Assembly: GCA_035509415.1 (NCBI GenBank)
Contig: DATJLQ010000096.1
Span: 24,919-88,918 of the forward strand
DNA: 64,000 bases
Source of the DNA: Alphaproteobacteria bacterium
GTDB lineage: Bacteria > Pseudomonadota > Alphaproteobacteria > JACZXZ01
Direction: 5' to 3'
Shown: piece after piece, positions 1 through 64,000 of the stretch
Layout of the letters: the number at the start of each line of letters is the position of its first letter
Position numbering within the stretch: position 1 is the first letter of the stretch
Notes under the pieces: model-generated
Told to the model about the DNA's origin: nothing
Database searches by the model: none
The model's input: only the letters and a program-made list of their open reading frames with translations
Made by a program: the position numbers and the translations under genes

Positions 1-1118
1 AAGATCATGGCCGACGGAATCTGGCGTCCGATGATTTGCGCATCGTGCCCCGCCGCCGACGCCATCGTTTGGGACGGGAGCGCAAGTGCCTGCGCCGACG
101 CGTTGAGAATGCCGCGCAGCCGCGCATCCATCGCGGCGGGCTCGGACTGGTAGATCCGTCGACATTGCACCTCGAGGCCGTGCGTTGCGGCCGCGTTCCG
201 CGCCTCGCGCTCGACCGCGTCGGTCAACGCGCGCAGACACGCGCCGTCCGTGTCGCGTATCTCGAGCCCGAGGCGCGCAAGCGCGGGCACGACGTTGCCG
301 GCGCCGGGCTCGATCTTGACGATCCCTATGGTCATGACCGCGCGACCCTCGCCGCGCTCGACCACAACCTGCCGCAGCGACGTCGCGAACAAGGCGGCGG
401 CGGCGAACGCATCCTGGCGATCGCCCATCGGCGTCGAGCCGGCATGGTCCGGACGCCCTTCGAACCGGATGGAGAATCGCGCCTGGCCCGCGATCGCATC
501 GATGATGCCGATCGGGAGACCCTTGCGCTCCAGGATCGGACCCTGCTCGATGTGGAGCTCGAGATAGCCGGCGATTTCGTCGACGGGCCGGCGCGCATTC
601 GGGAGCGCCTCGATCGACAGTCCCGCCGACGACAACGCGTCGGCAAGGGTCACGCCGCCCGTGTCGCGCATCCGGGAAAGTTGCGCCGTATCGAGGAACC
701 CCATCATCGCGCGGCTACCCGTGAAGGCGCCGAACCGGCCCTCCTCGTCCTCGAAGGCGACGATCTCGAGCGGCCGCGCCCGGTTCGCCCGCTCGTCCTG
801 GAGCCGGCGCGCGACCTCGAGACCCGCGAGCACGCCGAGCGTGCCGTCGAGCGGCCCGCCGTTCGGCACCGTATCGATGTGAGAGCCGAGCATGAGGACG
901 GCCGGTTCGCCCGTCCCGACAGAAGCGGGCAAGCGCCCGATCACGTTGAAGGCAGGATCGACGCGGGCCACCAAGCCGGCGGCCGCCATTCTTTCCGCAA
1001 GCCAGCGCCGCGCATCGAGATCGGCCGGCGTATAGGCGCGCCGGGTATTGCCCCCGCTCGGCTCGGCGCCGAACCGCGCCAACGCGTCGAGATCGTCGCG
1101 CAGACGGGAATATTTCAC
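1..1118 (-). CDS. N-carbamoyl-amino-acid / beta-ureidopropionase-type amidohydrolase (M20, allantoate amidohydrolase family); 3' end runs off window start
   Basis: Hand translation of the minus-strand frame that is absent from the ORF track gives an uninterrupted reading frame from 1118 to position 1. It contains family hallmarks GSHIDTVPNGGPLDG, VAFEDEEGRFG, ELHIEQG, HAGSTPM and GHDAQ...PSAMIF. GTG start at 1118 overlaps the hydantoinase TGA stop (GTGA). The track probably omits it because of the GTG start and the missing stop. Confidence 0.8.
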   Translation of the reverse strand, partial: MKYSRLRDDLDALARFGAEPSGGNTRRAYTPADLDARRWLAERMAAAGLVARVDPAFNVIGRLPASVGTGEPAVLMLGSHIDTVPNGGPLDGTLGVLAGLEVARRLQDERANRARPLEIVAFEDEEGRFGAFTGSRAMMGFLDTAQLSRMRDTGGVTLADALSSAGLSIEALPNARRPVDEIAGYLELHIEQGPILERKGLPIGIIDAIAGQARFSIRFEGRPDHAGSTPMGDRQDAFAAAALFATSLRQVVVERGEGRAVMTIGIVKIEPGAGNVVPALARLGLEIRDTDGACLRALTDAVEREARNAAATHGLEVQCRRIYQSEPAAMDARLRGILNASAQALALPSQTMASAAGHDAQIIGRQIPSAMI

Positions 1119-2530
1119 GGCGCCGCTCCGACGCCGATGCCCGAGGCGAGATCGGGCTTGCCGCGCTTGATGAAGCGCCCATCGCCCGCGGTGCCGAGAT
1201 AACGACCTTCCTCCACCGCGACCGCGCCGCGCCGGACCGTGCAGACGGGCATGCCGGACAGGTCGACGTCGGGGTAAATGTTGTAGCCGACCGGGCCGTA
1301 ATGCGACTGAGCCGTGAGGCGCGTGCGCCGCTCCGGGTCGATGACGACCAGGTCCGCGTCGCTGCCCGGCGCGATCGTGCCCTTACGCGGCGCGAGCCCG
1401 AACAGCTGCGCCGGCCCCTCGCTCCAGATTCGGACGAGCTGCGGAAGGGTCAGCCGCCCCGTCTCGACGCCGAAGGTATAGATCAGCGGCAACCTGAACT
1501 CGGCGCCGTAGACGCCGTTTACCGTCGTCGCGAACGAGCCCGACGACGCGGTCTTCGCTTCGGCGCTGAAGGACGCATCGTCCGAGCCGACCGCGGCGAG
1601 CGTTCCGTCTTCAAGACCCGCCCAGAGGAGCTTCTGGTCCTCGGCCGTCCTGAGAGGCGGGCTCATGACGTAGAGGGTACCATCGGCGCGCTCGTAGCGG
1701 GAATCGTCGAGCGTCAGATAATGGGGACAGGTCTCGGCGAATACCGGCAGACCGCGCCGACGCGCCGCCCGGATGTTGGGAACTTCGCGGCCCAGCGCCA
1801 GGTGGAAAATGTAAATGCCCGCGCCGGCGGCTTCCGCAAGCGAGATCGCGCGCCGCACCGCTTCGGCCTCGGCGATGGGCGGGCGGGTGAGCGCGTGAAA
1901 ACGAGGCGCGACTTCGCCTTTGGCGAGACAACGCGCGGTCTCGTAAGCGATGATCTTCTCGTTCTCGGCATGGACGCCGACCAGGGCTCCTTCGCGACCC
2001 GCGACGCGCAGCAGCGCCAGCAGGGCGCCGTCATCGAGCATGAGGCCGTCCTTTTCGTACGTCATATAGGTCTTGAACGACGTCACGCCCTCTCGCATGA
2101 CGGCCGGGATCTCGGCCAGCGTCGCTTCGTTCACGTCGGTCACCACGATGTGAAGCCCGTAATCCACCGCGACCCGGGCATCGGCCTGCATGCGCCGATG
2201 CTTGAGCCCGTCCGTCAAGCTCCGGCCCCGGCGCTGGAGCGCGAAATCGACGACCGTGGTCGTCCCGCCTCTCAGCGCCGCGACGCCGCCGGAAAAGAAG
2301 TCGTAAACCGATCGGCACGACATGAACCCGACCAGAAAATGGGTGTGCACGTCGACCCCGCCCGGCAACACGAGCTTGCCCGTGGCGTCGATAACGCGCG
2401 CGGCATCGTGGCGTTCGCCGGGTGCCGCGACGGCGGCGATTTGCTCCCCGCGAATCAGCACGTCGCCACGCTCGGCACCCCTGCCCGTGACGACGGTGCC
2501 GCCGACGACGGCAAGATCGACCTCCGTCAT
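1115..2530 (-). CDS. D-hydantoinase / dihydropyrimidinase (cyclic amidohydrolase)
   Basis: Protein MTEVDLAVVGGTVV...GGVDVHTHF...VHAENE... is typical of metal-dependent dihydropyrimidinase/hydantoinase. The ATG at 2530 is chosen because it overlaps the upstream gene's start region. The longer track ORF (to 2728) would overlap the upstream CDS. Confidence 0.88.
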   Translation of the reverse strand: MTEVDLAVVGGTVVTGRGAERGDVLIRGEQIAAVAAPGERHDAARVIDATGKLVLPGGVDVHTHFLVGFMSCRSVYDFFSGGVAALRGGTTTVVDFALQRRGRSLTDGLKHRRMQADARVAVDYGLHIVVTDVNEATLAEIPAVMREGVTSFKTYMTYEKDGLMLDDGALLALLRVAGREGALVGVHAENEKIIAYETARCLAKGEVAPRFHALTRPPIAEAEAVRRAISLAEAAGAGIYIFHLALGREVPNIRAARRRGLPVFAETCPHYLTLDDSRYERADGTLYVMSPPLRTAEDQKLLWAGLEDGTLAAVGSDDASFSAEAKTASSGSFATTVNGVYGAEFRLPLIYTFGVETGRLTLPQLVRIWSEGPAQLFGLAPRKGTIAPGSDADLVVIDPERRTRLTAQSHYGPVGYNIYPDVDLSGMPVCTVRRGAVAVEEGRYLGTAGDGRFIKRGKPDLASGIGVGAAP

Positions 2531-3693
2531 ACCGCCTCCAACGCCTGCGCCAAGTCGGCGACGATGTCTTCCGCCGCCTCGATGCCAACGGAGAGTCGCA
2601 CCAGATTGTCGGGTATTCCGAGTGCGAGACGTGTCGCCGCGGGCACGCTGTAATGCGACGTCGCGATCGGTTGACTGATCAAGCTTTCGATTCCGCCCAG
2701 ACTCGGGCCGAGCCTGCACAGCTTGCACCGGTCCACCAGGCGGCGCGCGGCATCGCCGTCGCCGCGCACCTCGAAGGACAGCAAGCCGCCGAAGCCCCGC
2801 ATCTGCCGCGTGGCGAGCGCATGCTGTGGGTGGCTCTCGAGACCGGGATAATGGACGCGTTCGACCTTGGGATGCGCCTCCAGGAAACCCGCGAGCGCCG
2901 TGCCATTCTCGTTGTGCTGGCGAATGCGTAGCGCATAGGTGGAGAGGCCGCGATGGACCAGCCAGGCCGCGAGCGGCTCCAGGATCGGCCCGGCGACGAA
3001 TTGCAGATGTCGCACGGCGCGCGTGTGCGCGCGCGCGCCCGCGACCGCGCCCACGATCACGTCGCTGTGGCCGTTCAGGTACTTGGATGCGCTATGCACG
3101 ACCAAGTCGGCGCCGAGCTCGAGCGGACGTTGGTTGAGCGGACTGCCGAGGGTGCCGTCGACGATGAGCGTCACCGCGTTTCGCCGCGCGACCTCAGCCA
3201 CCGCCCGCAAATCGACGATGCGCAACAGCGGATTCGTCGGCGTCTCGACGAAGACGACGCGCGTCGCCGGCGTGATGGCCGCCTCGATCCGGCCGGGATC
3301 GTGCGAATCGCACCAATTCACCTTGATGCCGTGCCGCGGCAGGATCTCGGAGAAGTAATGATGCGTGCCGCCGTAGACGTCGGCGAGGCTGACCATTTCG
3401 TCGCCCGCCTTGAGGCAAGCCCCGACGGCGGCCGCGGTCGCCGCCATGCCGGACGAGAAGGCGACCGCCGATTCCGCTCCCTCGAGGCGCGCGAGCTTCT
3501 CCTCGAGCGCCATCACCGTCGGGTTGCGCAAGCGGGAATAAACGAAGCCCTGCCGCTCGCCGCGATTGATCGCCATGAGCGCCGCGGTATCCGGCGCCGC
3601 GAACGTCACCGTCTGGTAGATCGGCGGGCTGACGGCGCCGAGCTGCCGGTCCGGGTGATTGCCGGCGTGGACCGCGACCGTGTCGATCTTCAT
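2527..3693 (-). CDS. PLP-dependent Cys/Met-metabolism enzyme (cystathionine gamma-synthase / beta-lyase / methionine gamma-lyase family)
   Basis: MKIDTVAVHAG...YSRLRNPT...SASKYLNGHSD is the classic trans-sulfuration fold, with the conserved S-x-S-K PLP-binding lysine motif. Start ATG at 3693 overlaps the ACAD stop (ATGA). The N-terminal 380 residues of the 772-aa track ORF are antisense noise over the ACAD gene. Confidence 0.85.
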   Translation of the reverse strand: MKIDTVAVHAGNHPDRQLGAVSPPIYQTVTFAAPDTAALMAINRGERQGFVYSRLRNPTVMALEEKLARLEGAESAVAFSSGMAATAAAVGACLKAGDEMVSLADVYGGTHHYFSEILPRHGIKVNWCDSHDPGRIEAAITPATRVVFVETPTNPLLRIVDLRAVAEVARRNAVTLIVDGTLGSPLNQRPLELGADLVVHSASKYLNGHSDVIVGAVAGARAHTRAVRHLQFVAGPILEPLAAWLVHRGLSTYALRIRQHNENGTALAGFLEAHPKVERVHYPGLESHPQHALATRQMRGFGGLLSFEVRGDGDAARRLVDRCKLCRLGPSLGGIESLISQPIATSHYSVPAATRLALGIPDNLVRLSVGIEAAEDIVADLAQALEAV

Positions 3694-4832
3694 CGCAGGA
3701 GCTCGCGACCGATCACGAGGCGCAGGATCTCCGGCGTGGGGGCGATTTCGGCGAGCCGGGCATCGCGATAGTGGCGCTGCATGTCGAATTCCATGAGGAA
3801 GCCCCATCCCGCCATGATGCGCATGCCTTCGAGCGCCGCCTTCATGTAGGTCTCCGCGGACTTCAATCGCGCCAGACCGGAGCTGCGGGAATTGTTCGTG
3901 CCGCGGTCGACCTCCCAGGCGCTGCGATGGACGAGCATGCGCGATGCGCTGATCTCCATGTCCATGTCGACCAACTTGCCCTTGATCGGTTGGAATTCGG
4001 AGATCGGCCGCCCGAACTGCTTGCGCTGCTTCGCGTAAGCCAGCGCGAGATCGAAGCACGCCTGCGACGCGCCCACGTTCACCGCCGAAAGACAGCAGCG
4101 TTCGTAGTCGAAGCTCTTGAGGACGTTGGTCCAGCCCTTGTTGACTCCGCCGACGACGTCGTCGCGCGGTACGCGCACATCGGTGAGGAAGATTTCGTTG
4201 ATGTCCATCGGCTTGAGGCCGAGCTTCTTGATCTTGCGCAGCTCCACGCCCGGCGTCCTTGGATCGATCAGGAACATGGTGATGCCCTCTTGCTTGGGCG
4301 CGTCCGGGGCGGTGCGCGCGAGCAGGAGGATGTAGTCCGCTTCCTGCGCGCACGAGCAGAACATCTTCTGACCGTTGACGATCCAATGATCGCCGTCGAG
4401 CTGGGCGCGCGTTCGCAGCGCCGCGGCATCCGATCCGGAATCGGGCTCGGAAACGGAAAAAGCGAACCGGATCTCGCCTTTGGCCAATCTGGGCAATAGC
4501 TTGCGCTTTTGCTCCTCGCTGCCGAAATGGGTCAGCATGTCGGCGCCGATCACGATCGTCGTGTAAAAGATGTTGGCGCCCGCCTCGAAGGTATGCGCGA
4601 ACTCCTCGAGGAACACGATCAGATCCATGCAACTGGCGCCGGTGCCGCCATAGGCTTCGGGAATCGGCAGGCCGAGCCACCCCTGGTCGGCGAGCTTGCG
4701 GAATAGCTCCTCCGGGAACCTCGCCTCTTCGTCGCAGGCGCGAACGTATTCGGGCGGACATTCCTTCCGTAGGAACGAGCGCAGGCCGTCGCGCAAGGCT
4801 TCCTGTTCCGGTGACAGAGAAAAATTCAACAT
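3690..4832 (-). CDS. acyl-CoA dehydrogenase
   Basis: 380 aa with typical ACAD architecture and motifs (FAD-binding region, catalytic Glu region ...YRDARLAEIAPTPEI...). Confidence 0.88.
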   Translation of the reverse strand: MLNFSLSPEQEALRDGLRSFLRKECPPEYVRACDEEARFPEELFRKLADQGWLGLPIPEAYGGTGASCMDLIVFLEEFAHTFEAGANIFYTTIVIGADMLTHFGSEEQKRKLLPRLAKGEIRFAFSVSEPDSGSDAAALRTRAQLDGDHWIVNGQKMFCSCAQEADYILLLARTAPDAPKQEGITMFLIDPRTPGVELRKIKKLGLKPMDINEIFLTDVRVPRDDVVGGVNKGWTNVLKSFDYERCCLSAVNVGASQACFDLALAYAKQRKQFGRPISEFQPIKGKLVDMDMEISASRMLVHRSAWEVDRGTNNSRSSGLARLKSAETYMKAALEGMRIMAGWGFLMEFDMQRHYRDARLAEIAPTPEILRLVIGRELLR

Positions 4833-4890
4833 CCGCTTCCTCCAAAGTTCGTCGTCATTGTCGCAGGACCGGCGCAGCCGCCGGCGCGAG

Positions 4891-5979
4891 CTAGCTTTCC
4901 ACGATGATGGTGCTGTCCTCGGTCCACGACGCCCACACGGTCTGGCCGGCCGCCCAGCTTTCGCTTCCGCGCTCGCCTTCCGCCGACTGGAGCAGGACGT
5001 CGAGCTCGCGGCCGCTCTCGAGGCGCACCTTCAGCTGGCAGAGCGCTCCCTGGAAGATCGTGTCCGTGACGACGCCGCGAAAGCTGTTGCCCGCGCCCCG
5101 TTCGGCCGAGAGCGCGATCTTCTCCGGCCGGACACCGACCGTCGCTTCGGTGCCGCGTCCCATCGGCCCGTTGGCGCGCGCCCGGATCGGCAGGTCCGGT
5201 GCCGCGGCGATCACGACCGTCGAATTCCCCGCCTCGGCAACCGGTCCGCTGAAAATGTTGCACGAGCCGATGAAATCGAGGACGAAGCGGCTCCGCGGCC
5301 GATTGTAGATGCGGGCCGGCGTGTCAAGCTGCTCGAGCACGCCGAGGTTCATGACGGCGATCCGGTCCGAGAGCGTCAGGGCCTCGTCCTGGTCGTGGGT
5401 CACGTAGATGAAGGTGATCCCCAGGCTGCGCTGGATGCGCTTGAGCTCGAGCTGCATGCGCTTGCGCACCCGGAGATCGAGCGCTCCCAACGGCTCATCG
5501 AGCAGCAGAACGGTCGGCTTCCGAATGAGCGCCCGCGCGAGCGCCACGCGCTGCTGCTGGCCCCCCGAAAGCTGGTGCGGAAAGCGCCCCTCCATGCCGG
5601 CGAGGTCGACGACTTCGAGCATTTCCCCGCAGCGACTGCGCATCTCCTGCTTCGGCCGCCGCGCGATGCGGAGCGAGTAGACGATGTTGTCGTATACCGT
5701 GAGGTGCGGGAAGAGCGCATAGTGCTGGAACACCGTGTTCACGTCGCGCTTGTGGGGCGGCACGCCCGCGACCGGCTTTCCCTTCAGCAGGATTTCGCCT
5801 TCGTCCGGCACCTCGAAGCCGGCAACGAGTCGCAACGTGGTCGTCTTGCCGCATCCGCTCGGCCCGAGAACGGAGAGAAATTCGCCATGGTGCACGGCGA
5901 GGGACAAATTATCGACGGCAAGCGTGCCGTTGAACCGCTTGACGATGCCCTTGAGCTCCAGATCGAAGTTTGCGCTCAT
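4891..5979 (-). CDS. ABC transporter ATP-binding protein (PotA/spermidine-putrescine type)
   Basis: Walker [13 protein letters not shown] signature [15 protein letters not shown], Walker [13 protein letters not shown]-terminal TOBE-like domain. Confidence 0.9.
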
Positions 5980-6049
5980 CGCTCGGGTTTTCCGCCTTCA
6001 GTGTCGGGGGTGAATCGAGAGACGGACGGCGCTCGTGCCGCGCGCCCGC

Positions 6050-8251
6050 TCATGGGTTCGACAGCGGCGCCGGCGCCGGCGACCGGGCCGCGGCGGCGGC
6101 GAGCCGGGATCCGTCCGCGGCGGCATTCAGCCTCAGGCGCGCGTCGAGCGCCACGGCGCCCGTGCCGGTCGCGAGGATCGGGTTGATCTCGAGCTCGGCA
6201 ACCTCGGGCGCCTCGGCGAGCCGGCACAGGTCCGTGACGAGCCGAATCAGGGCGGCGCGATCCACCGGGGTTCGGCCGCGATGCCCTTGCAGGAGCGCTG
6301 CCCCCTTGAGCTCGGCGAGCATCTCCGCGACCTCGATCTCGTCGACCGGCAGGAGCCTCAGGCTCACATCCTCGAGCACCTCGACGCTGACGCCGCCGAG
6401 CCCGACCATGACGTACTTCCCGAACTGGGCATCCTCGGAAACGCCGCAGAGGAGCTCGATCCCCTTTTCGAGGATCATGGGCTGCACGCTGACGCCGTCG
6501 AGGCTGACCCCTGCGTCGAGCCGCTCGAACTTCGCCACCAGCGCCCGATAGGCCGAGGCCACCTCGGCCTCGTCGCGCAGGCCGAGCGCGACGCCGCCGA
6601 CGTCCGATTTGTGCGTGACCTGCGCGGATTGGATCTTGAGCGCGACCGGGAAGCCGATCGCCGTCGCGTGCGCGACTGCGCTCTCGACGCTCGTCGCGAG
6701 GCGCGAGGTCGCGACCCGGAGACCCGCCGCGTGGAGCAGCGTCTTCGCGTCATGCTCGGTGACGACCGTCTCCCCCTTTGCCGCCCGCGCCGCGAGGCCA
6801 ACGCGCCACGCCTCGGGCGCGGGCGCGGACGCCGCGCGTCGGCTCCATGCCGCCGCGCCCACGATGCGGCCGCGCGCGACGACGCCGCCCATGATGTGCA
6901 CCGCATCCTCCGGCATTTCCGAGACCGGGACGCCGCGCGCGTGAAACGTCGCCGAGATGCGATCGAACTCGACCCCGCCGGCTTCGTCCATCACCCAGCC
7001 GACCGAGGCTGCGACGCCGCGCGCGATCGCCGCCTCGAGAACCGGCGCGAGATGGGACGCGTAGGCGTCGTTGCCGAACGCCGCCGAGCCGGGCACGCCC
7101 ATGACGAGCGGCACGATGCCATCATATTCGCCGCTGGCCGCGAGGATCTCGACCGTTTGCGCCAGCATCGCCGGCGTCACGTCGCCAGTCAGGTCGATGG
7201 GATTGCGCATGCTCGCCATGGGCGGAAGGACATGCGCGAGAAGCGCCTTGGTCGCCTCGGACGGCGCCGGCAACGCGAGCTTCGCGCGCTCGCACGCGTC
7301 CGACGCGATCACGCCCATGCCGGCGAGGCTCGTCACAATCGCGATGCGGTCGCCCTGCGCCGGCCGCTGGTGCGCGAGGGCGAAGGTCAGCATGCCGAGG
7401 AGGCTTAGGGACTCGGCCGGCACGACACCCGCCTTGCGGAATGCCGCCCGGTAGATCCGCGCCGGACTCGAGATGCTCGCGGTGTGGGAGAAGATGGCGC
7501 CCAGCCCCGCCGCGGTGCGCCCGCCCTTGAGGACGACGATCGGCTTGGTTTCGCTCGCGCGCCTGGCGACCTCGACGAAGTGGCGGCCCGACTTGACGCT
7601 CTCGACGTAAAGGCCGATCGCGCGCACGCGCGGATCGCACGCGAGGAACTCGATGATCTCGGCATCCGAAATGTCGGCCTGGTTGCCGAGGCAGATGAAG
7701 CGGCCGAACTCGATCCCCTTGGCAAGAAGGCCGCGGACGAGCGCATAGCCGACCGAGCCCGCCTGGGAGACGATCGCGAGCGGCCCGCCCCCGACGGGAC
7801 CGCCCGCGAGCGTCGCGACCAGGCTGGCATCGGCGTTGATGAAGCCGGGGATGTTGGGCCCGAGCACGCGCATGGAGCCGCGCGCGCACACGCCTTCGAT
7901 CGCCCGCTGGAGGTCGACGCCGCGGACCCCGCTCTCGGCAAAGCCGCCGGCGGGGATGATGGCGCCCTTGACCCCGCGAGACGCAAGGGTCTCGAGGACG
8001 CCGGGAACCTTCTCCGCCGGCAGCATGACGATCGCCAAATCGACGTTTTCGGGGAGATCGGCGGAGTCCCTCACGCACTCGAGACCGAGGATCGATCCCG
8101 CGGCCGGATTGACGGGGTAGATCTTGCCTCGGTACCCGCCCTTGAGGATGCCCTCGACGCAGGCATAGCCGAGCTTCTCCGGATTCGCCGAGGCTCCCAC
8201 CACGGCGATGCTCCGAGGAAAGAAAATGCCGGCAAGCGGGTGTTCGACCAT
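6050..8251 (-). CDS. NDP(ADP)-forming acyl-CoA synthetase, fused CoA-binding/succinyl-CoA-synthetase-like and ATP-grasp domains
   Basis: N-terminal CoA-binding Rossmann (SIAVVGASANPEKLGY...) and C-terminal ATP-grasp (...GFPVALKIQSAQVTHKSDVGGV...). Start taken at MVEHPL (8251). The upstream 80 aa of the track ORF are low-complexity. Confidence 0.78.
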   Translation of the reverse strand: MVEHPLAGIFFPRSIAVVGASANPEKLGYACVEGILKGGYRGKIYPVNPAAGSILGLECVRDSADLPENVDLAIVMLPAEKVPGVLETLASRGVKGAIIPAGGFAESGVRGVDLQRAIEGVCARGSMRVLGPNIPGFINADASLVATLAGGPVGGGPLAIVSQAGSVGYALVRGLLAKGIEFGRFICLGNQADISDAEIIEFLACDPRVRAIGLYVESVKSGRHFVEVARRASETKPIVVLKGGRTAAGLGAIFSHTASISSPARIYRAAFRKAGVVPAESLSLLGMLTFALAHQRPAQGDRIAIVTSLAGMGVIASDACERAKLALPAPSEATKALLAHVLPPMASMRNPIDLTGDVTPAMLAQTVEILAASGEYDGIVPLVMGVPGSAAFGNDAYASHLAPVLEAAIARGVAASVGWVMDEAGGVEFDRISATFHARGVPVSEMPEDAVHIMGGVVARGRIVGAAAWSRRAASAPAPEAWRVGLAARAAKGETVVTEHDAKTLLHAAGLRVATSRLATSVESAVAHATAIGFPVALKIQSAQVTHKSDVGGVALGLRDEAEVASAYRALVAKFERLDAGVSLDGVSVQPMILEKGIELLCGVSEDAQFGKYVMVGLGGVSVEVLEDVSLRLLPVDEIEVAEMLAELKGAALLQGHRGRTPVDRAALIRLVTDLCRLAEAPEVAELEINPILATGTGAVALDARLRLNAAADGSRLAAAAARSPAPAPLSNP

Positions 8252-8264
8252 CGTTCGCCCCGCC

Positions 8265-9377
8265 TCAGGCCGCCTTGACTTCGGTCCAGGTCTGGACCCA
8301 GTCGTTGAGGTTGAGCGGATAATCGAGGAACAGGACGTCCTTGAGGGTTTCGGCGATGCGATCGTACCCGAGCTCGACTTGCAGCTTCGGCGTGAGGTCC
8401 TTGAGCAGGAGCTCGGACGTGGCGTTGTAGCCCTCGTCGCGGCCCACGGCGGCGCCCCAATACGGCCCAAGCGTCCAGTCGATGAAGGCATAGCCCGTCT
8501 TCACGAGCTTGGTGTCCTTCGACATGACGTAGTAGTGGATGGCGCCGATCCCCTTTTCTTTCGGGATCGCGTATTTCATGTTCATCCCCTCCTTGGCGAG
8601 CGCCCACCACATCGGCCGCCAACCGGAGAGCGCCCAAACCTCGCCGCTGCGGAGCAAGGTCATCGCCTCGGCGTACCCGGTCCAGAGTTTGCGGAAGTTC
8701 TTCTTCTTCGAGATCAGGAACTTTTTGATCTCCAGGAGGTCGGCGGCGGAGAGCACCGACGGATCCTTGTGGCCGAGATACAGCGCGGTGAGCTGAATCG
8801 CGTTCTGCGCGTCGTCGCGCAGCGCCACCTTGCCCGCGTACTTGTCGTCGAACAGGACGCCCCACGAATCGACGTTCGGAATGTGATCGGCGTTATAAAC
8901 GACCGAATCGTAGGTCCATACATAGGGCACGCCGTAAACCTTGCCTTCGTAGTCCGCGAACTTCGCGCGCTTGAAATACGGGAACAGGTGCGCCGCGTTC
9001 GGAATATCGGCCATGTTGAGCGGATGGAGCAGGCCGCGCCGAATGATCGGATAGAGGAACGCATGGTGGACCGCGACCACGTCCCACTCTGCCGTGGCGC
9101 CGGTCGCGAGCTTGGTGAGGGTCGAGAGGTTCGAGGTCCAGCAGGCGCGCGTGACCTGCACGTCCTTGGCCTTCTCGAACACGGCGATGTCGCCTTCCCG
9201 GCACCAGGTCGGGCACAGGCAATGTACGGTGAGGGGCCCGGCAAGGCCGGCGGCCCCGGCACTCGGCATCATCGGAAAGCCCATCGAGAGGAGACTCGCG
9301 CCGGCGCCGATCTGCAGCGCTTGCCCGAGCAGGCCTCGACGTGTCACGGAAAATCCGCGGTCAGTGCGATTCGACAT
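8265..9377 (-). CDS. ABC transporter periplasmic substrate-binding protein (PotD/PotF-like) with Tat-type signal
   Basis: RRGLLGQALQIGAGASLL twin-arginine signal followed by a type-II SBP fold. Sits between the permeases and the ATPase of the same importer. Confidence 0.85.
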   Translation of the reverse strand: MSNRTDRGFSVTRRGLLGQALQIGAGASLLSMGFPMMPSAGAAGLAGPLTVHCLCPTWCREGDIAVFEKAKDVQVTRACWTSNLSTLTKLATGATAEWDVVAVHHAFLYPIIRRGLLHPLNMADIPNAAHLFPYFKRAKFADYEGKVYGVPYVWTYDSVVYNADHIPNVDSWGVLFDDKYAGKVALRDDAQNAIQLTALYLGHKDPSVLSAADLLEIKKFLISKKKNFRKLWTGYAEAMTLLRSGEVWALSGWRPMWWALAKEGMNMKYAIPKEKGIGAIHYYVMSKDTKLVKTGYAFIDWTLGPYWGAAVGRDEGYNATSELLLKDLTPKLQVELGYDRIAETLKDVLFLDYPLNLNDWVQTWTEVKAA

Positions 9378-9414
9378 TTTCCACCTCCATCTGTTTCAGG
9401 TTCTTTGGTTTTGG

Positions 9415-10242
9415 TTACTCCGCACGGTGAGCCTGACGGGAAAGCCGATAACCGACGGTCATCAGCGTCAGGCTGAACACGATCATCAGCGTCGCGATGG
9501 CGTTGGTCTCGGGCGAGACGTTCGCCATGAGCATGGACCAGAGATAGATCGGCAGCGTGTTGTCGACGCCGATCAGGAAGAAGGTCCGGATGAACTCGTC
9601 GAATGACAGCATGAATGCAAACACCGCCGCCGCGACGATACCGGGCATGACGATAGGCATGACGACGGTGCGGAACATTTGAAGCCTGGTCGCGCCGAGA
9701 TCGAGCGCGGCCTCCTCGATCGACGGGTCGAAGCGGTGAAAGCTCGGAAACACGAGGACAAAGATGAACGGCACCGTGTAGGTCACGTGCCCCATGAGGG
9801 TCGACCCGAACAACGACGGGCTCAAGCCCAGGAGGTTCCAGGTCAGATGCTGCGCCACGCCGACGATGATCGGCGGCGCGATCAGAGCCACGAGGATGAG
9901 GTTGAACAACACGCCCCGCAGGCGGAACCAGTGCCGGAAGGCGTAGGCCGCGCCCACGCCGATCGGCAGGGCCACGATCACGGTGACGACGCCGAGCTCG
10001 ATGGAGTTCAGCAGTGCCGTGCGCAGATCGTGATCCCGGAGCGCCACGCCGTACCAATGGAGGGTGAACCCGGCCCAGGGCGGCGTGATGCTCATGGTGT
10101 CGTTGAACGACAAGATCGAGAGACATAGGAGCGGCGCGTAAAGGAACACGTAAACGGCGAGGCCGAAGGTGCCCCAAAGAAGCGGCGCGAACGGGCCGCG
10201 CCGGCCGGGCATCCTCAGGCTTTGAACGCCGCTGCCCCGCAT
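9415..10242 (-). CDS. ABC transporter permease (PotC-like)
   Basis: Six-TM permease with EAA-like loop (IEEAALDLGATRLQMFRTVVMP). Confidence 0.85.
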   Translation of the reverse strand: MRGSGVQSLRMPGRRGPFAPLLWGTFGLAVYVFLYAPLLCLSILSFNDTMSITPPWAGFTLHWYGVALRDHDLRTALLNSIELGVVTVIVALPIGVGAAYAFRHWFRLRGVLFNLILVALIAPPIIVGVAQHLTWNLLGLSPSLFGSTLMGHVTYTVPFIFVLVFPSFHRFDPSIEEAALDLGATRLQMFRTVVMPIVMPGIVAAAVFAFMLSFDEFIRTFFLIGVDNTLPIYLWSMLMANVSPETNAIATLMIVFSLTLMTVGYRLSRQAHRAE

Positions 10243-10245
10243 CTC

Positions 10246-11154
10246 CTACGCCTCGCCGCCGAAGAAGACTTCCTTGAGACCGATCCGGCGCCCCACCACG
10301 AGCAAGACGACGGCAATGATCGCCGTGAACGCGACGGCGAGGCATGCGCCATAGGACCAGTTGAACGTCGCCCCGAACTGGTCGGCGATCATCTCGCCGA
10401 ACATCAGCCCCGATGGCCCGCCGAGCAGCTTGGGCGTCACGTAGGAGCCCGCCGTGAGAATGAATACCAACATCCCGCCGCCGACCGTGCCCGAGGCGCT
10501 CAACGGAAAGATCACGCGCCAGAAGGTCTCGACCCGGCCGGCGCCCAGATCCGCCGAGGCCTCGAGCAGAGAGCGGTCGATGCGGTCGAGTGCCAGATAA
10601 ATCGGGATCACGGCGAACGGGAACCAGACATAGATCAGACCGAGGACGACCGAGAACTGGGTAAACAGGAAACGCTCCGACGGCGCGGACAGAATGCCGA
10701 GCCAGAGCAGGATGGAGTTCAGGACGCCGTTGGTGCCCAGGATCGGATACCAGGCGTAGGTGCGGATCAGGTAGCTGATCCAATAGGGCACCAGGATGAG
10801 CAGCAGGTAGAAATGGCGGTGGCGCGACTGGCGCGAGGCGACCCAGTACGCCATCGGGTAACCGAGCAAGAGAACGATCGCCGTCACCTCGATGCCGATC
10901 CAGATCGACTTGCCGAGGAGCGACGCGTCGGTGCTCGTGGTCAAGAGATGGCGGTAGTTCCCAAGCGTCGGCACCCAGACGATCCCGGCGAACGACGACT
11001 TGAAGAACGAGATGAACACGACGAGGAGGGCGGGGACGATCAGGCACGCGCATAGGAGGAGGCCCGCGGGCAGAGCGGAAAGGGACGGCCAACGCGTCGC
11101 CTGTCTCTCCTCCATTCGATCCGGCCTCGCCTCCTGGTTCGGCGCCGCGCGCAA
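10246..11154 (-). CDS. ABC transporter permease (PotB-like)
   Basis: Permease with EAA loop (LLEASADLGAGRVETFWRVIFP). Alternative start MEERQ at 11115. Confidence 0.85.
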   Translation of the reverse strand: MRAAPNQEARPDRMEERQATRWPSLSALPAGLLLCACLIVPALLVVFISFFKSSFAGIVWVPTLGNYRHLLTTSTDASLLGKSIWIGIEVTAIVLLLGYPMAYWVASRQSRHRHFYLLLILVPYWISYLIRTYAWYPILGTNGVLNSILLWLGILSAPSERFLFTQFSVVLGLIYVWFPFAVIPIYLALDRIDRSLLEASADLGAGRVETFWRVIFPLSASGTVGGGMLVFILTAGSYVTPKLLGGPSGLMFGEMIADQFGATFNWSYGACLAVAFTAIIAVVLLVVGRRIGLKEVFFGGEA

Positions 11155-11200
11155 GATTCTTGGTCGGTTTGGCGCGATTTTAAGCAGCCGCGGCGCTTGC

Positions 11201-11221
11201 GTGTTTCAAATGTTGAAACAC
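11201..11221. promoter_or_regulatory. perfect 9-3-9 inverted repeat GTGTTTCAA-ATG-TTGAAACAC followed by T-rich tract; candidate operator (or weak plus-strand hairpin)
   Basis: Read directly from the sequence. Lies in the AT-rich 290-bp gap between the IclR gene and the first ABC importer gene (the first gene of the importer operon on the minus strand). Confidence 0.35.
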
Positions 11222-11441
11222 CGTTTCTTTTTTAAAGTATCGATGATTTGCGCCCCGTCGTCAAGGTTCCCCGCCCCACGACGGCTTCGGTGCGATAGCG
11301 CGCGTCCGCGTCCGGCACTGGATTGCGCGCGTGGCCGAAATCGATCGATGCCGGCCGGGGGGTTCGGCGGCACGGCCGATGAAATTCGTCAATTTTTCCG
11401 ACGTGCCGGTTCCTCGCGCATGGAAAGCGCCGAGCTTCGGC

Positions 11442-12335
11442 TCAGCGTAGACCTGCGGGCGCGACAGTGCGCCCCTTGCGCGCGCCCGCTTTCGACCTCG
11501 AGGACGAGGGCACGCCACGCCGGCCGCTCGTCGCCCCCTCGCCGTCATGCCAACCCGCGAGCGCGCCGGCGGCTGCGCGGTTCGCGGGCGATGTGATGAA
11601 CCCGAGCTCGGCGGAGATTCGGGCCGCCGAAGCGATCACCAGCGGGCTCATGGCACGCAACGCCGATACCGGCAGCCGGTTCGACGGCCCGGACGCGCCG
11701 ACCGACGCCACCACGGTGCCGACGCGGTCGCGGATCGGCGCCGCCACGCCGGAAATGCCGATGCGCCATTCGCCGACGTTGATCGCATAGCCCTGCTGCC
11801 GAACCGTTTCCAATTCGCGGAGGAGCCGCGCGGGCGCGGTGATCGTGCGCGGCGTGAACGCCTTGAGGTTGCGCCCGACGGAATCGATGAAGGCGGGCGC
11901 CTGGAAGGCGAGAACGCATTTCCCGGTCGAGCCGCAATAAAGGGGGACGCGGCCGCCGATCGGCGTGAAAATCCGCAGCGGGTGGGCACCGTCGGCTTTG
12001 TCGATGTATACGACGTCCTGGCCGTCGGGAATGGCGAGATGCACGGTCTCGCCGGTCTGCCCGGCCAGCTCGCGCAAGATGCCGGTCGCGATCCGGCTCA
12101 CGTCGCGCTGGGCAAGGATATGGGTGCCGATCTCCCACAGCTTCATGGTGAGCTCGTAGGTGCCGGCGCGGTCGCCCTGTTTGACGTAGCCGAGGCGCGC
12201 GAGCCCGTTCAGCAGGCGGTGAACGGTCGTCTTGTTGAGGCCGAGCGCCCGGGCCAACTCGCTGACCCCGTGCGGCGGCGGCTCCCTCGCGAGCGTCTCG
12301 ATCAATCTGATGGCCTTCGCGATGGTCTTCGACAA
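11442..12335 (-). CDS. IclR-family transcriptional regulator
   Basis: wHTH VSELARALGLNKTTVHRLLNGLARLGYV plus IclR effector domain. TTG start at 12335 is proposed, preceded by an AAAGGA Shine-Dalgarno, giving MSKTIAKAIRLIE.... The ATG at 12437 would overlap the upstream molybdoenzyme CDS by 65 nt. Confidence 0.75.
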   Translation of the reverse strand: MSKTIAKAIRLIETLAREPPPHGVSELARALGLNKTTVHRLLNGLARLGYVKQGDRAGTYELTMKLWEIGTHILAQRDVSRIATGILRELAGQTGETVHLAIPDGQDVVYIDKADGAHPLRIFTPIGGRVPLYCGSTGKCVLAFQAPAFIDSVGRNLKAFTPRTITAPARLLRELETVRQQGYAINVGEWRIGISGVAAPIRDRVGTVVASVGASGPSNRLPVSALRAMSPLVIASAARISAELGFITSPANRAAAGALAGWHDGEGATSGRRGVPSSSRSKAGARKGRTVAPAGLR

Positions 12336-12372
12336 TCGACCGGTCCTTTTGCCGCAGGGTGAGCGCGCCGCC

Positions 12373-14694
12373 CTAGGGGCGTCGGGGGCGTTGGACGATT
12401 TGGGGCGCCCTGTGCGCGTTGACCGCGGGAAGCGCACCCCGGTAGCGCTCGATCTCGACGAGACAACTCTCGGCGATCGTTGCCTGCGAGAGTTTCGATG
12501 CCCCTTTGTCGAGTGTCAAGACGTTGGGGTTTCCATGACACTCGAGCGTGCCGGGCACGCCCGGTTCCAAGGGATCGTACCAGGCGCCGGTCGAGAGCAT
12601 CGCGACCCCAGGGCGGATCTTGTCGGTCACGCGCGCACCCGCAAGACAGGCGCCGCGCGCGTTGAAGACGCGCACCACGTCGTTCTCCCGGATTCCGCGC
12701 GGCACCGCATCGGCAGCGCTGATCCAGATCGGCTCGCGGCCCTTGATCTTGCTCCGTTGGCTGACCCGGCCGCCGTCGAGCTGGCTATGGAGCCGGGTTT
12801 TCGGTTGGTTCGAGATCAAATGGAGCGGGTAGCGCTCGGCGAGCGCGCTGCCAAGCCATTCGACCGGCTCCATCCACACGGGGTGGCCCGGGCAGTCGTC
12901 GTAGTCGAAGCCGGCGATCCGCTCGGAAAAAATCTCGATTTTGCCCGACGGAGTCGCGAGCGGGTTCGCGTCCGGGTCGGCACGGAATGCGCCGAGCATG
13001 TCGAAAGGCGCTTCCGGCACCTCGATCTCGACATGCCCCGCAGCCCAGAACACTTCGAAGTCAGGAAGCTCGACCCCGCTCTCCGCCGCACCCTGCCGGG
13101 CGCGGTCGTAAAGATACCTGAGCCATTCCATCTCCGTGCGCCCTTCGGTGAAGGCGTCACGCACGCCGAGACGGCCGGCAAGCTCGGCTAGGATGTCGAA
13201 ATCGCTGCGCGACTCGCCCACCGGCTCGATCGCCTTTTGCATCGCGAGGACGAACCGATCGCGCGAGCAGGCGCCGATATCGTTGCGCTCAAGCGTCGTG
13301 GTCGCCGGGAGCACGATGTCGGCGTGACGCGCCGTCGCGGTCCACCAGGCTTCGTGCACGACGATCGTCTCCGGCCGGCGCCACGCCTCGATCAGCCGGT
13401 TGAGGTCCTGGTGATGGTGGAACGGGTTGCCGCCCGCCCAATAGACCATCCGGATATCCGGATAACGGCGCTTTTCGCCGTTGAAGTCGTACGGCTCGTT
13501 CGGATGCAGGAGCATATCCGTGAGGCGCGAGACGGGAATGTAGCTCCCGGTCTTGTTCGGCCCCGGCCGCAGGTTGGGGACCGGAAGGACGCGCCGAGGA
13601 TAGCCCATCGCCGCGGTCGAGCCGTAGCCGAAGCCGAAACCGCCGCCCGGCAGGCCGATCTGGCCCAGCATCGCCGCGAGCACGATCGTCATCCAATACG
13701 GCTGCTCGCCGTGATCGCAGCGCTGCACCGACCAGCTCGGCGCGACCATGGTTCGGCTCCGCGCCATGCGCCGCGCAAGATCGATGATCACGCCCGGCTC
13801 GAGCGCGGCGATCCGCCCGGCCCAATGGGCGTCCTTCGGAACTCCATCGGTCTCGCCCATGAGATAGGCGCGAAAGCGCTCGAACCCGACCGTATAGCGA
13901 TCGAGAAACGCGCGGTCGTGGAGATTCTCGCGCACCAAGCTGTGCGCCAGGCCGAGCATGATGGCCGCGTCGGTGTTCGGCCGCGCCGCGTGCCATTCCC
14001 CGTCCATGAACGCCGGCAGATCCTCGCGGATCGGGCTGATCACGACGGTCTTCAATCCGCGCTCGGTCAGCCGGCGTAGCCACCGCTCCGTCGCGTGGTC
14101 TCCGAGCCCGCCCGATTCGATCTGGACGTTCTTGAGCGGCACGCCGCCGAAAGAGACCAGAAGCTCGGTGTTGTCCGCCATGCTGTCATAGGTCGTGAGC
14201 GGTCCGTCGACCGAATCCAGATTGCCGATCACGTGCAGGAGGATCGTCATGCCCGCGCCGTAGCTGTAGTTCAGGATTTGTCGCGTGCAGCCGCCGAACG
14301 CGTCGAGGCACCGTTGCAGCTGGGTCCGCGCATGGTGGAACCGGCCCGCGCTCGCCCAACCGTACGAGCCGCCGAAAATGGACGCAGTGCCATGGTCGCG
14401 CTTGACGCGGACGAGCTCGGCCGCGACGAGATCGAGCGCCTCGTTCCAAGAGACAGGGACGAACGGGTCGACGCCCCGCTTGGCGCGATCGCTGTTCTTC
14501 CCGGCCTCGAGCCAGCCGGCGCGCACCATCGGCCGGGCAACGCGGTCGTCGGCATAGGCGACGTCGGCCATCGACTCGATGAGCGGCGACGGGGACGTGT
14601 CCTTCCGGAACGGCCGGATGCGCGCGATCCGGCCGCCCTCGACCTCGACTTCGTAAGCGCCCCAATGGGACGCGGTATGGACGGTCCGGGACAT
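12373..14694 (-). CDS. molybdopterin (bis-MGD) oxidoreductase, biotin-sulfoxide/TMAO/DMSO reductase (BisC/TorA) family, no Tat signal
   Basis: 773 aa; N-terminus MSRTVHTASHWGAYEVEVEGGRIARIRPF is typical of the cytoplasmic BisC type. Molybdopterin-binding domains throughout. Confidence 0.85.
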   Translation of the reverse strand: MSRTVHTASHWGAYEVEVEGGRIARIRPFRKDTSPSPLIESMADVAYADDRVARPMVRAGWLEAGKNSDRAKRGVDPFVPVSWNEALDLVAAELVRVKRDHGTASIFGGSYGWASAGRFHHARTQLQRCLDAFGGCTRQILNYSYGAGMTILLHVIGNLDSVDGPLTTYDSMADNTELLVSFGGVPLKNVQIESGGLGDHATERWLRRLTERGLKTVVISPIREDLPAFMDGEWHAARPNTDAAIMLGLAHSLVRENLHDRAFLDRYTVGFERFRAYLMGETDGVPKDAHWAGRIAALEPGVIIDLARRMARSRTMVAPSWSVQRCDHGEQPYWMTIVLAAMLGQIGLPGGGFGFGYGSTAAMGYPRRVLPVPNLRPGPNKTGSYIPVSRLTDMLLHPNEPYDFNGEKRRYPDIRMVYWAGGNPFHHHQDLNRLIEAWRRPETIVVHEAWWTATARHADIVLPATTTLERNDIGACSRDRFVLAMQKAIEPVGESRSDFDILAELAGRLGVRDAFTEGRTEMEWLRYLYDRARQGAAESGVELPDFEVFWAAGHVEIEVPEAPFDMLGAFRADPDANPLATPSGKIEIFSERIAGFDYDDCPGHPVWMEPVEWLGSALAERYPLHLISNQPKTRLHSQLDGGRVSQRSKIKGREPIWISAADAVPRGIRENDVVRVFNARGACLAGARVTDKIRPGVAMLSTGAWYDPLEPGVPGTLECHGNPNVLTLDKGASKLSQATIAESCLVEIERYRGALPAVNAHRAPQIVQRPRRP

Positions 14695-14805
14695 GGCTCC
14701 TCTCGGCGCGCCGTTCGAGTTCGGCGTTCAGAATGAGAAACGCCGTTTCGAAAATTTAGCAGCGCAGGGCGCGCGGTCAAGCGCCTTCGGAACCGGCGCT
14801 CCGGC

Positions 14806-16092
14806 TCAGCCCGCGAAATGGCGCGGCAGCCAGAGGGAGAGCGCCGGAATGTAGGTCACGAAGATGAGGGTCACGATGCCGAGGGCGATGAAGGGCGCCA
14901 GGGCCCTCACCTGACGCTCGAACGGGATGCCGGCCATGCGCGAGGCGACAAGCGCCGAGGCCCCCACCGGGGGCAGCAGCACGCCGATCTGGAGATTGAC
15001 GATCATCACGATGCCGAAATGGATCAGGTCGATGTTGAGGCTCTTGATCAGCGGCAGCAGGATCGAGCAGCCGAGCAGGATGGACGCGGCCGGCTCCAGG
15101 AACATTCCGAACGCCAGCAGCAGCAGGTTGATCATGAGCAGCGTCTCGTCGCGGCCGAAACCGTGCATGGACGATACAATCAGCTGAGGCAGCTGGCTGC
15201 GCGCGAGCACCCAGCTGAGAAGGCTGGAGCCGCCTATCAGGATCATCACCACGCCGGTATCGATCGCGGTACGGTGGAAGGCGCGTGCAAGCGCGCGCCA
15301 CGGCATGCGCCCGAGAATCAGGCCGCGTACCATCGCGTAGATCAGCGCGTAGAGCGCCGCGGCGCCGGCCGACTCGGTGAGCGTGAAGACGCCCCACACG
15401 ACGCCCGCGACGATGAGCGCCGGGATCACGAGGGCGGGCAACGCCCCGACGAGTGCCGCGGCCGCGCGCCCGAGACTGAAGGTCTCGCTGATCGAGCCGT
15501 AGCTGTGGCGCTTGGACAGCCAGAACGCCACCCCGCCGCACACGATCGAGAGGATCAATCCCGGCACGATGCCGGCGACGAAGAGCTGGGCCACCGACTG
15601 CTCCGCCGCGAAGCCGTAAAGGATCATGAGGATGCTCGGCGGAATGATCGGCCCGACGATGTTCGCGGCCGCCGTGACCGCGCCCGCGAAGGCGGGCGGA
15701 TAACCCTCCTCTATCATCGCCGGGATCATGATCGAGCCGACCGCGGCCGTGTCCGCGAGGCACGAGCCCGAGATGCCGGCGAAGAGTGTCGAGGCGGCGA
15801 CGTTGCCGATGGCGAGCGAGCCGCGCACATGGCCGATGAGCGAGGTCGCGAAGCGCACCAGCGCGCTGGTGACACCGCCCACCGTCATCAGATTCGCCAT
15901 CAACAGGAATAGCGGGATCGCCACCAGCGGAAACGAGTTGATGCCCTGGAAGAATTGCAGCGCCACGATCGACCAGCTCGGCACGCCGAGGAGCAGCAGG
16001 CCCAGCAGCGACGCGAGACCGATGCCGACGAACAGCGGCACCCCCAGCAGCAACAGGGCGACGAAGGTCGCGAGGGTGGCGACGCCGATCAC
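14806..16092 (-). CDS. dctM: TRAP transporter large permease subunit
   Basis: About 429-aa polytopic DctM-type protein. GTG start at 16092 overlaps the dctQ stop (GTGA). The upstream 137 aa of the track ORF are arginine-rich noise. Confidence 0.85.
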   Translation of the reverse strand: MIGVATLATFVALLLLGVPLFVGIGLASLLGLLLLGVPSWSIVALQFFQGINSFPLVAIPLFLLMANLMTVGGVTSALVRFATSLIGHVRGSLAIGNVAASTLFAGISGSCLADTAAVGSIMIPAMIEEGYPPAFAGAVTAAANIVGPIIPPSILMILYGFAAEQSVAQLFVAGIVPGLILSIVCGGVAFWLSKRHSYGSISETFSLGRAAAALVGALPALVIPALIVAGVVWGVFTLTESAGAAALYALIYAMVRGLILGRMPWRALARAFHRTAIDTGVVMILIGGSSLLSWVLARSQLPQLIVSSMHGFGRDETLLMINLLLLAFGMFLEPAASILLGCSILLPLIKSLNIDLIHFGIVMIVNLQIGVLLPPVGASALVASRMAGIPFERQVRALAPFIALGIVTLIFVTYIPALSLWLPRHFAG

Positions 16093-16568
16093 GCTTCCTC
16101 GCCCCCGAACCAGATGGCGGCGATCTGCTCGAGGGAGAAGAGCACCATGAGCGCGCCGGCGATGACCGAGACCGAGTAGAACTGCGCCCAGCTCACGTCG
16201 ATCGGCAATCCTTCCACCTGGGTCGTGCGCGTGACCGCCATCAGCGTGAAGCCCGCATAGCCGAGCATGAGCGCGAACAGCAGCGACGCGAGGTGACAGA
16301 AGGTCATCACGCACTTCCTGGCCGTGCCGCGCAGCATCGTCCAGAAGAAGCGCACCTCCAGATTCTCGTCGCGGCGCACCGCCGCCGTCGCGGCGAGGAA
16401 AGTGAGCCAGGCGAGGGCGCAGGAGGCGACGGTGTCGGACCAAGTGGTCGCGTCGTCGAACACGTAGCGCATGACGACTTGAACCGACACCGAGACGAGG
16501 CATACCGCCACCAGCGCCGCGCTCACCGCGTCGAGCGTCCGCTCGATGCCCTTGAAGAGCCGGCGCAT
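16089..16568 (-). CDS. dctQ: TRAP transporter small permease subunit
   Basis: 159 aa, four-TM DctQ-like protein (MRRLFKGIERTLDAV...). The long track ORF 16089..18065 is an antisense read-through. Confidence 0.8.
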   Translation of the reverse strand: MRRLFKGIERTLDAVSAALVAVCLVSVSVQVVMRYVFDDATTWSDTVASCALAWLTFLAATAAVRRDENLEVRFFWTMLRGTARKCVMTFCHLASLLFALMLGYAGFTLMAVTRTTQVEGLPIDVSWAQFYSVSVIAGALMVLFSLEQIAAIWFGGEEA

Positions 16569-16594
16569 CCTCGCCTGCCGCACCCCGCGCACGT

Positions 16595-17572
16595 CTACCG
16601 GCCGCTGAGGATTTGCGCCCACTTCCAGACGTCGGGCAGCTCCGTCCTGAGCGGCTCCTCCATGGCGCGCATCTGCTCGACCGAGACGGCGGGCTCGACG
16701 AACTTGACGCCCTTGGCCTTGAACGCGGCGATCAGCTTTGCCTCGTCGGCCTTGGTCGTATCGCCGTAGTATTTCGACGCCTCCTCGGCCGCGCGGATGA
16801 AAGCCGCCTTGCTCTTGGGCTTGAGACTGTCGACGAAGGGGCCGTAGGTCAGGAACATCTTGGGCGACAGCACATGCCCGGTCATCACCACGGTCTTCGC
16901 CACGTCCTCGATCGAGAGCGCTGCCATGTCGGTGATCGCGCCTTCGATGCCCTCGACCACGTTCTGCTGCATGGCCGAGAAGGTTTCCGCGATGTTCATC
17001 GGCACCGGACTCAGGCCGAGCAGCTTCAGCTGATCGACGTAGATCGCGGTGCCAGGCACGCGAATCTTCATGCCCTTGAGGTCGGCGAGAGATTTCGCGT
17101 CGCGCGTCGTGTAGATCCAGCGCGGCACGTTCCAGGACGGCGCGAGCATCAGGTACCCGCTGCGCTTTTCGACCTCGGCGACGAGGGCCTTGCCGCCCGG
17201 TCCCCGCCACGCCTTGAGCATCTCGTCCGCGTTCTTGAACAGGAACGGCCACGAATTCGCCGTCACGATCGGGACCTGCTGGCCGAGCGCATCGGGTTGG
17301 ATGAACATGACGTTGACCAGGCCGACCTTCATCTGGGTCGCCATGGTGGCGAAGGTGCCGAGCTGGCTGTTGAAGTAGAGCTGCACCTGGAGCTCGCCGT
17401 CGCTGTACGTCTCGGCGCGCTTCTTGAAGAGCTCGAGCGTGCGTCCTACCACGCTCGTGGCGCTGCTCGTATCGCCGACGATCACCTTCGTGGCCGCGTG
17501 CGAAGCGCTGGCGAGCGCCATACTCGCCGCGAGGCTGAGCGCGAACAGTATCCGATTGACGGTCATGGGCAT
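16595..17572 (-). CDS. dctP: TRAP transporter periplasmic solute-binding protein
   Basis: Signal peptide MPMTVNRILFALSLAASMALASASHA plus DctP fold. Confidence 0.85.
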   Translation of the reverse strand: MPMTVNRILFALSLAASMALASASHAATKVIVGDTSSATSVVGRTLELFKKRAETYSDGELQVQLYFNSQLGTFATMATQMKVGLVNVMFIQPDALGQQVPIVTANSWPFLFKNADEMLKAWRGPGGKALVAEVEKRSGYLMLAPSWNVPRWIYTTRDAKSLADLKGMKIRVPGTAIYVDQLKLLGLSPVPMNIAETFSAMQQNVVEGIEGAITDMAALSIEDVAKTVVMTGHVLSPKMFLTYGPFVDSLKPKSKAAFIRAAEEASKYYGDTTKADEAKLIAAFKAKGVKFVEPAVSVEQMRAMEEPLRTELPDVWKWAQILSGR

Positions 17573-17653
17573 CCTCCCAATTTTGTTGTGATGCGCCGGC
17601 CGATGCCGTGCGCGTCGTGAAGATGGTCGGCGTTCTATGCCGGGCGATCGCCG

Positions 17654-18193
17654 CTAGGCGGCCGCGATGCGGCCCTCGGCGCGCAGCTTGGCGATGCGCT
17701 GCGCCACCATCGGCCTCCAGCCGCCGAGCGCAATGGTCTCGAGCAGGGTCGCGGGCAGCGGCTCGTAGCGGTGCTTGGTGCCGCGCGTGAGGTTCTCGAA
17801 CGAGCCGGTCGCGAAATCGACCCGGAGCTCGTCGCCGGTCTCGCATTCCTTCGTGACGCCGTCGCAATGGGGCAGGATCGGCAGGCCCGCGTTGACCGCG
17901 TTGCGATACGAGCCGCGCGGGATCGATTCCACGACCGCGCCGAGGCTGAGTGCCGCGATCCCGAGCAGGCCCTGGATGTGCGGGTTGCCCTGGGCGAAGC
18001 GCCGGCCGGCGACGACGATGTCGCGGGGCGAAACCTTCTTCGGGAAATCCGGGTCGATCCCGCACATGCAGAACTCGCGCAAGATCTCGGGCCGCGTCTC
18101 GCGCTGGAGCGCGAATTCCTTCTTGGTGAGATCGGCATCGACCGCGAGGTTGTCGCCGAATTTCCAGCAGCGTCCGTGATAAATCCAGTCCAT
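17654..18193 (-). CDS. aconitase-family hydro-lyase small subunit (LeuD-like)
   Basis: 179 aa, GDNLAVD...GRRFAQG swivel-domain motifs. ATG at 18193 sits 9 nt after the large-subunit stop. Confidence 0.8.
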   Translation of the reverse strand: MDWIYHGRCWKFGDNLAVDADLTKKEFALQRETRPEILREFCMCGIDPDFPKKVSPRDIVVAGRRFAQGNPHIQGLLGIAALSLGAVVESIPRGSYRNAVNAGLPILPHCDGVTKECETGDELRVDFATGSFENLTRGTKHRYEPLPATLLETIALGGWRPMVAQRIAKLRAEGRIAAA

Positions 18194-18201
18194 GGCTTCC
18201 C

Positions 18202-19464
18202 TCAGAGATATTTGCGTGGATCGCTGATCTCGCCCGCGACGGCGGAGGCGGCGACCGTGAAGGGCGAGGCGAGATAGACGTCCGCCTTGGTGGTGCCGAG
18301 GCGGCCCGGATCGTTGCGCGTGCCCGTGTTGATCGAGACTTCGCCGGGCGCGATGGGCGCGATGCGCCCGCCGGCGCACGGGCCGCAGCCGGGTGCGGTC
18401 ATCACGGCGCCGCTCTCGAGGAAGATGTTAAGCAGCCCCTCCTGCCCCGCGCGCTGGGCGATTTCCTGGGTCGCGGGCGTGATGAAGAGGCGCACCTCGG
18501 GATGGATCTTGCGCCCGCGCAGGATCCGCGCCGCGTCGCGCATATCCTCGATCGAGCCGTTGGCGCAGGAGCCGATGAAGGCATGGTTCACGCGCACGCC
18601 CGCGACGCTCGACACGCCGACCACGTTGTCGGGCCGCGGCGGCGCCGCGACCTGCGGCTCCATGAGGCCGAGATCGTAGTCGTAGACGGCCTTGAACGTG
18701 GCATCCGGATCGCTCTTCTCGGCCGCGATCGGCCCCTTGAGCCGCGGCGCCAGCCAGGCCTTCGTGACCTCGTCGACCTCGACCAGGGCCGACTTGGCGC
18801 CCATCTCGAGCGGGCTGTTGCAGAGCGTCATGCGGCCCGCGAAGTTCACGTCCTTGAGCGCGGGCCCGCCATACTCGACCACCGCGTAATCGAGATTGTC
18901 CTCGCCGATGTCGACGATCATGCGCTGGGACACGTCGCGGATGGCCATGCCCGGCTTGAGGGCGCCCGTAAGATTGACCCGCACCGTCTCCGGGACGCGG
19001 ATCCAGACCGAGCCGCAGGCGAGCACCTCGGGGATTTCGAACACCACCGCGATGCCGAGGGCGCCGACCGCGCCGTAATTGGTGACGTGGGTGTCGTAGG
19101 CGAGGACGAACATGCCGGGGCGGACGAAGCCCATCTCCATCGGGAAGACGTGGCCGTGGCCGCCGCGGCCGGCGTCGAAGAAGCGCTCGATGCCGTATTT
19201 CTTCACGATCTCGCGCACCGCCTTCTGGCGCTCCGCCGACTGGGGACTGAGCGCCACCGGTTCGTGGTCGGTCGAGATCAGCACGCGCTTGGGATCGTAG
19301 AGCGCGGTCACGCCGAGCTCCTTGAGCGCCTTGTCGAAATTGACCACGTACCAGTCGTGGACCGTCATCAGATCCGGCTCCGGATAGACGGTCTCGCCCG
19401 CCTTGACCGGGCGGCCCGCCGCCCGCGACAGGATCTTTTCCGTGAGTGTCTGTCCCATATCCAT
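18202..19464 (-). CDS. aconitase-family hydro-lyase large subunit (LeuC-like, archaeal-type approx 420 aa)
   Basis: Fe-S cluster cysteines (GSCANGS, ...PGCGPCAGG) and the aconitase catalytic domain. Confidence 0.85.
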   Translation of the reverse strand: MDMGQTLTEKILSRAAGRPVKAGETVYPEPDLMTVHDWYVVNFDKALKELGVTALYDPKRVLISTDHEPVALSPQSAERQKAVREIVKKYGIERFFDAGRGGHGHVFPMEMGFVRPGMFVLAYDTHVTNYGAVGALGIAVVFEIPEVLACGSVWIRVPETVRVNLTGALKPGMAIRDVSQRMIVDIGEDNLDYAVVEYGGPALKDVNFAGRMTLCNSPLEMGAKSALVEVDEVTKAWLAPRLKGPIAAEKSDPDATFKAVYDYDLGLMEPQVAAPPRPDNVVGVSSVAGVRVNHAFIGSCANGSIEDMRDAARILRGRKIHPEVRLFITPATQEIAQRAGQEGLLNIFLESGAVMTAPGCGPCAGGRIAPIAPGEVSINTGTRNDPGRLGTTKADVYLASPFTVAASAVAGEISDPRKYL

Positions 19465-19497
19465 TCCTCTCTTCGATCGGGCGCGCCGCCCGAATTC

Positions 19498-20079
19498 TCA
19501 GTAGCCCAGCACCTGCTTGAAGGTCTCGCCGCGGCGCAGACGCTCCTCGCGCTCGGCATCGAGGTGCGCCTTCGCGACCGCCTTCTCGGCGACCTCCGCC
19601 GCGCGCTCGGCCTGGACGATCACCACCCCATCCTCGTCGCCGAACACAAGATCGCCCGGCTTCACCGGCACGTCCGCGATCGAGATCGGCACCTGGGTCC
19701 AGCCAGGATGGGATTTGACCGTGCCGCGCACGTTGACGCCCGCGGCATAGATCGGGAAGCGCAGCGCCCGGATCTGCGCCATATCGCGCACCGCGGCGTT
19801 GGTGACGCAGCCCGCGATCTTTTTCGCGACGCACGCGGTGGTCGAGGTGCCGCCCCAGATCGTCGCCCTGTCCGTGGCGCCGGCATCGAGCACGATCACG
19901 CTCCCCGGCGGCGCCTCGTCGATCGCGCGGAACACGACCAGATTGTCGCCCGGCATCGCCTTTACCGTGAACGCCGGCCCGGCGAGCCGCACGCCGTCGA
20001 CCAGGAGACGGATCGGCGGGCCGACATCGCCCCATTTCCCCGCCGCCTCGTAGATGGTCGCCGTCGGCAGCGCCGCCAT
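19498..20079 (-). CDS. RraA-family protein (HMG/CHA aldolase / oxaloacetate decarboxylase-like)
   Basis: MAALPTATIYEAAGKWGDV...VLDAGATDRATIWGG... has the RraA/MenG-like fold. Start taken at the ATG at 20079. The track ORF's 82-aa N-terminal extension is low-complexity. Confidence 0.75.
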   Translation of the reverse strand: MAALPTATIYEAAGKWGDVGPPIRLLVDGVRLAGPAFTVKAMPGDNLVVFRAIDEAPPGSVIVLDAGATDRATIWGGTSTTACVAKKIAGCVTNAAVRDMAQIRALRFPIYAAGVNVRGTVKSHPGWTQVPISIADVPVKPGDLVFGDEDGVVIVQAERAAEVAEKAVAKAHLDAEREERLRRGETFKQVLGY

Positions 20080-20126
20080 GATGGCGAGCGGCGAGCCGGG
20101 GCCCGATGCCGATGTCTTCGACGTGC

Positions 20127-20927
20127 TCACGATATGCGCTCCTCCTCCGCCATGCGCCGCGCCACGGTCGCGGCAGCCGTCTTGATCACCTCGCCAAGGT
20201 CCGCGAACCGCTCGCGGGTTACCTGGCTGGTCGCAAATCCGAGGGAGAGCACGCCAAGCAGCTTTCCGTCGGGACCCCGTACCGGCGCCGCGACCGAGCC
20301 CACGCCTTGGGTGTGCTCTTCCCAATTCACCGAATAGCCGCGCGTCACGACGGCACGCAGGGCCGCCTTCAACCTCGGCAAGCTCGTGATCGTGTGCGGC
20401 GTACGCGCCGGCATGCCGGTGCGCCCGATCATCGCGTCGACCTCGAGCGCAGACAGGGTCGAAAGCGCCGCATGGCCGGTCGCGGAGCTGTGCACCGTGA
20501 GCTTCTCGCCGACAGGAATGCTGTATTTGAGCCGGCCCGGCGCCTCGACGGAATGAAGAATCACCATGCGGTCGTCCTGCAGCGCCGAGAGATAGGCGGT
20601 AACACCCTCGTCGGCGACCACGCGCTCCAGGATCGGGGCCGCGATGCGCCGAATGCGATCGCCGCCGGCGAACAAACCGCCGACCCGCGCAACTTCGGTG
20701 CCCGGCTGATAGCGCCTGGTCTTGGGATCGCGCACGACATAGCCGTGCATCTCGAGCGCCTGGATGAACCGGAGCGTGCTGGTCTTGGAGAGTGCCAGCG
20801 CCCGGCTCGCCTCGACCACGCTGAGGGTGCGGCGTTCGTCGCTAAAGAGCGAAAGCAGCGTGAGCGTGCGGCTCGCGCTCAGGGAGAACTCGGGCTTGCC
20901 GTCGGCGGATGCGGCCCTGCTGATCAT
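20127..20927 (-). CDS. IclR-family transcriptional regulator
   Basis: HTH LSVVEASRALALSKTSTLRFIQALEMHGYV plus IclR C-terminal domain. Confidence 0.85.
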   Translation of the reverse strand: MISRAASADGKPEFSLSASRTLTLLSLFSDERRTLSVVEASRALALSKTSTLRFIQALEMHGYVVRDPKTRRYQPGTEVARVGGLFAGGDRIRRIAAPILERVVADEGVTAYLSALQDDRMVILHSVEAPGRLKYSIPVGEKLTVHSSATGHAALSTLSALEVDAMIGRTGMPARTPHTITSLPRLKAALRAVVTRGYSVNWEEHTQGVGSVAAPVRGPDGKLLGVLSLGFATSQVTRERFADLGEVIKTAAATVARRMAEEERIS

Positions 20928-20962
20928 CGTCGCGACGGGCTCCTTCTGGGGGTCGCTTGAGG

Positions 20963-20976
20963 TCCGTTTATCGGAC
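20963..20976. promoter_or_regulatory. inverted repeat GGACT-TTAT-AGTCC in AT-rich divergent intergenic region; candidate operator
   Basis: Read from the sequence. Located between the divergent IclR gene (minus) and the IclR-TAXI fusion gene (plus), next to the AT-rich stretch TGAATTAGGATAATAAAG. Confidence 0.3.
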
Positions 20977-21237
20977 TTTATAGTCCTGAATTAGGATAAT
21001 AAAGAGCGTCACCGAGCGCGTCAACAGCACCTTGCAGGCCGTCGCCTGCGGCGCGAAATTCGGGAAATACTTCAGTGCGATGAACAATCGGCTATGATGG
21101 TGCGCAGGTGCCGAACCGCGGCAAGGCGCTGCCGGAACCAAGGGGCTGGAGATACCCCTCGGGGTCGACCGCGCGCGCCGTGGCGACGCGACCGTGCCAT
21201 CGTTCGCACCCAATTCCCGCCTCCAAAAGGGAGCGTC

Positions 21238-22974
21238 ATGCCGAAGCGAGCGCGCACCAGGACGGCCTTCGGGAAGGACGTGAACTCGGTCACCAAGGCG
21301 GTCGACGTTCTGCGCGCCTTCATCGACGGCCAGGAAAGCTGGGGCGTGCGCGAGCTCGCCAACGCCCTCGGCCAGCCGGGGAGTTCGACCCATCGCGTGC
21401 TGCAAATCCTGCGGCGCGAGGGTTTCGTCGAATGGGACGCGGAGTCGCGCAAGTATGAAACGGGCATGGAATTTTTCCGCTGGTGGGCGATCCTCGGCGG
21501 ACGCCTCAAGGTCGCCGAGGTCGCGCGTCCATTGATGAGCGAGCTTGCGGGCGAGATCGGCGAGACCTGCCTCCTCGGCCTCTACAAGGCGGGCGACCAT
21601 CGCCACGCCTACGTCGCCGAGGCCCTGGCCCACCAAGGCTCGTCCTTCAACGCGCTGATCGGAAATTACGCGCCGCTTTGGAGCTCCGCAGGCGGCCTCT
21701 CGATCCTGGCGCTTCTTCCCGAGCCCGCGCGCCGGGCCGTATTCAAGGCGCGCGCGGCGACCGGCCCGCGCAACCCGCCCCGGTCCCTCGAAGGCCATCT
21801 CGCTGCGGTGCGCGCGGCCGGCTACGGCGTGATGCTCTCATCGGACGACGACGCCCCCGTCACCGTCGGCGCCGCGGTGACCGACGCGCACGGCAACCCC
21901 GTCGGCAGCCTCACGATCGCGGCCCCGCGCGGACGCTACGCCGAGCCCGCGCTGCGCGAGATCGGCGCGCGCGTCTCGAGCTATGCCGGTCGCCTGTCGC
22001 GCATGATCGGCGCCCAGATGCTGGGTGGCGCCGGAGGAATCGGCAGCTGGACGCTCGGCATCGACGTGATCGCGCGCGTGATTCAGCGCGAGATCCCCGG
22101 CATCGGCTCGACCATCTGGAACGCGAGCGGCGATCAGGCGCTTCAGGACCTCCAGAACGGCCGCGGCGGCTACTGCTTCGCCGTCGCGGGGAGCTTGTGG
22201 AGCGCCTATCGCGGCGAGGCGCCGTTCACGCACCCCCATGGCCAGCTGCGCGCCATGTGCAGCCTGTTTCCGATTTTTCTGCATATCGTCACGCGCCGGA
22301 ACAGCGGGATCGGAAGCTTCCGCGATCTGAAGGGCAAGCGCGTCTCGGCCGGCGAAGCGGACTTCACGACCGCGCGGGTAGTGGCCGAGCTGATGCGCCG
22401 CGCCGGCATTCTCGAGCGCGGAAGGGCGGCCGCACGGACGCTCGTCTATCTCAACTACGCCGAGGCGACGCGCGAGTTCGCCGCCGGCAAGCTCGACGTC
22501 ATCATCTCCCTGACCGCCCTTGGCGACCCGGCCTACCGCAAGCTCGCGCGCTCGTTCGACCTGCGCCTCATTCCTTTGGATGCAGCGTCCGCCGGCGCCT
22601 TCGTCGCGCGCCATTCGGCCTACGAGACGGGCGTCATTCCGGCGGCAACCTACGCCGGTGCCGACGAACCCACCGAGACCTTGGCCGTACCCACCGTCCT
22701 CGTCACGACCGCCGAGCGCAGCGACGACGAGGTCTACGCTGCGACGCGCGCGATCTATCGCGAGCGCGACAGGATCGCGGCGGCGCTCGGCGCGCCTGAG
22801 ACGCTCAAGCCCCCGTACCTGTTCCGCGGCATCGACGTGCCGCTGCACCCGGGTGCCGAGCGCTTTTGGCGCGAGCAGGGATTGATCGGACCGCCCGCGC
22901 TGGTCGCGCCGGCTGCCGCAGCGCGGCGCACGGCGCCCGCCGTCGAGCCGCGCCGGTCGAGTTCCCGGCGTTGA
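21238..22974 (+). CDS. IclR-family regulator fused in-frame to a TAXI-family (TRAP-associated) periplasmic-binding-protein-like domain
   Basis: aa 1-257: IclR wHTH (VRELANALGQPGSSTHRVLQILRREGFV) plus effector domain. aa about 262-578: TAXI hallmarks (GIGSWTLGIDVIARVIQREIPGIGSTIWNASGDQALQDLQNGRGGYCFAVAGSLWSAYRGE ... PLHPGAERFWREQG), with no signal peptide. Strong Shine-Dalgarno AAAGGGAG before the ATG at 21238. Single uninterrupted frame. Confidence 0.75.
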   Translation: MPKRARTRTAFGKDVNSVTKAVDVLRAFIDGQESWGVRELANALGQPGSSTHRVLQILRREGFVEWDAESRKYETGMEFFRWWAILGGRLKVAEVARPLMSELAGEIGETCLLGLYKAGDHRHAYVAEALAHQGSSFNALIGNYAPLWSSAGGLSILALLPEPARRAVFKARAATGPRNPPRSLEGHLAAVRAAGYGVMLSSDDDAPVTVGAAVTDAHGNPVGSLTIAAPRGRYAEPALREIGARVSSYAGRLSRMIGAQMLGGAGGIGSWTLGIDVIARVIQREIPGIGSTIWNASGDQALQDLQNGRGGYCFAVAGSLWSAYRGEAPFTHPHGQLRAMCSLFPIFLHIVTRRNSGIGSFRDLKGKRVSAGEADFTTARVVAELMRRAGILERGRAAARTLVYLNYAEATREFAAGKLDVIISLTALGDPAYRKLARSFDLRLIPLDAASAGAFVARHSAYETGVIPAATYAGADEPTETLAVPTVLVTTAERSDDEVYAATRAIYRERDRIAAALGAPETLKPPYLFRGIDVPLHPGAERFWREQGLIGPPALVAPAAAARRTAPAVEPRRSSSRR

Positions 22975-22993
22975 GGGCGAACGGTCTTCCCGA

Positions 22994-24187
<1,194 letters not shown>

Positions 24188-24202
24188 TCGAACGCCGCAC
24201 GC

Positions 24203-25336
24203 CTAAGCGGCTTTGACTTCGCCCCACGCCTGGATCCACGCGTTCATGTTGTTCGGCCAGCTGTAGGGATAGCGCGCGATATTCCTGGTGATCGCGTCGA
24301 AGCCCATCTTCTCCCGCTCCGCGGGCGTGAAGGCGTCGAGCGCGCCCGTGGTGACCGGGCCATAGCTCGATTCCTTGGCGAGGGCGACGCCGTATTCGGG
24401 CGAAAGCATCGCGTTCACGACCGATTCGGCGAGCGGGGCCTTGGACGAATCCTTCGGAATGAACGCCGACTGGTTCCAGATCAGGATGCCCTCCTTGGGC
24501 CAGGCATTGGTGATCGGCAAGTTCTGCTTCAGAAGCGCCGCGCGCATCGAGAGCCAACCGTACATCGCCCACACCTCGCCGCTCGACATCAGATTTACCG
24601 CCTCGGCGAACTGGGACCACATGGTGCGGAAGTTCTTCTTCTTCGAGATCAGGAATTTCTTCACTTCCGCGAGGTCGGCATCCGACATGGTCGCGGGGTC
24701 CTTGATGCCGAGGGTTAGGGCCGCGACCACGATGCCGCCATACGGATCGTCGCGCATCGCGGTCTTGCCCTTGTACTTGTCGTCGAACAGCACGTTCCAC
24801 GTCTGGGTCGATGCCGCATCCTCGGGAATGTGCTCCTTGTTGTAAAGTGGCGAATCGAATCCCCAGAAGATCGGGATCATGTAGGTCTTGCCGTCGCGCA
24901 CCTGGATCTGCTCGGCGAACAGCGACTGCAGGTTCTTCTCGTTCGGCACCTTGCTCAGGTCGAACGGCCGCACTTTCTCGTCGCCCGCATGCGCCCCGAG
25001 GATCGGCCCCTTCACGAAGTCCGTCACGCTGATCATGAGATCGTAGCGCGACGTCCCGCCGGGCGCGAGCAGCTTGGCAATCGTATCGGTCGGCGAGACG
25101 TAGGGCACGTTGTCGACCTTGACGCCCGAGAGCTTCTCCTCGACCGCGCGCGCGCCGGGCGGGATGACCACGCCGGACATCACACCCGTGATCGTCTCCA
25201 TGCCCCAAGCGGACGTGCTTCCCGCCGCCCCGGTTAGCGCGAGCGCTCCCGCAGCACCCGAAAGTGCCAGGAATTCACGGCGATTAAGACCGGACTCGAA
25301 GCCGGGCCCGTATTTTCCCAAGTTTGTTTTGCTCAT
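24203..25336 (-). CDS. ABC transporter periplasmic substrate-binding protein (PotD/F-like), Tat signal
   Basis: MSKTNLGKYGPGFESGLNRREFLALSGAAGALALTGAAG. Paralogous to the SBP at 8265..9377, sharing the KKFLISKKKNFR block. Confidence 0.85.
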   Translation of the reverse strand: MSKTNLGKYGPGFESGLNRREFLALSGAAGALALTGAAGSTSAWGMETITGVMSGVVIPPGARAVEEKLSGVKVDNVPYVSPTDTIAKLLAPGGTSRYDLMISVTDFVKGPILGAHAGDEKVRPFDLSKVPNEKNLQSLFAEQIQVRDGKTYMIPIFWGFDSPLYNKEHIPEDAASTQTWNVLFDDKYKGKTAMRDDPYGGIVVAALTLGIKDPATMSDADLAEVKKFLISKKKNFRTMWSQFAEAVNLMSSGEVWAMYGWLSMRAALLKQNLPITNAWPKEGILIWNQSAFIPKDSSKAPLAESVVNAMLSPEYGVALAKESSYGPVTTGALDAFTPAEREKMGFDAITRNIARYPYSWPNNMNAWIQAWGEVKAA

Positions 25337-25370
25337 GATCGACTCCTCTGTTGAATGTTCATCCCCGTTC

Positions 25371-26207
25371 TCATCGATCCGTCGCGGGGTGCGCGTCGTC
25401 GCGCGTTCGGCGCGAAACCACGAGGCCAATCAAAGACGTTGTGGCCGAAATCAGCATGATGATCACCGCCATCGCCGGAAGATCGGGCGTCAACTGCTCG
25501 ACGATCATCGACCAGAACATCACCGGGATGGTCCGGTCGTAACCGGTCACGAACAGCGTGCGCACGAATTCGTCGAACGACAGACTGAAGGAGAACAGGA
25601 GCGTCGCGATGATCGCCGGACGCACGATCGGCAGCACGACGTGCCAAAAGACCTCGATCGGGCGCGCTCCGAGGTCCATCGCCGCTTCCTCCACGGCGCG
25701 GTCGAAGCGGTGCAGCCGCGGATACAGCGTGAGGAAGGCGAAGGGGAGGACCCAATCGACGTGCGCGATCAGCACCGTCGTCCACAGCGACGGCGGCACG
25801 CCCAGATAGCCGAAGAACATCAGGAGCATGATGCCGCCCACGATGCCCGGCATCACGATCGGCGCCAGGACCAGGTTGAACAAGGCGCCCTTGAACCGGA
25901 ACTCGTGCCGGAATCCCATGGCGAGGAAAAGTGCGAGGGCGGTCGAGATGACGGCGGCGAGGACGCCCACGGCCAGACTGTGGGCCAGCGCGGTCAGGAA
26001 TTCCGGCGTCTTGAACACTTTCGCGTACCAATCGGCGGTGAAGCGCCGGAACGGGAATCCGATGGTCTCCGAATCGTTGAACGACAGCACGACGATCATC
26101 ACGAGCGGCGCGTATAGCAGAACGTAGAACACGCCGGCGTAAATCCACAAAGCGAGGCGATAAGGCGAGACGCGCCCCCGCCTGGGTCCGGTCGCGGCCG
26201 CGATCAT
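25371..26207 (-). CDS. ABC transporter permease (PotC-like)
   Basis: Start MIAAATGP at 26207 overlaps the upstream permease stop (ATGA). EAA loop VEEAAMDLGARPIEVFWHVVLP. Confidence 0.85.
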   Translation of the reverse strand: MIAAATGPRRGRVSPYRLALWIYAGVFYVLLYAPLVMIVVLSFNDSETIGFPFRRFTADWYAKVFKTPEFLTALAHSLAVGVLAAVISTALALFLAMGFRHEFRFKGALFNLVLAPIVMPGIVGGIMLLMFFGYLGVPPSLWTTVLIAHVDWVLPFAFLTLYPRLHRFDRAVEEAAMDLGARPIEVFWHVVLPIVRPAIIATLLFSFSLSFDEFVRTLFVTGYDRTIPVMFWSMIVEQLTPDLPAMAVIIMLISATTSLIGLVVSRRTRDDAHPATDR

Positions 26208-27136
26208 CGACGGCCTCCCGAAACGACCTGCTGCAGCCCGATCCAGCGCCCGAACACGATGAGAAGCAGCAGCACGACCCCGAACAGCACGACGGACAGC
26301 GCGGCGCCGAACGCCCAATTGTTGGTCGAGATGTATTGAATCGCGATCATGTTGCTGTAGAGGATGCCCGACGTCCCGCCCAGAAGCTGCGGCGTCACGT
26401 AGGCGCTGACCGAAAGGAGAAAGACCATGAGCGAGCCCGACAGCACGCCGGGCCAGCTGAGCGGAAGAATGACGCGCCAGAAGATCCAAAACGGCCGCGC
26501 GCCGAGGTCCGCCGCCGCCTCGATCAGCCGCGGGTCGATCTTGTCGATCGAGAGATAGATCGGCAGGGTCATGAACAGCGTATAGACGTAGATCAGGCCG
26601 ATATAGACCGCGCCGCTATCGTAGAGCAGCCAGCCGATCGGGTGGTCGATGAGCCCGAGGTAAAGCAAAAACTGATTGATCGCGCCCGTGGTCCCGAGGA
26701 TGGGCAGCCAAACGAAGGTGCGCACCACGTAGCTGGTCCAGAACGGCAGGAACAGCAGCAGCACGAACCCCGTCTTGGCGGTGCCCCGGAGGGTCGCGAG
26801 GAGATAGGCGATCGGATACGAGATCGCGAGCGAGATCAGGGTCGTGACGAACGATACCCATAGGGTCTTGACGAGAAGGTTGCGGTAGAACGGCGTCGCC
26901 AAGGCCTGGGCGTAGTTGCCGAACTGGAAAGCGGGCGTCGTGCCGAAGATCGTCGAGGTCCAGAACGACATCGCGATCGCGAAGCCGAACGGAACGAGGA
27001 CGAAGACCGCGAGCCAGATCAGCCCCGGCGAGAGCATCAAAAAGGCGGTGCGGCGGGCGCGGCGACGCGCGGCGCCGGTCGCCGCGGTCGGCAACGTGAG
27101 CGACACATGTCCCGTATCCGCCGCCATCGACGCCAT
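26204..27136 (-). CDS. ABC transporter permease (PotB-like)
   Basis: Polytopic permease, IEAAADLGARPFWIFWRVILP. Confidence 0.85.
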   Translation of the reverse strand: MASMAADTGHVSLTLPTAATGAARRRARRTAFLMLSPGLIWLAVFVLVPFGFAIAMSFWTSTIFGTTPAFQFGNYAQALATPFYRNLLVKTLWVSFVTTLISLAISYPIAYLLATLRGTAKTGFVLLLFLPFWTSYVVRTFVWLPILGTTGAINQFLLYLGLIDHPIGWLLYDSGAVYIGLIYVYTLFMTLPIYLSIDKIDPRLIEAAADLGARPFWIFWRVILPLSWPGVLSGSLMVFLLSVSAYVTPQLLGGTSGILYSNMIAIQYISTNNWAFGAALSVVLFGVVLLLLIVFGRWIGLQQVVSGGRR

Positions 27137-27177
27137 CCCTCACCCACCCATCCTTCGCACTCCGATCATTGGGTTCG

Positions 27178-28995
27178 TCATGTCCGCCGCCCGCGCGGCA
27201 CTTTCCCGGAAACGTCGTCGGACGCCGTCTTGGCTCCCCGCATCGTCCCGGTGCGCGCGCGATCGACCTCGAATGTCGCGGCATCGAGCGCGACGCCGTA
27301 ATCCGTCGCCGCCGCCTCGACCGTGACGCGGCCCTCGCGCGCATCCTCGACAACCGATTCGACGGCGCGCTCGAACGGATCGCCGAAACCCCCGCCGCCG
27401 CCGAGCTGGAAGCGAATCCGGTCGCCCGGCAGGAAGCGGCGGTAAATGCCATGCTCGATCGTCTTGCCGTTGAGCCAGAGCCCGCCGCCACGCCCGTTGC
27501 GGCCGCCGCAGCGGCCCTGGAGGGGAAAGTCGCCGCTCTCGCCGCGCCCGTTGAGGCGAACCGAGCCTTCGACGAAATCCTGCGGCCCCTGCGCGCCGCC
27601 CAGAATCTCGAATTCGACCGACTGGCCGAGACCGCCGCGCTGCCGGCCCGGTCCGCCCGAATCCGCGACCAGCTCCTTCTCGAGAAACCGCACCGGCGCC
27701 TCGTTCTCGGTGACCTCGATCGGGATGTTGCGCGTGTTGTTCGGGAAGCACAGGGTCGGATAGCCGTCGTATTTGTGGCTCGCGCCGAAACCGCCGCTAT
27801 GCTGTTGGATCGCGAGGAAGGAGCGGCCGTCGCGCCGCCACTTGCCGTGGAGATAAATCTCGTTGGCGGGACAGCCGCCGTTTGCCGCGAGCACGGCCTC
27901 GGGCATCGCCTTCTCGAGCGCGCCGAAGATGATCTCGGGATAGAGGTGGGAGATCATGGTACGGCCCCAAGTCGCCGCCGGGGGTCGGCAGTTCACGACG
28001 GAGCCCAGCGGCGCGACGATCTCGATCGGGCGCATGCAGCCGTCGTTGTTCGGCACCTCCGGATCGAACGCAAGCTTGATCGGATAGGCGCTATAGGAGC
28101 GCGTCGAGTTGAGGGTACAGTTGATCGCGGCGCCGACCTCGCCCGAGGTGCCCGTGTAGTCGATCGTCACGCGGCCGTCCTTGATCGTGACCGCCGCCTT
28201 GATGCGGACCTCGTCCGGGCAATGGGGGATGCGCGGCAGCACCACTTCGTTGTGGTAGGTTCCCTCGGGCAGCCGCCGCAACTTCGCGCGCAGGCTGCTT
28301 TCGGTGCGCTCGATGATCTCGCGGCCGAGCTCCTCGAGCCCGTCGAGCTGGTACTCGTCGAGGAGGCGCAGGAGGCCCTGGGTGCATACATGGTTGGCGA
28401 CCAGCTGGGCACGCAGGTCGCCCAGCACCTTGTCGGGCACCCGGATGTTCGCCTTCATGAACTCGAAGATCGCCCGGTTGAGGCGCCCCGCCTCGTACAG
28501 CTTGAGGATCGGGATCTTGAGCCCCTCCTCGTAGATGTTCTTCGACTCGAGCGTCGACATGCGTCCACCCATGTCGAGATGGTGGACGATGCAGAGCGTG
28601 TAACCGACGGCGCGCCCGCCGTGGAAGATCGGCGAGGCGACCGATACGTCGATCAGATGGCCGCTCGCGAGCCACGGATCGTTCGTGATGAGAACGTCGC
28701 CCGGCTCAAGCGTTTCCGGCGGATGCGCCTTGAGGAAGTTGCGCATCACCTCGGGCACGATACCGAGGAAGCCGGCGGTCGTGACCGTCGAATGGGAAAG
28801 CATCCTGCCGTCGCGGTCGAACAGCGCGCAGCAGAAATCGTGATACTCCTTGACCGACGGGGTGTAGGCCGTGCGCATCAATCCGGTCGCCGCCTCGTCG
28901 ACGATCGAGATCAGGCGGTTCCAGAGCACTTGGATCGTCACCGCGTCGAGCAGGTTCGAGCGATTGCGCGATGAGGGAATTGAAACGGCGCTCAT
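27178..28995 (-). CDS. hyuB: hydantoinase B / oxoprolinase-family subunit (HyuB)
   Basis: 605 aa; VLWNRLISIVDEAATGLMRTAYTPSVKEYHDF...GGGGFGDP; Hydantoinase_B fold. Confidence 0.9.
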   Translation of the reverse strand: MSAVSIPSSRNRSNLLDAVTIQVLWNRLISIVDEAATGLMRTAYTPSVKEYHDFCCALFDRDGRMLSHSTVTTAGFLGIVPEVMRNFLKAHPPETLEPGDVLITNDPWLASGHLIDVSVASPIFHGGRAVGYTLCIVHHLDMGGRMSTLESKNIYEEGLKIPILKLYEAGRLNRAIFEFMKANIRVPDKVLGDLRAQLVANHVCTQGLLRLLDEYQLDGLEELGREIIERTESSLRAKLRRLPEGTYHNEVVLPRIPHCPDEVRIKAAVTIKDGRVTIDYTGTSGEVGAAINCTLNSTRSYSAYPIKLAFDPEVPNNDGCMRPIEIVAPLGSVVNCRPPAATWGRTMISHLYPEIIFGALEKAMPEAVLAANGGCPANEIYLHGKWRRDGRSFLAIQQHSGGFGASHKYDGYPTLCFPNNTRNIPIEVTENEAPVRFLEKELVADSGGPGRQRGGLGQSVEFEILGGAQGPQDFVEGSVRLNGRGESGDFPLQGRCGGRNGRGGGLWLNGKTIEHGIYRRFLPGDRIRFQLGGGGGFGDPFERAVESVVEDAREGRVTVEAAATDYGVALDAATFEVDRARTGTMRGAKTASDDVSGKVPRGRRT

Positions 28996-28998
28996 CCT

Positions 28999-31140
28999 TC
29001 AGTTCTCCACGACGGTCGCTTCGGGACCCAACGCCCCCTTACCGGCGGGCAAACCCGGCCGGACCTCAACGTCGAGGCAGCCATAGGCATCGACCACGAC
29101 GCGGTCGCCGATACCGATGATGGTCGTCGATTCGCGCTCCTCGATCACCGCCGGACCGACCAAGATCTGGCCGACCTGAAGGGACGACCGCTCGAACACG
29201 GGTGCGCGCCGGAACGCCGCGCTGCCGACGACGTAGATGTCCCGGAATGCCTTGGGCGCCGCGTCGGTCATGGCGGCCGGCCGCGAGATGGCTGGCGCGC
29301 GCACGCGTCGCTGGAGCTGGATCCGGGCGGTTGCGACCTCGATCGAGTTTTCCTCGTCGACCTTGCCGTAGAGCGTCGCATAAAGCTCGAGGAAGGCTGC
29401 GCTCCACGCCGCAACCGCAGTCTCGGCCTGGATCGGCCGCTCGATCGGAATTTCCAGCGAATAATCCTGTCCCGCGTAGCGCAAGTCGAGGAAGCGCATG
29501 TACTGCGCCTCGGAGAGTTCGGGCAGGAGTGCTGCGGCATCGCGCTCGATCTCCTCGAAGATCGTTTCCAGCGCCTCGAGATCGACGGTCGTGAGCAACG
29601 CGCCCACCGTGCGGCTGCGCTCGATCGCCATCGGCGCCGCGAGCAGGCCGAGAGACGACATGACGCCCGAGAATGGCGGGATCACGACGCGTCCGATTCC
29701 GAGCTTGCGCGCGAGCTCGACCGCGTGCACCGGGCCCGCGCCGCCCGAGGCGACCAGGGCGAGATCGCCGCTCGATTTCCCCTTGTCGGTGACGTAGATG
29801 CGCGCCGCCGCCGCCATGGTTTCGCTCACCAGGCCGAAGATGCCTGCGGCTGCGGCGGCGATATCGAGTCCGGTCGGGACGGCGATCTTGGTCTTGATCG
29901 CGCGCTCGGCGGCGGCGCGATCGAGCGGCATCTCGCCGCCGAGAAAATAATCCGGATTGAGATAACCGAGCACGAGATCGGCGTCGGTCACGGTCGGATC
30001 CTTACCGCCGAGCCCGTAGCATGCCGGCCCCGGATCCGAGGCGGCGCTATTGGGCCCGACCTGCAGCAGATCGAGATCGTTCACGCGCGCGATGCTGCCG
30101 CCGCCGGCGCCGATTTCGAGCAGATCGTAAACCGGGAGCGAGACCGGATATCCGCTGCCGGCCTTGAATCGGTGCACGCGGCCGACCTCGAACGAGCGCG
30201 TGCGCGCGGCGTGACCGTTCTCGATGATGCAGAGCTTCGCCGTCGTGCCGCCCATGTCGAAGGCGAGCATGGTGTCGAGGCCGATCAGGCGGCCGAAGAA
30301 GCCGACCGCCTCGACGCCCGCGGCCGGTCCGGATTCGAGGATCTGGACCGGGAAACGCTTTGCGGTGTCGACCGTCGCGGTGCCGCCGTTGGACAGCATG
30401 AGGAACAGACTGCGTGCGAAGCCGCGCTTTTTGAGGCCCTCGTCGAGCCGCTCGATATAGGCGCTCGCGGTGCGCTTCACGTAAGCGTCGATCACCGTGG
30501 TCGAGGTGCGCTCGAATTCCTTGGGCTCCGGCAAGACCTCGTGGGAAAGCGAGAGATCGACGCCCGGGAGTTCGGCGGCCAGGATTTCGGCAGCGCGCTT
30601 CTCGTTCGCAGGATTCCGATAGGAATGGAGGAAGCAAATCGCGACCGCCTCGACCCCCTCGCGCCGGAACAGGGCCGCCGCTTCTTTCAGCTCCTGCTCA
30701 TTCACCGCCTCGGTCACGCTGCCGTCGGAGAGGGTGCGCTCGGATATGCCGACCCTCAGCCGGCGCGGCACGAGCGGCGGCGGGAACCGGATGAACATGT
30801 CGAAGACGGTGTATCGAACCTCGCGCCCGATCTCGAGGATATCGCGGAAGCCCTTGGTGGTGATCAGCCCGGTACGGCTGCCCTTGCCCTCGAGGATCAC
30901 GTTGGTCACGAGAGTGGTCGCGTGGATGATGTCGTTGGTCGTAGGCAGGAGATCGGGCAAGGCCTCGGCGAGCCGCTTGAGGCCGGCATAGACCGCCAAA
31001 TCCGGCCGCTCGGGCGTGGTGAGCGTCTTTTCGATCCGAATCCGGCCGCTCGACTGGTCGGTCACCGTGAAGTCGGTGAACGTCCCGCCGATGTCGATGC
31101 CGATACGATATTTGCCGCTTGCCACCCGCGCATCCAACAT
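28999..31140 (-). CDS. hyuA: hydantoinase A / oxoprolinase-family ATPase subunit (HyuA)
   Basis: MLDARVASGKYRIGIDIGGTFTDF... sugar-kinase/ASKHA-like N-terminus and hydantoinase_A domains. Start ATG at 31140. Confidence 0.9.
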   Translation of the reverse strand: MLDARVASGKYRIGIDIGGTFTDFTVTDQSSGRIRIEKTLTTPERPDLAVYAGLKRLAEALPDLLPTTNDIIHATTLVTNVILEGKGSRTGLITTKGFRDILEIGREVRYTVFDMFIRFPPPLVPRRLRVGISERTLSDGSVTEAVNEQELKEAAALFRREGVEAVAICFLHSYRNPANEKRAAEILAAELPGVDLSLSHEVLPEPKEFERTSTTVIDAYVKRTASAYIERLDEGLKKRGFARSLFLMLSNGGTATVDTAKRFPVQILESGPAAGVEAVGFFGRLIGLDTMLAFDMGGTTAKLCIIENGHAARTRSFEVGRVHRFKAGSGYPVSLPVYDLLEIGAGGGSIARVNDLDLLQVGPNSAASDPGPACYGLGGKDPTVTDADLVLGYLNPDYFLGGEMPLDRAAAERAIKTKIAVPTGLDIAAAAAGIFGLVSETMAAAARIYVTDKGKSSGDLALVASGGAGPVHAVELARKLGIGRVVIPPFSGVMSSLGLLAAPMAIERSRTVGALLTTVDLEALETIFEEIERDAAALLPELSEAQYMRFLDLRYAGQDYSLEIPIERPIQAETAVAAWSAAFLELYATLYGKVDEENSIEVATARIQLQRRVRAPAISRPAAMTDAAPKAFRDIYVVGSAAFRRAPVFERSSLQVGQILVGPAVIEERESTTIIGIGDRVVVDAYGCLDVEVRPGLPAGKGALGPEATVVEN

Positions 31141-31167
31141 GTTCAATATTGTTGAACAGCACTGTTC
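31141..31167. promoter_or_regulatory. two overlapping inverted repeats GTTCAA-TATTG-TTGAAC and GAACAG-CA-CTGTTC at the divergent hyuA / Rieske promoter; candidate operator
   Basis: Read from the sequence. Starts immediately at the minus-strand hyuA start codon, about 90 bp upstream of the Rieske alpha ATG. The half-site resembles the palindrome at 11201. Confidence 0.35.
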
Positions 31168-31252
31168 CATAAGCCAGGATGGGACGCAAGCGCGAATCGC
31201 GCCATGTCGGAACCGCCGGCGGCCGGCACGGCGCGTGGAAGGAGGGGCGCAC

Positions 31253-32524
31253 ATGACGCTCGTCAATGACCCGGGATTCACGGTCGACTGGCCGCGCGAC
31301 GATTATTCGCGCATTCCCTACTGGCTGTTCCACGATCCCAAGGTCTACGAACTGGAGCGCGCGCGCATCTTCCGCGGCCCGGTATGGAATTATCTTGGGC
31401 TCGAGGCGGAGATCCCGAAGCCCGACGATTTCCGCACCACCTTCGTGGGCGACATTCCGGTCGTCGTCGCTCGCGCCGGCGACGGCACGGTCCACGCGTT
31501 CGTCAACCGCTGCGCCCACCGCGGCGCCCAGATCGTCCGCACGACGCACGGCAGCGCCAAGGATTTCGTCTGCATTTATCATCGCTGGTGCTATTCGCTC
31601 GAAGGCGATCTCATCGGCATCCCGTTCAAGCGCGGCCTCAAGGGCCAGGGCGGCATGGCCGATTTCGACATGGCGGCGAACGGCCCCGAGAAGCTGCGCG
31701 TGGCGAGCCTGAGCGGCATGATATTCGGCACTTTCTCCGCCCATACCGAGCCGCTGGAGGGTTACCTGGGCGCCTTCGGTTGCGGCCTGATCGAGCGCCT
31801 GCTGGGGAAGCCGATCCGCATCTATGGCTACCAGCGCCAGGTGATTCACGCGAACTGGAAATTCTACGCGGAGAACTTGCGCGATACCTACCATGCGAGC
31901 CTGCTGCACACCTTCCTGTCGTCCTACGGCATCGATCGGGCGACCCAGAAAGGGGGCGTCAAGATGGACGGCCGCCACCGCCACAGCATGAATTATGCCT
32001 TCGCGGCGACCGACGGCCAGGATGAGGCGCGCGCCGCCTATGCCGGCAATTCGGGCGTCTCTCTCGATCGGCTCAAGCTGCGCGACGGCTCCCTGATGCG
32101 CTACGTGCCGGAGTTCGAGGACGGCATGAACCTCGCGACCCCGACATTCTTCCCCAATGTCCTGCTGATCCAGGTCAACAACGTCCTCTCGACGCGCCAG
32201 ATCCGGCCGAAGGGCAAGGACGCGTTCGAGGTGTTCCAGACCCTGTTCGGCTATGCCGACGACGACGAGGCCATGACGCGCCATCGCCTGAAGCAGTCGA
32301 ACCTGGTTGGGCCGGCGGGCTATGTCTCGATGGAGGACGGCGAGGCGATCGAGCTCGCCCACCGCGCGAGCGCCTCCTCGCAGGGCTTTACCTCCGTGAT
32401 CGAGATGGGAGGGCGCGGGCCGATCCGCGACCTCGAGCACCGGGTTACCGACGTGCCGGTGCGCGGCTTCTGGTCTTATTGGTCGGAGCTCATGGGCGTC
32501 GAGCCCGTTTGCGGGGTGCGATGA
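31253..32524 (+). CDS. Rieske non-heme iron ring-hydroxylating oxygenase, alpha subunit
   Basis: Rieske CAHRG...(17)...CIYHRW and mononuclear iron site DTYHASLLH. Shine-Dalgarno GGAAGGAGGGG before the ATG. Confidence 0.9.
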   Translation: MTLVNDPGFTVDWPRDDYSRIPYWLFHDPKVYELERARIFRGPVWNYLGLEAEIPKPDDFRTTFVGDIPVVVARAGDGTVHAFVNRCAHRGAQIVRTTHGSAKDFVCIYHRWCYSLEGDLIGIPFKRGLKGQGGMADFDMAANGPEKLRVASLSGMIFGTFSAHTEPLEGYLGAFGCGLIERLLGKPIRIYGYQRQVIHANWKFYAENLRDTYHASLLHTFLSSYGIDRATQKGGVKMDGRHRHSMNYAFAATDGQDEARAAYAGNSGVSLDRLKLRDGSLMRYVPEFEDGMNLATPTFFPNVLLIQVNNVLSTRQIRPKGKDAFEVFQTLFGYADDDEAMTRHRLKQSNLVGPAGYVSMEDGEAIELAHRASASSQGFTSVIEMGGRGPIRDLEHRVTDVPVRGFWSYWSELMGVEPVCGVR

Positions 32525-32988
32525 GCCGGCGCGAGGCGGTGCGCGATCTGGTCGTCGAATATGGCGCGCTCATCGACGCGGACCGTCTCGAGGATTGGGT
32601 CGAGCTCTTCGCTTCCGACTGCCGGTACAGCGTCATCAGTGCGGAAAATCTGGCGCAAGATCTGCCGCAAACGCTCATGGCGTGCGACAGCAAGGACATG
32701 CTGCGCGATCGGGTGACCGCGTACCGGGAAGTGAACGAATACAATTTCCACAGCGACCGCCACGTAATCGGCGGCGTGCGCTTCCGCGACGAGAGCACGG
32801 GCGGTCCCTGGCGCATCGAGGCGAACTACAGCCTGTTCCAGACCGACGTGGAGGGAGTCACGCGCTTGTTTCTCGTCGGTCAGTACGACATGTCGGTCGT
32901 GTTCGAGGACGAGCGGCCGCGCTTTGCCGATGTGCGCGTGGTGGTCGACACTGCCTCGATCCCGACCCTCCTCGCGACACCGATATAA
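32521..32988 (+). CDS. ring-hydroxylating oxygenase beta subunit (NTF2/SnoaL-like)
   Basis: MSRREAVRDLVVEYGALIDADRLEDWVELFASDCRY... is a typical small subunit. ATGA overlap with the alpha stop. Confidence 0.8.
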   Translation: MSRREAVRDLVVEYGALIDADRLEDWVELFASDCRYSVISAENLAQDLPQTLMACDSKDMLRDRVTAYREVNEYNFHSDRHVIGGVRFRDESTGGPWRIEANYSLFQTDVEGVTRLFLVGQYDMSVVFEDERPRFADVRVVVDTASIPTLLATPI

Positions 32989-33079
32989 GTGTCCACGACG
33001 ACGGCGCTTCTCTCGAGACGGTTCTCGATCCGCGCCCAACCTGCCTAGGCCTCGACGACGCACCCCTCTTGGAAACCTC

Positions 33080-35155
33080 ATGACTTCTGGACGCACCCTG
33101 GACAATCCTCGACAGCCGAGCGAGCGCGCGGTCGATCCCGTGACGCTTCAGGTCTTTCAACAGCGCTTGATCGGCATCGTGCGCGAGATGCGCGCGACCA
33201 TGGTCCATTCCGCCTTCTCGGCCGCGATTTGCGAGCTGTTCGATCTCTCCTGCGCGCTCTTGAGCGCGCGCGGCGAGTTGATCGTCCAGTCCGAGGACAA
33301 CCCGCAGCACATTTTCCCGCTCCTCTGGTCGGCCCAGGAAGTGATGCGCCGCTACGGCAACGACATACGGCCCGACGACGTTTTCCTCCACAACGACCCC
33401 TACGAGGGCGGAACACACCTCAACGACATCGCGATCATCGTACCCTTTTTCGTCGACGGCCAGCTCGTTGCATTCCCGGTTGTGCGCGCTCATTGGGAGG
33501 ATGTCGGCGGCTCGACGCACGGCAGCATATCGGGCCAGAACCGCGAGATCTTCCAGGAAGGCCTGCGCATCCCGCTCACGCGCCTCAAGGCGAACTCGCC
33601 CGAGTTCGAGGCGTTCATGGCGCTGCTGTTCTCGAACATGCGCATTCCCAACGAGCGCCGCGGCGATTTCGACGCCATGATGGGGACTTCCGAGATCGGG
33701 CGGCGCCGGCTCGCCGAGGTCGTGGACCGCTATGGCGTGGGCCAGGTGCTGCGCTTCATGGACCGACTCCTCGACCAGGAGGAGACGCGCATGAGGGCAA
33801 AATTGAGGGCGCTTCCCGAGGGCGCTTTCACGTTCGAGAACTATCTCGATCCTCGGCCCGATCTCGGCGTGGCCCAGAAGATCGCCGTGCGCGTCGCGAT
33901 CGCGGACGGCCGCATCGAGGTTTCGTTCGACGGCTCGAGTCCCCAGATCGACGGACCCTTCAATATCGGCCCCTCGGGCGCGCCGACCGGCGTCTTTATC
34001 ATCGCGAAGTCGCTGCTCGACCCGAAAGGACCGGTCAATTCCGGGAGCTTCCGGCCCATTTCGGTCGACGCGCCGGCGGGCTCGTTCGTCAATGCCGTCT
34101 ACCCCGCTGCGGTGGGCGCCATGGGCGACGTCCGGCGGTCCTTGGAAAGCACCGTCATGGCGGCCCTGGCATCGGTCCTGCCCGACCGCGTCACCGGCGA
34201 CACGAAGGGCACGTCGAACCAGCTTTTGATCGGCGGACGCCGGCCTGGCACCGGCCATGCCTGGCTTCTTTACGAGGCGCCTGCCGGCGGTACCGGCGGC
34301 TTCGAGGGCGGCGACGGCAATTCCACCTTGCGCACATTTGCCGAGGGCGACTTCAGCGCGGTCCAGCCGGTCGAGGCGATCGAGCAGAAATTTCCGCTGC
34401 GCGTCGAGGAAGTGTGTCTGCGCGCCGATTCCGCGGGCGACGGCAAATATCGCGGCGGTCTCGGCATGCGTCGCGTGATCCGCCTTCTGGTCGAGAGCGC
34501 GTCCCTGTCGAGCGTGTCGGACAAGAACGTGGTCCCGCCTTATGGACTTTTCGGCGGCACCGGTGGTGCCCAGAACAAAATCTCGGTCGAGCGCGGCGGC
34601 AAATCGATCGCACCGTCGCGGGCGCCGGGCAAGATCTCCAACTTCCACCTGCGCAAGGACGACCGCGTCATCTTCGAGTCGAGCGGCGGCGGCGGCTATG
34701 GCGATCCGCTCGATCGCGATCCGGACGACGTCGCGCGCGACGTGAGCCTGGGATACGTCTCCGCGTCGCGGGCGCGCCAGGTCTATGGCGTCGTCGTGAG
34801 CCGCGGCAAAGCATCGGCCGCGAAGACCGGCGTCCGGCGCCGCGCGCTTCTGAACGCGCGCGTGACTTTATCGGTTGCGCTCGGCGAGGTACCGGCAAAT
34901 GCGCTCAAGCTGCCGACCGCGCTTGTCCATCCCGCGACTGCGCGCAAGGCAAACTTGCGCGCGGGCCAGATCGGCGAACTCCTTTCGGCGCGCAAGCCCG
35001 CCGCTCCCATTCGGATCGTGATCGCGACATCGGCCGGGCTCGCGCGCGGCAAGATCGTCGTCGCGAGGAGCGCGGCGCGCTTTCACGGATGGGCATCGGG
35101 CCACGGCGTGCGGTTGCGCGCGCTGCCGCGGCACGTCGATGCGTTTCAGGAGTGA
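33080..35155 (+). CDS. hyuB: hydantoinase B / oxoprolinase-family subunit (HyuB) with approx 130-aa Ala/Arg-rich C-terminal extension
   Basis: Core like the minus-strand HyuB (VFQQRLIGIVREMRATMVHSAFS...GGGGYGDPLDRDP), then extra residues ...GKIVVARSAARFHGWASGHGVRLRAL. Total 692 aa versus 605 aa for the paralog. Confidence 0.82.
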   Translation: MTSGRTLDNPRQPSERAVDPVTLQVFQQRLIGIVREMRATMVHSAFSAAICELFDLSCALLSARGELIVQSEDNPQHIFPLLWSAQEVMRRYGNDIRPDDVFLHNDPYEGGTHLNDIAIIVPFFVDGQLVAFPVVRAHWEDVGGSTHGSISGQNREIFQEGLRIPLTRLKANSPEFEAFMALLFSNMRIPNERRGDFDAMMGTSEIGRRRLAEVVDRYGVGQVLRFMDRLLDQEETRMRAKLRALPEGAFTFENYLDPRPDLGVAQKIAVRVAIADGRIEVSFDGSSPQIDGPFNIGPSGAPTGVFIIAKSLLDPKGPVNSGSFRPISVDAPAGSFVNAVYPAAVGAMGDVRRSLESTVMAALASVLPDRVTGDTKGTSNQLLIGGRRPGTGHAWLLYEAPAGGTGGFEGGDGNSTLRTFAEGDFSAVQPVEAIEQKFPLRVEEVCLRADSAGDGKYRGGLGMRRVIRLLVESASLSSVSDKNVVPPYGLFGGTGGAQNKISVERGGKSIAPSRAPGKISNFHLRKDDRVIFESSGGGGYGDPLDRDPDDVARDVSLGYVSASRARQVYGVVVSRGKASAAKTGVRRRALLNARVTLSVALGEVPANALKLPTALVHPATARKANLRAGQIGELLSARKPAAPIRIVIATSAGLARGKIVVARSAARFHGWASGHGVRLRALPRHVDAFQE

Positions 35156-35164
35156 TCGCGCGCC

Positions 35165-37222
35165 ATGCTCGTCCTCGGCATCGACATCGGCGGCACGTTC
35201 ACGGACCTGATCCTCTACGACACCGAGGCGGGGACATTCTCGGCCGGCAAAGTCCCTTCCGTACCCGGACGGCAGTGGGAAGGGCTCGCGGCCGGCCTTG
35301 CGGCACTCGACCTCGATGCGGGTCGACTCGCAAGCGTGGTGCACGGCACCACGGTCGGGACCAACGCAATCCTCGAAGGCAAGACCGCGCGCACGGCGCT
35401 CGTCACCACCAAGGGTTTCCGCGACGTGCTCGAAATCGGGCGCAGCATGCGCTTGACTCCCGGCAGCCTGTTCGACACGCGCTTCAAGCGCCCCGCGCCG
35501 CTGGTGCCGCGCAATCTGCGCCTCGAGCTCAAGGAGCGCATCGGCGCGCGCGGCGAGGTGGTGACGCCGCTCGAGCCGCCCACGCTCGAGGCGCTCGCCC
35601 GCGCGCTGCGCGCGTCGAAGACCGAGGCGGTCGCGGTCTGCCTGATCAATGCGTACGCCAACCCCGATCACGAGAAGCGCGTCGTGGATTTCCTCTCGCA
35701 CGCGAATCTCGACGCCGCAATCTATCCCTCCCACGAGATCTCTCCCGAATATCGCGAATACGAGCGGACTTCGACCACGGTCATCAACGCCGCCGTGAGC
35801 CCGATCATCGACCGATACCTCGAGGCCTTCGAGGGTACGTTGCGCGAGCGGGGCTTCGCCGGCTCGCTGTTCATCATGGCGTCCAATGGCGGCACGCTCC
35901 CGCGCCGTGTCGTGAGCCGCTCGGGCGCGCACACGATCCTTTCCGGGCCCGTGGGCGGCGTCCGGGGGGCGCTTTTGGTCGCGAAATCGATCGGCCGGTC
36001 GCGCGTGATCACGCTCGACATGGGCGGCACCAGCACCGATGTCGCCCTGATCGACGGGCACGAGCCCGAAATGGCCGACGTGACGGTGATCAACGGCATG
36101 CCCTTGCGCCTGCCTCAACTCAACATCGTGACCGTGGGCGCGGGCGGCGGAAGCCTGGCCAAGATCGACGAGGGCGGCGGGGTCGATGTGGGCCCGGAGA
36201 GCGCGGGCGCGCGTCCCGGTCCGGCCTGCTACGGCTTCGGCAATGCCACGCCGACGGTGACCGACGCGAATCTGGCGCTCGGCCGCCTGGGCGTCGAGTT
36301 GATCGGCGGCGCCATGCGCATGCAGCCCGAGCTCGCGACCGCGGCGATCGAGCGCTTGGCGGCGGCGGCCGGCGTCGAGCCCATGCACCTCGCCTCGGGC
36401 ATCGTCGAGATCGCGGTCGCGCGCATGGCGAATGCGATCCGCGAGGTCTCGGTCGAGCAAGGCGCCGACCCGCGCGGCTTCGCGCTGTTCGCCTTCGGCG
36501 GCGCGGGACCGCTGCATGGCTGCGCGGTCGCGTCCGAGCTCGGCATCGCCGAGGTGATCGTGCCGCCGTATCCCGGCCATGTCTGCGCCTATGGGCTGCT
36601 TGCCTCGGAGCTGCGCCAGGATCGCGCACGCACGTGGCTGCGCGCGTTCGCCGATGTCGACCGGAAGACGCTACGGCAGGCGCTCGAGAAGGAGGGCGAT
36701 GCGCTGCGAAAATCGGTTCGTCAGGCGGGCTGGCCCCTCGATAGGACCGACCTCCGCTACGCGCTCGATCTTCGCTATGTGGGGCAGTCCTTCGCGGTAC
36801 GGGTCGAGCTGCGCGGCCTCGCGGATGGGGACATCGAGGCGCTGCCGGCGGATTTCGGCGCGCGCCATGAGGAGCTCTACGGTCATCGCCATACGCGCGG
36901 CATCGAGATCGTGACCCTGCGCGTCACGGCGCGCGCGCCGCGAGCCTTCGGTTTCGACTTGCCGAAGGCGACACCGCCAAGCCGCTCGGGGTCGGGTCCG
37001 CGCGCGAGCGTCTCCCGCTTGCGCCGGATTTACGAGCGTGGAGCGTGGGTGGAGTGCCCGGTCGTCGATCGCGCCGATCTTTCGCCGGGCGACACGCTGG
37101 TTGGCCCCGCGATCGTCGAGGAAATCGGATCGACGACTTTCGTCGAGCGCGGATGGACGATGCGCGTCGAGCCGACTCTCGCGATGGTCCTTACGACGCG
37201 GGCCGAGACCGGGAAAGATTGA
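35165..37222 (+). CDS. hyuA: hydantoinase A / oxoprolinase-family subunit (HyuA)
   Basis: MLVLGIDIGGTFTDLILYD.... Gene order B then A; 10-nt gap after hyuB. Confidence 0.9.
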   Translation: MLVLGIDIGGTFTDLILYDTEAGTFSAGKVPSVPGRQWEGLAAGLAALDLDAGRLASVVHGTTVGTNAILEGKTARTALVTTKGFRDVLEIGRSMRLTPGSLFDTRFKRPAPLVPRNLRLELKERIGARGEVVTPLEPPTLEALARALRASKTEAVAVCLINAYANPDHEKRVVDFLSHANLDAAIYPSHEISPEYREYERTSTTVINAAVSPIIDRYLEAFEGTLRERGFAGSLFIMASNGGTLPRRVVSRSGAHTILSGPVGGVRGALLVAKSIGRSRVITLDMGGTSTDVALIDGHEPEMADVTVINGMPLRLPQLNIVTVGAGGGSLAKIDEGGGVDVGPESAGARPGPACYGFGNATPTVTDANLALGRLGVELIGGAMRMQPELATAAIERLAAAAGVEPMHLASGIVEIAVARMANAIREVSVEQGADPRGFALFAFGGAGPLHGCAVASELGIAEVIVPPYPGHVCAYGLLASELRQDRARTWLRAFADVDRKTLRQALEKEGDALRKSVRQAGWPLDRTDLRYALDLRYVGQSFAVRVELRGLADGDIEALPADFGARHEELYGHRHTRGIEIVTLRVTARAPRAFGFDLPKATPPSRSGSGPRASVSRLRRIYERGAWVECPVVDRADLSPGDTLVGPAIVEEIGSTTFVERGWTMRVEPTLAMVLTTRAETGKD

Positions 37223-37622
37223 GCGCCGCCCGCTGCCTCGCAAGTCGCGCCGGGACCCCGGTACCCGCTTTCGTGCGCGGCGCAAGTCCTCGAGGGAAAC
37301 GGTGGGCACGGCAAGGATTGAATTTGCGACCCCTTGACGTGCATCGCGCCTGTCACGGCTCCGCGCCCGATCGCTGGGCTCGGAATTCGGCGCCGCGGAG
37401 CCCTGGCAGATCGATTTTCGATCCGGTCCAGGCCCGCTTGATGCCCAGCGCCGCCGAGGCGCCATATGCAACCGTCGATCTCTCGCGCGATTTCGCGCTC
37501 CCTTGGTCGTGAGCGGTAGGCGACCCATGCACCGGTCATGCCCAAGGGGAGTGTCGAACTCCCGCGTTCCGCGCCTTCGTCCTCTTCGCCGACGGCCGAT
37601 TCAGGCTGGGCCGAAGGCGATG

Positions 37623-39221
37623 TCAGCCGAGGAAACTCTCGACCGTCCTGATCGCGCCGTCGAGCGCCACGCCCTCCTCGTCCCTGAGGGCGGCCTCGCG
37701 CAGGCGGCGCGACCACTCGGCCGCGTCTGGACGCCCGACAAGACGGAGCGAGGTCGTGAGCACGCGCTCGAATTTCCCCTGGCCGCGCGCCGCCGTGTCG
37801 GAATAACCCTTCACCAGACGCCGGCAGCGCAAAAGCTCGACCGCGAGCGCATAATCCCGAGGCGCCGTCGCCATCACGGTGTCGAGCCAGCGCTTCCAAT
37901 GGGCGCGTTCGCGCGCGTGGCGCAACGTGCCGCGGCGCCAGCGCTTGAGGCCGCCGAGCGAATACAGGATGAGGAACCAGCCGAGCGTCCCGGTGCGCAC
38001 GCGCCGCCCGCGGTTGACCGACCGGTCGAGTGCGCGCATCAATCGGGGCCGGGCCTCGATGAAGCGGCCGAGCAAGGCGGGCAGCGTGCCGCATACCTCT
38101 TCCATGCGCGGATGCATGAACTCGGTCAGGTGCAGGACCTGGTCCGGTGCCGCGCCAACGTCGCGCCGCACGCGCGCGAACCGGCTCGCGCGGGTCTTGA
38201 GGTCGGCGACGCGGATCACGTCGTCATAGGCCATCGCGACGGCGACGTATTTCGCGGCCTCGCGCGTGAGAGCCAAGGCGTCCGCTCCCGGCGCCTGCAT
38301 CCGGTCGAGGGCAAGCATCGGCTCGAGCGTATCGAGATACTCCGCGCCATAGGCGATATCTTGGAAGTCGACGACGCGGCGCAGCCCGGCTGCGAGCATG
38401 TCATGAACGGATGCCGGAAAGCGCTCGGCAGCTCGCGCGACGAGGGCATCGAAGCTCGGATGCCCGACGGGCGCGAGGGTCGCCGCCGCCCGGCGCTCCG
38501 CGGCCGGATCGGGAGTCTCGAACGTCTGATCGCGGCCCGAGCGCTCGGCACGCGCCGCCTCGAAGCCGAGAGCGAAAGCGCGCAAGCTCGCTTCGACGCC
38601 GACGCCGGTCGCGCGGATGGTCTCCTCGAACGAGGCGCGCTCGAATTGCGTCGCCCCTGAACCCGCGAGGGCCCCGAACATGACCGCGGAGATGACGCTC
38701 CCCGCGCGCGTCGCGAGCGCGGCCATGTCGAAGGCGAAGACGCGCTTCGCCGCCTCGCGCGCCGCGCGGCCGACGGCCGCCGGATCGCCGATCCCGTCGC
38801 CGGGCACCATTTTCTCCTGGACCGCGTAGGCGCGGTGGGTCGAGACGATGAGCGTGGTGCGATCCGGTGTCACGTAGCCGCGCAGGATCGCGCGGCCAGC
38901 TTCCATGAGCTCGGCGCCGATCACCACGTCGACGTCGCCCGGCGCCGGCATGAGCGAGAGCACCGGCCGCCGCGTGCCCAAGCCGCCCGCGGGCATCGGG
39001 ACCATCTCGACGTAATAGACCGTGGCGCCCGTGCGCTGCGCGACGCCCGGCACGGAAGTCGCCTGGACGATCCAGCCCGCGCGTTCGGCGAGTGCCACGA
39101 TCCAGTCCATCAGCACGCCGCCGCCCTGGCCGCCGAGGGCCAAGATCGCGATCGTGAGGGGACGCGTCGGATTGAGCCCGACCCGCCCTCGTTCCCTGGT
39201 CGCAACGTGGATTTCGTTCAT
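37623..39221 (-). CDS. iorB: indolepyruvate:ferredoxin oxidoreductase beta subunit
   Basis: 532 aa; LTIAILALGGQGGGVLMDWIV... is the IorB/2-oxoacid:ferredoxin oxidoreductase gamma-like fold. Confidence 0.8.
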   Translation of the reverse strand: MNEIHVATRERGRVGLNPTRPLTIAILALGGQGGGVLMDWIVALAERAGWIVQATSVPGVAQRTGATVYYVEMVPMPAGGLGTRRPVLSLMPAPGDVDVVIGAELMEAGRAILRGYVTPDRTTLIVSTHRAYAVQEKMVPGDGIGDPAAVGRAAREAAKRVFAFDMAALATRAGSVISAVMFGALAGSGATQFERASFEETIRATGVGVEASLRAFALGFEAARAERSGRDQTFETPDPAAERRAAATLAPVGHPSFDALVARAAERFPASVHDMLAAGLRRVVDFQDIAYGAEYLDTLEPMLALDRMQAPGADALALTREAAKYVAVAMAYDDVIRVADLKTRASRFARVRRDVGAAPDQVLHLTEFMHPRMEEVCGTLPALLGRFIEARPRLMRALDRSVNRGRRVRTGTLGWFLILYSLGGLKRWRRGTLRHARERAHWKRWLDTVMATAPRDYALAVELLRCRRLVKGYSDTAARGQGKFERVLTTSLRLVGRPDAAEWSRRLREAALRDEEGVALDGAIRTVESFLG

Positions 39222-39228
39222 CGCCGGC

Positions 39229-41424
39229 TCAAGCGAAGTCGAGTGCGCGGCGCGCGCGACGGCGCTGGAGGAAGCCGATCGCGCCCCCGCGCAGCCGGGC
39301 GAGGACGCGGTCGAGCCAGGACGGATTGTAAACGATGTCGGCGCGATAGAAGGACGGGCATAGCACCGCCGCCTCCGCCACCTCGCCGCAATTGCCGCAG
39401 CCGACGCAGCTCTCGTCGATCGCGGCGACCGGGTCGTCCTTCAAGGGATCGTCGGTCCGCTTCACCGAAAGGGACGGGCAGCCCGAGAGGCGGATGCAGG
39501 CGTGATCGCCCGTGCATACATCCTCGTCGACGCCGAAGCGTTGGCGCACCGCGCGCGCGCCTTCCTTGACCGCCTTGTTGAAGAGCGGCCGCACCCGACG
39601 CTGCTTGTTGAGCATGCATTCGGAGGAGGCGACGATGACCTTGGGTCCCGGCGCCTTCGAGGTGAGCGCCTCCCGCAGCGTATCGCGCATCTTGGCGACG
39701 TCGTAAGTGCGGTCGATCTGGCGCACCCAATCGACGCCGACCCCTTTGACCGCACGCGCGATCGAGTGGGCCGTCGAGCGCGAGCGATTCTCGGCGCGCG
39801 ACGAGAGGACATCCTGCCCGCCGGTCGCGGCCGAGTAGTTGTTGTCGATCACCAGGGTCACGCCGTCGTGCTTGTTGAAGACGGCATTGCCGATACCCGA
39901 GGTGAGCCCGTTGTGCCAGAAGCCGCCATCGCCCACGACCGAGATCGAGCGCTTGCCGGCCACGACGTTGAAGGCCGAGGCCGAGGCGGGGCCGAGGCCG
40001 TAGCCCATGGTCGTGGTGCCGATGTTGAAGGGCGGCAGCGCCGAGAAAATATGGCAGCCGATGTCGCCAGACACGTGGTGAGGGCCGAGCTCGCGCTCGA
40101 CCAGTTTCATGGCGGCGAACACCGGCCGCTCGGGGCAGCCGACGCAGAAGCCCGGCGGCCGGCCCGGCACCGCCGCTGCGAGGGCCGCGATGCTCTCGCT
40201 CGGGGCCGCGTCGGGCGCGTTCGGCGCACGGAGCGAAGGGGCAAGCAGGCTCGGCCCGCGCTCGGCGAGGAATGCGCGCGCGCCCGCCGCCACGGCCTCC
40301 ACCGTGTATTCGCCCGCCATCGGCAGCACGTCCTTGCCGACGATCGCGGCCCCAACGCCCGCGCGGCGCAGAATCTTGTGGAGCGACTGCTCGATGAAAT
40401 CGGGCTGACCCTCCTCGACCAGCAGCACGGCCTTCTTGCCGCGGCAGAAGTCGGCGAGCTCGTCGTCGATCAAGGGGTAGGTGACGTTCATGACGTAGAG
40501 CGGGAGGCGCGTGGTGCCCCACACGTCGGCGAGGCCCATGGTCTGGAGTGCTCGCAGCACGGTGTTGTACATGCCGCCCTGGAGCACGACGCCGAGCTCC
40601 TCGACGTCGCCCGGGAAGGTCTCGTTGAGCCGGTGGCGCCGCACATAGTCGACGGCGGCGGGCCAACGCTGCTCGATTTTTTCCTTCTCGTGGAGGTAGG
40701 TCGCGGGCGGCAGCACGACGCGGCTCGTGTCCCGCCGCGGCGTCTCCATCGCCTCTCTGAGCGTGAAGCGCGGCGGCCGGTTGTCGCGCGCCGAGAAGCT
40801 TCCATGCACGTGGCAGCCGCGGATGCGCACCTCGAGCATCACCGGCGTGTGCGACGCCTCGGAGAGCTCGAAGCCGTGCTCCACCGCGCGCACGATCGAT
40901 TCGAGGTTGGGGCGCGGATCGAGCAGCCAGATCTGGGACTTCATCGCGAAGGCGTGGCTGCGCTCCTGCATGATCGAGGAGCCTTCGCCGTAATCCTCGC
41001 CCACGATGATGAGCGCACCCCCCTCGACCCCGCCCGAGGCGAGGTTGGCGAGCGCGTCCGATGCGACGTTGGTGCCGACCGGCGACTTGAAGGCGACCGC
41101 ACCCCGGATCGGGTACATGACCGAAGCCGACAGCATCGCCGCCGCCGCGGCCTCGTTGGCGCTCGATTCGAAGTGGACGCCGAGCTCGCCCAAAATCTCC
41201 TGGGCGTCCGACAGCACGTCCATCAAATGCGAGATGGGGGCGCCCTGGTAACCGCCCACATAGCCCACCCCCGCCTCGAGCAGCGCCTTGGTGATCGCGA
41301 GGATGCCTTCGCCGTGGAACTCGGCGCCCGCGCCGAGCTTCAGGTCTGCGATCTCGCGCTTGAAGGAACGTTCCGCCACGCGGGACTCCGTCCGCTGCGC
41401 CGGCCGCGCGACTTTCGCACCCAC
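39229..41424 (-). CDS. iorA: indolepyruvate:ferredoxin oxidoreductase alpha subunit (TPP and 4Fe-4S)
   Basis: 731 aa; TPP motif GDGGFWHNG and a ferredoxin-like cysteine cluster CVGCGNCGEVAEAAVLCP. The 900-aa track ORF extension is antisense to the VOC gene. Confidence 0.85.
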   Translation of the reverse strand: MGAKVARPAQRTESRVAERSFKREIADLKLGAGAEFHGEGILAITKALLEAGVGYVGGYQGAPISHLMDVLSDAQEILGELGVHFESSANEAAAAAMLSASVMYPIRGAVAFKSPVGTNVASDALANLASGGVEGGALIIVGEDYGEGSSIMQERSHAFAMKSQIWLLDPRPNLESIVRAVEHGFELSEASHTPVMLEVRIRGCHVHGSFSARDNRPPRFTLREAMETPRRDTSRVVLPPATYLHEKEKIEQRWPAAVDYVRRHRLNETFPGDVEELGVVLQGGMYNTVLRALQTMGLADVWGTTRLPLYVMNVTYPLIDDELADFCRGKKAVLLVEEGQPDFIEQSLHKILRRAGVGAAIVGKDVLPMAGEYTVEAVAAGARAFLAERGPSLLAPSLRAPNAPDAAPSESIAALAAAVPGRPPGFCVGCPERPVFAAMKLVERELGPHHVSGDIGCHIFSALPPFNIGTTTMGYGLGPASASAFNVVAGKRSISVVGDGGFWHNGLTSGIGNAVFNKHDGVTLVIDNNYSAATGGQDVLSSRAENRSRSTAHSIARAVKGVGVDWVRQIDRTYDVAKMRDTLREALTSKAPGPKVIVASSECMLNKQRRVRPLFNKAVKEGARAVRQRFGVDEDVCTGDHACIRLSGCPSLSVKRTDDPLKDDPVAAIDESCVGCGNCGEVAEAAVLCPSFYRADIVYNPSWLDRVLARLRGGAIGFLQRRRARRALDFA

Positions 41425-41450
41425 CGGCGCATTTGACTCTAGAAACGGAA

Positions 41451-41466
41451 ATTTGATATGTCAAAT
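41451..41466. promoter_or_regulatory. inverted repeat ATTTGA-TATG-TCAAAT (plus upstream TTTGAC half-site) in divergent iorA / VOC intergenic region; candidate operator
   Basis: Read from the sequence. AT-rich island with three TTTGAY/RTCAAA half-sites between 41431 and 41470. Confidence 0.3.
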
Positions 41467-41545
41467 ATCTCCCGGACGCGGCGGCTGCGGGCCGATGCGC
41501 GTCCCCGGCCTCGGTCGGCGGCCCGCGCGAGTATGGAGACGGCCA

Positions 41546-41947
41546 ATGGCGAAGCTTCGTCACATCGCGATCCAGGTGCCGGACCTCGAGAAGGCGGCCG
41601 GGTTCTACGAAACGGCGCTCGAGCTCAAGCGCGTCGCCCAGACCGAAAGCCCGGTCGGCAACGCGATCATGCTGTCCGACGGCGTGATGAACCTCACCCT
41701 CCTCAATTTCCCCGAGGGCACCAAGGGCGGCATCAACGGGCCCGGCTGGGCGGGGCTGCATCATTTCGGCTTCGTGGTCGAGGACGCCGAGGCGACCGCG
41801 AAGAAGATCGAGCATCTGGGCGGCCGCTTCTTCATGCGCCTCCCCGACTCCTATCCGGGGGTCGACGCCGAGACCAAGTACAAGGACCCGCTCGGCATCG
41901 TGTTCGACGTATCGGAGCACGACTGGACCCAGGCCAAGGAGCCGTGA
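41546..41947 (+). CDS. VOC / glyoxalase-bleomycin-resistance-dioxygenase superfamily protein
   Basis: 133 aa; MAKLRHIAIQVPDLEKAAGFYETALELK... is the classic VOC betaalphabetabetabeta N-terminus. Confidence 0.75.
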   Translation: MAKLRHIAIQVPDLEKAAGFYETALELKRVAQTESPVGNAIMLSDGVMNLTLLNFPEGTKGGINGPGWAGLHHFGFVVEDAEATAKKIEHLGGRFFMRLPDSYPGVDAETKYKDPLGIVFDVSEHDWTQAKEP

Positions 41948-42597
41948 CCGGCGCGACGCCAGAGGGCGGGCCGATGCGCGGCAAGACGGTGTCGGAATTC
42001 GTGATTCCGGCGCGCGTCGGGCACGCGCTTGTCGTGCCCAAGGGCCACGTCTTGCGCATCCATCAGATCGAAGGCGGGCAGGTCGGCGACTGCGCCTTCT
42101 TCAACGCGAACGACACGCGCGAGTGGTTCCATGTCGGCCAGAGCTGGGCCCTCAACGTCATGCTCGGCACCGGCACGAGCAAGGGCTTCAAGCATTTCTA
42201 TTCGAAACCGCCGCGCGAGAACGTGATGCTCACGACGGTCGAGGACACGCTCGGCAACCATTGGGGCAACATGGGCGGACGCTGCTCGACGCGCCTCTAC
42301 GCGCTGCGCGACGGCATCTCCGGTCACCGCTCGTGCCAGGAGAATCTCGCCGAAGCGCTCCAGCCTTTCGGCCTCACGGGCGACGACGTGGGCGACATCT
42401 TCAACGTTTTCATGAATGTCGAGCTCGACGCCGCGGGTGGGTTCCGGATCCGGCCGACCGAGGTCGGCCCCGACGATTACATCGACTTGCGCGCCGAGAT
42501 GGACGTGCTTGCCGCGATCTCCGCGTGCCCGGCCGACGCCAATGCCACCAACGGCGGCCGCTGCAAGCCGCTCGGCATCAAGGTCTTCGCGTCGTGA
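41944..42597 (+). CDS. DUF1989-family protein (urea-carboxylase-associated-like)
   Basis: Matches the DUF1989 pattern (IPARVGHALVVPKGHVLRIHQIEGGQVGDCAFFNAND...LRAEMDVLAAISACPAD). GTG start at 41944 overlaps the VOC stop (GTGA). Alternative ATG at 41974. Confidence 0.7.
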   Translation: MTGATPEGGPMRGKTVSEFVIPARVGHALVVPKGHVLRIHQIEGGQVGDCAFFNANDTREWFHVGQSWALNVMLGTGTSKGFKHFYSKPPRENVMLTTVEDTLGNHWGNMGGRCSTRLYALRDGISGHRSCQENLAEALQPFGLTGDDVGDIFNVFMNVELDAAGGFRIRPTEVGPDDYIDLRAEMDVLAAISACPADANATNGGRCKPLGIKVFAS

Positions 42598-42628
42598 TCG
42601 GGCGCCGCGGCTGAGAACGCGGCGAGCG

Positions 42629-43801
42629 ATGCGCATCCTCGCGATCCGCGAGAAGACCGTCCCGCTCGCCTCCTCGTTGCGGAACGCGAATATCGGCTTC
42701 GGCGCCATGACCGCGAGCGCCCTCGTCGTCGCAACCGACGCGGTGCGCGAGGGAAAGCCGGTCAACGGCCTCGCCTTCGATTCGATCGGACGCTACGGCC
42801 ATGGCGGCCTGCTGCGCGAGCGCTTCATTCCGCGCCTCTTGGCGGCGAAGCCCGAGGATTACGCCGACGCGCGCGGCGACAATATCGATCCCGCGAAGCT
42901 CTGGGCGATCGCGATGCAGGACGAGAAGCCCGGCGGCCACGGCGAGCGGCCGGGGGCCCTGGGCCTGATCGACGCGGCGGCTTGGGACATCGTAGCCAAG
43001 CTTGAGGGGAAGCCGCTGTGGCGCGTCCTCGCCGAGCGCTTCGGCGCGGACGGCATGGCACCTGACGGCACGGTCGCGGTATACGCGAGCGGCGGCCATT
43101 ATCGCCCGAGCGGCGACCTCGACGGGCTCAAGGACGAGATCCGCCGCTACGTCGATCTCGGCCACATGCGCATCAAGATCAAGATCGGCGGCGCGCCGCT
43201 CGCGGCCGACCTGAAGCGCGTCGAGGCGGCGCTCGCGATCCTCGGCACGGGCTCGGCGCTCGCCCTCGATTGCAACGGAACCTTCGATCGCGCGCGCGCC
43301 TTCGAGTACCTCGACGCTCTCGCGCCCTATGGGCTCGCCTGGCTCGAGGAGCCGGTCGACCCGCTCGATTTCGAGCTTCACCGCGAGCTCGCGGCGACGA
43401 CCCCGATGCCGCTTGCGACCGGCGAAAACATCTTCTCCGTCGCCGACGCGCGCAATCTCTTGCGTCACGGTGGCTTGAGGCCGGCGCGCGATTGGCTGCA
43501 GATGGACATTTCGCTCAGCTACGGCATCGTCGAGTATCTGCGCATGCTCGAAGTCATGGCGGCGCATGGATGGTCGCGCCGCCGCGCCTTGCCGCACGCG
43601 GGCCATTTGCTCGCGCTCCACGCGGCCGCGGGCCTCGGCCTCGGCGGCCATGAATCGGCCCCCGACCCGACCCATCTCATCGGCGGCTTTCCGGACGGCG
43701 TTTCGGTCGAACACGGCACCGTGCGCGCGCCCGAAGATCCCGGCGTCGGCATCGAACGCAAGGCCAATCTCTACGCCGTGTTCCGCGATCTCCTCGATTG
43801 A
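42629..43801 (+). CDS. enolase-superfamily enzyme (mandelate racemase / muconate lactonizing enzyme family)
   Basis: 390 aa; metal-ligand region LALDCNGTF...LEEP.... Start at MRILAIREK. Confidence 0.78.
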   Translation: MRILAIREKTVPLASSLRNANIGFGAMTASALVVATDAVREGKPVNGLAFDSIGRYGHGGLLRERFIPRLLAAKPEDYADARGDNIDPAKLWAIAMQDEKPGGHGERPGALGLIDAAAWDIVAKLEGKPLWRVLAERFGADGMAPDGTVAVYASGGHYRPSGDLDGLKDEIRRYVDLGHMRIKIKIGGAPLAADLKRVEAALAILGTGSALALDCNGTFDRARAFEYLDALAPYGLAWLEEPVDPLDFELHRELAATTPMPLATGENIFSVADARNLLRHGGLRPARDWLQMDISLSYGIVEYLRMLEVMAAHGWSRRRALPHAGHLLALHAAAGLGLGGHESAPDPTHLIGGFPDGVSVEHGTVRAPEDPGVGIERKANLYAVFRDLLD

Positions 43802-44400
43802 GGCGGGCGTGCGGACTGCCGGCGCGCGGGCGGGCCCAGGATCATGTCGCACACGGTCTCGATCAGCGCCCCGATGTCGCGCGTATCGCCGAGGCGCCGG
43901 TTGATCACGAAGCCGTCATAGGCCATGAGCAGGAGATGGGCGAGAAGATCGCCCTCAAGGAAGTGCTGTCGCGCGCGCGGTACGATGGTCTCGAGAATCA
44001 CGGTGAGACGGCGCTCTGTGACGCGGAGAAGATCGTCGGGCTTGCCCTCGCGCGGGTCGGCCGATGCGAGCGCCTCCATGAGGCTGTTGGCGAGCCCGGT
44101 ATTGCGCGCCGGGATATCGCGCCAGATGCATAGGAGGAAGAGACGCAGCTTCTCGCGCGGCGCGCGCTTGCCCGCGAGCGAGCGCTCGAGCCGGTCGATA
44201 TGACCGAGGAGCCAGGGCCGGTAGACCTGATAGAGGAGCGCGAGCTTCGAGGGAAAATAGGAATAGATGCTGCCGACCCCGACCTTGGTCGCCTTCGCGA
44301 TGTCGGCGAGCGTCGTCTCGTGATAGCCGTGCGCGGAGAACAACGCATCCGCGTTGCGGACGATCGCGTCGTGTACCGATCTTTTCTTGACCTGGACCAA
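43771..44400 (-). CDS. TetR-family transcriptional regulator
   Basis: N-terminal HTH TTLADIAKATKVGVGSIYSYFPSKLALL. Confidence 0.85.
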   Translation of the reverse strand: MVQVKKRSVHDAIVRNADALFSAHGYHETTLADIAKATKVGVGSIYSYFPSKLALLYQVYRPWLLGHIDRLERSLAGKRAPREKLRLFLLCIWRDIPARNTGLANSLMEALASADPREGKPDDLLRVTERRLTVILETIVPRARQHFLEGDLLAHLLLMAYDGFVINRRLGDTRDIGALIETVCDMILGPPARRQSARPPQSRRSRNTA

Positions 44401-44503
44401 GCCGACCCTCGCGCGCTCAGACGATCGCGCGCCGCGGCCGCGGCACCGGCGTGCGCCTCGTTCCCGGCCCGTCCCGGCCCCTGTCGGGTTCCCGATCCAT
44501 GGC

Positions 44504-45031
44504 CTAGAACGGAATCGACATTGCCTGGTGGACGCCGTCGCAGTCGATCAGATCGACGCGCTTCGATGCGATCTTGAAGCCGCCGTCCGCGAGCCGAAGT
44601 ATATGACTGTAGCGGCCGCTGAACACGCGCCGGCTTTCCTCCCGAAATTCGGACATCAGGAACGCGGACTCGACCGTGCACTCGCGCCGTGCCGGCTCGA
44701 GCGCGGTCACGTCCACGTTGGTGACGAGGTGGGTGGTGCGCGGCATGGGTGCGAGCACGTGGGCGCGCGGGTGCGTGAGGCGGCGCACGCGCATCGCAAG
44801 AAGCGGCAGGTCCTCGTAGACAATGGACGCGACCGCGCGCGGATCGGTCTGACCCGGCCGGCTCGGGACCCAATAGACCGCGTCCGGCGCGAAGAGAGCG
44901 AGCCATTCGTCGAACCGGCCGGCGTCGAGAAGGCGCGCCTCGAGGAACAGAAAGCGCTCGATCTCGTGGCGCCGCTCGGCGCCGACAGTCATCGGATCGT
45001 CGACCGGCGCATGGTCGCGCAGCGAGCTCAT
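44504..45031 (-). CDS. ring-hydroxylating oxygenase beta subunit
   Basis: 175 aa; RHEIERFLFLEARLLDAGRFDEWLALFAPDAVYWVP is a typical small subunit. ATGA overlap with the alpha stop. Confidence 0.8.
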   Translation of the reverse strand: MSSLRDHAPVDDPMTVGAERRHEIERFLFLEARLLDAGRFDEWLALFAPDAVYWVPSRPGQTDPRAVASIVYEDLPLLAMRVRRLTHPRAHVLAPMPRTTHLVTNVDVTALEPARRECTVESAFLMSEFREESRRVFSGRYSHILRLADGGFKIASKRVDLIDCDGVHQAMSIPF

Positions 45032-46380
45032 TGGGCAGCCTGCCTGACGCCGGCGCCGGCCAGCCGCTCGTCCACCATGAAGCGGAGCCAGGCCGCGAAC
45101 TGCACCCGGGTCGGAAGCTCGCTCGCCGTCGCAATCCGGAGCCCCGGACCGAAGTCCCGATCGCGTCCAAAGCCGCGTTCGACGTCGATCCAGTCGGCCG
45201 CGCCGGAGGTCAGTCCGCTCTGGCAGCGCGCGAACATCTCGACGTCGTCCGAAAAGATCATCGAGGCGGGCGAGCCGAGATTGGTGAGGAACCGCACCGC
45301 GCGGTGGAAGATGCCATCGGGCGCGCCCGCGAGCCGGAAGCAGTAACTCGTGACGAGGGTACGATCGGCCGCGAGCGGATGCACGACCCGGAGCTGGTGG
45401 TATTGCGCGTTCACGCTGATGTTGGGGTAGATCAGATTGTTGAACCGATCGAGGCCGAGGATCTCGGCCGCGCGCACCTCGCCGTGGCGGCGCGCGAGGC
45501 ACGCGCGGTATTCGGCGCGCACCGCATCCTCCTCGGTGGGGGCGAGGATGCCGCTCTTGTAAAAGCCGCTCATGTAGCTGTGGCCCGCCTCCGATCCCAC
45601 CAGCTCGACGTTCTCCCATTCGCGGCGCGTGAAGTTGTTCGCGAACAGCATCTCGCGCGTCTGGTCGTCGTCGAGTGCCGAGCCCTGGCGCGGCGCCGCG
45701 CGCGCGGTCGCGACCGAGGATTCGTGCACGAAGCTCGGATGGAAAACGTCGTTCGCATTCTCCATGTGCATTTTCCAGTTGCCCGGGTATTCGAGCGTGA
45801 AAACGCTTTCGGCGATCTCGATCTCGCCGCCCGGCGCGCGCTCGATCAAATTGTCGAACGCGTCGGTCATGGTGCCGAGGTGCTCGCCGAGCGACGGGCC
45901 GTCCGGTGCGAGACTCGCGAACACGAAACCGCGATAGCTCGCGACGCGCGGCGCCTGGGCGAGACGGTTGCGCGGCTCCTCCAGGCTAAAGCCCTCGGGA
46001 TAACTCTCGCGGTGCGGTACGGCTTCGAGGCTGCCGTCGCCGCGGAACGACCAGCCGTGATAAGGACAAACGAAGGATGTGCGCTTGCCGCTCGGGCTCG
46101 CGCAGATACGCGCGCCGCGATGCGCGCATCGATTGTGGAGCGCGTGCAGCGTGCCGTCCTTGTGGCGCGTGACCAGCACTTCGTAACGGCCGAGCCGGCT
46201 GCGCACGAAGTCGCCCGGCGCCTTGAGCTGGCTCTCGTGCGCGACGTAGAGCCACGCGCGCCCGAAGATGCGGTCCATCTCGAGTTCGAAGATCGCCGGG
46301 TCGATGTAGAGGCGCCGGTGGACGCGATCGGGCTGAACCAGCGCGCGAATCTCCGCCGCACCGATCTCGGTCCCTGCCAT
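45028..46380 (-). CDS. Rieske non-heme iron ring-hydroxylating oxygenase, alpha subunit (second paralog)
   Basis: Rieske CAHRG...CPYHGW; catalytic domain NANDVFHPSFVHE. Confidence 0.9.
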   Translation of the reverse strand: MAGTEIGAAEIRALVQPDRVHRRLYIDPAIFELEMDRIFGRAWLYVAHESQLKAPGDFVRSRLGRYEVLVTRHKDGTLHALHNRCAHRGARICASPSGKRTSFVCPYHGWSFRGDGSLEAVPHRESYPEGFSLEEPRNRLAQAPRVASYRGFVFASLAPDGPSLGEHLGTMTDAFDNLIERAPGGEIEIAESVFTLEYPGNWKMHMENANDVFHPSFVHESSVATARAAPRQGSALDDDQTREMLFANNFTRREWENVELVGSEAGHSYMSGFYKSGILAPTEEDAVRAEYRACLARRHGEVRAAEILGLDRFNNLIYPNISVNAQYHQLRVVHPLAADRTLVTSYCFRLAGAPDGIFHRAVRFLTNLGSPASMIFSDDVEMFARCQSGLTSGAADWIDVERGFGRDRDFGPGLRIATASELPTRVQFAAWLRFMVDERLAGAGVRQAAQ

Positions 46381-46665
46381 CCGCCCTCCCCTCGCGGCCC
46401 GCGCGCGCTATCCGGCAACCGTGAATTCGCTCCCGGGCCGCATCGGACGAGTATTCCGAACCGTCGGCGTTTTGTCAAAGTCGAATCTTGTTCGGTTATG
46501 AGGAAGGCGATAAGATGGCCGCGTGAGAGGCTAACGCCGCGCCGGCGGCGCCCGAATCCCGCTCATTTCGACCTCGCGGGATCGACGGGTCCAGGCGCGG
46601 CGGCCAGGGGGAGAGATGGCAGCACGCGTGCCGTGCCACGGCGCCGTCATGAGCGGTGCGTGGCC

Positions 46666-47520
46666 ATGAAGGCGCCCGCCTTCGACTACGTCCGTCCGTC
46701 CGATCTCGACGGCGCGCTCGCGTTGCGCGCGCGCTACGGCGACGCCGCGCAATATCTCGCGGGCGGCCAGAGCCTGATGCCCTCCCTTCATTTCCGCGTC
46801 GCGTCACCCCGGCTCTTGATCGACATCAACCGCATCGGGTCGCTCCGCGGCATCGAGCGCCGCGGCGATTTCGTGCGCATCGGCGCGCTCGCGCGTCACG
46901 CCGAGGTCGAGGCATCCGAAATCGTGCGCGCCGACCTGCCGCTGATCGCCGAAGCCGTGCGCCATGTCGCCCATCCCGCGATCCGCAGCCGCGGCACCTT
47001 CGGCGGGAGCCTGGCGCTCGCGGACCCGGCCGCGGAACTGCCGGCTTGCGCGGTCGCGTTGGGTGCCGAAATCGTGGTCGCGGGCCAAGGCGGCATGCGC
47101 CGCGTCGCGGCGCGGGATTTCTTCCGCGGCTTGTTCGAGACCGCGCTCGCGCCGGGCGAAATCGTGGTCGAGGCGACGATTCCACGCCAGGAGGCGCGCC
47201 AGCGCAGCGCGTTCCTGGAGCTCAGCCCCCGTCGCGGCGATTTCGCGACCGTCGGCGTCGCCTGCCAAGCGGATCTCGAGGGCGACAAAGTGTCCGCCCT
47301 GCGCCTCGTCGTGTTCGGCTCCGAGCCCTACCCGCGCGTCGCGCGCCGGGCGCAAGCGGCGGCTGAGGGCGCGCGCTTGGCGCCCGAGCTCGGCGCGCCA
47401 GTCGCCGAGGCGCTCGAGGGGGATCTGGAGCCGATGGCCAACGCGCAAGGCAGTGCCGCCTTCAAACGCCATCTCGCGGCCGTGCTTGCGCGCCGCGCGA
47501 TCGAGCGCATGGCGGCGTGA
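46666..47520 (+). CDS. xanthine-dehydrogenase-family molybdenum hydroxylase, FAD-binding medium subunit (CoxM/CutM-like)
   Basis: 284 aa; LAGGQSLMP...GTFGGSLA is the FAD-binding PCMH fold. Only the C-terminal part of the 829-aa track ORF is real. Confidence 0.85.
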   Translation: MKAPAFDYVRPSDLDGALALRARYGDAAQYLAGGQSLMPSLHFRVASPRLLIDINRIGSLRGIERRGDFVRIGALARHAEVEASEIVRADLPLIAEAVRHVAHPAIRSRGTFGGSLALADPAAELPACAVALGAEIVVAGQGGMRRVAARDFFRGLFETALAPGEIVVEATIPRQEARQRSAFLELSPRRGDFATVGVACQADLEGDKVSALRLVVFGSEPYPRVARRAQAAAEGARLAPELGAPVAEALEGDLEPMANAQGSAAFKRHLAAVLARRAIERMAA

Positions 47521-47527
47521 GCGAAAG

Positions 47528-48073
47528 GTGACGACCATCGAGACCGAGCCCGGCGCCGAGTTCGACATCGCCTGCATGGTCAACGGTCGCGCGGTCCGGG
47601 CGCGCGTGGCGGTGCGCCAGCATCTCGTCGACTTTCTGCGCGAGCGGCTCGGCCTCGCGGGTTCGCGGCTCGGCTGCGAGCACGGGAGCTGCGGCGCCTG
47701 CACGGTGCGGGTCGATGGAGTGCCGGTGCGGGGCTGCCTGATGCTCGCGATCCAGGCCGATGGGGCGGCGATCGAGACCGTCGAGGGCCTGACCGAAAGC
47801 GGCGAGATCGCCGATCTCCAGGCCGCGTTCGTCGCGCGCAACGCGCTCCAATGCGGCTTCTGCACCGCGGGTGTCCTGGTAACCGCGAGCGAACTCCTGC
47901 GCGGGGAGATCCCTTCGACCGACGTCGCGCGCGCCGCGGTGCGCGATTTCCTCTCGGGCAATTTCTGTCGCTGCACCGGCTATCACGCGATCGTCGATGC
48001 CGTATGCATGACCCTCGAGGGACGCCGCGCCGGCGCGCGTCCCGCCGAGGGAACGGGGCTGTGTCATGCTTGA
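47528..48073 (+). CDS. molybdenum hydroxylase [2Fe-2S] small subunit (CoxS-like)
   Basis: CEHGSCGACTV and CGFCTAG...CRCTGY iron-sulfur motifs. GTG start at 47528 is inferred from alignment to CoxS N-termini. Rejected alternative: the first in-frame ATG (MVNG) would remove conserved residues. Confidence 0.8.
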   Translation: MTTIETEPGAEFDIACMVNGRAVRARVAVRQHLVDFLRERLGLAGSRLGCEHGSCGACTVRVDGVPVRGCLMLAIQADGAAIETVEGLTESGEIADLQAAFVARNALQCGFCTAGVLVTASELLRGEIPSTDVARAAVRDFLSGNFCRCTGYHAIVDAVCMTLEGRRAGARPAEGTGLCHA

Positions 48074-50465
48074 CCCGGCATCCTCCGCCATTCAGTCGAA
48101 GGCGCCTTTCGGCCAAAGCGTGCCGCGCGCGAACGCGGCGCGTCTCGTCGCCGGACGCGGCCGCTTCACGGACGACGTGCTCGCGCCGCGCATGGTGCAC
48201 CTCGCCTTCCTGCGCAGCCCGATCGCCCACGGACGCCTCCGCGCCCTCGATGCGGGCCGGGCCGCCGCCATGCCCGGCGTGGTGCGCGTCGTGACCGGCG
48301 CCGATCTCGCCGGGAAATTCCATCCCTTCAAGACCGTGCTCGCCCATCTGCCGCACCATCTTTCGCCGGTCCAGCCGCTCCTGGCTGCGGACGAGGTCAC
48401 CTGGCAGGGCGAGCCGATTGCCGCCGTTGCCGCCGAAAGCCGCGCCCTTGCGGAGGACGCCGTCGAGGCGATCGAAATCGAGTGGGAGGCGCTGCCCGCC
48501 GTCGGCAACCCCGAGGCGGCGCTCGCGCGCGGCGCCCCCGCGGCCCATTCGACGCTCGCGAGCAATCTCGTCTTCGCGGCGCGCTTCGGCTCGGGCGACG
48601 TCGATGCGGCGAGCGCCGGCGCCGCCCACATCGTCGAGCAGCGTTTCGATTTCAGCCGCCTTGCGGGCGTGCCGCTCGAGCCGCGCTCGATTCTCGCCGA
48701 TTACGATCCCGCGGCCGGCACGCTCACGGTTCATCAGTCGCACCAGTCTCCCCATCTGATGCAACTCCTGTTCGCGCGCCATCTCGGCCTTCCGGCCCAC
48801 AAGGTGCGGGTGATCGCGCCGGACGTGGGCGGCGCCTTCGGCATCAAGCTTCATGCCTATGGCGACGAAATGGCGGCCGCCGCGATCTCGGTCCTGCTCG
48901 GCCGGCCGGTCAAGTACGTGGCCGACCGGCTCGAGGCGTTCCAGTCGGACTGCCACGCGCGCGAATGCATCGTCGAAGGCCGCCTCGCGGTCGACCGCGA
49001 CGGGCGCTTGCTGGCGCTCTCGGCCGACGTGCTTCTCGGCATCGGTCCCTATTCGATCTACCCGCGCTCGAGCCTGGGCGACGGGCTCCACGCGGCGACG
49101 CTCCCGGGGGCTGCCTACGATCTTGCGGCCTTCCGCGGCGATCTCAGGGTCGCGGCGCAGAACAAGGTGCCGACCGGCGCTTTCCGCGGCATCGGCCAGC
49201 CACTCGCCTGCGTGGTTGCGGAGCTGCTGCTCGATCGCGCGGCGGCCGCCCTCGCGATCGATCCCGCCGAGATGCGCCGGCACAATTACCTCAAGCCCGG
49301 ACAGTTCCCGGCCGTCTCGAAGGGCGGGCTCAAGATGAATTCGCTTTCCCTCGAGCCGTGCCTCGACAAGCTGCTCGCGCTCATGGATTACGAGCGCCTC
49401 CGGCACGAGCAGACCGAGCTCCGGGTGCGCGGCGTCCATCGCGGCATCGGGCTTGCGACCTTCGTCGAGCAGACCGCGCCGGGTGCCGGCCTCTATGGCC
49501 CGGGGGCGATCCCGGTCACGAGTCAGGATTGCTGCATCCTGCGCGTCGAGCCCTCGGGCGCCGTGCGCTGCGAGGTCGGCTGCACCGACCAGGGGCAAGG
49601 AACTGCGACCGGCATTGCGCAGATTGTCGCGGCCACGCTCGGCATTCCCCTCGAGGACGTGGCGGTCGCGACCGGCGACAGCGCGGGTGCGATCGGCGGC
49701 GGCGCCTGGGCGTCGCGCGGCCTTTCGATCGCCGGCGAAGCGGCCTATCGCGCCGCGACGGCGTTGCGCGCGAACCTTCTCGACCTCGCGGCGGCGCTGC
49801 TCCAGTGCCGCGCGGCCGAGCTCGATATCAGCGGCGGCGCCGTCGTCTCGGCGCCGGGCGGCGAGGCGCGCATGAGCCTCGCCGAGCTCTGCGCCACCGC
49901 CCATTTCCGTCAGGATCTGTTGCCGCCGGGGATCGAGCCGGTCCTCGTGGCGAGCGCCCATTTCACGCCGCGCCGCGATCCCTACTTCGTCGCCAACGGC
50001 ATCCAAGCAAGCCATCTCGAGATCGACATCGAGACCGGCTGGATCAAGCTCCTCGGCCATTGGGTGGTCGAGGATTGCGGGCACGCGGTCAATCCCATGC
50101 TGGTCGACGAGCAGATCCGCGGCGGGGTCGTGCAGGGCCTGGGCGCCGCCCTCTTCGAGCGCTGCCTCTACGATCGCGAAGGCCAGCTTCTCACAAGCAA
50201 TCTCGCCGATTATCTCGTGCCCATGGCGGCCGAGATGCCCGACATCGTCGTCGCGCACGTGACGACGCCGCAGCCCGGCACGGCGCTCGGCGTCAAGGGC
50301 GTGGGCGAGGCGGGTACCATCGGCGCCTCGGCCGCCGTCTGGTGCGCGGTGCATGACGCGCTCAGGCCCTTCGGCGCGCGCCCCGAGCGACAGCCCTTTA
50401 CCCCCGACGTCATCCTCGCGGCGTTGGGTCGCGTTCCGAGCGAGGACAAATCCATCGTGACTTGA
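48066..50465 (+). CDS. molybdenum hydroxylase large (molybdopterin-binding) subunit, XDH/aldehyde-oxidase family
   Basis: 799 aa. The active-site loop GAFRGIGQP is not the CODH loop VAYRCSFR, so this is not a CO dehydrogenase. 8-nt overlap with the small subunit. Confidence 0.88.
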   Translation: MLDPASSAIQSKAPFGQSVPRANAARLVAGRGRFTDDVLAPRMVHLAFLRSPIAHGRLRALDAGRAAAMPGVVRVVTGADLAGKFHPFKTVLAHLPHHLSPVQPLLAADEVTWQGEPIAAVAAESRALAEDAVEAIEIEWEALPAVGNPEAALARGAPAAHSTLASNLVFAARFGSGDVDAASAGAAHIVEQRFDFSRLAGVPLEPRSILADYDPAAGTLTVHQSHQSPHLMQLLFARHLGLPAHKVRVIAPDVGGAFGIKLHAYGDEMAAAAISVLLGRPVKYVADRLEAFQSDCHARECIVEGRLAVDRDGRLLALSADVLLGIGPYSIYPRSSLGDGLHAATLPGAAYDLAAFRGDLRVAAQNKVPTGAFRGIGQPLACVVAELLLDRAAAALAIDPAEMRRHNYLKPGQFPAVSKGGLKMNSLSLEPCLDKLLALMDYERLRHEQTELRVRGVHRGIGLATFVEQTAPGAGLYGPGAIPVTSQDCCILRVEPSGAVRCEVGCTDQGQGTATGIAQIVAATLGIPLEDVAVATGDSAGAIGGGAWASRGLSIAGEAAYRAATALRANLLDLAAALLQCRAAELDISGGAVVSAPGGEARMSLAELCATAHFRQDLLPPGIEPVLVASAHFTPRRDPYFVANGIQASHLEIDIETGWIKLLGHWVVEDCGHAVNPMLVDEQIRGGVVQGLGAALFERCLYDREGQLLTSNLADYLVPMAAEMPDIVVAHVTTPQPGTALGVKGVGEAGTIGASAAVWCAVHDALRPFGARPERQPFTPDVILAALGRVPSEDKSIVT

Positions 50466-50486
50466 GGCTTTGCAAGGAATGGGAGA

Positions 50487-51674
50487 ATGCACATGAAACG
50501 TTGGCTAATGACGATCGCGGCGCTCGGCGTCGGCCTGATGGCGATGTCGGCGGCGCAAGCGGCCGAACCGGTCAAGATCGGCTTCTCGATCTCCAAGACC
50601 GGCCTGTTCGCGGCCGGCACGGGTTCGCAGATGGACACCTACGAGCTTTGGAAGGACGAGGTCAACGCGGCCGGCGGGCTCGACGTGAAAGGCGTCAAGC
50701 GCCCGATCGTGTTCGACTACTACGACGACCAGTCGGACCCGAGCAAGGCGGTGCAGATCTACGAGAAGCTGATCACCCAGGACAAGGTCGACCTCCTGCT
50801 CGCACCCTGGGGCACCCCCATGCACATCGCGGTCGCGGGCATCGCCGAGCGCTACAAGTTCCCGATCGTGGGCAATTCGGCCGCCTCGGTTAAGCTGCGC
50901 GAAATCAAGTCGAACTACATGTGGTTCACGACCGCCGAGATGCCCGACCGCTTCGCGCACGCGCTCACGGCGCTCCTGAAGTCGGTCCATAAGACCAAGG
51001 TCGCGCTGATCGCGAACCAGCTGCCCTTCGCCCTCGAGGTGCGCAGCTACCTCGTGCCCGACCTCGAGAAGGCGGGCTTCAAAATCGCGGTCAACGAGGC
51101 CTATCCGCCGGGAATCAAGGACATGACCTCGCTCTTGACCGAGGTGAAGGCGGCCAAGCCCGACGCCGTGCTGGCGTTGACCTACCCCGCGGACACCAGC
51201 CTCTACATGAAGCAGGCGCGCGAGCTCGGCATCGATGCGCCGTTCCAGATGGTGTTGATCGGCGCCACCGAGTCCTGGTTTCCGAAGGAGTTCGGCGCCG
51301 CCGCCAACGGCATCGTGACCATGGCCCACTGGGCGCCGCGCAAGGAATGGCCCAAGGCCCAGGCGTTCTTCGACGCCTATGAGAAGAAGTTCCACGAGGC
51401 TCCCGATTATCTCGACTCCGCCCTCGCCTACATGTCGTGCGAGATCCTGCAGCAGGCGGTGGCGAAGGTCGGGCTCGACCGCGTGGCGATTCGGAACATG
51501 ATCGCGACCCACACCTTCGAGACCATCAACGGTCCGGTCAAGTTCAAGGGCCCGGAGAACATCACCACGCCTGCCGGGATCGTGCAGATCCAGGGCAAGA
51601 ACATGGAGCTGATCTGGCCGCCGAGCATCGAGACGGCGAAGTTCATGCCCAAGCCCGCCTGGCCGGCTCACTGA
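50487..51674 (+). CDS. ABC transporter substrate-binding protein, LivK/branched-chain-amino-acid (type I PBP) family, signal peptide
   Basis: MHMKRWLMTIAALGVGLMAMSAAQA signal plus Leu/Ile/Val-binding-protein fold. Confidence 0.85.
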   Translation: MHMKRWLMTIAALGVGLMAMSAAQAAEPVKIGFSISKTGLFAAGTGSQMDTYELWKDEVNAAGGLDVKGVKRPIVFDYYDDQSDPSKAVQIYEKLITQDKVDLLLAPWGTPMHIAVAGIAERYKFPIVGNSAASVKLREIKSNYMWFTTAEMPDRFAHALTALLKSVHKTKVALIANQLPFALEVRSYLVPDLEKAGFKIAVNEAYPPGIKDMTSLLTEVKAAKPDAVLALTYPADTSLYMKQARELGIDAPFQMVLIGATESWFPKEFGAAANGIVTMAHWAPRKEWPKAQAFFDAYEKKFHEAPDYLDSALAYMSCEILQQAVAKVGLDRVAIRNMIATHTFETINGPVKFKGPENITTPAGIVQIQGKNMELIWPPSIETAKFMPKPAWPAH

Positions 51675-51786
51675 CGCGTGACGCCGGCGCCGGAATCGTG
51701 CTCTCATCCGCGGTGCGGACGGGAGCCGGTCCCGGCGCCGGGTCGCTCGGCGGGCCGCGCTCGAAAATCGGGCGTCGGGGTTTTTC

Positions 51787-52677
51787 GTGCAGATCATCTT
51801 CTCCACGCAATTGCTGTTCGCGGCCCTCGTGATCGGTTCGATCTACGTGCTGGTCGCGGTCGGGCTCAACATGGTGTACGGCACCATGCGCCTCCTCAAC
51901 ATCGCCCATGGCGAGATGGTGATGGCGGGGGCATATACGAGCTACTGGCTGTTCACGCTCGCCGGCGTTTCGCCGCTGCTCTCCATGCTCGTCGCGGCCG
52001 TGCTTTGCGCGGGATTCGGGGCGCTGCTCTATCGCGGCCTATTTCGGCGTCTCCTCAACGACTCCAAGTTCCTCGCCCGGCTCGAGGGCAATTCGCTTTT
52101 GCTGTTCTTCGGCATTTCGATCGTGCTGCAGAATGTGGCGGCACTCCTGTTCCAGCCGACTCCGCGCGGCTATCAGTATCTTGACGGCGTGATCCAGGTC
52201 GCCGACGCATCGATCACCGAGAACAATCTTCTGGCGCTCGTCGTCGCCCTGGTGCTGTGCGGCGCCATCGTGCTGTTCCTCCGCTTCCACATCTACGGGC
52301 TCGCGATCAAGGCGTTGATTCAGCACCGCCAGGGCGCCATGGTGGTCGGCATCGACGTCGAGCGCATTCAGCTGCTGAGCTTCTGCATCGGCTTCGGCAC
52401 CGCCGGCCTCGCCGGCTCGCTGCTCAGCATGATGCAGCAGATCACGCCCTTCATGGGCTTTCCCTTCACGATCGCCTCCTTCGTCGTCGTGATCCTGGGG
52501 GGACTCGGCAATCTCCTGGGCGGCATGGCGGCGGGCGTGCTGCTCGGGGTTCTCGAGACCTACGGCGTCGCCCTCACCTCGCCGAGCCTGCGCTCGGTCC
52601 TGATCTACGGCGTGTTCATTCTCGTGCTGCTGGTGCGGCCCCAGGGCCTCTTGGGCGGGCGGAGGCTCGCGCGATGA
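51787..52677 (+). CDS. ABC transporter permease (LivH-type)
   Basis: 296-aa polytopic BPD_transp_2 protein. Confidence 0.85.
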   Translation: MQIIFSTQLLFAALVIGSIYVLVAVGLNMVYGTMRLLNIAHGEMVMAGAYTSYWLFTLAGVSPLLSMLVAAVLCAGFGALLYRGLFRRLLNDSKFLARLEGNSLLLFFGISIVLQNVAALLFQPTPRGYQYLDGVIQVADASITENNLLALVVALVLCGAIVLFLRFHIYGLAIKALIQHRQGAMVVGIDVERIQLLSFCIGFGTAGLAGSLLSMMQQITPFMGFPFTIASFVVVILGGLGNLLGGMAAGVLLGVLETYGVALTSPSLRSVLIYGVFILVLLVRPQGLLGGRRLAR

Positions 52678-53585
52678 AGCTCCTGCCTGCCGGACTCGGT
52701 CTTGCGTTCCTGCTCGCCGCCATGGCGGCGGTGCCCCAGTTCGCCGACGAGTACATCGTCGGCGTCGCCCTCTCGCTCGCCATGTGGATCGCGCTCACCG
52801 AGAGCTGGGTGCTGCTGTCGGGTCTCACGGGTTACGTCTCGCTCGGCCACGTGGTGTTCTACGGCATCGGCTCCTACGTCGGCGTGCTCGTTTGGCAGCA
52901 GGTGCCGATGTGGCAGATGATCGCGCTCGCCGGTCTCTCGAGCGGGCTGTTCGCGCTCGTGGTGGGGTATCCGGTGCTGCGCGTGCGCGGGCCCTATTTC
53001 GTCATGCTCACCTTCGGCATCGCCGAGCTCGTCAAATTCGTCGTCATCGACATCGAGGCGCAGCTCGGCGAATTCAGCCGGCTCGTCCTCGGCGGTCCGT
53101 CGGTTACCGACCTCTACTACGTCATGCTCGGCATGGCGGCGGCCGCGGTCGTCCTGACCTACGCCGTCGGACGCTCGCGCGCCGGCTACGCGCTGCGCGC
53201 GATCCGCGAGAACGAGGAGGCGGCCGAAACGGTCGGCGTGCCGGTCGCGCGCTACAAGCTCGCGGTGTTCGCGCTCTCGGCCGTGATTCCGGGCATGGTG
53301 GGGGCGGTGATGGCGGTGCGCTCGTCCTATTTCGAGCCGAGCCAGGCGTTCGATCCGGTGATTTCGTTCACCATCGTGACCATGGCGATCATCGGCGGCA
53401 GCGACAACGCGCGTGGCCCGCTCGTGGGCTCGGCGTTCCTCGTCATTCTCTCCGAGCTTCTGTGGGACCGCGCCCCCCAGATGTACATGATCCTGCTCGG
53501 CCTGCTCCTGATCGCGTTCGTGCTGTTCGCGCCGGGCGGCGTGACGGCCTGGCGGCTGCCGCGCTTCGGCGGAGCGCGCCGATGA
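52674..53585 (+). CDS. ABC transporter permease (LivM-type)
   Basis: 303 aa; ATGA overlap with the upstream permease. The track ORF's upstream extension is noise. Confidence 0.85.
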   Translation: MKLLPAGLGLAFLLAAMAAVPQFADEYIVGVALSLAMWIALTESWVLLSGLTGYVSLGHVVFYGIGSYVGVLVWQQVPMWQMIALAGLSSGLFALVVGYPVLRVRGPYFVMLTFGIAELVKFVVIDIEAQLGEFSRLVLGGPSVTDLYYVMLGMAAAAVVLTYAVGRSRAGYALRAIRENEEAAETVGVPVARYKLAVFALSAVIPGMVGAVMAVRSSYFEPSQAFDPVISFTIVTMAIIGGSDNARGPLVGSAFLVILSELLWDRAPQMYMILLGLLLIAFVLFAPGGVTAWRLPRFGGARR

Positions 53586-54310
53586 ACATTCTCGAAGTCG
53601 AAGACCTCTCGATGTCGTTCGGCGGCTTGCAGGCGCTGCGCGACATCAATTTTGCGGTCCCCGCGGGCGAAATTCTGGGCATCATGGGCGCCAATGGCGC
53701 GGGAAAGACCACGCTGTTCGGCCTGATCGCGGGTCACGCCAGGCCGACCGGTGGCGCCATCCGCTTCGAGGGAGTCCGCATCGACGGGCTCAGGCCCGAC
53801 AAGCTGAGCCGCGCCGGAATCGCACGCACCTTCCAGATCGTGAAGCCGTTCGCCGCCATGTCGGTGCTCGACAACGTCGTGGTCGCGGCCCTGTTCGGCG
53901 CACGCCGCGAGCGGCGCCACGCGGCAGCGGAGGCGCGCGCGCGCGAGATCCTCGCCGAGGTCGGGCTCGAGGCGCGCGCGGGCGACCTCGCCGCGTCGCT
54001 CACGCTCTCGGGCCAGAAGCGGCTCGAGATCGCGCGCGCGCTCGCGACCGAGCCGAAGCTCATCATGCTCGACGAGGTGATGGCGGGCCTCACCGCGACC
54101 GAGGTCAACGAGATGTTGGACGCGATCCGCGCGATCAAGGCGCGACGCACGCTCACGATCCTCATTGTCGAGCATGTGATGCGCGCGCTCATGCGCCTTT
54201 CGGACCGCATCCTCGTGCTGCACCATGGCGAGATGATTGCGGAGGGGCCGCCCGCCACGATCGCCGGGGACGCGCGCGTGATCGAAGCCTATCTCGGGCA
54301 GGAGGAATGA
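53582..54310 (+). CDS. ABC transporter ATP-binding protein (LivG-type)
   Basis: GANGAGKTT, LSGQKRLEIARALA. ATGA overlap. Confidence 0.9.
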   Translation: MNILEVEDLSMSFGGLQALRDINFAVPAGEILGIMGANGAGKTTLFGLIAGHARPTGGAIRFEGVRIDGLRPDKLSRAGIARTFQIVKPFAAMSVLDNVVVAALFGARRERRHAAAEARAREILAEVGLEARAGDLAASLTLSGQKRLEIARALATEPKLIMLDEVMAGLTATEVNEMLDAIRAIKARRTLTILIVEHVMRALMRLSDRILVLHHGEMIAEGPPATIAGDARVIEAYLGQEE

Positions 54311-55023
54311 TGGCGCCGCTGCTCTCCCTCGCCGACATCGTCTCGGGTTACGGCGACGTGCTGGTGCTGCACGGCGTCTCCCTCGACGTCGCGCCCGGCT
54401 CGATTACCGCGCTCCTGGGGAGCAACGGCGCGGGCAAGACGACGTTGCTCAAGACGATCGCGGGCCTGATCGTTGCGCGCGCGGGCGTCATGCGCTTCGA
54501 GGGCGCCGAGATCGGCGCGTTGCGCAGCAGCCAGCGCGTCGAGCACGGCATCGTGCTGGTGCCGGAGGGGCGCATGATCTTTCCCGACATGAGCGTCGAG
54601 GAGAATTTGCGCGTGGGCGCCTTCGCGCCCAAGGCGCGCGTCGGCACGGCACGCGGACTCGAGCGCGTCTATGCGAAGTTCCCGCGCCTCAAGGAACGGC
54701 GCAACCAGGCGGGCGGCACGCTGTCGGGCGGCGAGCAGCAGATGCTTGCGCTCGGCCGTGGCCTCATGGCCGAGCCGCGCCTCCTGCTCCTCGACGAGCC
54801 GACGCTCGGTCTAGCGCCGATCGTGACGCGCGCCATCTTCGATACCATCCAGGAGCTGCGCGGCGAGGGTTTGACCATCTTCCTGGCCGAGCAGGATGCG
54901 CGCCGCACGCTCGCGATCGCGGACCGCGCCTACGTGCTCGAGAACGGCCGCGGCGTCATGGCGGGAACCGGGGCCGAGCTCCTCGCCGACCCGCAGATCA
55001 ACGCGGCTTATCTGGGCATATGA
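54307..55023 (+). CDS. ABC transporter ATP-binding protein (LivF-type)
   Basis: GSNGAGKTT, LSGGEQQMLALGRGL. ATGA overlap. Confidence 0.9.
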   Translation: MMAPLLSLADIVSGYGDVLVLHGVSLDVAPGSITALLGSNGAGKTTLLKTIAGLIVARAGVMRFEGAEIGALRSSQRVEHGIVLVPEGRMIFPDMSVEENLRVGAFAPKARVGTARGLERVYAKFPRLKERRNQAGGTLSGGEQQMLALGRGLMAEPRLLLLDEPTLGLAPIVTRAIFDTIQELRGEGLTIFLAEQDARRTLAIADRAYVLENGRGVMAGTGAELLADPQINAAYLGI

Positions 55024-55946
55024 TCCTTATCTTCCGCGCTGCGCGCCGGAGACGGGATGGACACATGGCGGGACCGAAGATATTTCTCGATTACGACCAG
55101 GCGGCGCTCGATGCGGCCTACGATCAGCTCGCCTACGCGCCGAACCGCGACCAGGTGCTGGCGCGCTATGCGGCGGCGAGCGAGGCGATGCGGGCGCGAC
55201 TGGGCGAGCCCCAGCGTCTTGCCTATGGACCGAGCGAGGTCGAGCGCCTCGACTTCTATTCGGCGCGAACCGCGCGCGCGCCGATCGAGATTTTCCTCCA
55301 CGGCGGCGCCTGGCGCCGCGGCCGCGCGCGCGATTACGGCTTCCCCGCCGAGATGTTCAATGCCCACGGCTTGCATTACGCCGCACTCGATTTCGTCGCC
55401 GTCGAGGCCGCGCCCGACGGTCTGCGCACCATGGCGGACCAGGTGCGGCGCGCGATCGCCTGGCTCCACGCCCACGCGGCCGAGTTCGGCGGGGATCCGG
55501 ATCGGCTCTATCTCACGGGTCATTCCTCGGGCGCGCACCTCGCGGCCGTCCTGCTCACGACCGATTGGACGACGCAACACGGGTTGCCGCGCGATCTCGT
55601 CAAGGGCGGCCTGTGCGTGAGCGGCATGTACGACCTTCTGCCGGTGAGCCTCTCCGCGCGCAGCCGCTACGTGCCGTTCGACGACCGGGTGATCGAGAGC
55701 CTGAGCCCCCGGCGCCATGTAAGCCGTCTCGCGGCCGCCCTCGTGGTCGCGCACGGTTCCCTCGAGACGCCCGAGTTCCAGCGCCAGGCGCAGGATTTCG
55801 CGGCTGCGGTCGCGGGCGCGGGGAAGCCGGTCGAAAGCCTGCGTCTCGAGGGCTACAATCATTTCGAGATGCTCGAGACCTACGGCAGTCCCGATGGCGT
55901 CCTGGGCCGCGCGGCACTCGCGCGCGCGCACGCGCAAGCACCTTAA
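55020..55946 (+). CDS. alpha/beta-hydrolase (esterase/formamidase-like; NicD / N-formylmaleamate-deformylase-like or arylformamidase-like)
   Basis: HGGAW oxyanion motif and nucleophile elbow GHSSG. ATGA overlap with the LivF-type ATPase stop. Alternative start MAGPKIF at 55065. Confidence 0.75.
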   Translation: MILIFRAARRRRDGHMAGPKIFLDYDQAALDAAYDQLAYAPNRDQVLARYAAASEAMRARLGEPQRLAYGPSEVERLDFYSARTARAPIEIFLHGGAWRRGRARDYGFPAEMFNAHGLHYAALDFVAVEAAPDGLRTMADQVRRAIAWLHAHAAEFGGDPDRLYLTGHSSGAHLAAVLLTTDWTTQHGLPRDLVKGGLCVSGMYDLLPVSLSARSRYVPFDDRVIESLSPRRHVSRLAAALVVAHGSLETPEFQRQAQDFAAAVAGAGKPVESLRLEGYNHFEMLETYGSPDGVLGRAALARAHAQAP

Positions 55947-55964
55947 CGCGAGTATTGCTCGTTA

Positions 55965-55992
55965 TTGACCGCGGCGGCGCGCGTGCTAGAAT
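55965..55992 (+). promoter_or_regulatory. sigma70-like promoter: -35 TTGACC, 16-nt spacer, -10 TAGAAT
   Basis: Read from the sequence, about 70 nt upstream of the ATG at 56065. It is the only near-consensus -35/-10 pair found in the long plus-strand array. Confidence 0.35.
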
Positions 55993-56064
55993 GGCGCCGT
56001 CGGTCGGCGCGGCGGGACGCGACCCGCGCCGCCGTCCGGATCACCAGCGACGGGGGAGGACGAG

Positions 56065-57144
56065 ATGCACCAGGCCGGCCTGCGCGCGCAGGAGCTCAAC
56101 CCGGGCAAGCTCACGGGCTTGTTCGTGCGCCAGTTCAAGCTCTGCAACGTCAAGAAGGGCGAGACGGTCGCTTGCGTGACCGATCTTGCGACCCGGCGCG
56201 AATTCGTCGAGGCGGCCTTCGCCGCGAGCGAGGAGCTCGGCGCCGACGTCTACGAAATGTGCGTCAACCTGGTTCCCGGCTGGACCAAGGTGGGCGTGCC
56301 CACGATCGGGCGCTGCAAAGGCACGCTCGAGGCGCTCGCCAAGGCGGACATCATCGTCATCTTCCACGTGCCGCTGTTCTCGAGCTGGCTCAAGGACGTG
56401 CGCAAAGCGGGCGTGCGCGTGCTCATGATCATCGACGCGCCGGACGATCTCGAGGAGCTCATGTCGCCGCCCGGCCTCAAGGAGGCGGTACAGCACGGCC
56501 ACGAGCTGTATGCGCGCACCAAGACCGCGCGCGTCACCTCGGACGCCGGCACCGATCTCCACTGGACCTGCGGCGACTTCCCGGTGATGAGCCAATACGG
56601 CTATGCCGACCTTCCGGGCCGCTTCGACCACTGGGGCGCCGGACACGTGCACACGTTCCCGAACGAGGGCACCGCCAACGGCACGGTCGTGATGCAGCCG
56701 GGCGACATCGTGATCCTGCCCTATTGCCGCTACGTCCAGGACCCGGTGCAGCTTACGATCCGCGACGGCTTCATCGTCAAGGTCGAAGGCGGGCTCGATG
56801 CGAAGCTCATGACCTCCTGGCTCGACGACAACAAGCTCGCGTCCGACGATCGCGATCCCTACGCGGTATCCCATCTCGGCTGGGGCCTCAATCCGCAAGC
56901 GCCCTGGTACTGGATGGGGCTCCAGGGCGACGTGCCCGAGCGCGCGCGCGCGGCGGCGCGCGTCTTCGCCGGAAATTTCCTGTTCTCGACCGGCCCCAAC
57001 AGCGAGGGCGGCGGCAATCGACGCACGCGCGGTCATTACGACGTGCCGATGCGCGACTGCTCCTTCTTCCTCGACGGAACGATGATCATCGACAAGGGCC
57101 GCGTCGTCGATCCCAAGATGATCGTCGAGCGCGTTCGGCACTGA
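56065..57144 (+). CDS. hypothetical protein, tentatively NicX-like (2,5-dihydroxypyridine 5,6-dioxygenase / aminopeptidase-T-fold family)
   Basis: 359-aa ORF with good coding statistics and its own promoter. The family assignment rests on size, the His/Asp-rich C-terminal half (HWGAGHVHTFPNEG...HLGWG) and the gene context (formamidase-like hydrolase plus Mo-hydroxylases). It is not verified. Confidence 0.5.
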   Translation: MHQAGLRAQELNPGKLTGLFVRQFKLCNVKKGETVACVTDLATRREFVEAAFAASEELGADVYEMCVNLVPGWTKVGVPTIGRCKGTLEALAKADIIVIFHVPLFSSWLKDVRKAGVRVLMIIDAPDDLEELMSPPGLKEAVQHGHELYARTKTARVTSDAGTDLHWTCGDFPVMSQYGYADLPGRFDHWGAGHVHTFPNEGTANGTVVMQPGDIVILPYCRYVQDPVQLTIRDGFIVKVEGGLDAKLMTSWLDDNKLASDDRDPYAVSHLGWGLNPQAPWYWMGLQGDVPERARAAARVFAGNFLFSTGPNSEGGGNRRTRGHYDVPMRDCSFFLDGTMIIDKGRVVDPKMIVERVRH

Positions 57145-57213
57145 AATGGGCGCCGGCGCCCCGGCCCCGCGCGCGGCGCTCGTCCGACGGGGATTGCCGA
57201 TGAGGACCGCCCG

Positions 57214-57714
57214 ATGAGGATCGAAGGCGCCTTCCGGATCGCCGCCCCGCGCGCCGAGGTGTGGAAGCGCATCACCGACCCCGCGCTCATGGCCTCCTGC
57301 GTCCCCGGCTGCGAGGCGATCGAGCGGCAGTCGCCGACGCGCTACGGCGCGCGCGTCAAGCTCGCGGTCGGGCCGATCAAGGCGAGTTTCAACCTTGTCG
57401 TCGAGGTCGTGCGCGAGGAACCGCCCGAGCGCGTGCGGTCGACGACGCGCGGCGAGGAGGGAAGCCGCGCCAGCATCGTCTCGGCCGAGAACGTGGTGGC
57501 GCTCGTCGAAATCGACCCGGTGACGACCGAGGTGAGTTACAGCTCGGACGTCTCCGTGACGGGCCGGCTTGGAAAGTTCGGCCTCGGCGTCATGAGGAAA
57601 AAGGCGGAATCCATGGGGGCCGACTTCGTCGCGGCCTTTCGCGCGCGCGTCGAAGACGCCGGGGCGGCCGCCGGCGCCGCGCCGGCGGGCGCCGTCGCCG
57701 AAGGTGGCCGATGA
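57214..57714 (+). CDS. SRPBCC-family CoxG-like protein (carbon-monoxide-dehydrogenase subunit G family)
   Basis: MRIEGAFRIAAPRAEVWKRITDPALMASCVPGCEAIE is the CoxG signature N-terminus. Confidence 0.75.
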   Translation: MRIEGAFRIAAPRAEVWKRITDPALMASCVPGCEAIERQSPTRYGARVKLAVGPIKASFNLVVEVVREEPPERVRSTTRGEEGSRASIVSAENVVALVEIDPVTTEVSYSSDVSVTGRLGKFGLGVMRKKAESMGADFVAAFRARVEDAGAAAGAAPAGAVAEGGR

Positions 57715-58559
57715 GCGGGGTCGCGCTCGCCCGCGCGCGCAGCCTCGAGGAAGCGCTCGAGCTTCTCGCGGCCGATCCCGAGGCCAGGCCGCTCGCGGGC
57801 GGCGCCTCGCTGGTCGCGATGATGAATGCGGGCCTCGTCGCCCCCACCACACTGGTGAGCTTGCGCGACGTCGAAGCTCTCCGCGGCATCCGCCCGCGCG
57901 AAGACGGCACGGTCCGCATTGGCGCCATGACGCGCCACTGCGAGAGTGCCGCGGCGGCCGAGCTCTCGGGCACGCTGGCGACCTTGCGCGCGGCGGCGCG
58001 CCGCATCGCCAATCCGGTCGTGCGCAACATGGGTACCATCGGAGGCTCGATCGCGCTCTCCGACCCGGGCGCCGATTATCCGCCCGCCCTCGTGGCCCTC
58101 GATGCCGAGATCGAGATCGCGTCCCTTACCGGCGCCCGGCGCGTCCCGGCACGCGCGTTCTTCGTCGACTGGTACGCGACCGCGCTCGAGCCCGGCGAGC
58201 TCGTGACGGCGATCCATCTGCCGGCGCCCCGGCCCGGGATCGGGATCTACCGCAAGCTCGCGCGCGTCGCGGGCGATTTCGCGACCGTCTCGGTCGCCCT
58301 GAGCGCCGGCGAGGATGGTCGCGTCTCGGTCGCGATCGGCGGCTCTGGGCCGGCTCCGGTCGTGAGCGACGAGGCGAACGAATTGCTTTCCGAGACGCTC
58401 GACGATCCGCGCGCCGTCGCGCGCGCGGGCGAGAGCTTGGCGGCGCGATCCGATCCGGTCGACGACGTGCGCGCGAGTGCGGCGTATCGCCGGCGCGTCA
58501 TCCCACGCCTTCTCGCCGAGGTCGCCCGGGCCGCGCGTCTGCAAGGCGCCGCGGCGTGA
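57711..58559 (+). CDS. molybdenum hydroxylase FAD-binding medium subunit (second set)
   Basis: 282 aa; ATGA overlap with the CoxG-like gene's stop; AGGASLVAMMN...GTIGGSIA. Confidence 0.85.
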   Translation: MSGVALARARSLEEALELLAADPEARPLAGGASLVAMMNAGLVAPTTLVSLRDVEALRGIRPREDGTVRIGAMTRHCESAAAAELSGTLATLRAAARRIANPVVRNMGTIGGSIALSDPGADYPPALVALDAEIEIASLTGARRVPARAFFVDWYATALEPGELVTAIHLPAPRPGIGIYRKLARVAGDFATVSVALSAGEDGRVSVAIGGSGPAPVVSDEANELLSETLDDPRAVARAGESLAARSDPVDDVRASAAYRRRVIPRLLAEVARAARLQGAAA

Positions 58560-59023
58560 GCGCCTTCATTCTCAACGTCAACGGGTCGCAGCGCCAGGTC
58601 GAGGCCGCGGGCGACGCGACCCTGCTCACGGTGTTGCGCGACGGGCTCGAGCTCACCGGCGCGAAGCGCGGCTGCAACCAAGGTGTGTGCGGCGCCTGCA
58701 CGGTGGCGCTCGACGGCGCGCCGGTGCGCGCCTGTCTTTCGATCGCGGCCAATTGCGAGGGCCAGGAGATCGTGACCGTCGAGGGCCTCGCGCGCGACCC
58801 GATCGGTGCCGCGCTCCGGAAATCCTTCGCCGAGTGTGGCGCCGTGCAGTGCGGCTTCTGCACGCCCGGCATGTTGATGGCGGCACGGCGCCTCCTCGCC
58901 GATGGCCTGCGGCCCGACACGGACCAAATCCGCGCCGGTCTTTCGGGCAACCTGTGCCGCTGCTCGGGCTATCGCAAGATCGTCGACGCGGTGCATCGCG
59001 CGGCGGAGGCGTTGGCCCCATGA
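58556..59023 (+). CDS. molybdenum hydroxylase [2Fe-2S] small subunit (second set)
   Basis: GTG start overlapping the medium-subunit stop (GTGA); CNQGVCGACTV and CGFCTPG...CRCSGY. Confidence 0.82.
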   Translation: MSAFILNVNGSQRQVEAAGDATLLTVLRDGLELTGAKRGCNQGVCGACTVALDGAPVRACLSIAANCEGQEIVTVEGLARDPIGAALRKSFAECGAVQCGFCTPGMLMAARRLLADGLRPDTDQIRAGLSGNLCRCSGYRKIVDAVHRAAEALAP

Positions 59024-61344
59024 GCGTCGCCGGTCTCGGCCAGCGCCTGCCGCGCCTCGAGGTCGCCGAGAAGCTCGCCGGCCGGGCACAGTACATCGCC
59101 GATCTCAGCCGGCCCGGCATGCTCCATGGCGCGATCCTCGGCTCGCCCCATGCGCATGCGCGCATCAAGGGCTACGACACCGCGGCCGCGTGCGCGATGC
59201 CGGGCGTCCACGCTGTCCTCACCGGCGCCGATTTCCCCGACGGCCGCATGGGAGCCTTCATCAAGGACGAGCACGCGATCGCGAAGGACAAGGTGCGCTA
59301 TCTGGGCGAGCCGGTGGCCGCGGTCGCGGCCGAAACGGAAGCCGCGGCGCGCGCCGCGGCGCAGGCCATCATCGTCGAATACGAGGAATTGCCGTCGATT
59401 CTCACGCCCGAGGCGGCGCTCGAGCCCGGGGCAGCCGTGATCCACGAGGAGCTCGCCGGCTATTTCAAGGTGTTCGACGCGGGAAGCGAGGGGAACGTCT
59501 GCTCGCGTACTTTCTTCTCCGAGGGCGACGTGGAGGCAGCCTGGGCCGACTGCGACCTCGTGCTCGAGGACCGCTACGAGACCCCGCCCCAGGCCCATGT
59601 CGCGATCGAGCCTTGCGGTGCCCTCGCCGAAGTCGACGCCCAGGGACGCGTGACGCTCTGGTCCGCCAACCAGTCGGTGTTCCGGGTCCAGGCGAATGTC
59701 TGCGAGAGCCTGAAGCTGCCGATGACGCGCCTGCGCTCCCTGACGCCGCGTGTCGGCGGCGGGTTCGGCAACAAGATGGAGCCGCACATCCAACCCATCG
59801 CCGTGCAACTGGCGCTCGCGACCGGCCGACCGGTCAAGCTGATCCTCAGCCGCGAGGAGGATTTCGAGATCGTGCGCGCGCGCCACCCCTTCAAGCTCCG
59901 GGTCAAGACCGGCGCCAAGAAGGACGGCACCTTCGTCGCGCGCGAGGTCGAGGTGCTGCTCGACGGCGGCGCCTACGCCGACGACAGCCCGGGCGTGCTC
60001 GGCTACAGCCTCCTCATGTCGCGCGGGCCCTACCGGTTTCCGCACGCGAAGGCGCACGGCACCCTCGTCTATACCAACAAGCTGCGCTTCGGCGCCTTCC
60101 GCGGCTTCGGCCAGCCCCAGGTTCAGTTCGGCGCCGAGCAGCAGATCGACGAGATCGCGCGCTGTCTCGGCATCGACCCATTCGACATTCGGCGCATGAA
60201 CGCGCTCGCACCCGGCGATCCCTGGTTCGGCGGCGCGCGCGTCGGCTCGAACGGCCTCGGCCAGTGCCTCGATGCGGTCGAGACGGCGAGCGGGTGGAAG
60301 GACCGAGCGGCGCGCAAATCGAAACCCGGCAAGCGCCGCGCCATGGGCGTGGCGGCCAGCGCGCATATTTCGGGGCTGCTCGGAACCGGTGCCATCGTCC
60401 GCATGCTCGAGGACGGCACGATCGTTCTCAATACCGGGGCCGTCGACATTGGCCAGGGGTCGGATACGGTCCTCACCCAGCTCGTGTGCGAGACGCTCAA
60501 GCTGCCGCTCGAGCGCGTCTCGATCGCGAGCCCGGACACCGACGGCTCGCCCTTCAATTGGGGCACGACCGCAAGCCGCGTCACCTTCACGACCGGCCGC
60601 TCCGTGGTCGGCGCCGCGCGCGAGGTCGAGACGCGCATTCTCGAGCACGCGGCCGAGATCTTCGAATGCGCGGCCCAGGATGTCGAGCTGCGCGACGGCG
60701 GCCGGGTCGGCATCAAGGGCGTGGCCGGGAAGGAGCTGCCCTTCGCCGCGATCGCGGCGCGCGCGCATTGGGCCAAGGGAGGCCCGATCGTGGGCACCCA
60801 TAGCTGGGTCTACGACCAGAAGACCATCGACCCGAAGCGCGCGGTCGCGCGCGGCGTGCCGTTCCCGCAAATCGGTGCTTTCGCGTTCGGCGCCATTGCG
60901 GTCGAGCTCGAGGTCGACGAGGCGACCGGCGAGGTCGAGCCGCTCGAGGCCTGGTCCGCGGTCGATGTGGGAAAGGCGATCAACCCGCAGGCGGTCGAGG
61001 GTCAGATCGAGGGCGCCTTCGCCCAGGGGCTTGGCTTCGCGCTCTCGGAGGAGATGGTGTGGGACGGCGCGCGCCTCGCGAACCCGACCATGATGGACTA
61101 CAAGATCCCGACCGCGCTCGACGTGCCCTATGGCATCCATTCGATCATCGTCGAAGCGCCCGATCCGGACGGTCCCTTCGGCGCCAAGGGTTGCGGCGAG
61201 ATCGGCATCAACGGCGTCGCGGCCGCGGTCGCGAACGCGGTCGCGGCGGCGATCGGCAGGCGCCTCCATAGGTTGCCGCTCAAGCCCGAGCGCGTGCTCG
61301 CGGCCCTGCTCGGCGACGAGCACGGCGATGGCGCGGGCGATTGA
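59020..61344 (+). CDS. molybdenum hydroxylase large subunit, XDH/aldehyde-oxidase family (second set)
   Basis: 774 aa. Loop GAFRGFGQPQ is not the CODH type. ATGA overlap with the small subunit. Confidence 0.88.
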   Translation: MSVAGLGQRLPRLEVAEKLAGRAQYIADLSRPGMLHGAILGSPHAHARIKGYDTAAACAMPGVHAVLTGADFPDGRMGAFIKDEHAIAKDKVRYLGEPVAAVAAETEAAARAAAQAIIVEYEELPSILTPEAALEPGAAVIHEELAGYFKVFDAGSEGNVCSRTFFSEGDVEAAWADCDLVLEDRYETPPQAHVAIEPCGALAEVDAQGRVTLWSANQSVFRVQANVCESLKLPMTRLRSLTPRVGGGFGNKMEPHIQPIAVQLALATGRPVKLILSREEDFEIVRARHPFKLRVKTGAKKDGTFVAREVEVLLDGGAYADDSPGVLGYSLLMSRGPYRFPHAKAHGTLVYTNKLRFGAFRGFGQPQVQFGAEQQIDEIARCLGIDPFDIRRMNALAPGDPWFGGARVGSNGLGQCLDAVETASGWKDRAARKSKPGKRRAMGVAASAHISGLLGTGAIVRMLEDGTIVLNTGAVDIGQGSDTVLTQLVCETLKLPLERVSIASPDTDGSPFNWGTTASRVTFTTGRSVVGAAREVETRILEHAAEIFECAAQDVELRDGGRVGIKGVAGKELPFAAIAARAHWAKGGPIVGTHSWVYDQKTIDPKRAVARGVPFPQIGAFAFGAIAVELEVDEATGEVEPLEAWSAVDVGKAINPQAVEGQIEGAFAQGLGFALSEEMVWDGARLANPTMMDYKIPTALDVPYGIHSIIVEAPDPDGPFGAKGCGEIGINGVAAAVANAVAAAIGRRLHRLPLKPERVLAALLGDEHGDGAGD

Positions 61345-61348
61345 GGCA

Positions 61349-62176
61349 ATGCGCGAGTCCGACTACCCGCCCCAGGAGCCGCTCTCGGACTTTGCCCGTC
61401 CCTACCGGGACGCGTGCGTCGAGCGCTCCACGGGCATCTCGTTCGACGAGATCGCCTATGGCGACGATCCCTATCAGCGCGTCGCGATCTATCCCGCGCC
61501 GCGGCCGAACGGGACCGTGCTCGCCTTCGTCCATGGCGGCGGCTGGACCAGCGGATACAAGGAGTGGATGGGCTTCATGGCGCCGGCGCTCGCGACGCAA
61601 GGCGTTCTGTTCGCCTCGATCGGCTATCGCCTGGCGCCCGCGCACGTCTTTCCCACAGGCCTCGACGATGTCGCGGCGGCGATCGCGGCGATCGAAAAGT
61701 CGGCGTCGCGCTGGGGCGGCGACGGGCGACGGCTCTTCATCGGCGGCCATTCGGCGGGCGGTCATTACACGTCGCTGCTCGCGGTGCGCCGCGATTGGCA
61801 GAGCCTCCACGGCTTGCCCCACGACGCGATCCGGGGCTGTCTTCCGATCTCGGGCGTATACCGTTTCGGCGCGGGCTCGGGCCTCTCGATGCGACCGCGC
61901 TTCCTCGGGCCCGAGAGCGCGGCGCTCGAGCGCGCGGCGAGCCCGATTCTCAATATCCAGGGCACGCCGCCGCCGTTTTTGATCGCCCACGGCGACAGGG
62001 ACTTCCCTCATCTCGTAACCCAGGCCGTCGAGATGGAGGCGGCGCTACGCGCGGCTGGAGGCGCGGTCGAGCGGCTCGTGCTCGCGGGCTGCGACCATCT
62101 CGGCGCGAGCCTCGCGGCGGGCGACGCGAACGGGCCGTGGGTCCCGCGCGCCGCCGACTTCATGGCGCGACATTAG
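61349..62176 (+). CDS. alpha/beta-hydrolase (HGGGW / GHSAG esterase-type)
   Basis: Paralogous in motif layout to the hydrolase at 55020. Alternative start at 61328 would overlap the large-subunit gene by 17 nt. Confidence 0.72.
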   Translation: MRESDYPPQEPLSDFARPYRDACVERSTGISFDEIAYGDDPYQRVAIYPAPRPNGTVLAFVHGGGWTSGYKEWMGFMAPALATQGVLFASIGYRLAPAHVFPTGLDDVAAAIAAIEKSASRWGGDGRRLFIGGHSAGGHYTSLLAVRRDWQSLHGLPHDAIRGCLPISGVYRFGAGSGLSMRPRFLGPESAALERAASPILNIQGTPPPFLIAHGDRDFPHLVTQAVEMEAALRAAGGAVERLVLAGCDHLGASLAAGDANGPWVPRAADFMARH

Positions 62177-62793
62177 GGCCGCGCGCCGTCCTTCCCGAGG
62201 ATCAGGTCGCACATCGCCTCGATCGTCGCGTCGGGGCAGACGCGCTCGGGCGCGAGGTGAGCCTGCATGACGAAGCCGTCATAGGCCATCATCAGCACGT
62301 GGGCGAAACCGCTTGCTGCGAGCTTCCGATAGCGCGCGGGCGGCACCGCGTCCTTGATCATTGCCTCGATGCGCGCCTCGACCCAGGCGAGCAGCTCGGG
62401 GCGGTAGCGATCCGGCCGGCCGAGCGTGCTCAGCGCCTGCATGAGATTGTTGGTGAAGCCGTTATCCTCGCGCGGCAGGTCGCGCCAGAGCGCCTCGAGG
62501 AGGCGCCGAAGCCGCGCGCGCGGCTCGGGCACGCGCGCGACCGCGCCCTCGAGACGCGCGATGCGCGCGCGCAGCCAGGGCTCGAAGAGATGGGAGAGGA
62601 TGTCGAATTTCGAGTCGAAATAATTATAGAGATTGGCCTCGGCGATGTGCGCGCCGGCCGCGACCTGGGCCGTGGTGGTCGCGACGTATCCCTTGCGCTT
62701 GAAGAGGCGATAGGCGCTCTTGAGGATCGCCTCCCGCACTTCGGTCTTCTTGGTCTGCGCCACGGGGCCCCCGTCGGCAAAAGCGAGCGGCAC
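62173..62793 (-). CDS. TetR-family transcriptional regulator
   Basis: HTH TTAQVAAGAHIAEANLYNYFDSKFDIL. Convergent 4-nt overlap with the hydrolase. Confidence 0.8.
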   Translation of the reverse strand: MPLAFADGGPVAQTKKTEVREAILKSAYRLFKRKGYVATTTAQVAAGAHIAEANLYNYFDSKFDILSHLFEPWLRARIARLEGAVARVPEPRARLRRLLEALWRDLPREDNGFTNNLMQALSTLGRPDRYRPELLAWVEARIEAMIKDAVPPARYRKLAASGFAHVLMMAYDGFVMQAHLAPERVCPDATIEAMCDLILGKDGARP

Positions 62794-62851
62794 TCGCCGT
62801 CGGCCGCGAGATTAGCATGGCGGCGCGCACGGCGTCGCGGCGCGCAGGCGC

Positions 62852-64000
62852 TCAGGACGCGGGCTCGGGCTCCCAGTCGGGTGCGGTGAGCCGGCGCTTC
62901 CCGTCCGGCGTGAGGGCCATGCCCGGGCGCTTCAGGTCTTCCTTGTCCCAGAGCTGGCAGGTGACCGGCTTGTGCTTCTGGTCGAGGCCCTCGCAATAAT
63001 TCGTGTATTCGCAGAGGCGGATCTCCGCGCCGCGGCCGAGGGCGAGCTTCCGGAACCAATCCGGATCGGCGAGCGTCTGGCGCGCGGCACCCACGATGTC
63101 GCACACGCCGTCGGCGAGCATGGCCTCGGCCATGTCGAAATTATGCACGCCGCCGGTGCACACCACGGGCGTCTCGAAGCCCTCCGCGCGCAGCGCCGCG
63201 CGGATCGCTTGGGTCGCGTCGCGATTGCGTCCGAAGGGCCCGCGCGCGTCGGAGATGTACTGCGGCATGCATTCGTAGCCGCTCGGGCCCGTATAGGGAT
63301 AGGCGGCCCAGCCGACGGCCGGCTGCTTCGCGTCGTCGAACTTGCCGCCGCGCGAGGTCGAGAGGAAATCCATGCCCGCGCGCGCGAAGGCGACGCCGAA
63401 GAAGCGCGCATCCTCGACGTCGCTGCCGCCCGGGACGCATTCCTCGGCAAGAAAGCGGCAGCCGACCGCGAAATCGGCGCCGACCCGCGCGCGTACCGCC
63501 TGGTAGACCTCGAGCGGCAGGCGCGCACGCCGCTCCCGCGCGCCGCCGTAGCCGTCGTCGCGCGTGTTGGTGCGCGAGAGGAAGGACGCCATCGTGTAGG
63601 CATGGGCGTAATGGAGCTCGACGCCGTCGAAGCCCGCTTCCGACGCGTGCGCGGCCGCGTCGGCGAAAAGATCCGGCAGCACCGCGGGCAGCGCCCGGAT
63701 ATGATCGAGGTGCATGTCGGTTACGCGCTCGCGCAGTCCGTAGTCGAGCGCCTCGAGCTCGGAGGGTGAAAGCACGCGCACGAGCGCGTCGCGGCCGAGG
63801 GACGCGAGGCGCGCGCGCACGAGAGCCTCGTCGGCGCCCGCCATGCCGAGAGCCGCGCGATGCGCATCCGAAATCGCGAGGTATTGGGCGAAGAACCTCG
63901 CGGGCTCGGGCCGGCGTCGAATCGAGAGAAAGTCGATGAGCTGGATGAAGAGGCGCGTCTCGCCGCCGCTCGCAGCGCGCACCGTCTCGACCAGTCGCTT
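62852..64000 (-). CDS. Old-Yellow-Enzyme family NADH:flavin oxidoreductase, N-terminus beyond window end
   Basis: FIQLIDFLSIRRR aligns with the OYE QLxHxGR region, and AGFDGVELHYAHAYTMASFLSRTNTRDDGYGG is an OYE hallmark. The usual roughly 60 N-terminal residues are missing, so the ATG at 63982 in the track is probably internal. Confidence 0.72.
   Translation of the reverse strand, partial: KRLVETVRAASGGETRLFIQLIDFLSIRRRPEPARFFAQYLAISDAHRAALGMAGADEALVRARLASLGRDALVRVLSPSELEALDYGLRERVTDMHLDHIRALPAVLPDLFADAAAHASEAGFDGVELHYAHAYTMASFLSRTNTRDDGYGGARERRARLPLEVYQAVRARVGADFAVGCRFLAEECVPGGSDVEDARFFGVAFARAGMDFLSTSRGGKFDDAKQPAVGWAAYPYTGPSGYECMPQYISDARGPFGRNRDATQAIRAALRAEGFETPVVCTGGVHNFDMAEAMLADGVCDIVGAARQTLADPDWFRKLALGRGAEIRLCEYTNYCEGLDQKHKPVTCQLWDKEDLKRPGMALTPDGKRRLTAPDWEPEPAS

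Follow-up and report, generated by a model that had tools for sequence, protein, structure and literature searches.

A conserved alphaproteobacterial operon joining a hydantoinase to acyl-CoA chemistry, with biotin as a candidate substrate

Nine minus-strand genes in a 64-kb stretch of alphaproteobacterial DNA (the window), together with the genes that flank them, form one operon and one catabolic unit. Gene content and synteny suggest that the cluster represents a conserved, uncharacterised alphaproteobacterial pathway. A CoA ligase, a MaoC hydratase and an acyl-CoA dehydrogenase (ACAD) are the constant partners of its hydantoinase. The hydantoin is most likely created by CoA-dependent oxidation, via an enzyme resembling isovaleryl-CoA dehydrogenase (IVD). 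The pathway probably acts on a carboxylic acid bearing a cyclic urea or ureide plus thioether sulfur; biotin or biotin sulfoxide is the leading candidate, as a best guess.

The initial annotation listed, within positions 1-11154, two permeases, a substrate-binding protein (SBP), an NDP-forming acyl-CoA synthetase, an ABC ATPase, an ACAD, a Cys/Met-family PLP enzyme, a hydantoinase and an M20 amidase, in that order. Pfam and NCBIfam agree on the family of each. The ATGA, ATGA and GTGA overlaps said to couple the last four genes were read directly: 4 nt are shared by ACAD and PLP enzyme (CGATGAAG, 3690-3693), by PLP enzyme and hydantoinase (GTATGACG, 2527-2530), and by hydantoinase and M20 amidase (CCGTGAAA, 1115-1118). 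The remaining intergenic gaps in the run are 3, 37, 13, 70 and 58 nt. Compared with the first report, the operon extends further, running beyond window coordinate 1 and having extra upstream genes. Past the window start, gene calls on contig L002, whose sequence matches the window at 100% identity where the two overlap, place a MaoC hydratase (L002 5629-6072), a CobW/COG0523 metallochaperone (L002 6132-7139), a rhodanese (L002 7186-7611) and a 4HBT thioesterase (L002 7650-8150), all outside the window. At the other end, genes for an IclR regulator and a BisC-family reductase precede the operon, outside 1-11154. These six genes lay beyond the view of the initial annotation and alter the picture.

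Synteny was followed through 45 related loci, of which 33 include downstream sequence and 20 have full flanks (the complete loci). The window's ACAD, ACAD2, is followed directly by the PLP gene in 19 loci and by the hydantoinase gene in 13, so that the ACAD2-(PLP)-hydantoinase adjacency holds in 32 of the 33; such recurrence is not what chance would produce. Catabolic genes form a mosaic over the entire window, and neighbours such as an AtzD cluster and a TRAP system are not conserved alongside the operon, as would suit a transporter operon and unrelated enzyme genes merely juxtaposed in a catabolic island. That there is no single pathway is nevertheless extremely improbable, given that synteny spans several alphaproteobacterial lineages, that genes are translationally coupled, that an operator is shared and that whole modules co-vary. 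The annotated idea of one catabolic unit joining uptake, the hydantoinase/M20 pair, the PLP lyase and the CoA steps is thereby supported.

The hydantoinase and MaoC genes are each found in 19 of the 20 complete loci, and a CoA ligase in 18: NDP-forming in 3 and AMP-forming in 15. Likewise, an Opp/Dpp-type system takes the place of the Pot-type importer in other genomes. Since ligase and importer are exchanged non-homologously, it follows that their functions are required, not the particular proteins. Other versions of the cluster carry a canonical ACAD1 and a crotonase, plus either MFE2-hydratase/SDR/BKACE or thiolase/FadB/ETF; the window version has no ACAD1, crotonase, 3-hydroxyacyl-CoA dehydrogenase or thiolase.

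The regulator, of 297 residues (11442..12335, minus strand; Pfam HTH_IclR and IclR_C), begins at a TTG codon in the gene call of the source contig. Its best NCBIfam matches are BhcR, KdgR and PcaR, every one under cut-off, and its gene occurs in 14 of the 20 complete loci. The 326-nt gap preceding the first permease gene contains a promoter-like site, TTGACG-17 nt-GATACT (11236..11264, minus strand; L001 1267-1295, with window = 12531 - L001). It is the sole match in 16 kb against a chance expectation of 1.4, and takes its meaning only from lying just upstream of a candidate IclR operator. The latter is a perfect 21-bp palindrome, GTGTTTCAA-CAT-TTGAAACAC (11201..11221), with the core GTTTCA-N5-TGAAAC, placed 14 nt past the -10 hexamer and 87 nt ahead of the PotB start; the palindrome is matched once within the window. 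At two or fewer mismatches the core occurs 48 times in 577 kb from 44 related loci, versus 5.4 times in shuffles (about 9-fold). Approximately 38 of these 48 sites lie 14-250 nt upstream of genes for PotB, ACAD1, MFE2hyd, AMP-ligase, SBP5, BisC or thiolase. In related loci the core is found ahead of the operons for the transporter, ACAD1, MFE2hyd/BisC/SDR/BKACE, the ligase and the thiolase, and one operator motif stands in front of most related operons. A degenerate operator-like site with 3 mismatches was read by eye about 30 nt upstream of the BisC start. In its architecture the region may represent one version ("type A") of a conserved catabolic regulon under IclR control, a view that we propose tentatively together with the pathway and substrate given below.

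The importer comprises a PotB-like permease (289 aa; 10246-11115) and a PotC-like permease (275 aa; 9415-10242), both BPD_transp_1, the periplasmic SBP (370 aa; 8265-9377; SBP_bac_8 and SBP_bac_6), whose leader reads as twin-arginine-type (VTRRGLLG), and a PotA-like ATPase with a TOBE domain (362 aa; 4891-5979; ABC_tran and TOBE_2), all on the minus strand. With the PotF model (cut-off 636) the SBP reaches 60 bits, and with PotD (cut-off 582) 51; its top solved structures give only about 60 bits. It has a PotD/PotF fold, yet a highly divergent one. The permeases score 196 bits versus 348 (PotB) and 168 versus 326 (PotC). The ATPase belongs to subfamily TIGR01187 (376 versus 355.6) and falls short of the PotA equivalog (395 versus 482). 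A canonical polyamine importer would have told against the annotated unit; because SBP, PotB and PotC fall below the Pot cut-offs, the system is Pot-type by architecture and not a canonical polyamine importer.

The synthetase (733 aa; 6050-8251, minus strand) is a fused alpha-beta protein with CoA_binding_2, Succ_CoA_lig, Ligase_CoA_2 and ATP-grasp_5 domains and a SHTAS motif. Its gene is, as annotated, inserted between those of the SBP and the ATPase, and the same placement is found in Pseudolabrys and two metagenome loci. It stays below every equivalog: acetate 458 versus 1200, 3-hydroxypropionate 397 versus 1300, and 4-hydroxybutyrate 386 versus 1300.

ACAD2 (380 aa; 3690-4832, minus strand; three ACAD domains) has no Glu where the IYEGT motif carries one: the window reads EI-APTPEI and the orthologues EIGGGTSEI, like the IGAGT of IVD. 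It retains a Glu in DYER, aligned to DYER of S. meliloti IVD 4kto. The catalytic base is therefore predicted at the IVD position, and the structures of IVD and MCAD teach that this position in IVD leaves room for a beta-branched substrate. ACAD2 is the cluster's most conserved gene, with 64-88% identity among the best 120 of 260 clusters at E<=1e-100. Its family is small, all named sources are alphaproteobacterial, and members include marine Roseobacter-group bacteria and rhizobia.

The hydantoinase (471 aa; 1115-2530, minus strand) is a metal-dependent cyclic amidohydrolase of the D-hydantoinase/dihydropyrimidinase type, above the curated TIGR02033 cut-off (482 versus 393 bits). Aligned to D-hydantoinase 1yny, it conserves HTH, the Lys in SFK, VHAEN, FHL, GSD, SPPLR and NG; none of the metal ligands is lost, and the SPPLR and NG motifs that bind the ring are intact. 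The M20 hydantoinase/carbamoylase-family amidase (<1-1118, minus strand) is cut by the window edge after its first 372 codons; identical contigs give the full protein of 422 aa, which exceeds the cut-offs of TIGR01879 (362 versus 204 bits) and of the subfamily model NF006771, "allantoate amidohydrolase" (426 versus 399). Its closest structure is the Geobacillus L-N-carbamoylase 3n5f (250 bits); allantoate amidohydrolase 1z2l follows with 233 bits.

The PLP enzyme (388 aa; 2527-3693, minus strand; PF01053, 475 bits) is presumed to be a C-S lyase. It reaches no equivalog cut-off (methionine gamma-lyase, MGL, 425 versus 550 bits), and its closest structures are the Xanthomonas CGL-like protein 4ixs and then CGLs and MGLs. 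Methionine gamma-lyases have a Cys in YGCT where this enzyme has YGGT; with the MGL cut-off missed as well, methionine is an unlikely substrate. By eye, two residues typical of enzymes acting on alpha-amino acids are kept, the lysine and the arginine in RLSVG. The enzyme is translationally coupled on either side, and its paralogues share at least 58% identity inside such clusters and at most 52% outside them.

The BisC-family molybdopterin S/N-oxide reductase (773 aa; 12373..14694, minus strand) is encoded 37 nt upstream of the IclR gene and scores 1030 bits against the TIGR00509 (bisC_fam) cut-off of 1017.55. Its alignment to DMSO reductase precursors begins only after the signal peptides of the latter (query residue 3 pairs with residue 48); a Tat signal is therefore lacking, and the enzyme should be cytoplasmic. 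In loci L091, L100, L105, L113 and L114, BisC lies inside an MFE2hyd-BisC-SDR-BKACE operon.

The direction of flow is where we depart from the initial annotation. It had an imported 5-substituted hydantoin or dihydropyrimidine opened and decarbamoylated, after which the PLP enzyme would carry out a deamination or elimination and the resulting acid would be CoA-activated and oxidised. The coupling of the PLP, hydantoinase and M20 genes fits this order, as do a bona fide hydantoinase/dihydropyrimidinase beside a carbamoylase-type M20 enzyme, and a thiol acid from a C-S lyase, for example a carboxy-thiol freed from an S-substituted cysteine, could in principle serve the ligase. All 13 loci with PLP also have M20, and 12 of these 13 have the rhodanese, which is found in none of the 7 without PLP (Fisher p = 1e-4, phylogenetic non-independence ignored). 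However, those 7 of the 20 complete loci lack M20, PLP and rhodanese together while keeping ligase, both ACADs, hydratases and hydantoinase. The CoA steps are thus independent of that branch's product, and the branch is reckoned to be optional and downstream, not a bridge to the CoA steps. Moreover, Cys/Met-family lyases yield a 2-oxo acid, which is no CoA-ligase substrate; BisC and the beta-oxidation sets would have no role; and we know of no natural source of such an imported hydantoin. The annotated order is consequently unlikely. As ACAD, ligase and MaoC are constant and M20/PLP optional, the flow is probably the reverse.

The hyu clusters (Arthrobacter aurescens hyuP-A-H-C; the D-hydantoinase plus carbamoylase of Agrobacterium/Pseudomonas), known from the "hydantoinase process", likewise set a cyclic amidohydrolase and then a carbamoylase beside an uptake system, and the window's M20 enzyme is nearest to an L-N-carbamoylase. 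In contrast, a hydantoin racemase and an NCS1-type hydantoin permease are missing from the window, and hyu clusters for their part do without an ACAD, a CoA ligase, MaoC, a Cys/Met lyase, a rhodanese and BisC. Unlike in hyu systems, the hydantoin is here probably generated inside the cell, not imported.

A CoA-dependent variant of reductive pyrimidine catabolism would convert dihydrouracil or dihydrothymine to a 3-ureido acid and its CoA ester; ACAD2 would form ureidoacrylyl-CoA, and MaoC hydration would free urea and a malonate-semialdehyde-type CoA ester. Alternatively, M20 would give beta-alanine, metabolised as beta-alanyl-CoA. The hydantoinase, like that of the PydA/PydB/PydC route, matches the dihydropyrimidinase equivalog TIGR02033; bacterial PydC may be an M20 enzyme, and the beta-ureidopropionase 8c46 is among the M20 structure matches. 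Hydantoinase, ligase, ACAD2 and MaoC would make a full route without M20, fitting type-C loci, and the best NCBIfam similarity of both ACAD1 and ACAD2 is to acryloyl-CoA reductase. Against this, dihydropyrimidine dehydrogenase (PydA) is absent from the 13 annotated loci, M20 is dispensable in a third of loci, and the tightly linked CoA and sulfur genes are left over: the PLP enzyme between ACAD2 and hydantoinase, the rhodanese and BisC would be idle, and the long-chain-type AMP ligase (PRK08314, 722 bits) and full beta-oxidation sets go unaccounted for. We regard the pyrimidine route as very unlikely.

The scheme that we prefer makes the hydantoin from a CoA ester; gene models, families, motifs, synteny, co-variation and the shared operator are read from the sequences, whereas the order of steps and all substrates, biotin included, are deduced from families and gene content. 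The divergent Pot-type system would import the acid, the BisC-family reductase would reduce any sulfoxide form, and the NDP-forming synthetase would activate the acid. ACAD2 would then dehydrogenate at the beta-substituted (ring) carbon and MaoC add water; hemiaminal collapse or retro-aldol cleavage would turn the ring carbon into a carbonyl, giving a 5-substituted hydantoin. The hydantoinase, probably metallated by the COG0523 GTPase, would open the ring, and the M20 amidase would take off the carbamoyl group to leave an L-amino acid. Finally, the PLP enzyme would cut the C-S bond, releasing a thiol and ammonia and leaving a 2-oxo acid; the rhodanese would deal with sulfur, and the 4HBT thioesterase would free CoA. 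Ergothioneine catabolism (ErtD, ErtE) similarly turns a sulfur natural product into a 5-substituted hydantoin and this into an N-carbamoyl-L-amino acid, and ErtE is the second-best NCBIfam match of the M20 enzyme. The equivalogs are nonetheless missed (ErtD 207 versus 650, ErtE 400 versus 520 bits); the cluster has no ergothionase, thiourocanate hydratase or desulfhydrase, and the Ert pathway has no CoA chemistry.

Sulfur in the substrate is supported by the PLP/M20/rhodanese co-variation and by BisC inside pathway operons. It could also belong to another organosulfur acid: a compound of the DMSP/3-methylthiopropionate type, for instance, or an S-carboxyalkyl-cysteine, whether or not oxidised to the sulfoxide. 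Ligase, ACAD and a thiol-releasing hydratase would act by DmdBCD-like logic, with hydantoinase and M20 acting on a cyclic amide side-product. The ligase/ACAD/crotonase trio resembles DmdB/C/D at family level, BisC suggests sulfoxides, a Cys/Met lyase and rhodanese are present, and the marine Roseobacter-group and rhizobial hosts would suit. CoA-dependent carnitine/gamma-butyrobetaine catabolism, too, uses ligase, ACAD and hydratase to break a heteroatom-carbon bond, and employs BKACE plus a betainyl-CoA thioesterase; BKACE is present in related loci, and the 4HBT thioesterase resembles the carnitine dehydrogenase C-terminal domain (97 bits). However, all these similarity scores are far under equivalog cut-offs, and neither the Dmd nor the carnitine pathway includes a hydrolase for a ureide ring, a carbamoylase or a PLP lyase. 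No other gene is linked to ACAD2 as tightly as the hydantoinase (19/20), which keeps canonical ring-binding residues; this argues that a ureide ring is central and not incidental; none of the organosulfur compounds has one. This alternative is quite unlikely.

Biotin, with its sulfoxide and its bisnor/tetranor catabolites, would account for every part and is our leading candidate. Beta-oxidation would shorten the valerate chain to leave tetranorbiotinyl-CoA. ACAD and hydratase, acting on the imidazolidone/thiophane system, would yield 5-[(carboxymethylthio)methyl]hydantoin. From this the hydantoinase would make N-carbamoyl-S-carboxymethyl-L-cysteine and M20 in turn S-carboxymethyl-L-cysteine, which the PLP lyase would split into pyruvate, NH3 and thioglycolate. 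Biotin C6a comes from the C-alpha of L-alanine, and the predicted product is therefore an L-cysteine derivative, in agreement with an L-type carbamoylase. Soil Pseudomonas studied by McCormick, Wright and co-workers in the 1960s-70s reportedly degraded biotin through biotinyl-CoA and beta-oxidation to bisnor- and tetranorbiotin, with sulfoxides, and are said to have finally released ureido carbon, nitrogen and sulfur. The gene set described here could supply those activities, to which, to our knowledge, no genes were ever assigned; we found no paper on this cluster or on genes of bacterial biotin catabolism. The present organisms are Alphaproteobacteria, not Pseudomonas, and the hydantoin is our proposal and no reported catabolite.

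Several points weigh against biotin. The window version has no chain-shortening set of its own, so that housekeeping enzymes would be needed or the real substrate would be shorter. BisC homologues occur in 7 of the 20 complete loci and are absent from 13, and the rhodanese has no obvious role beside a thiol product. The biotin-specific genes bioY, birA and bioR were not seen in the 13 annotated loci. D-hydantoinase-scoring enzymes are usually D-selective, whereas the scheme requires an L- or non-selective one; BisC-family enzymes reduce methionine sulfoxide, DMSO and TMAO as well. Taken whole, with the type A regulon and biotin as substrate, the pathway is a tentative proposal, resting on gene content and chemistry on paper, that we consider plausible yet somewhat short of probable. 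Biotin is scarce in the environment, so a dedicated operon would be surprising; the rarity of the cluster family is compatible with such a niche function.

Nine genes, all transcribed from the minus strand (1–11115), make up the operon as first reported, and Pfam and NCBIfam searches confirm every family named by the initial annotation. The G+C content of the window is ~68%, and long spurious ORFs are common as a result; ORFs with high third-position G+C were taken as genes. The order is as follows. Two permeases, PotB-like and PotC-like (BPD_transp_1), are followed by a solute-binding protein (SBP; SBP_bac_8) with a twin-arginine leader, a fused acyl-CoA synthetase of the NDP-forming type, a TOBE-domain ABC ATPase, the acyl-CoA dehydrogenase ACAD2 (3690–4832), a PLP enzyme, a hydantoinase and an M20 amidohydrolase. 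The overlaps reported for the last four genes are read directly in the sequence, i.e., ATGA at 3690–3693, ATGA at 2527–2530 and GTGA at 1115–1118; the remaining intergenic gaps are 3–70 nt.

The window edge truncates the M20 gene. Three public metagenome contigs encode the hydantoinase protein; two of them match the window at 100% identity over 5.4 and 2.8 kb, and the third (145 kb) at 99.94%. On these near-identical contigs the operon runs past window position 1. The full M20 gene (422 aa) is followed by genes for a MaoC-type hydratase (147 aa), a COG0523/CobW GTPase, a single-domain rhodanese and a 4HBT-type thioesterase, with gaps of 38–67 nt. Upstream of the first permease, also on the minus strand, are an IclR regulator (11442–12335) and a 773-aa BisC-family S/N-oxide reductase (12373–14694). 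Thus, the operon is larger than first reported, with extra genes on both sides.

The four components of the importer share the PotABCD/PotFGHI architecture, as had been proposed, whereas sequence comparison does not support membership among the canonical polyamine importers. All fall below the polyamine equivalog cut-offs: PotA 395 vs. 482, PotB 196 vs. 348 and PotC 168 vs. 326, with the SBP at 60 vs. 636 bits for PotF and 51 vs. 582 bits for PotD. The ATPase passes only the broad potA subfamily model (376 vs. 355.6), and the best match of the SBP to any solved structure is ~60 bits. The NDP-forming synthetase, of the ACD superfamily, carries PF13380, PF13607, PF19045 and PF13549 in a single chain, that is, CoA-binding, succinyl-CoA-ligase-like and ATP-grasp domains; it reaches no acetate, 3-hydroxypropionate or 4-hydroxybutyrate equivalog. 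The BisC-family reductase passes TIGR00509 (1030 bits, cut-off 1017.55) and by family is of the biotin/methionine sulfoxide reductase type. Its alignment to the DorA/TorA (DMSO/TMAO reductase) precursors starts past their signal peptides, so the enzyme is predicted to lack a leader and to be cytoplasmic.

The hydantoinase scores 481.9 bits against TIGR02033, the D-hydantoinase/dihydropyrimidinase equivalog (cut-off 393.25). Its DVHTHF, SFKTYM, VHAEN, IFHLA, GSDD, MSPPLR and VNGV segments align with the counterpart residues of D-hydantoinase 1yny. All ligands of the binuclear metal site (HxH, carbamylated Lys, His, His, Asp) are kept, as are the ring-binding motifs SPPLR and Asn-Gly; the roles of these residues are those assigned in published structures. 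The substrate should therefore be a true acyl-urea ring, i.e., a hydantoin or dihydropyrimidine. The M20 protein passes TIGR01879, the hydantoinase/carbamoylase-family amidase model (362 bits, cut-off 204). GSHIDTV, DG.LGV, DEEG, ELHIEQG, DHAGSTPM, NVVP, IRD and GHDA align with the Geobacillus L-N-carbamoylase 3n5f, the metal- and carboxylate-binding residues of which are kept. M20 also passes the 'allantoate amidohydrolase' subfamily model NF006771 (426 vs. 399 bits), so its exact ureide substrate is not fixed; in structure comparison, too, its score against allantoate amidohydrolase almost equals that for L-N-carbamoylase.

Among the downstream proteins, MaoC retains its Asp/His dyad (SGDYSPIH), the rhodanese active-site loop reads CASGWRS, and the thioesterase is similar to the C-terminal carnitine dehydrogenase domain (97 bits). 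In the COG0523 GTPase, the P-loop reads GSGKT and a CLCC motif is present. COG0523 proteins are metallochaperones, and this one accompanies the hydantoinase in two of the three cluster architectures described below (types A and C); hence it is plausibly a metallochaperone dedicated to the hydantoinase.

The PLP enzyme is a member of the Cys/Met superfamily (PF01053, 475 bits) and, judged by model scores, belongs to none of the named orthologue groups: it falls below methionine γ-lyase TIGR01328 (425 vs. 549.7 bits) and cystathionine γ-synthase NF005871 (426 vs. 513 bits). The nearest solved structures are cystathionine γ-lyase-like proteins, and the PLP lysine and the RLSVG arginine are retained. 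The enzyme reads VYGGTHHYF, with the Gly invariant across the subfamily alignment, at the position where methionine γ-lyases carry the active-site Cys of YGCT. A route from methionine hydantoin through a methionine γ-lyase was ruled out, as this signature Cys is missing and the equivalog failed; such a route would also leave the acyl-CoA dehydrogenases, hydratases and BisC without a role. The closest relatives, at 58–80% identity, are in Pseudolabrys, Mesorhizobium, Roseovarius, Ochrobactrum and Frigidibacter. A scan of the genome collection with the PLP-subfamily alignment gave unrelated paralogues at 79 of 80 loci, the motifs being generic to all Cys/Met enzymes. As a negative control, the paralogues of ≤52% identity from that scan never sit in such clusters. 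A plasmid search with the PLP enzyme gave no orthologues, every match being <48% identical.

ACAD2 has the three acyl-CoA dehydrogenase domains but not the MCAD/SCAD-type catalytic Glu of (I/V)YEGT; the window protein reads EI-APTPEI and its orthologues EIGGGTSEI. Its DYER aligns with DYER of S. meliloti isovaleryl-CoA dehydrogenase (IVD) 4kto, and IA.PTP with IGAGT. That is, ACAD2 has an IVD-type site, with a helix-G Glu (LE/YER position) and Gly/Ala replacing the YEGT Glu, and this signature is conserved in seven ACAD2 orthologues. In IVD, the helix-G arrangement leaves space for a β-branched substrate. ACAD2 is nevertheless not an IVD orthologue by sequence, its overall similarity being no better than to other acyl-CoA dehydrogenases. 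A second acyl-CoA dehydrogenase, ACAD1, found in other versions of the cluster (types B and C), has a canonical IWEGT. The ACAD2 family is compact, with at least 260 clusters at E ≤ 1e-100; the best 120 of these 260 are 64–88% identical, and among them all organism-named ones are alphaproteobacterial.

Related loci comprised 13 annotated neighbourhoods and 34 further loci from a metagenome scan with the ACAD alignment. A tblastn matrix of 30 query proteins sorts them into three architectures. Type A (the window, Pseudolabrys and two metagenome contigs) has the order [BisC]-IclR-PotB-PotC-SBP-NDP synthetase-PotA-ACAD2-PLP-hydantoinase-M20-MaoC-CobW-rhodanese-thioesterase. Type B (Mesorhizobium, Bosea, Frigidibacter, Roseovarius, Ochrobactrum and others) has ACAD1-crotonase-ACAD2-PLP-hydantoinase-M20-AMP ligase-MaoC, with IclR and rhodanese divergent from it, usually an Opp/Dpp-type ABC system, and either MFE2 hydratase-(BisC)-SDR-BKACE or thiolase-FadB-ETF. 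Type C (Phreatobacter, Falsiroseomonas and others) has ACAD1-crotonase-ACAD2-hydantoinase-(CobW), with ligase, MaoC and an Opp system nearby; the PLP enzyme, M20 and rhodanese are missing. The gene immediately after ACAD2 encodes the PLP enzyme at 19 loci, the hydantoinase at 13 and neither at one. The last, L121 (Ga0255334_1000583), is the only locus that has ACAD1-crotonase-ACAD2 and 10 kb downstream yet lacks a hydantoinase; with its weaker E-value for ACAD2, it may be a decayed or rearranged copy.

Gene counts refer to 20 loci, duplicates excluded, that have ≥6 kb of sequence on either side. Hydantoinase and MaoC are each present at 19, a CoA ligase at 18 (15 AMP-forming, 3 NDP-forming) and ACAD1 at 17. 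The PLP enzyme is found at 13 loci and M20 at 13, always together, while rhodanese is found at 12 and BisC at seven. Rhodanese occurs at 12 of the 13 PLP-bearing loci vs. none of the seven PLP-free ones (Fisher p = 1e-4, shared ancestry ignored); BisC is present both with and without PLP. M20, PLP enzyme and rhodanese are thus an optional downstream module.

Several further features of these loci may be recorded. In five type-B loci (L087, L090, L099, L116 and L127; e.g., Bosea sp. 685 and Mesorhizobium australicum), a HyuB-HyuA pair is divergent from MFE2 hydratase-SDR-BKACE. Sites like the operator described next lie in the shared intergenic region at all four loci scanned (L087, L090, L099 and L116), so the regulon of that subclade may include this pair, an ATP-dependent hydrolase of lactam or urea rings. 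The BKACE of Bosea sp. 685 (L090, 5421–6353) passes the '3,5-dioxohexanoate:acetyl-CoA acetone transferase' equivalog (510 vs. 430 bits). The phloroglucinol-type pathway that this match brought to mind was rejected as the reason for the hydantoinase, since its ring-opening enzyme belongs to the 'cyclase' family (PMC10470551). A 'racemase' adjoining two clusters (L088, L093) scores best as EutA-like or arylmalonate-decarboxylase-like and, given those scores, was not counted as evidence for a hydantoin racemase. The ergothioneine pathway was set aside as well, its equivalogs having failed (ErtD 207 and 199 vs. 650 and 600; ErtE 400 vs. 520).

The 326-nt gap before the first permease contains a promoter-like TTGACG-17-GATACT; promoter and terminator scans are not significant alone. 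Fourteen nt beyond is a perfect palindrome, GTGTTTCAA-CAT-TTGAAACAC (11201–11221), giving GTGTTTCAACATTTGAAACAC as the candidate IclR operator. Its core, GTTTCA-N5-TGAAAC, occurs only once in the 64-kb window. With ≤2 mismatches allowed, 48 sites are found in 577 kb of related loci vs. 5.4 in shuffled sequence. Roughly 38 of them are intergenic, 14–250 nt upstream of the first genes of operons, these being the transporter, ACAD1, MFE2 hydratase/BisC/SDR/BKACE, ligase, SBP5, BisC and thiolase operons. The common operator joins transporter, CoA-dependent enzymes, BisC and hydantoinase module in one regulon, presumably controlled by the cluster's IclR protein. The initial annotation had named, as an outcome that would speak against its proposal, a canonical polyamine importer with independently regulated enzymes; neither is seen, the operator being common to both and the importer scoring below the polyamine models. 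Chance juxtaposition of the genes is scarcely credible, as it is excluded by synteny and operator. In the window, GTTTCTCATTCTGAACG (14725–14741, minus strand), ~30 nt upstream of the BisC start, resembles the core with three mismatches, and in a Pseudolabrys-like contig (L094) a two-mismatch site lies 34 nt upstream of BisC. These sites suggest that BisC is under the same control, the window site being too degenerate to count.

The pathway first proposed runs from an imported hydantoin or dihydropyrimidine to an amino acid, then through the PLP enzyme to an acid that is activated and oxidized as a CoA ester. This flow is unlikely, because the constant partners of the hydantoinase are the CoA ligase, the IVD-like ACAD and MaoC; type-C loci do without M20, PLP enzyme and rhodanese, and the 2-oxo acid that a Cys/Met-family lyase would release is no substrate for a CoA ligase. 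A CoA-dependent ureidopropionate variant of pyrimidine catabolism accounts neatly for the four invariant genes but gives no account of the PLP enzyme, rhodanese, BisC or the long-chain-type ligase. Moreover, no Pfam families of dihydropyrimidine dehydrogenase, the missing enzyme of the reductive (Pyd) pathway, are in the gene lists of the 13 annotated loci, and we consider this variant quite improbable.

From gene content, we suggest instead that CoA-dependent oxidation probably comes first and forms the ring that is then opened by the hydantoinase. An imported acid would be CoA-activated and, in types B and C, chain-shortened by β-oxidation. ACAD2 would dehydrogenate at the carbon bearing the ring nitrogen, and hydration of the product would give a hemiaminal. 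Collapse of the hemiaminal, or a retro-aldol cleavage in hydratase-lyase style, would leave a carbonyl at that carbon, i.e., a hydantoin. Hydantoinase, carbamoylase and C-S lyase would then complete the breakdown in that order. The presence of BisC suggests that the substrate also exists as a sulfoxide, and the rhodanese and Cys/Met lyase suggest that sulfur is freed at the last step.

Which acid enters such a scheme is a separate matter. Gene content and chemical logic make biotin itself a possible substrate, put forward tentatively. Its valerate side chain, with the reported bisnor and tetranor catabolites, fits the ligase and β-oxidation; its thioether, which oxidizes to biotin sulfoxide, fits BisC; and C3a of the cyclic urea, being β to the tetranorbiotin carboxyl, fits an IVD-like ACAD and a hydratase. 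These last two enzymes would oxidize the ring carbon of tetranorbiotinyl-CoA and so convert the inert cyclic urea to a hydantoin. Cleavage of C2-C3a would yield 5-[(carboxymethylthio)methyl]hydantoin. Biotin C6a derives from Cα of L-alanine, and C5 of the hydantoin equals C6a; the product would therefore have the L-cysteine configuration, suited to an L-carbamoylase and an L-specific lyase. An ordinary hydantoinase, L-carbamoylase and C-S lyase would dismantle it, the end products being pyruvate, ammonia, CO2, acetyl-CoA and thioglycolate. The findings reported in classical work on biotin degradation in Pseudomonas would agree with this scheme. Direct hydrolysis of the urea ring of biotin by the hydantoinase was rejected on chemical grounds: the product carbamate would decarboxylate spontaneously, making the M20 decarbamoylase needless, and the hydantoinase keeps its acyl-urea-ring-binding residues.

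Several points weigh against biotin. No biotin-specific gene is seen at any of the 13 annotated loci, and the window version is without chain-shortening enzymes. Enzymes that score as D-hydantoinases are usually D-selective, BisC enzymes are promiscuous, and biotin is scarce in nature. Another organosulfur acid as substrate would leave the ureide ring without explanation, and we regard it as improbable. Literature searches turned up no paper on this cluster, nor any account at gene level of how bacteria catabolize biotin. Nothing relevant was found for hydantoinase with ACAD, carbamoylase, cystathionine or biotin sulfoxide reductase, nor for S-carboxymethylcysteine with thioglycolate. A review of biotin production says nothing about catabolic genes (PMC11089781). 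It is conceivable, if doubtful, that this family of clusters encodes the catabolism of biotin (vitamin B7) in bacteria, for which the genes have long been missing; it would then include a new ring-conversion strategy and a BisC-type reductase that brings biotin sulfoxide into the pathway.

The cluster is a defined, conserved, uncharacterized catabolic regulon in which known enzyme families appear in a new combination. Hydantoinase/carbamoylase pairs are widespread, and to our knowledge few natural substrates other than pyrimidines, allantoin and ergothioneine have been established for them. Here such a pair is tied to CoA-dependent β-oxidation-type enzymes, a sulfoxide reductase and sulfur-handling proteins, and gains a concrete physiological context from synteny, translational coupling, the common operator and module co-variation. 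As far as we know, bacterial biotin degradation has been known only biochemically, for some 60 years. If biotin is the substrate, the cluster would supply the genes for that pathway, explain the opening of an inert cyclic urea, and mark bacteria that destroy rather than share the vitamin; many soil and marine microbes are auxotrophic for it. If the substrate differs, the family is still a defined target: it has a predicted operator, comprises at least 260 sequence clusters and occurs in cultured hosts, among them Bosea sp. 685, Mesorhizobium australicum, Phreatobacter aquaticus, Roseovarius aestuarii, Frigidibacter sp. MR17.14 and Ochrobactrum sp. XJ1.

Other catabolic genes surround the operon. 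Downstream, outside the window, the 145-kb contig L001 carries at 15634–21416 a LysR regulator, SBP_bac_3, a 2OG-Fe(II) oxygenase, an AtzD/TrzD-family ring amidohydrolase (barbiturase/cyanuric acid hydrolase type) and two amidases, a separate N-heterocycle cluster that is not kept beside the operon in Pseudolabrys. On the other side, the window segment 14806–20927 (minus strand) includes a fused DctQM and DctP TRAP transporter, an ORF without Pfam match (17654–18379) adjacent to an aconitase-family large subunit (18202–19464), an RraA-like/aldolase protein (19498–20325) and a second IclR regulator (20127–20927). An uninterrupted ORF of 626 aa at 21094–22974 (plus strand) encodes HTH_IclR and IclR_C with NMT1_3 (a TAXI-like solute-binding domain) behind them; either two genes have been taken for one, or a regulator is fused, unusually, to a binding protein. 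A second PotA/PotD-type ABC system (22994–27139) adjoins an ATP-dependent hydantoinase/oxoprolinase pair (HyuB 27178–28998, HyuA 28999–31302), followed by a Rieske oxygenase (30992–32524) and another HyuB/HyuA pair (32768–37222); the operator motif is missing from all genes of 22994–37222. The remainder, 37623–64000, is a catabolic island with 2-oxoacid:ferredoxin oxidoreductase-like genes (37623–41460), a glyoxalase-family protein, an enolase-superfamily protein, TetR regulators, a Rieske oxygenase (45028–46407), two xanthine-dehydrogenase-family molybdoenzymes (48012–50465 and 58366–61344) with CoxG, a branched-chain-type ABC system and an Old-Yellow-Enzyme-family reductase.

Follow-up and report, generated by a model that had tools for sequence, protein, structure and literature searches.

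A conserved, uncharacterized RraA-LeuC-LeuD operon of Proteobacteria with a predicted aconitase-family hydro-lyase of altered small subunit

Comparison with described pathways

In the protocatechuate 4,5-cleavage and gallate pathways (LigI-LigJ-LigK and GalB-GalC), a ring hydrolase is followed by a hydratase and by an RraA-fold class II aldolase, yielding pyruvate and oxaloacetate. The same logic may apply to a group of adjacent RraA-like, LeuC-like and LeuD-like genes (here, the triad) in a 64,000-nucleotide stretch of an alphaproteobacterial genome (GCA_035509415.1, DATJLQ010000096.1:24919-88918), which was analyzed as a whole and is called the window. The LigK-type aldolase family holds the best characterized match of the RraA-like protein (PDB 3NOJ; PRK09262, E value of 4e-41), although this protein stays below the LigK-type equivalog cut-off (TIGR02798, 129 versus 304) and there are no lig or gal genes nearby. 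The hydratases differ in family, being an aconitase-family Fe-S enzyme in the window, an amidohydrolase in the case of LigJ and a PIG-L type protein in that of GalB, and where the Lig pathway has LigI, the candidate ring openers around the triad are HyuAB, MBL or alpha/beta hydrolases.

Nicotinate fermentation in Eubacterium barkeri is an N-heterocycle pathway that closes with a two-subunit LeuCD-type hydro-lyase and a C-C lyase (DmdAB and Dml; DmdAB was compared by description). A Dml-like pairing, in which the same LeuCD family as in the window stands with an ICL/PEPM lyase carrying the KKCGH signature, is found in sister clades (Falsiroseomonas and locus L036; related loci are cited by their L numbers). 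The lyase of the window, in contrast, is of the RraA fold, with no ICL/PEPM gene beside the pair, its small subunit falls under the LeuD/DmdB family cut-off and lacks the GSSRE motif, and the host is an aerobic-type proteobacterium. The maleate hydratase HbzIJ of the Pseudomonas alcaligenes gentisate pathway (Liu et al. 2015, as cited in PMC12294151), also compared by description, is likewise a LeuCD-like two-subunit catabolic hydratase acting on a cis-enoate.

The best sequence matches are the Methanocaldococcus jannaschii isopropylmalate/citramalate isomerase and homoaconitase (PDB 4KP1/4NQY/3VBA and 4KP2/2PKP), which have equal subunit sizes (about 420 and 170 amino acids) and share the cluster cysteines and the large-subunit catalytic residues. 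They differ from the window pair in genomic context, which is catabolic in the window, and in the small subunit, where the window has QGNPH for GSSRE and AVDADLTKKEFALQRE for the substrate loop DTDAILPARYL. To our knowledge, no RraA-like or HyuAB partner has been reported for HbzIJ. The literature that we searched for the triad or its enzyme combinations contained no description of an RraA-LeuC-LeuD triad.

Gene organization

The triad extends exactly from the LeuD-like stop codon to an ATG of the RraA-like gene (positions 17654 to 20079). The latter gene could also start at a GTG (20130, preceded by the ribosome binding site GGAGGAG), which the IclR stop codon overlaps. Close gene spacing and a sole promoter-like site, 5' of the IclR gene, indicate an operon that continues into DctP, DctQ and DctM, found side by side as a complete TRAP transporter (Table 1). 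GC3 values of the operon genes and of the BisC-family gene (0.82 to 0.91) and their coding pattern are as expected for a window of ca. 68% GC, and the LeuC-like protein is 100% identical to an NCBI protein from an Alphaproteobacteria metagenome-assembled genome. Gene calls and domain matches confirmed the minus-strand arrangement described in an earlier, sequence-only reading of this DNA, and the catabolic setting that it had assigned to the LeuCD pair is borne out by the regulator and transporter alongside. Its inclusion of the BisC-like gene in the same unit did not hold, as none of the 80 related loci has a homologue and the gene has a promoter-like site of its own.

Table 1. Features of the triad operon and of the adjoining BisC-family, HyuAB and importer genes
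Feature	Position	Strand	Evidence
BisC-family reductase	12373..14694	-	TIGR00509, 1030 bits
DctM, large membrane subunit of TRAP	14806..16092	-	PF06808, E 3e-96
DctQ, small membrane subunit of TRAP	16089..16568	-	PF04290, E 9e-23
DctP, TRAP solute-binding subunit	16595..17572	-	PF03480, E 3e-51; NF037995, 143 bits versus cut-off 50
LeuD-like small subunit, 179 aa, "His type"	17654..18193	-	TIGR02087 below cut-off; PDB 3VBA
LeuC-like large subunit, predicted aconitase-family [4Fe-4S] hydro-lyase, 418 aa	18202..19458	-	PF00330, E 3e-76
RraA-like divalent-metal aldolase/decarboxylase (probable), ~193-210 aa	19498..20130	-	PF03737, E 3e-40
IclR-family regulator	20127..20927	-	PF09339 and PF01614; first gene of operon
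Sigma-70-like promoter match, TTGACG-17-TATTAT, 10/12	20996..21024	-	Upstream of IclR gene; consensus match only
Divergent regulator, IclR domain fused to TAXI-type solute-binding domain	21094..22974	+	Between the two operons
ABC ATPase, PotA-like	22994..24187	-	Domain/profile match
PotD/PotF-type periplasmic binding protein	24203..25429	-	47-55% identical orthologues in type-1 HyuAB loci
ABC permease 2 (start approximate)	25371..26258	-	tblastn, 52-65% identity to second permease of L021, L022
ABC permease 1, PotD-type importer	26204..27136	-	PF00528; 51-66% identity to triad-adjoining permeases of L021, L022
HyuB-type subunit, "type 1" (hydantoinase B; caprolactamase-beta-like)	27178..28995	-	55-80% identical orthologues adjoin triad in 17 loci
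HyuA-type subunit, "type 1" (hydantoinase A/oxoprolinase; caprolactamase-alpha-like)	28999..31281	-	57-67% identical orthologues adjoin triad in 17 loci

The best match of the IclR protein, BhcR, is uninformative, because all the IclR-type proteins of the window scanned against NCBIfam match BhcR far below cut-off. DctP is nearer to sugar-acid and sialic-acid binders than to C4-dicarboxylate binders, at only about a 30% level of similarity to SiaP and sugar-acid binders, and the ABC binding protein is weakly similar to PotD and PotF; neither match points to a substrate.

Sequence features of the hydro-lyase and the RraA-like enzyme

The LeuC-like protein passed NF001614 (412 bits versus a cut-off of 385) and the broad subfamily model TIGR01343, with M. 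jannaschii homoaconitase and isopropylmalate isomerase (IPMI) as best PDB matches (E 4e-88). It failed the equivalogs TIGR02083 (LEU2, 343 versus 611) and TIGR00170 (leuC, 181 versus 560), and the LeuD-like protein failed TIGR02084 (leuD, 83 versus 246). The LeuD-like protein had no Pfam match at 1e-3 and remained below TIGR02087 (LeuD/DmdB family, 92 bits versus 109), and its structural match was PDB 3VBA (E 1e-35). The wide margins of the equivalog failures, together with the absence of leuA and leuB from the neighborhoods of the window and of 80 related loci, set the pair outside canonical isopropylmalate isomerase, as the sequence-only reading had supposed, and we predict firmly that it does not serve leucine biosynthesis. 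Genes of lys type and other biosynthetic genes were likewise absent from these neighborhoods.

The large subunit has the catalytic domain of aconitases, with the three cluster cysteines (Cys298, Cys358 and Cys361) and the Asp-His, His and Arg residues of aconitase (D64-H65, D122-T-H124, R381 and R386); the cysteines, D64-H65, H124, R381 and R386 are invariant. In the small subunit, Q68-G-N-P-H72 stands in place of the canonical GSSRE (AQGNPHIQG versus GCGSSREHA), a replacement that is invariant in 62 relatives. With Asn70 aligned opposite the catalytic serine (Ser642 in pig aconitase) and His72 opposite Arg644, the alignment leaves the LeuD-like protein devoid of the swivel-domain serine base and of the substrate arginine of GSSRE, which are present in all characterized aconitase-family enzymes. 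It is therefore unsafe simply to transfer the mechanism of LeuCD, DmdAB or maleate hydratase, and as the Ser642 and Arg644 equivalents, essential in aconitase, are missing, the chemistry could differ from hydration.

The RraA-like protein is closer to CHA/HMG aldolases than to RraA proper (E 3e-21), and it fails the equivalogs of the RNase E regulator RraA (NF006875, 75.7 versus 136; TIGR02998, 31 versus 241). It is also below the cut-off of the CHA aldolase model PRK09262/NF006731 (141 bits versus 179). Its Arg115-Asp116 dyad, invariant in all 43 clustered sequences (42 orthologues and the window protein), aligns with R123 (catalytic Arg) and D124 (metal-binding Asp) of the HMG/CHA aldolase 3NOJ. 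The product is probably an aldolase or a decarboxylase, and the proposed coupling of LeuCD to an RraA-family protein was upheld, with HMG/CHA aldolases as the closest family.

Conservation of the triad

Of the 56 genome loci that were fetched with a LeuC identity of at least 60% (the wider set comprised 80 related loci), 42 had RraA, LeuC and LeuD side by side and in one direction, an arrangement far beyond chance and carried by alpha-, beta- and gammaproteobacteria. The complete IclR-triad-DctPQM string was found again in L001 to L009 (L007 is from the cultured Aquabacter sp. CN5-332), with IclR orthologues of 46 to 66% identity in the same position, and DctP synteny was seen in these loci as well as in L017 and L020. 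The triad is a conserved uncharacterized bacterial operon of real genes. RraA was missing at about one-quarter of the close loci and is therefore not obligatory, and no conserved dehydrogenase partner was found among the related loci. Their neighbors are regulators, transporters and hydrolases, with regulators and transporters at every locus. Four kinds of carboxylate transporter (TRAP, TTT, TAXI and SSS) flank the triad, as do five kinds of ring-opening hydrolase that differ by genome (HyuAB type 1, HyuAB type 2, MBL fold, Amidohydro_2 and alpha/beta hydrolase).

A plasmid collection contained no triad orthologues (best match 42% identical), and the search exposed a cassette of paralogues on plasmids of Variovorax, of which strain SRS16 is a cultured carrier, and of Azospirillum. 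In this cassette and in the sister clades, an ICL/PEPM-family lyase fills the RraA slot beside the His-type LeuCD, which argues for a logic of hydro-lyase plus C-C lyase, and the Falsiroseomonas partner retains the KKCGH lyase signature. RraA-type aldolases require a 2-oxo group and ICL/PEPM lyases use malate-type acids, so the two partners may not be isofunctional; oxaloacetate decarboxylases occur in both families. The Variovorax cassette also includes an FAD oxidoreductase, and in Polaromonas loci a Zn-ADH-like gene adjoins LeuCD. Nitrospinota-type relatives (53% identical) have other neighbors, namely genes for an acyl-CoA dehydrogenase and an acyl-CoA synthetase, an AtuA-like gene and an Amdase-family gene, and were left out of the inference.

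HyuAB and the PotD-type importer

The commonest conserved partner of the triad is a HyuAB of lactamase type together with a PotD-type ABC importer (31281 to 22994 in the window), and about half of the triad loci have HyuAB no more than 8 kb from the triad. Type 1 was present in 19 loci and type 2 in 17, 10 of which then have a conserved alpha/beta hydrolase; elsewhere, MBL, alpha/beta or Amidohydro_2 hydrolases are found in its stead. The sequence-only reading made no mention of HyuAB and the importer, despite their being the most frequent partner. In the window, the two adjacent Hyu genes contain PF01968, PF05378, PF19278 and PF02538, that is, the full Hydantoinase_A and Hydantoinase_B domains shared with caprolactamase, 5-oxoprolinase and N-methylhydantoinase. 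Their best models are those of caprolactamase, ahead of acetophenone carboxylase, although the scores (512 and 231) are far below the equivalog cut-off of 1000. The IclR-TAXI fusion, likely a ligand-sensing regulator, also adjoins the triad in L019 and L025.

The link to N-heterocycle degradation

The sequence-only reading had connected the module to N-heterocycle breakdown through NicD- and NicX-like neighbors. A NicX-like gene does exist in the window (56065 to 57144; PDB 7CN3, E 2.6e-63), but it is 36 kb away on the strand opposite to the triad, and the genes taken for NicD encode HSL-type alpha/beta hydrolases, esterase-fold proteins not demonstrably NicD. The connection gains indirect support at L036 and L040, where LeuCD is immediately downstream of a NicX-like 2,5-dihydroxypyridine dioxygenase and no maleate isomerase was seen; this subclade is nested within the RraA-linked clade at ca. 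65% identity. L036 further encodes a Mo-hydroxylase, an Amidohydro_2 protein and a hydrolase of the alpha/beta type. NicX was nearby in only 2 of the 80 loci. The absence of a maleate isomerase noted in the sequence-only reading agrees with our search, in which a distant query detected no maleate-isomerase-like sequence.

Proposed pathway and alternatives

The reading that we prefer, tentatively and at slightly less than even chances, is that the triad is a catabolic "lower-pathway" cassette in which a ring-opened unsaturated acid, probably derived from a lactam or N-heterocycle, would be hydrated and then cleaved or decarboxylated to pyruvate. The organic acid may be imported by the TRAP system, or it may be made in the cell, where a cyclic precursor would enter through the PotD-type ABC importer and be opened by the ATP-dependent HyuAB. 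The LeuC/LeuD-like [4Fe-4S] hydro-lyase would hydrate a cis-enoate to a hydroxy acid, the large subunit providing the Fe-S cluster and acid catalysis at the hydroxyl, and His72 of the small subunit might stand in for the absent serine base. The RraA-like enzyme, with Mg2+ or Mn2+, would then cut a C-C bond: a 4-hydroxy-2-oxo acid could undergo retro-aldol cleavage, or an acid of oxaloacetate type could be beta-decarboxylated, giving pyruvate and a second central metabolite. In favor of this reading are the adjacency of the triad across three proteobacterial classes, its operon structure, the likeness of the RraA-like protein to CHA/HMG aldolases with its invariant dyad, the aconitase residues kept by LeuC, the flanking carboxylate transporters and ring-opening hydrolases, the adjoining NicX-like gene of L036 and L040, the ICL/PEPM lyase in the RraA slot of sister clades and paralogues, and the lack of a conserved dehydrogenase. 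Against it are the lack of any characterized homologue, the missing Ser642 and Arg644 equivalents, the close loci without RraA, the RraA and ICL/PEPM partners that may not be isofunctional and a DctP nearer to sugar-acid and sialic-acid binders. HyuAB yields amino acids from classical lactams, and the lack of a conserved deaminating enzyme also counts against this route.

The maleate hydratase activity raised in the sequence-only reading would make LeuCD a maleate or alkylmaleate hydratase forming D-malate and replacing NicE in the 2,5-dihydroxypyridine pathway, with RraA limited to decarboxylating oxaloacetate once an unlinked D-malate dehydrogenase has acted. We consider this unlikely and supported only in part, although the NicX-adjacent LeuCD of L036 and L040, the isomerase unseen at both, the accompanying genes of L036 and the position of the subclade all favor it, as does a window with a NicX-like gene and no detectable isomerase. 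The FAD oxidoreductase of the Variovorax cassette and the Zn-ADH-like gene of Polaromonas would also fit, and oxaloacetate decarboxylation by RraA-family enzymes is established, as the name of PDB 3NOJ reflects. However, NicX is a rare and, in the window, a distant neighbor, HyuAB would be left without a role, and the described 2,5-dihydroxypyridine pathways all use an amidase and an isomerase. D-Malate, moreover, offers the RraA-like enzyme no substrate without the unlinked dehydrogenase, and none is conserved with the triad.

A dehydratase of 2,3-dihydroxy- or 3-hydroxy-2-amino-dicarboxylates (tartrate or 3-hydroxyaspartate type) seems to us very unlikely. It would form enol- or imino-oxaloacetate, to be decarboxylated to pyruvate by RraA or, in the sister clades, by ICL/PEPM; the oxaloacetate decarboxylases of both families would explain why they share one slot, transporter and triad would make a full route to pyruvate without a dehydrogenase, and the missing Arg644 equivalent might suit an OH or NH3+ at that position of the substrate. 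It would nevertheless leave HyuAB, MBL, Amidohydro_2 and NicX without a role, the tartrate and hydroxyaspartate dehydratases known so far belong to other families, and the KKCGH signature kept in Falsiroseomonas indicates a C-C lyase rather than a decarboxylase. If the pair were simply an archaeal-type isomerase for isopropylmalate or homoaconitate biosynthesis, next to RraA by chance, the M. jannaschii matches and the broad models passed by LeuC would be accounted for, but this reading is effectively refuted by the failed equivalogs, the loss of GSSRE, a neighborhood of regulators and transporters without leuA, leuB or lys genes and the RraA linkage in 42 loci.

Significance

Current annotation pipelines give these genes the labels "RraA family protein" and "3-isopropylmalate dehydratase," under which a conserved catabolic module of soil, freshwater and marine Proteobacteria goes unseen. 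A broader proposal, speculative and rather unlikely to hold in full, is that the His-type LeuCD (G-N-P-H for G-S-S-R) may be a large unrecognized aconitase branch with a different base that, alongside ATP-dependent HyuAB ring openers and lyases of RraA-like or ICL/PEPM type, would make up a lower pathway, so far undescribed and independent of oxygen, for N-heterocycles of the lactam or pyridone type, in which an Fe-S hydratase takes the place of LigJ/GalB or NicE. As substrates are known for only a minority of HyuAB paralogues, the pairing with the triad provides a practical starting point for identifying the lactam or N-heterocycle on which HyuAB acts in nature, and the module offers a way to ask whether 2,5-dihydroxypyridine pathways without maleate isomerase finish in a hydratase. 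Should the His-type small subunit support catalysis in the absence of the canonical serine, aconitase-family enzymes would be mechanistically more varied than is now recognized.

Gene organization and conservation of the triad

Because the window has a GC content of ~68%, genes were called by codon-position GC and the calls were then confirmed by profile searches. The resulting minus-strand genes agree exactly with the coordinates and gene list that the sequence-only reading had given for the triad (the RraA-like, LeuC-like and LeuD-like genes) and its surroundings. The GTG start of the RraA-like gene is preceded by GGAGGAG and overlaps the IclR stop, and an NCBI protein of an alphaproteobacterial MAG matches the LeuC-like protein at 100% identity.

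Genes and promoter-like sites of the triad region, in window positions
Feature	Position	Strand	Remark
HyuAB and PotD-type ABC importer	31281-22994	-	same strand as triad
Sigma-70-like match	21024-20996	-	upstream of IclR
IclR regulator	20927-20127	-	first gene of the string, read 5' to 3'
RraA-like gene	20130 (GTG) or 20079 (ATG) to 19498	-	
LeuC-like gene	19458-18202	-	418 aa
LeuD-like gene	18193-17654	-	179 aa; 8 nt after LeuC-like gene
DctP	17572-16595	-	
DctQ	16568-16089	-	
DctM	16092-14806	-	
Second sigma-70-like match	14780-14753	-	within DctM-BisC gap
BisC-family molybdenum S/N-oxide reductase	14694-12373	-	111-nt gap after DctM

The triad is a conserved unit. When homologous loci were scanned with one genome per species (80 loci), the three genes stood side by side in the same orientation in 42 of the 56 loci with a LeuC at least 60% identical, with RraA missing from about a quarter of these close loci. 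The arrangement occurs, among others, in Hyphomicrobiales, Pseudolabrys, Aquabacter, Rhodospirillales, Defluviicoccus, Polaromonas and other Burkholderiales, as well as in one gammaproteobacterium, and a neighbor-joining tree showed RraA linkage distributed throughout the clade. The exact IclR-triad-DctPQM string recurs in nine loci (L001 to L009). The BisC gene, previously counted as part of the module, had no homologue in any of the 80 loci and has a promoter-like site of its own, so it is best treated as a unit separate from the triad operon. Its product is a cytoplasmic BisC/TorZ-family molybdopterin enzyme (TIGR00509, 1030 bits).

A His-type small subunit and an aldolase-like partner

The LeuC/LeuD-like pair does not serve leucine biosynthesis. 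The only models that the LeuC-like protein passes are broad subfamily ones (NF001614, 412 versus a cutoff of 385); it misses every LeuC or homoaconitase equivalog model by a wide margin. For the LeuD-like protein there is no Pfam match at 1e-3, and its score does not reach even the "LeuD/DmdB family" cutoff (92 versus 109). The nearest solved structures are the M. jannaschii isopropylmalate/citramalate isomerase and homoaconitase. As in aconitase, the large subunit retains three cysteines for the cluster, along with the Asp-His, His and Arg residues. The small subunit differs: characterized members all have G-x-G-S-S-R-E-H-A, the motif that carries the serine base and the substrate-binding arginine, whereas the window protein reads AQGNPHIQG, and its substrate-recognition loop is also unlike theirs. 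This replacement was invariant in the 62 small subunits adjoining LeuC homologues in the 80 loci. We then searched the whole library with HMMER and scored 129 full-length representative relatives; 74 had His at the Arg644-equivalent position and lacked the Ser-Ser-Arg motif, including all of the closest 19, and only 49 kept the canonical motif. These counts point to a large unrecognized "His-type" branch among LeuD-like proteins, for which a PDB search returned no solved structure.

The RraA-like protein is nearer to HMG/CHA aldolases (PRK09262, E value of 4e-41) than to RraA proper (3e-21), although it reaches no equivalog cutoff. Its top structural match is PDB 3NOJ, with whose R123 and D124 its Arg-Asp dyad aligns; the dyad is invariant in all 43 clustered sequences (42 orthologues and the window's own).

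Genomic partners

Clustering all ORFs of the loci, followed by profile scans of the clusters, revealed that the commonest triad neighbors are HyuA/HyuB and a PotD-type ABC importer, both of which the sequence-only reading had missed. HyuA/HyuB belong to the hydantoinase/oxoprolinase family, with caprolactamase models scoring best but far below cutoff. In the window, the HyuAB/ABC block and the triad operon have nothing but a divergent IclR-TAXI fusion regulator between them. HyuAB orthologous to the window pair (57 to 67% identity for HyuA and 55 to 80% for HyuB) occurred in 19 loci, most of them with an ABC binding protein 47 to 55% identical to the window's. A more distant type (29 to 46%) was found in 17 loci, usually directly downstream of LeuD, and was followed in 10 of them by a highly conserved alpha/beta hydrolase. 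Elsewhere, an MBL-fold enzyme adjoins the triad (Polaromonas loci L010, L011 and L013) or an Amidohydro_2 lactonase-like enzyme lies beside the triad or LeuCD (L033 and L036); both are predicted to be alternative ring-opening hydrolases. Transporters vary (TRAP, TTT, TAXI-TRAP, SSS and ABC) and, the PotD-type importer excepted, are of carboxylate type. The window DctP resembles sugar-acid and sialic-acid binders more than C4-dicarboxylate binders.

The fusion regulator is a single ORF (21094-22974, plus strand) in which IclR (HTH and IclR_C) is combined with a TAXI-type TRAP solute-binding domain, through which it possibly senses a ligand; a fusion of this kind adjoins the triad in two further genomes (L019 and L025). 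A second HyuB-HyuA pair in reversed order (32768-37222, plus strand), its HyuB extended N-terminally to 795 aa, adjoins an AndAc-like (below cutoff) Rieske oxygenase alpha subunit (31016-32524) and is only 28 to 46% identical to triad-adjacent pairs elsewhere. On the minus strand, overlapping ORFs 39229-41460 (TPP-binding domain) and 37623-39440 (POR and DUF6537) together resemble one indolepyruvate/2-oxoacid:ferredoxin oxidoreductase-family protein, and their ~210-nt different-frame overlap suggests a frameshift or a mis-set start. The minus-strand region 3690-11154 contains a second PotD-type ABC importer (binding protein 8265-9377, permeases 9415-11154, ATPase 4891-5997), whose neighbors are an ADP-forming acyl-CoA synthetase (6050-8491), an acyl-CoA dehydrogenase (3690-5030) and a further IclR gene (11442-12437).

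Related cassettes and a possible N-heterocycle link

In a sister clade (Falsiroseomonas and Salinarimonas, 55 to 57% identity), the place of RraA is taken by an ICL/PEPM-family protein that bears the KKCGH lyase signature and adjoins IclR and a TTT receptor. Plasmids from Variovorax sp. SRS16 (plasmid 4, L082, 3487-14136) and Azospirillum ramasamyi (L083) carry a paralogous, apparently uncharacterized cassette, in the order IclR, MBL hydrolase, FAD oxidoreductase, LeuC', LeuD', ICL/PEPM and Liv-type ABC transporter. Its LeuD' is of His type (GYGHPHYPP), the loop of its ICL/PEPM protein is altered to KRCPCS, and its MBL gene shares 35% identity with that of Polaromonas. The pairing of His-type LeuCD with a C-C lyase thus recurs, and a ring hydrolase often precedes the two. 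In Nitrospinota and unclassified MAGs (L068 to L080), 53%-identical His-type pairs lie in another conserved context, with acyl-CoA dehydrogenase, AtuA-like, Amdase/maleate-isomerase-family and HD-domain proteins, an EamA transporter and an acetyl/propionyl-CoA synthetase-like ligase.

RraA has been lost from a subclade (L036, L040 and L041) nested inside the RraA-linked clade. In L036 and L040, LeuCD is immediately downstream of a NicX-like 2,5-dihydroxypyridine dioxygenase (PDB 7CN3, E value of 4e-103), with Rieske oxygenases alongside; L036 adds a Mo-hydroxylase, an alpha/beta hydrolase, Amidohydro_2 and an ICL/PEPM lyase. The NicX-like gene proposed as a neighbor of the window triad does exist (56065-57144, E value of 2.6e-63) but lies 36 kb away on the other strand, in a Mo-hydroxylase/ABC/esterase cluster. 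This N-heterocycle-type cluster (46946-62176, plus strand) contains two xanthine-dehydrogenase-family Mo-hydroxylase large subunits (48012-50465 and 58366-61344), a 2Fe-2S subunit, a Liv-type ABC importer, CoxG and two HSL-type alpha/beta hydrolases. Neither a maleamate amidase nor a maleate isomerase was recognized within it. The absence of a maleate isomerase, as given by the sequence-only reading, held across the window in a search with a distant query.

Proposed role of the triad

We tentatively favor, at a little less than an even chance, a lower-pathway cassette in which a hydro-lyase step is followed by RraA-like pyruvate release. An unsaturated acid would arise when HyuAB, another hydrolase or NicX opens a ring; alternatively, the acid might be imported directly via TRAP or TTT systems. 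It would then be (de)hydrated by the Fe-S hydro-lyase, after which the RraA-like enzyme would release pyruvate, through either retro-aldol cleavage or beta-decarboxylation. Among known systems, the logic of the scheme comes closest to that of LigI-LigJ-LigK and DmdAB-Dml. Against such a role stand the lack of a characterized homologue, the lack of a conserved deaminating enzyme downstream of a lactamase, the close loci without RraA and the resemblances of DctP.

Three chemistries are possible for the cassette. Hydration of an oxo-enoate to a 4-hydroxy-2-oxo acid, then aldol cleavage, fits RraA best, and might account for the missing carboxylate-binding Arg, as the acidic C-H would adjoin a ketone. 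Conversion of maleate or an alkylmaleate to a D-malate-type product, close to the maleate hydratase idea of the sequence-only reading, agrees with the NicX subclade and the ICL/PEPM partners but would leave RraA in need of an unlinked dehydrogenase. The interchangeability of RraA and ICL/PEPM would be explained if tartrate or 3-hydroxyaspartate-type acids were dehydrated to oxaloacetate, a scheme that takes no account of the ring openers.

The literature searched gave no description of the RraA-LeuC-LeuD triad, of a His-type LeuD or of a LeuCD-type step in 2,5-dihydroxypyridine pathways, all described routes of which end in maleamate amidase and maleate isomerase. The coupling of an aconitase-family hydro-lyase to a lyase is known in catabolism; here it shows one unusual mechanistic feature and comes with the partners described above.

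What the first reader, a model, noticed from the sequence alone, without database searches (positions are those of the whole stretch)
21238..22974. One-component regulator: complete IclR transcription factor fused to a complete TAXI-family TRAP solute-binding domain
A single 578-codon frame encodes an intact IclR (wHTH plus effector domain, aa 1-257), a short Gly-rich linker (MLGGAGGIGS), and then a full TAXI-type periplasmic-binding-protein fold (aa about 262-578). The TAXI part lacks a signal peptide and ends with the TAXI-typical PLHPGAERFWREQG. IclR proteins normally sense ligands through their own GAF-like C-terminal domain. Adding a transporter-derived SBP as a second sensory module is a domain architecture I do not recognise as described. 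Regulators built on type I and type II PBP folds are well known, for example the LacI and LysR families, but an IclR-TAXI fusion is not one of them. The gene is divergent from another IclR, sits between TRAP and ABC uptake systems, and its AT-rich upstream region carries the palindrome GGACT-TTAT-AGTCC.
Basis: partly seen in the sequence, partly recalled or inferred. Interest (0 to 1): 0.82.

Follow-up and report, generated by a model that had tools for sequence, protein, structure and literature searches.

The report
IclR regulator fused to TAXI sensor
This is a real, rare and apparently undescribed family of bacterial gene regulators in which an IclR DNA-binding protein carries a whole transporter-type solute-binding (TAXI) domain as a probable built-in sensor, and it is always encoded next to ATP-dependent lactamase/hydantoinase genes that it most likely switches on when their substrate is present.

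Summary
Window 21238-22974 (+) encodes a 578-aa protein with HTH_IclR, IclR_C and a complete TAXI solute-binding fold (TM 0.87-0.89 to solved TAXIs) and no signal peptide. It is not an assembly artefact. The identical protein occurs in three independent samples, about 20 homologues at 41-60% identity share the architecture, and an exhaustive search of 1.84 billion representatives finds about 25 fusion clusters. Two corrections apply. The 'Gly-rich linker' is the TAXI's first strand plus its glycine ligand loop, so there is no linker. In 12 of 12 informative loci the gene lies beside hyuA/hyuB (caprolactamase-like) genes with an uptake system. A conserved element, TGGAAC-N3-6-GTTCA-N7-TGAAC, lies directly upstream of hyuA (of rraA in L010). 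Its arms co-vary with the fusion's recognition helix. In one locus the fusion follows a TAXI-TRAP importer whose periplasmic SBP is the closest free relative of the fused domain. Best reading: a one-component repressor whose co-opted TAXI domain senses the imported substrate. The ligand is unknown. This is a new variant of a known kind; no description was found in the literature searched.

The parts
21238..22974 (+). IclR-TAXI fusion gene (578 aa plus stop codon)
   Evidence: ORF. RBS and start. The identical protein occurs on three independent samples.
21286..21438 (+). Winged HTH DNA-binding domain (aa 17-67). The recognition-helix region reads QPGSSTHRVLQILR.
   Evidence: PF09339 at 51.8 bits. 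It is the most conserved module, with 73% mean pairwise identity. The helix co-varies with the operator arms.
21502..21999 (+). IclR_C (GAF-like) effector/oligomerisation domain (aa 89-254)
   Evidence: PF01614 at 54.8 bits. Matches 1mkm and other IclR structures. It is the least conserved module (49% identity) and is detectable at E<=0.001 in 20 of 23 family representatives.
22006..22050 (+). Junction (aa 257-271, GAQMLGGAGGIGSW): TAXI strand beta1 plus the glycine ligand loop.
   Evidence: Aligns to IAIATGGTGGVYY / MRGGGSAGSWY of mature periplasmic TAXIs. G258, G263, G269 and W271 are invariant. Residues 261-264 are strand in the TAXI-only model.
22006..22887 (+). Complete TAXI-type (cluster F, type II PBP) solute-binding fold, aa ~257-550
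   Evidence: TIGR02122 at 170 bits. AF2 pLDDT 89.3, pTM 0.86. Foldseek TM 0.87-0.89 over 297-302 columns to 1us4, 8s4j, 9ibo, 8u79 and 4ddd.
22888..22971 (+). Unconserved Pro/Ala/Arg-rich C-terminal tail (aa 551-578)
   Evidence: 27% mean identity. pLDDT below 50.
31141..31171 (-). Predicted operator of the fusion protein. Read towards hyuA it is TATGGAAC-AGTGCT-GTTCAAC-AAT-ATTGAAC.
   Evidence: It is the only strong PWM site in the 64 kb window (29.9 bits against 10.2 for the next best) and the only match to GTTCA-N7-TGAAC. It is found at the same position, directly upstream of hyuA (of the RraA operon in L010), in 11 other loci. The arms co-vary with the HTH.
28999..31140 (-). hyuA (hydantoinase A / caprolactamase-alpha-like), first gene of the predicted target operon
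   Evidence: Pfam Hydant_A_N / Hydantoinase_A / Hydant_A_C. NCBIfam CapA at 512 bits, below the equivalog cut-off. hyuA and/or hyuB is adjacent to the fusion in 12 of 12 loci.
27178..28995 (-). hyuB (hydantoinase B / caprolactamase-beta-like)
   Evidence: 67-80% identical across the loci with an orthologous cluster.
22994..27127 (-). ABC importer downstream of hyuB: two permeases (26204-27127, 25371-26207), a PotD-like SBP (24203-25336) and an ATPase with a TOBE_2 domain (22994-24145)
   Evidence: Same gene order in L001, L007, L010, L012, L013 and L018.
14806..20927 (-). Companion operon: stand-alone IclR (20127-20927), RraA-like aldolase/decarboxylase (19498-20130), LeuC/HacA-like (18202-19458) and LeuD-like (17654-18193) dehydratase subunits, DctP, DctQ and DctM (14806-17566)
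   Evidence: Co-located with the fusion in W, L007, L010, L011, L012, L014 and L018. In L011 it is fused into one operon with hyuAB.
20957..21024 (.). Divergent promoter/operator region. The palindromes GTCCGTTTATCGGAC (20962-20976) and GGACTTTATAGTCC (20973-20986) overlap two sigma-70-like promoters: TTGAGG-16-TATAGT on the + strand and TTGACG-17-TATTAT on the - strand.
   Evidence: GTCCG-N5-CGGAC recurs upstream of the stand-alone IclR gene in L007, L012 and L018.

Best explanation
The gene encodes a cytoplasmic one-component transcription regulator.

DNA binding (inferred): its IclR winged helix binds a composite operator made of a TGGAAC half-site plus a GTTCA-N7-TGAAC palindrome. This operator lies between any possible promoter and the start codon of hyuA. 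hyuA is the first gene of an operon encoding an ATP-dependent lactamase/hydantoinase-type enzyme (HyuAB) and an uptake system. With no ligand bound, the protein most likely represses this operon.

Sensing (inferred): a whole TAXI solute-binding domain was recruited from a periplasmic TRAP-transporter binding protein. It is welded, without a linker, onto the last helix of the IclR effector domain. It serves as the main ligand sensor. Venus-flytrap closure on the imported substrate, or on its ring-opened product, is passed through the rigid junction to the IclR core and releases the DNA.

What is shown:
- The architecture and its conservation.
- The obligatory linkage to hyuAB.
- The operator, its position, and its co-variation with the recognition helix.
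- The paralogy of the fused domain to a co-located transporter SBP.

What is inferred: repression as opposed to activation, ligand binding by the TAXI domain, the identity of the ligand, and the coupling mechanism.
For: Architecture: Pfam and NCBIfam scores are above cut-offs. The TAXI fold is complete (TM 0.87-0.89). The IclR fold matches solved structures.

Real and under selection:
- The identical protein occurs in 3 samples.
- About 20 homologues share 41-60% identity.
- About 25 fusion clusters at 50% identity occur among 1.84e9 representatives; all 23 aligned carry HTH_IclR and NMT1_3.
- The TAXI part (57% identity) is better conserved than IclR_C (49%).
- The junction is invariant.

Target: hyuA/hyuB lies beside the fusion in 12 of 12 informative loci, whether the gene is in the operon, divergent or convergent.

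Operator:
- It is conserved at a fixed position, ending 0-36 nt (about 13-22 nt in most loci) before the called start codon, directly upstream of hyuA (of the RraA operon in L010). The flanks are not conserved.
- It is the single outstanding PWM site in the window.
- 'QPGSS' helices pair with GTTCA/TGAAC arms, and 'PSST/PSSS' helices pair with GTCC(C)/GGGAC arms. Both arms change symmetrically.
- It is present in loci that lack the stand-alone IclR gene nearby (L001, L003, L011, L014).

Sensor role:
- In L015 the order is hyuB, periplasmic TAXI SBP (P0174), TRAP-QM, IclR-TAXI.
- P0174 and P0052 are the closest free relatives and share the unusual GGxxGSW and SAGxxxFTT motifs.
- Pocket-lining segments are more conserved than the rest of the domain, both between fusions (55% vs 36%, p=0.008) and between the L015 fusion and its neighbouring SBP (55% vs 37%, p=0.009).
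Against: - There is no experimental evidence for DNA or ligand binding.
- The IclR_C domain is still recognisable and well folded. It may remain the effector site, or be a second one.
- Single positions mapped one-to-one onto VcGluP ligand contacts are not more conserved than the domain average: about 3 of 13 are at least 90% conserved, against about 20% overall (my count).
- The window protein versus P0174 shows no pocket enrichment (43% vs 39%, not significant).
- No sigma-70 consensus promoter was found upstream of hyuA, so the promoter-operator geometry is inferred from position alone.
- In the window the fusion gene is convergent with its presumed target operon. It has no copy of its own operator upstream.
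- The inter-domain geometry is uncertain (pTM 0.54; pLDDT below 50 at aa 260-267 in the full-length model).
Confidence: 0.6

Rival explanations
1. Artefact: two adjacent genes (an IclR regulator and a TAXI SBP) were merged by a lost stop codon, a frameshift or a chimeric assembly.
For: The window is a metagenome-type contig. Several database entries are truncated versions of the protein (P0014, P0047, P0051, P0053, P0054).
Against: - The same 578-aa product occurs in three independent samples.
- The same fusion occurs in about 45 divergent sequences, including 3.4 Mb and 4.8 Mb contigs.
- The junction residues are the most conserved part of the C-terminal half.
- There is no room for a signal peptide between the two halves.
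- The truncated entries start at internal Met/Val codons on short contigs.
Confidence: 0.01
2. The TAXI domain no longer binds a ligand. It serves as a structural or oligomerisation module, or a docking module, and effector sensing stays in the IclR_C domain as in ordinary IclR proteins.
For: - IclR_C is retained and folds confidently.
- The canonical TAXI pocket residues are replaced: S75 to D/E, Q93 to G/E/D, E125 to I/L, GSG(T/D) to DFTT.
- Single mapped contact positions are not specially conserved.
Against: - The replaced motifs are shared with bona fide signal-peptide-bearing TAXI SBPs (P0052, P0174, P0059, P0060, P0175), so they define a ligand subclass and not decay.
- Pocket segments are more conserved than the rest of the domain.
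- The whole 290-aa fold, with both lobes and the hinge, is kept at higher conservation than IclR_C.
- IclR_C falls below detection in 3 of 23 representatives, whereas TAXI never does.
Confidence: 0.13
3. Dual-input regulator: both IclR_C and TAXI bind different metabolites (for example substrate and end product), and the protein integrates the two signals.
For: Both sensory folds are intact. IclR proteins such as E. coli IclR are known, from my own knowledge, to respond antagonistically to two ligands. The cluster has two metabolic halves, HyuAB and RraA/LeuCD-like.
Against: IclR_C is the least constrained module and is sometimes undetectable. Nothing in the sequence identifies a conserved IclR_C pocket.
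Confidence: 0.18
4. The protein is a ligand-dependent activator of hyuA, not a repressor.
For: No sigma-70 consensus promoter was detected upstream of hyuA, as is often the case for activator-dependent promoters. The IclR family contains activators (own knowledge: PobR, PcaU).
Against: The palindrome ends 0-36 nt (about 13-22 nt in most loci) before the called start codon, just upstream of the RBS. The operator is therefore downstream of, or on top of, any promoter. That is a repressor position, not an activator position.
Confidence: 0.15
5. The conserved hyuA-proximal palindrome is bound by another regulator (the stand-alone IclR next door or an unlinked factor), and the fusion protein acts elsewhere.
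For: Several loci carry a second IclR gene. The assignment of operator to protein is by inference only.
Against: - The palindrome is present where no stand-alone IclR gene is nearby (L001, L003, L011, L014).
- Its arms co-vary with the fusion's recognition helix.
- A different palindrome, GTCCG-N5-CGGAC, tracks the stand-alone IclR gene.
Confidence: 0.1

Closest known systems
IclR-family transcription regulators (TM-IclR 1mkm, E. coli IclR, KdgR/HmgR 5y6i, PcaR 8eju, BhcR)
   Same: N-terminal winged HTH plus GAF-like IclR_C domain, about 23% identity, full-length structural match. Palindromic operator next to a catabolic operon. Probable repressor.
   Different: Canonical members are about 250 aa and sense effectors only through IclR_C. 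This protein carries an extra 290-aa solute-binding fold at the C-terminus, and its IclR_C is the least conserved module. It falls below every NCBIfam equivalog cut-off; the best is BhcR at 99 bits against 350.
TAXI-family TRAP solute-binding proteins (VcGluP 8s4j/9ibo, TtGluBP 1us4/8u79, 4ddd)
   Same: The complete fold (TM 0.87-0.89, rmsd 2.1-2.7 A), 23-24% identity, the PLHPGAERFW C-terminal motif and a Gly-rich N-terminal ligand loop.
   Different: There is no signal peptide or lipobox; the domain is cytoplasmic and fused to a DNA-binding protein. There is no TAXI-type QM permease nearby in the window. The pocket motifs differ from the glutamate binders (W for Y45, D/E for S75, DFTT for GSGT) but match an uncharacterised periplasmic TAXI subclass.
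One-component regulators built on periplasmic-binding-protein folds (LacI/GalR: type I PBP; LysR: type II PBP)
   Same: Same logic: a DNA-binding domain and a Venus-flytrap sensor, evolutionarily related to transporter SBPs, in one cytoplasmic polypeptide.
   Different: There is no homology to the LacI or LysR families (no Pfam hit). The PBP here is appended to an already complete two-domain regulator, so there are two potential sensor modules. The SBP lineage (TAXI, cluster F) has not, to my knowledge or in the papers searched, been reported as a transcription-factor sensor.
Other unusual TAXI architectures: TAXI-GltS fusions and the three-domain BP0403 (PMC12344293)
   Same: They show that TAXI domains can be recruited outside classical TRAP systems through gene fusion. 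Those families are similarly rare (14 InterPro entries for TAXI-GltS, per the paper).
   Different: Those fusions stay extracytoplasmic and serve transport. This one is cytoplasmic and serves transcription control.
PobR-type tandem IclR proteins (5w1e) and the IclR-IclR duplicates found here (P0023, P0063, P0065, P0069)
   Same: IclR proteins of about 500-540 aa with an added C-terminal sensory module.
   Different: In those proteins the added module is a second IclR unit, not a solute-binding protein fold.

Membership tests
IclR family of transcription regulators | N-terminal IclR-type winged helix-turn-helix (PF09339) | tested here: met
   aa 17-67, 51.8 bits against a cut-off of 22. Present in 23 of 23 family representatives.
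IclR family of transcription regulators | C-terminal IclR effector-binding domain (PF01614) | tested here: met
   aa 89-254, 54.8 bits against a cut-off of 24. Full-length sequence and fold match to 1mkm. Detectable at E<=0.001 in 20 of 23 representatives.
IclR family of transcription regulators | Two-domain protein of about 250 aa with nothing after IclR_C | tested here: not met
   578 aa; a 290-aa TAXI fold follows IclR_C directly.
IclR family of transcription regulators | Binds a palindromic operator as a dimer or tetramer | tested here: inconclusive
   A conserved three-half-site operator that co-varies with the HTH is predicted. There is no binding experiment, and the oligomeric state was not modelled.
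IclR family of transcription regulators | Small-molecule effector bound in the IclR_C pocket | not testable with these tools
   The pocket residues are not family-wide, and no ligand docking or assay was possible.
TAXI-family TRAP solute-binding proteins (TIGR02122 / PF16868) | Sequence match above the curated cut-off | tested here: met
   TIGR02122 at 170.3 bits against 84.35. PF16868 at 160.9 bits against 27.
TAXI-family TRAP solute-binding proteins (TIGR02122 / PF16868) | Complete two-lobed TAXI fold | tested here: met
   AF2 pLDDT 89.3, pTM 0.86. TM 0.87-0.89 over 297-302 columns to five solved TAXIs.
TAXI-family TRAP solute-binding proteins (TIGR02122 / PF16868) | Signal peptide or lipobox, and extracytoplasmic location | tested here: not met
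   The position of the signal peptide is occupied by the IclR regulator. Strand beta1 of the TAXI follows the IclR_C helix directly.
TAXI-family TRAP solute-binding proteins (TIGR02122 / PF16868) | Encoded with a fused TRAP-QM membrane component and delivers substrate to it | tested here: not met
   There is no TAXI-type QM gene next to the window gene, only a DctP-type DctPQM and an ABC system. In L015 a separate periplasmic paralogue (P0174) plays that role.
TAXI-family TRAP solute-binding proteins (TIGR02122 / PF16868) | Binds a small organic acid or amino acid in the inter-lobe cleft | not testable with these tools
   Only indirect evidence: pocket segments are conserved and shared with periplasmic relatives.
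LacI/GalR or LysR PBP-type regulators | Homology to the LacI or LysR DNA-binding and sensor domains | tested here: not met
   No LacI, Peripla_BP or LysR_substrate hits in Pfam or NCBIfam. The relationship is analogous in logic only.
Caprolactamase CapAB / 5-oxoprolinase / N-methylhydantoinase (neighbouring HyuAB) | Equivalog-level match to a characterised enzyme | tested here: not met
   CapA at 512 bits against a cut-off of 1000, and CapB at 231 bits against 1000. The family (Hydantoinase_A/B) is certain; the substrate is unknown.

The most novel reading that the evidence does not exclude
A periplasmic TAXI binding protein was co-opted as the cytoplasmic sensor of an IclR regulator, so that uptake and transcription share one ligand-recognition module. 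The family marks an uncharacterised catabolic pathway for a lactam- or hydantoin-like compound: an ATP-dependent HyuAB ring-opening enzyme, a LeuCD-like dehydratase and an RraA-like aldolase/decarboxylase. Finding the ligand of the soluble TAXI domain would identify the pathway's substrate and would give a ready-made lactam-type biosensor.
Probability: 0.4. Interest if true: 0.7.

Novelty: new variant of a known kind. Interest (0 to 1): 0.6.

Why it matters
- TAXI proteins are the least understood branch of TRAP transporters. Few ligands are known, and every new architecture has been reported as a finding in its own right (PMC11574862, PMC12344293).
- This would be the first case, as far as I could find, of a TAXI fold working inside the cell as a transcription-factor sensor, and of an IclR regulator with an added solute-binding sensor.
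- It shows the step by which transporter binding proteins become regulator sensors, the route long assumed for LacI and LysR. In locus L015 the donor-type periplasmic SBP and the fused copy still sit side by side.
- The soluble TAXI domain and the predicted operator give a direct handle for finding the substrate of an orphan HyuAB/LeuCD-like/RraA-like pathway.
- They could also be used to build a biosensor for that compound.

Tried and rejected
- Frameshift or assembly artefact: rejected.
- 'Gly-rich linker': rejected. It is TAXI beta1 plus the Gly loop.
It overlaps a GTCCG-N5-CGGAC element that recurs upstream of the stand-alone IclR gene in L007, L012 and L018, and TCCG-N5-CGGA alone is not rarer than chance in the window. 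No copy of the GTTCA-N7-TGAAC operator lies upstream of the fusion gene.
- One-to-one mapping of VcGluP ligand contacts onto the fusion, to test pocket conservation: inconclusive. About 3 of 13 mapped positions are at least 90% conserved, which is no better than the domain average. Segment-level comparison was more informative.
- Search for TAXI fused to other transcription-factor families with a TAXI-only profile: none in the best 120 hits. The word-index search is not exhaustive.
- Sigma-70 promoter scan upstream of hyuA: nothing found. A TTGC(G) element conserved about 12 nt upstream of TATGGAAC was noted, but I could not assign it to a -35 box with normal spacing.
- Naming the pathway from NCBIfam: only family-level matches were obtained.
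- Literature searches for IclR plus TAXI: the first was swamped by ICLR-conference and taxi-traffic papers, and the refined searches found nothing relevant.
- P0014 and P0176 as possible free-standing cytoplasmic TAXI domains: P0014 begins at an internal Met of the junction on a 2.4 kb contig, so it is a truncated call. P0176 (L016) has no IclR part upstream but sits on a 1.16x-coverage contig, so it remains unresolved.
Full report
THE OBSERVATION

The frame is open from 21094 to 22974 on the + strand. The ATG at 21238 is preceded by AAAGGGAG and corresponds to the N-termini of all homologues.

Pfam finds HTH_IclR (aa 17-67, 51.8 bits), IclR_C (aa 89-254, 54.8 bits) and NMT1_3, the TAXI family (aa 296-548, 160.9 bits). 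All are above their gathering scores. NCBIfam TIGR02122 'TAXI family TRAP transporter solute-binding subunit' scores 170 bits against a cut-off of 84.

By sequence, the N-terminal half matches solved IclR proteins (1mkm, E=2.5e-15) and the C-terminal half matches solved TAXI proteins (8s4j/9ibo, E=1.5e-23). The neighbours are as stated: a divergent IclR gene, a DctPQM TRAP system on one side and an ABC system on the other.

IS IT AN ARTEFACT?

It is not an artefact.
- The identical 578-aa protein is called on a 145-kb ENA contig and on two independent Logan assemblies.
- A word-indexed search of 5.8 billion proteins returned about 20 full-length homologues at 41-60% identity. All carry PF09339, PF01614 and PF16868. 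Some lie on 3.4-Mb (Pseudolabrys MAG) and 4.8-Mb contigs.
- An exhaustive HMMER search of 1.84 billion cluster representatives found about 25 representatives with end-to-end coverage. Of the 23 I aligned, 23 have HTH_IclR, 23 have NMT1_3, and 20 have a detectable IclR_C at E<=0.001.
- In the GTDB species set the fusion occurs in only four genomes, all MAGs: Hyphomicrobiales, Pseudolabrys, Burkholderiales and Rhodobacteraceae.

The family is therefore rare, diversified and under selection. Mean pairwise identity is 73% for the HTH, 49% for IclR_C, 57% for the TAXI part and 27% for the C-terminal tail.

THE JUNCTION

In alignments with signal-peptide-bearing periplasmic TAXIs, the fusion's ...IGAQML-GGAGGIGSW-TLG... 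lines up with the mature N-terminus ...IAIA-TGGTGGVYY-PMG... or ...LTMR-GGGSAGSWY-IG... That region is strand beta1 plus the glycine loop that contacts the ligand in VcGluP (S40, V44, Y45, Y46; PMC11574862).

G258, G263, G269 and W271 are invariant in the orthologous group. The full-length AF2 model (pLDDT 78.7, pTM 0.54) left residues 260-267 at low confidence. A model of aa 240-556 with a deeper alignment reached pLDDT 89.3 and pTM 0.86. It shows the IclR_C terminal helix (to aa 258), two residues, a short strand at aa 261-264, the Gly loop, then helix alpha1.

That model superposes on all solved TAXI proteins over 297-302 columns, with TM 0.87-0.89 and rmsd 2.1-2.7 A. The TAXI fold is thus complete (aa ~257-550) and welded directly to the regulator. 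The last 28 residues are an unconserved tail.

GENOMIC CONTEXT

I obtained flanks for 12 distinct loci: the window, L001, L003, L007, L010, L011, L012, L013, L014, L015, L017 and L018. In all 12 the fusion gene lies beside hydantoinase A and/or B genes.

The commonest layout is hyuA-hyuB-permease-permease-PotD-like SBP-ATPase-fusion on one strand (L001, L007, L012, L013, L018). In the window the same six-gene operon (31140 down to 22994, - strand) is convergent with the fusion gene.

A second module occurs in seven loci. It consists of an RraA-like protein, LeuC/HacA-like and LeuD-like dehydratase subunits and DctPQM, with or without a stand-alone IclR. In L011 it forms one operon with hyuAB.

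NCBIfam places HyuA and HyuB nearest to caprolactamase CapA and CapB, but far below equivalog cut-offs (512 and 231 bits against 1000). The RraA-like protein is nearest to 4-carboxy-4-hydroxy-2-oxoadipate aldolase/oxaloacetate decarboxylase, also below cut-off. The enzyme family is clear: ATP-dependent lactam or hydantoin ring opening (PMC8453981 abstract). The substrate is not.

A PREDICTED OPERATOR

The intergenic DNA directly upstream of hyuA (upstream of the RraA operon in L010) contains, in every locus where it is available, the element TGGAAC-N3-6-GTTCAnn-N3-nnTGAAC, read towards the gene.
- In the window it is 31141-31171: GTTCAATATTGTTGAAC AGCACT GTTCC ATA on the + strand.
- In an alignment of ten loci, the only invariant columns are TGGAA, TGT.C and G.AC, plus a nearly invariant TTGC about 12 nt further upstream. 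The flanks do not align.
- A PWM built from the sites scores 29.9 bits at 31141-31157, and the next best site in the 64-kb window scores 10.2. The exact consensus occurs once.
- Proteins whose recognition-helix region reads QPGSS(T/I/V)HR.LQILR (window, L001, L007, L012, L013) have GTTCA/TGAAC arms. L018 (LPASSSHRLLQILR) also has GTTCA/TGAAC arms.
- Proteins reading QPSSTVHRLLQVLRD or EPSSSVHRVLQALRD (L009, L010, L011, L014) have GTCC(C)/GGGAC arms, changed symmetrically on both sides.
- The P0020/P0021 clade (L003, L017) has GTTCC/GGAAC arms.

This co-variation links the palindrome to the fusion protein. So does its presence in loci with no stand-alone IclR gene nearby.

The palindrome ends 0-36 nt before the called start codon (about 13-22 nt in most loci), just upstream of the RBS. 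In the window it abuts the called ATG, so that start may be mis-called. Any promoter must therefore lie upstream of the operator or on top of it. That is the geometry of a repressor. This step is inference, and no sigma-70 consensus was found there.

GGACTTTATAGTCC (20973-20986) overlaps GTCCGTTTATCGGAC (20962-20976). Both sit on two face-to-face sigma-70-like promoters: TTGAGG-16-TATAGT towards the fusion gene, and TTGACG-17-TATTAT towards the stand-alone IclR operon.

GTCCG-N5-CGGAC recurs upstream of the stand-alone IclR gene in L007, L012 and L018, where L018 has two copies. It is therefore more likely that regulator's operator. If so, the stand-alone IclR may also control expression of the fusion gene in the window.

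IS THE TAXI DOMAIN A SENSOR?

The strongest evidence is locus L015. Its gene order is:
- hyuB (52% identical to the window HyuB);
- a periplasmic TAXI SBP with a signal peptide (P0174);
- a fused TRAP-QM permease;
- a 541-aa IclR-TAXI fusion.

P0174 and its relative P0052 are the closest free-standing relatives of the fused domain, at 38-41% identity. They share its unusual motifs: GGxxGSW instead of TGGxxGVYY, and SAGxxxFTT instead of GxPGSGT. The fused domain thus descends from a genuine transporter SBP subclass. In at least one genome, the regulator and a paralogous importer SBP serve the same hyu cluster.

Segments homologous to the VcGluP ligand-contact regions behave as follows:
- window fusion versus L015 fusion: 55% identical, against 36% for the rest of the domain (p=0.008);
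- L015 fusion versus P0174: 55% against 37% (p=0.009);
- fusions versus glutamate-type TAXIs: lower than background (18-25%);
- window fusion versus P0174: not significant (43% against 39%).

One-to-one mapped contact residues are not unusually conserved. No other transcription-factor family turned up fused to this TAXI lineage in the best 120 hits of a TAXI-only profile search.

MOST LIKELY MECHANISM

The protein is a cytoplasmic one-component repressor of the hyuAB-transporter operon, and in some genomes of the whole pathway. The co-opted TAXI domain binds the imported substrate or its ring-opened product. Flytrap closure is relayed through the linker-less junction to the IclR core, which leaves the operator.

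What is shown: the architecture, the conservation, the linkage, the operator with its co-variation, and the SBP paralogy. What is inferred: the direction of regulation, ligand binding by the TAXI domain, the ligand class and the coupling. VcGluP's weak binding of L-pyroglutamate (PMC11574862) makes a lactam ligand plausible, but that is only a lead.

Rivals are scored separately: a silent TAXI domain, a dual-sensor protein, an activator, and operator binding by another protein.

COMPARISON AND NOVELTY

The protein meets the sequence and fold criteria of both the IclR and the TAXI families. It fails the architectural criterion of each. It is not a 250-aa two-domain IclR, and it is not a secreted SBP partnered with a QM permease.

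It works like the LacI and LysR regulators, which pair a DNA-binding domain with a PBP-fold sensor, but it is not homologous to them. Uniquely, it keeps a second potential sensor, IclR_C.

I found no description in the open-access library. Database pipelines simply label it 'TRAP transporter TAXI family solute receptor'. For scale, a 14-member TAXI-GltS fusion architecture was recently published as a new class (PMC12344293).

I rate it a new variant of a known kind, with interest of about 0.6.

Noticed in passing
window 20962-20986; L007:1604-1740; L012:11820-11850; L018:10930-10965: A second operator type, GTCCG-N5-CGGAC (AT-rich spacer, often in two copies), is conserved upstream of the stand-alone IclR/RraA/LeuCD-like/DctPQM operon. 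In the window it overlaps both divergent sigma-70-like promoters, so the stand-alone IclR may also control the fusion gene.
   Followed up: partly
L015:822-5338: A periplasmic TAXI SBP (P0174), a 638-aa fused TRAP-QM permease and an IclR-TAXI fusion lie directly downstream of hyuB. Here a TAXI-TRAP importer replaces the PotD-type ABC importer seen in the other loci.
   Followed up: yes
window 31126-31140 (hyuA start): The called ATG start of hyuA abuts the operator palindrome and leaves no room for an RBS. A GTG five codons downstream, or a leaderless transcript, may be the true start.
   Followed up: partly
window 31185-31189 and homologous positions (alignment A6): A nearly invariant TTGC(G) lies about 12 nt upstream of TATGGAAC in almost all loci. 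The spacing is too short for a standard -35/-10 pair with TATGGA. Its role is unexplained.
   Followed up: no
L013:11657-12235; L018:10204-10779: A conserved ORF of 191-192 aa with no Pfam hit (71% identical between the two loci) directly follows the fusion gene. It is absent at that position in the window.
   Followed up: partly
L016:2266-3243 (P0176): A TAXI-only ORF of 325 aa, 49% identical to the window's TAXI half, with no signal peptide and no IclR part upstream. It sits on a 1.16x-coverage contig. It could be a free cytoplasmic TAXI domain or a remnant.
   Followed up: partly
L017:1934-7078: hyuA and hyuB are split into several fragments and the fusion (P0021) is truncated at 423 aa. 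This is either a decaying cluster or a long-read assembly with frameshift errors. Integrase and transposase genes lie nearby.
   Followed up: no
proteins P0050, P0057, P0061, P0077, P0094, P0098: Giant proteins with two to four tandem TAXI domains (656-1294 aa), for example P0050 with four repeats. This is a different unusual TAXI architecture.
   Followed up: no
proteins P0023, P0063, P0065, P0069, P0071, P0072: Tandem IclR-IclR proteins of about 520-560 aa (PobR-like duplication) appear among the nearest IclR relatives.
   Followed up: no
window 11442-14694: A BisC-family molybdopterin S/N-oxide reductase (12373-14694, 1030 bits, just above the subfamily cut-off) lies next to a third IclR-type regulator (11442-12335), immediately beyond DctM.
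   Followed up: no
window 31253-32524 and beyond; L014:10009-11801: Rieske ring-hydroxylating oxygenase alpha and beta subunit genes are divergent from hyuA in the window, and a distantly related pair (29% identity) lies near the cluster in L014.
   Followed up: no
L011:43-3584: Two tandem HyuB paralogues (585 and 595 aa) follow hyuA in this locus. The whole pathway (unknown 328-aa protein, SDR, RraA-like, LeuCD-like, HyuA, HyuB, HyuB) is one operon divergent from the fusion gene.
   Followed up: no
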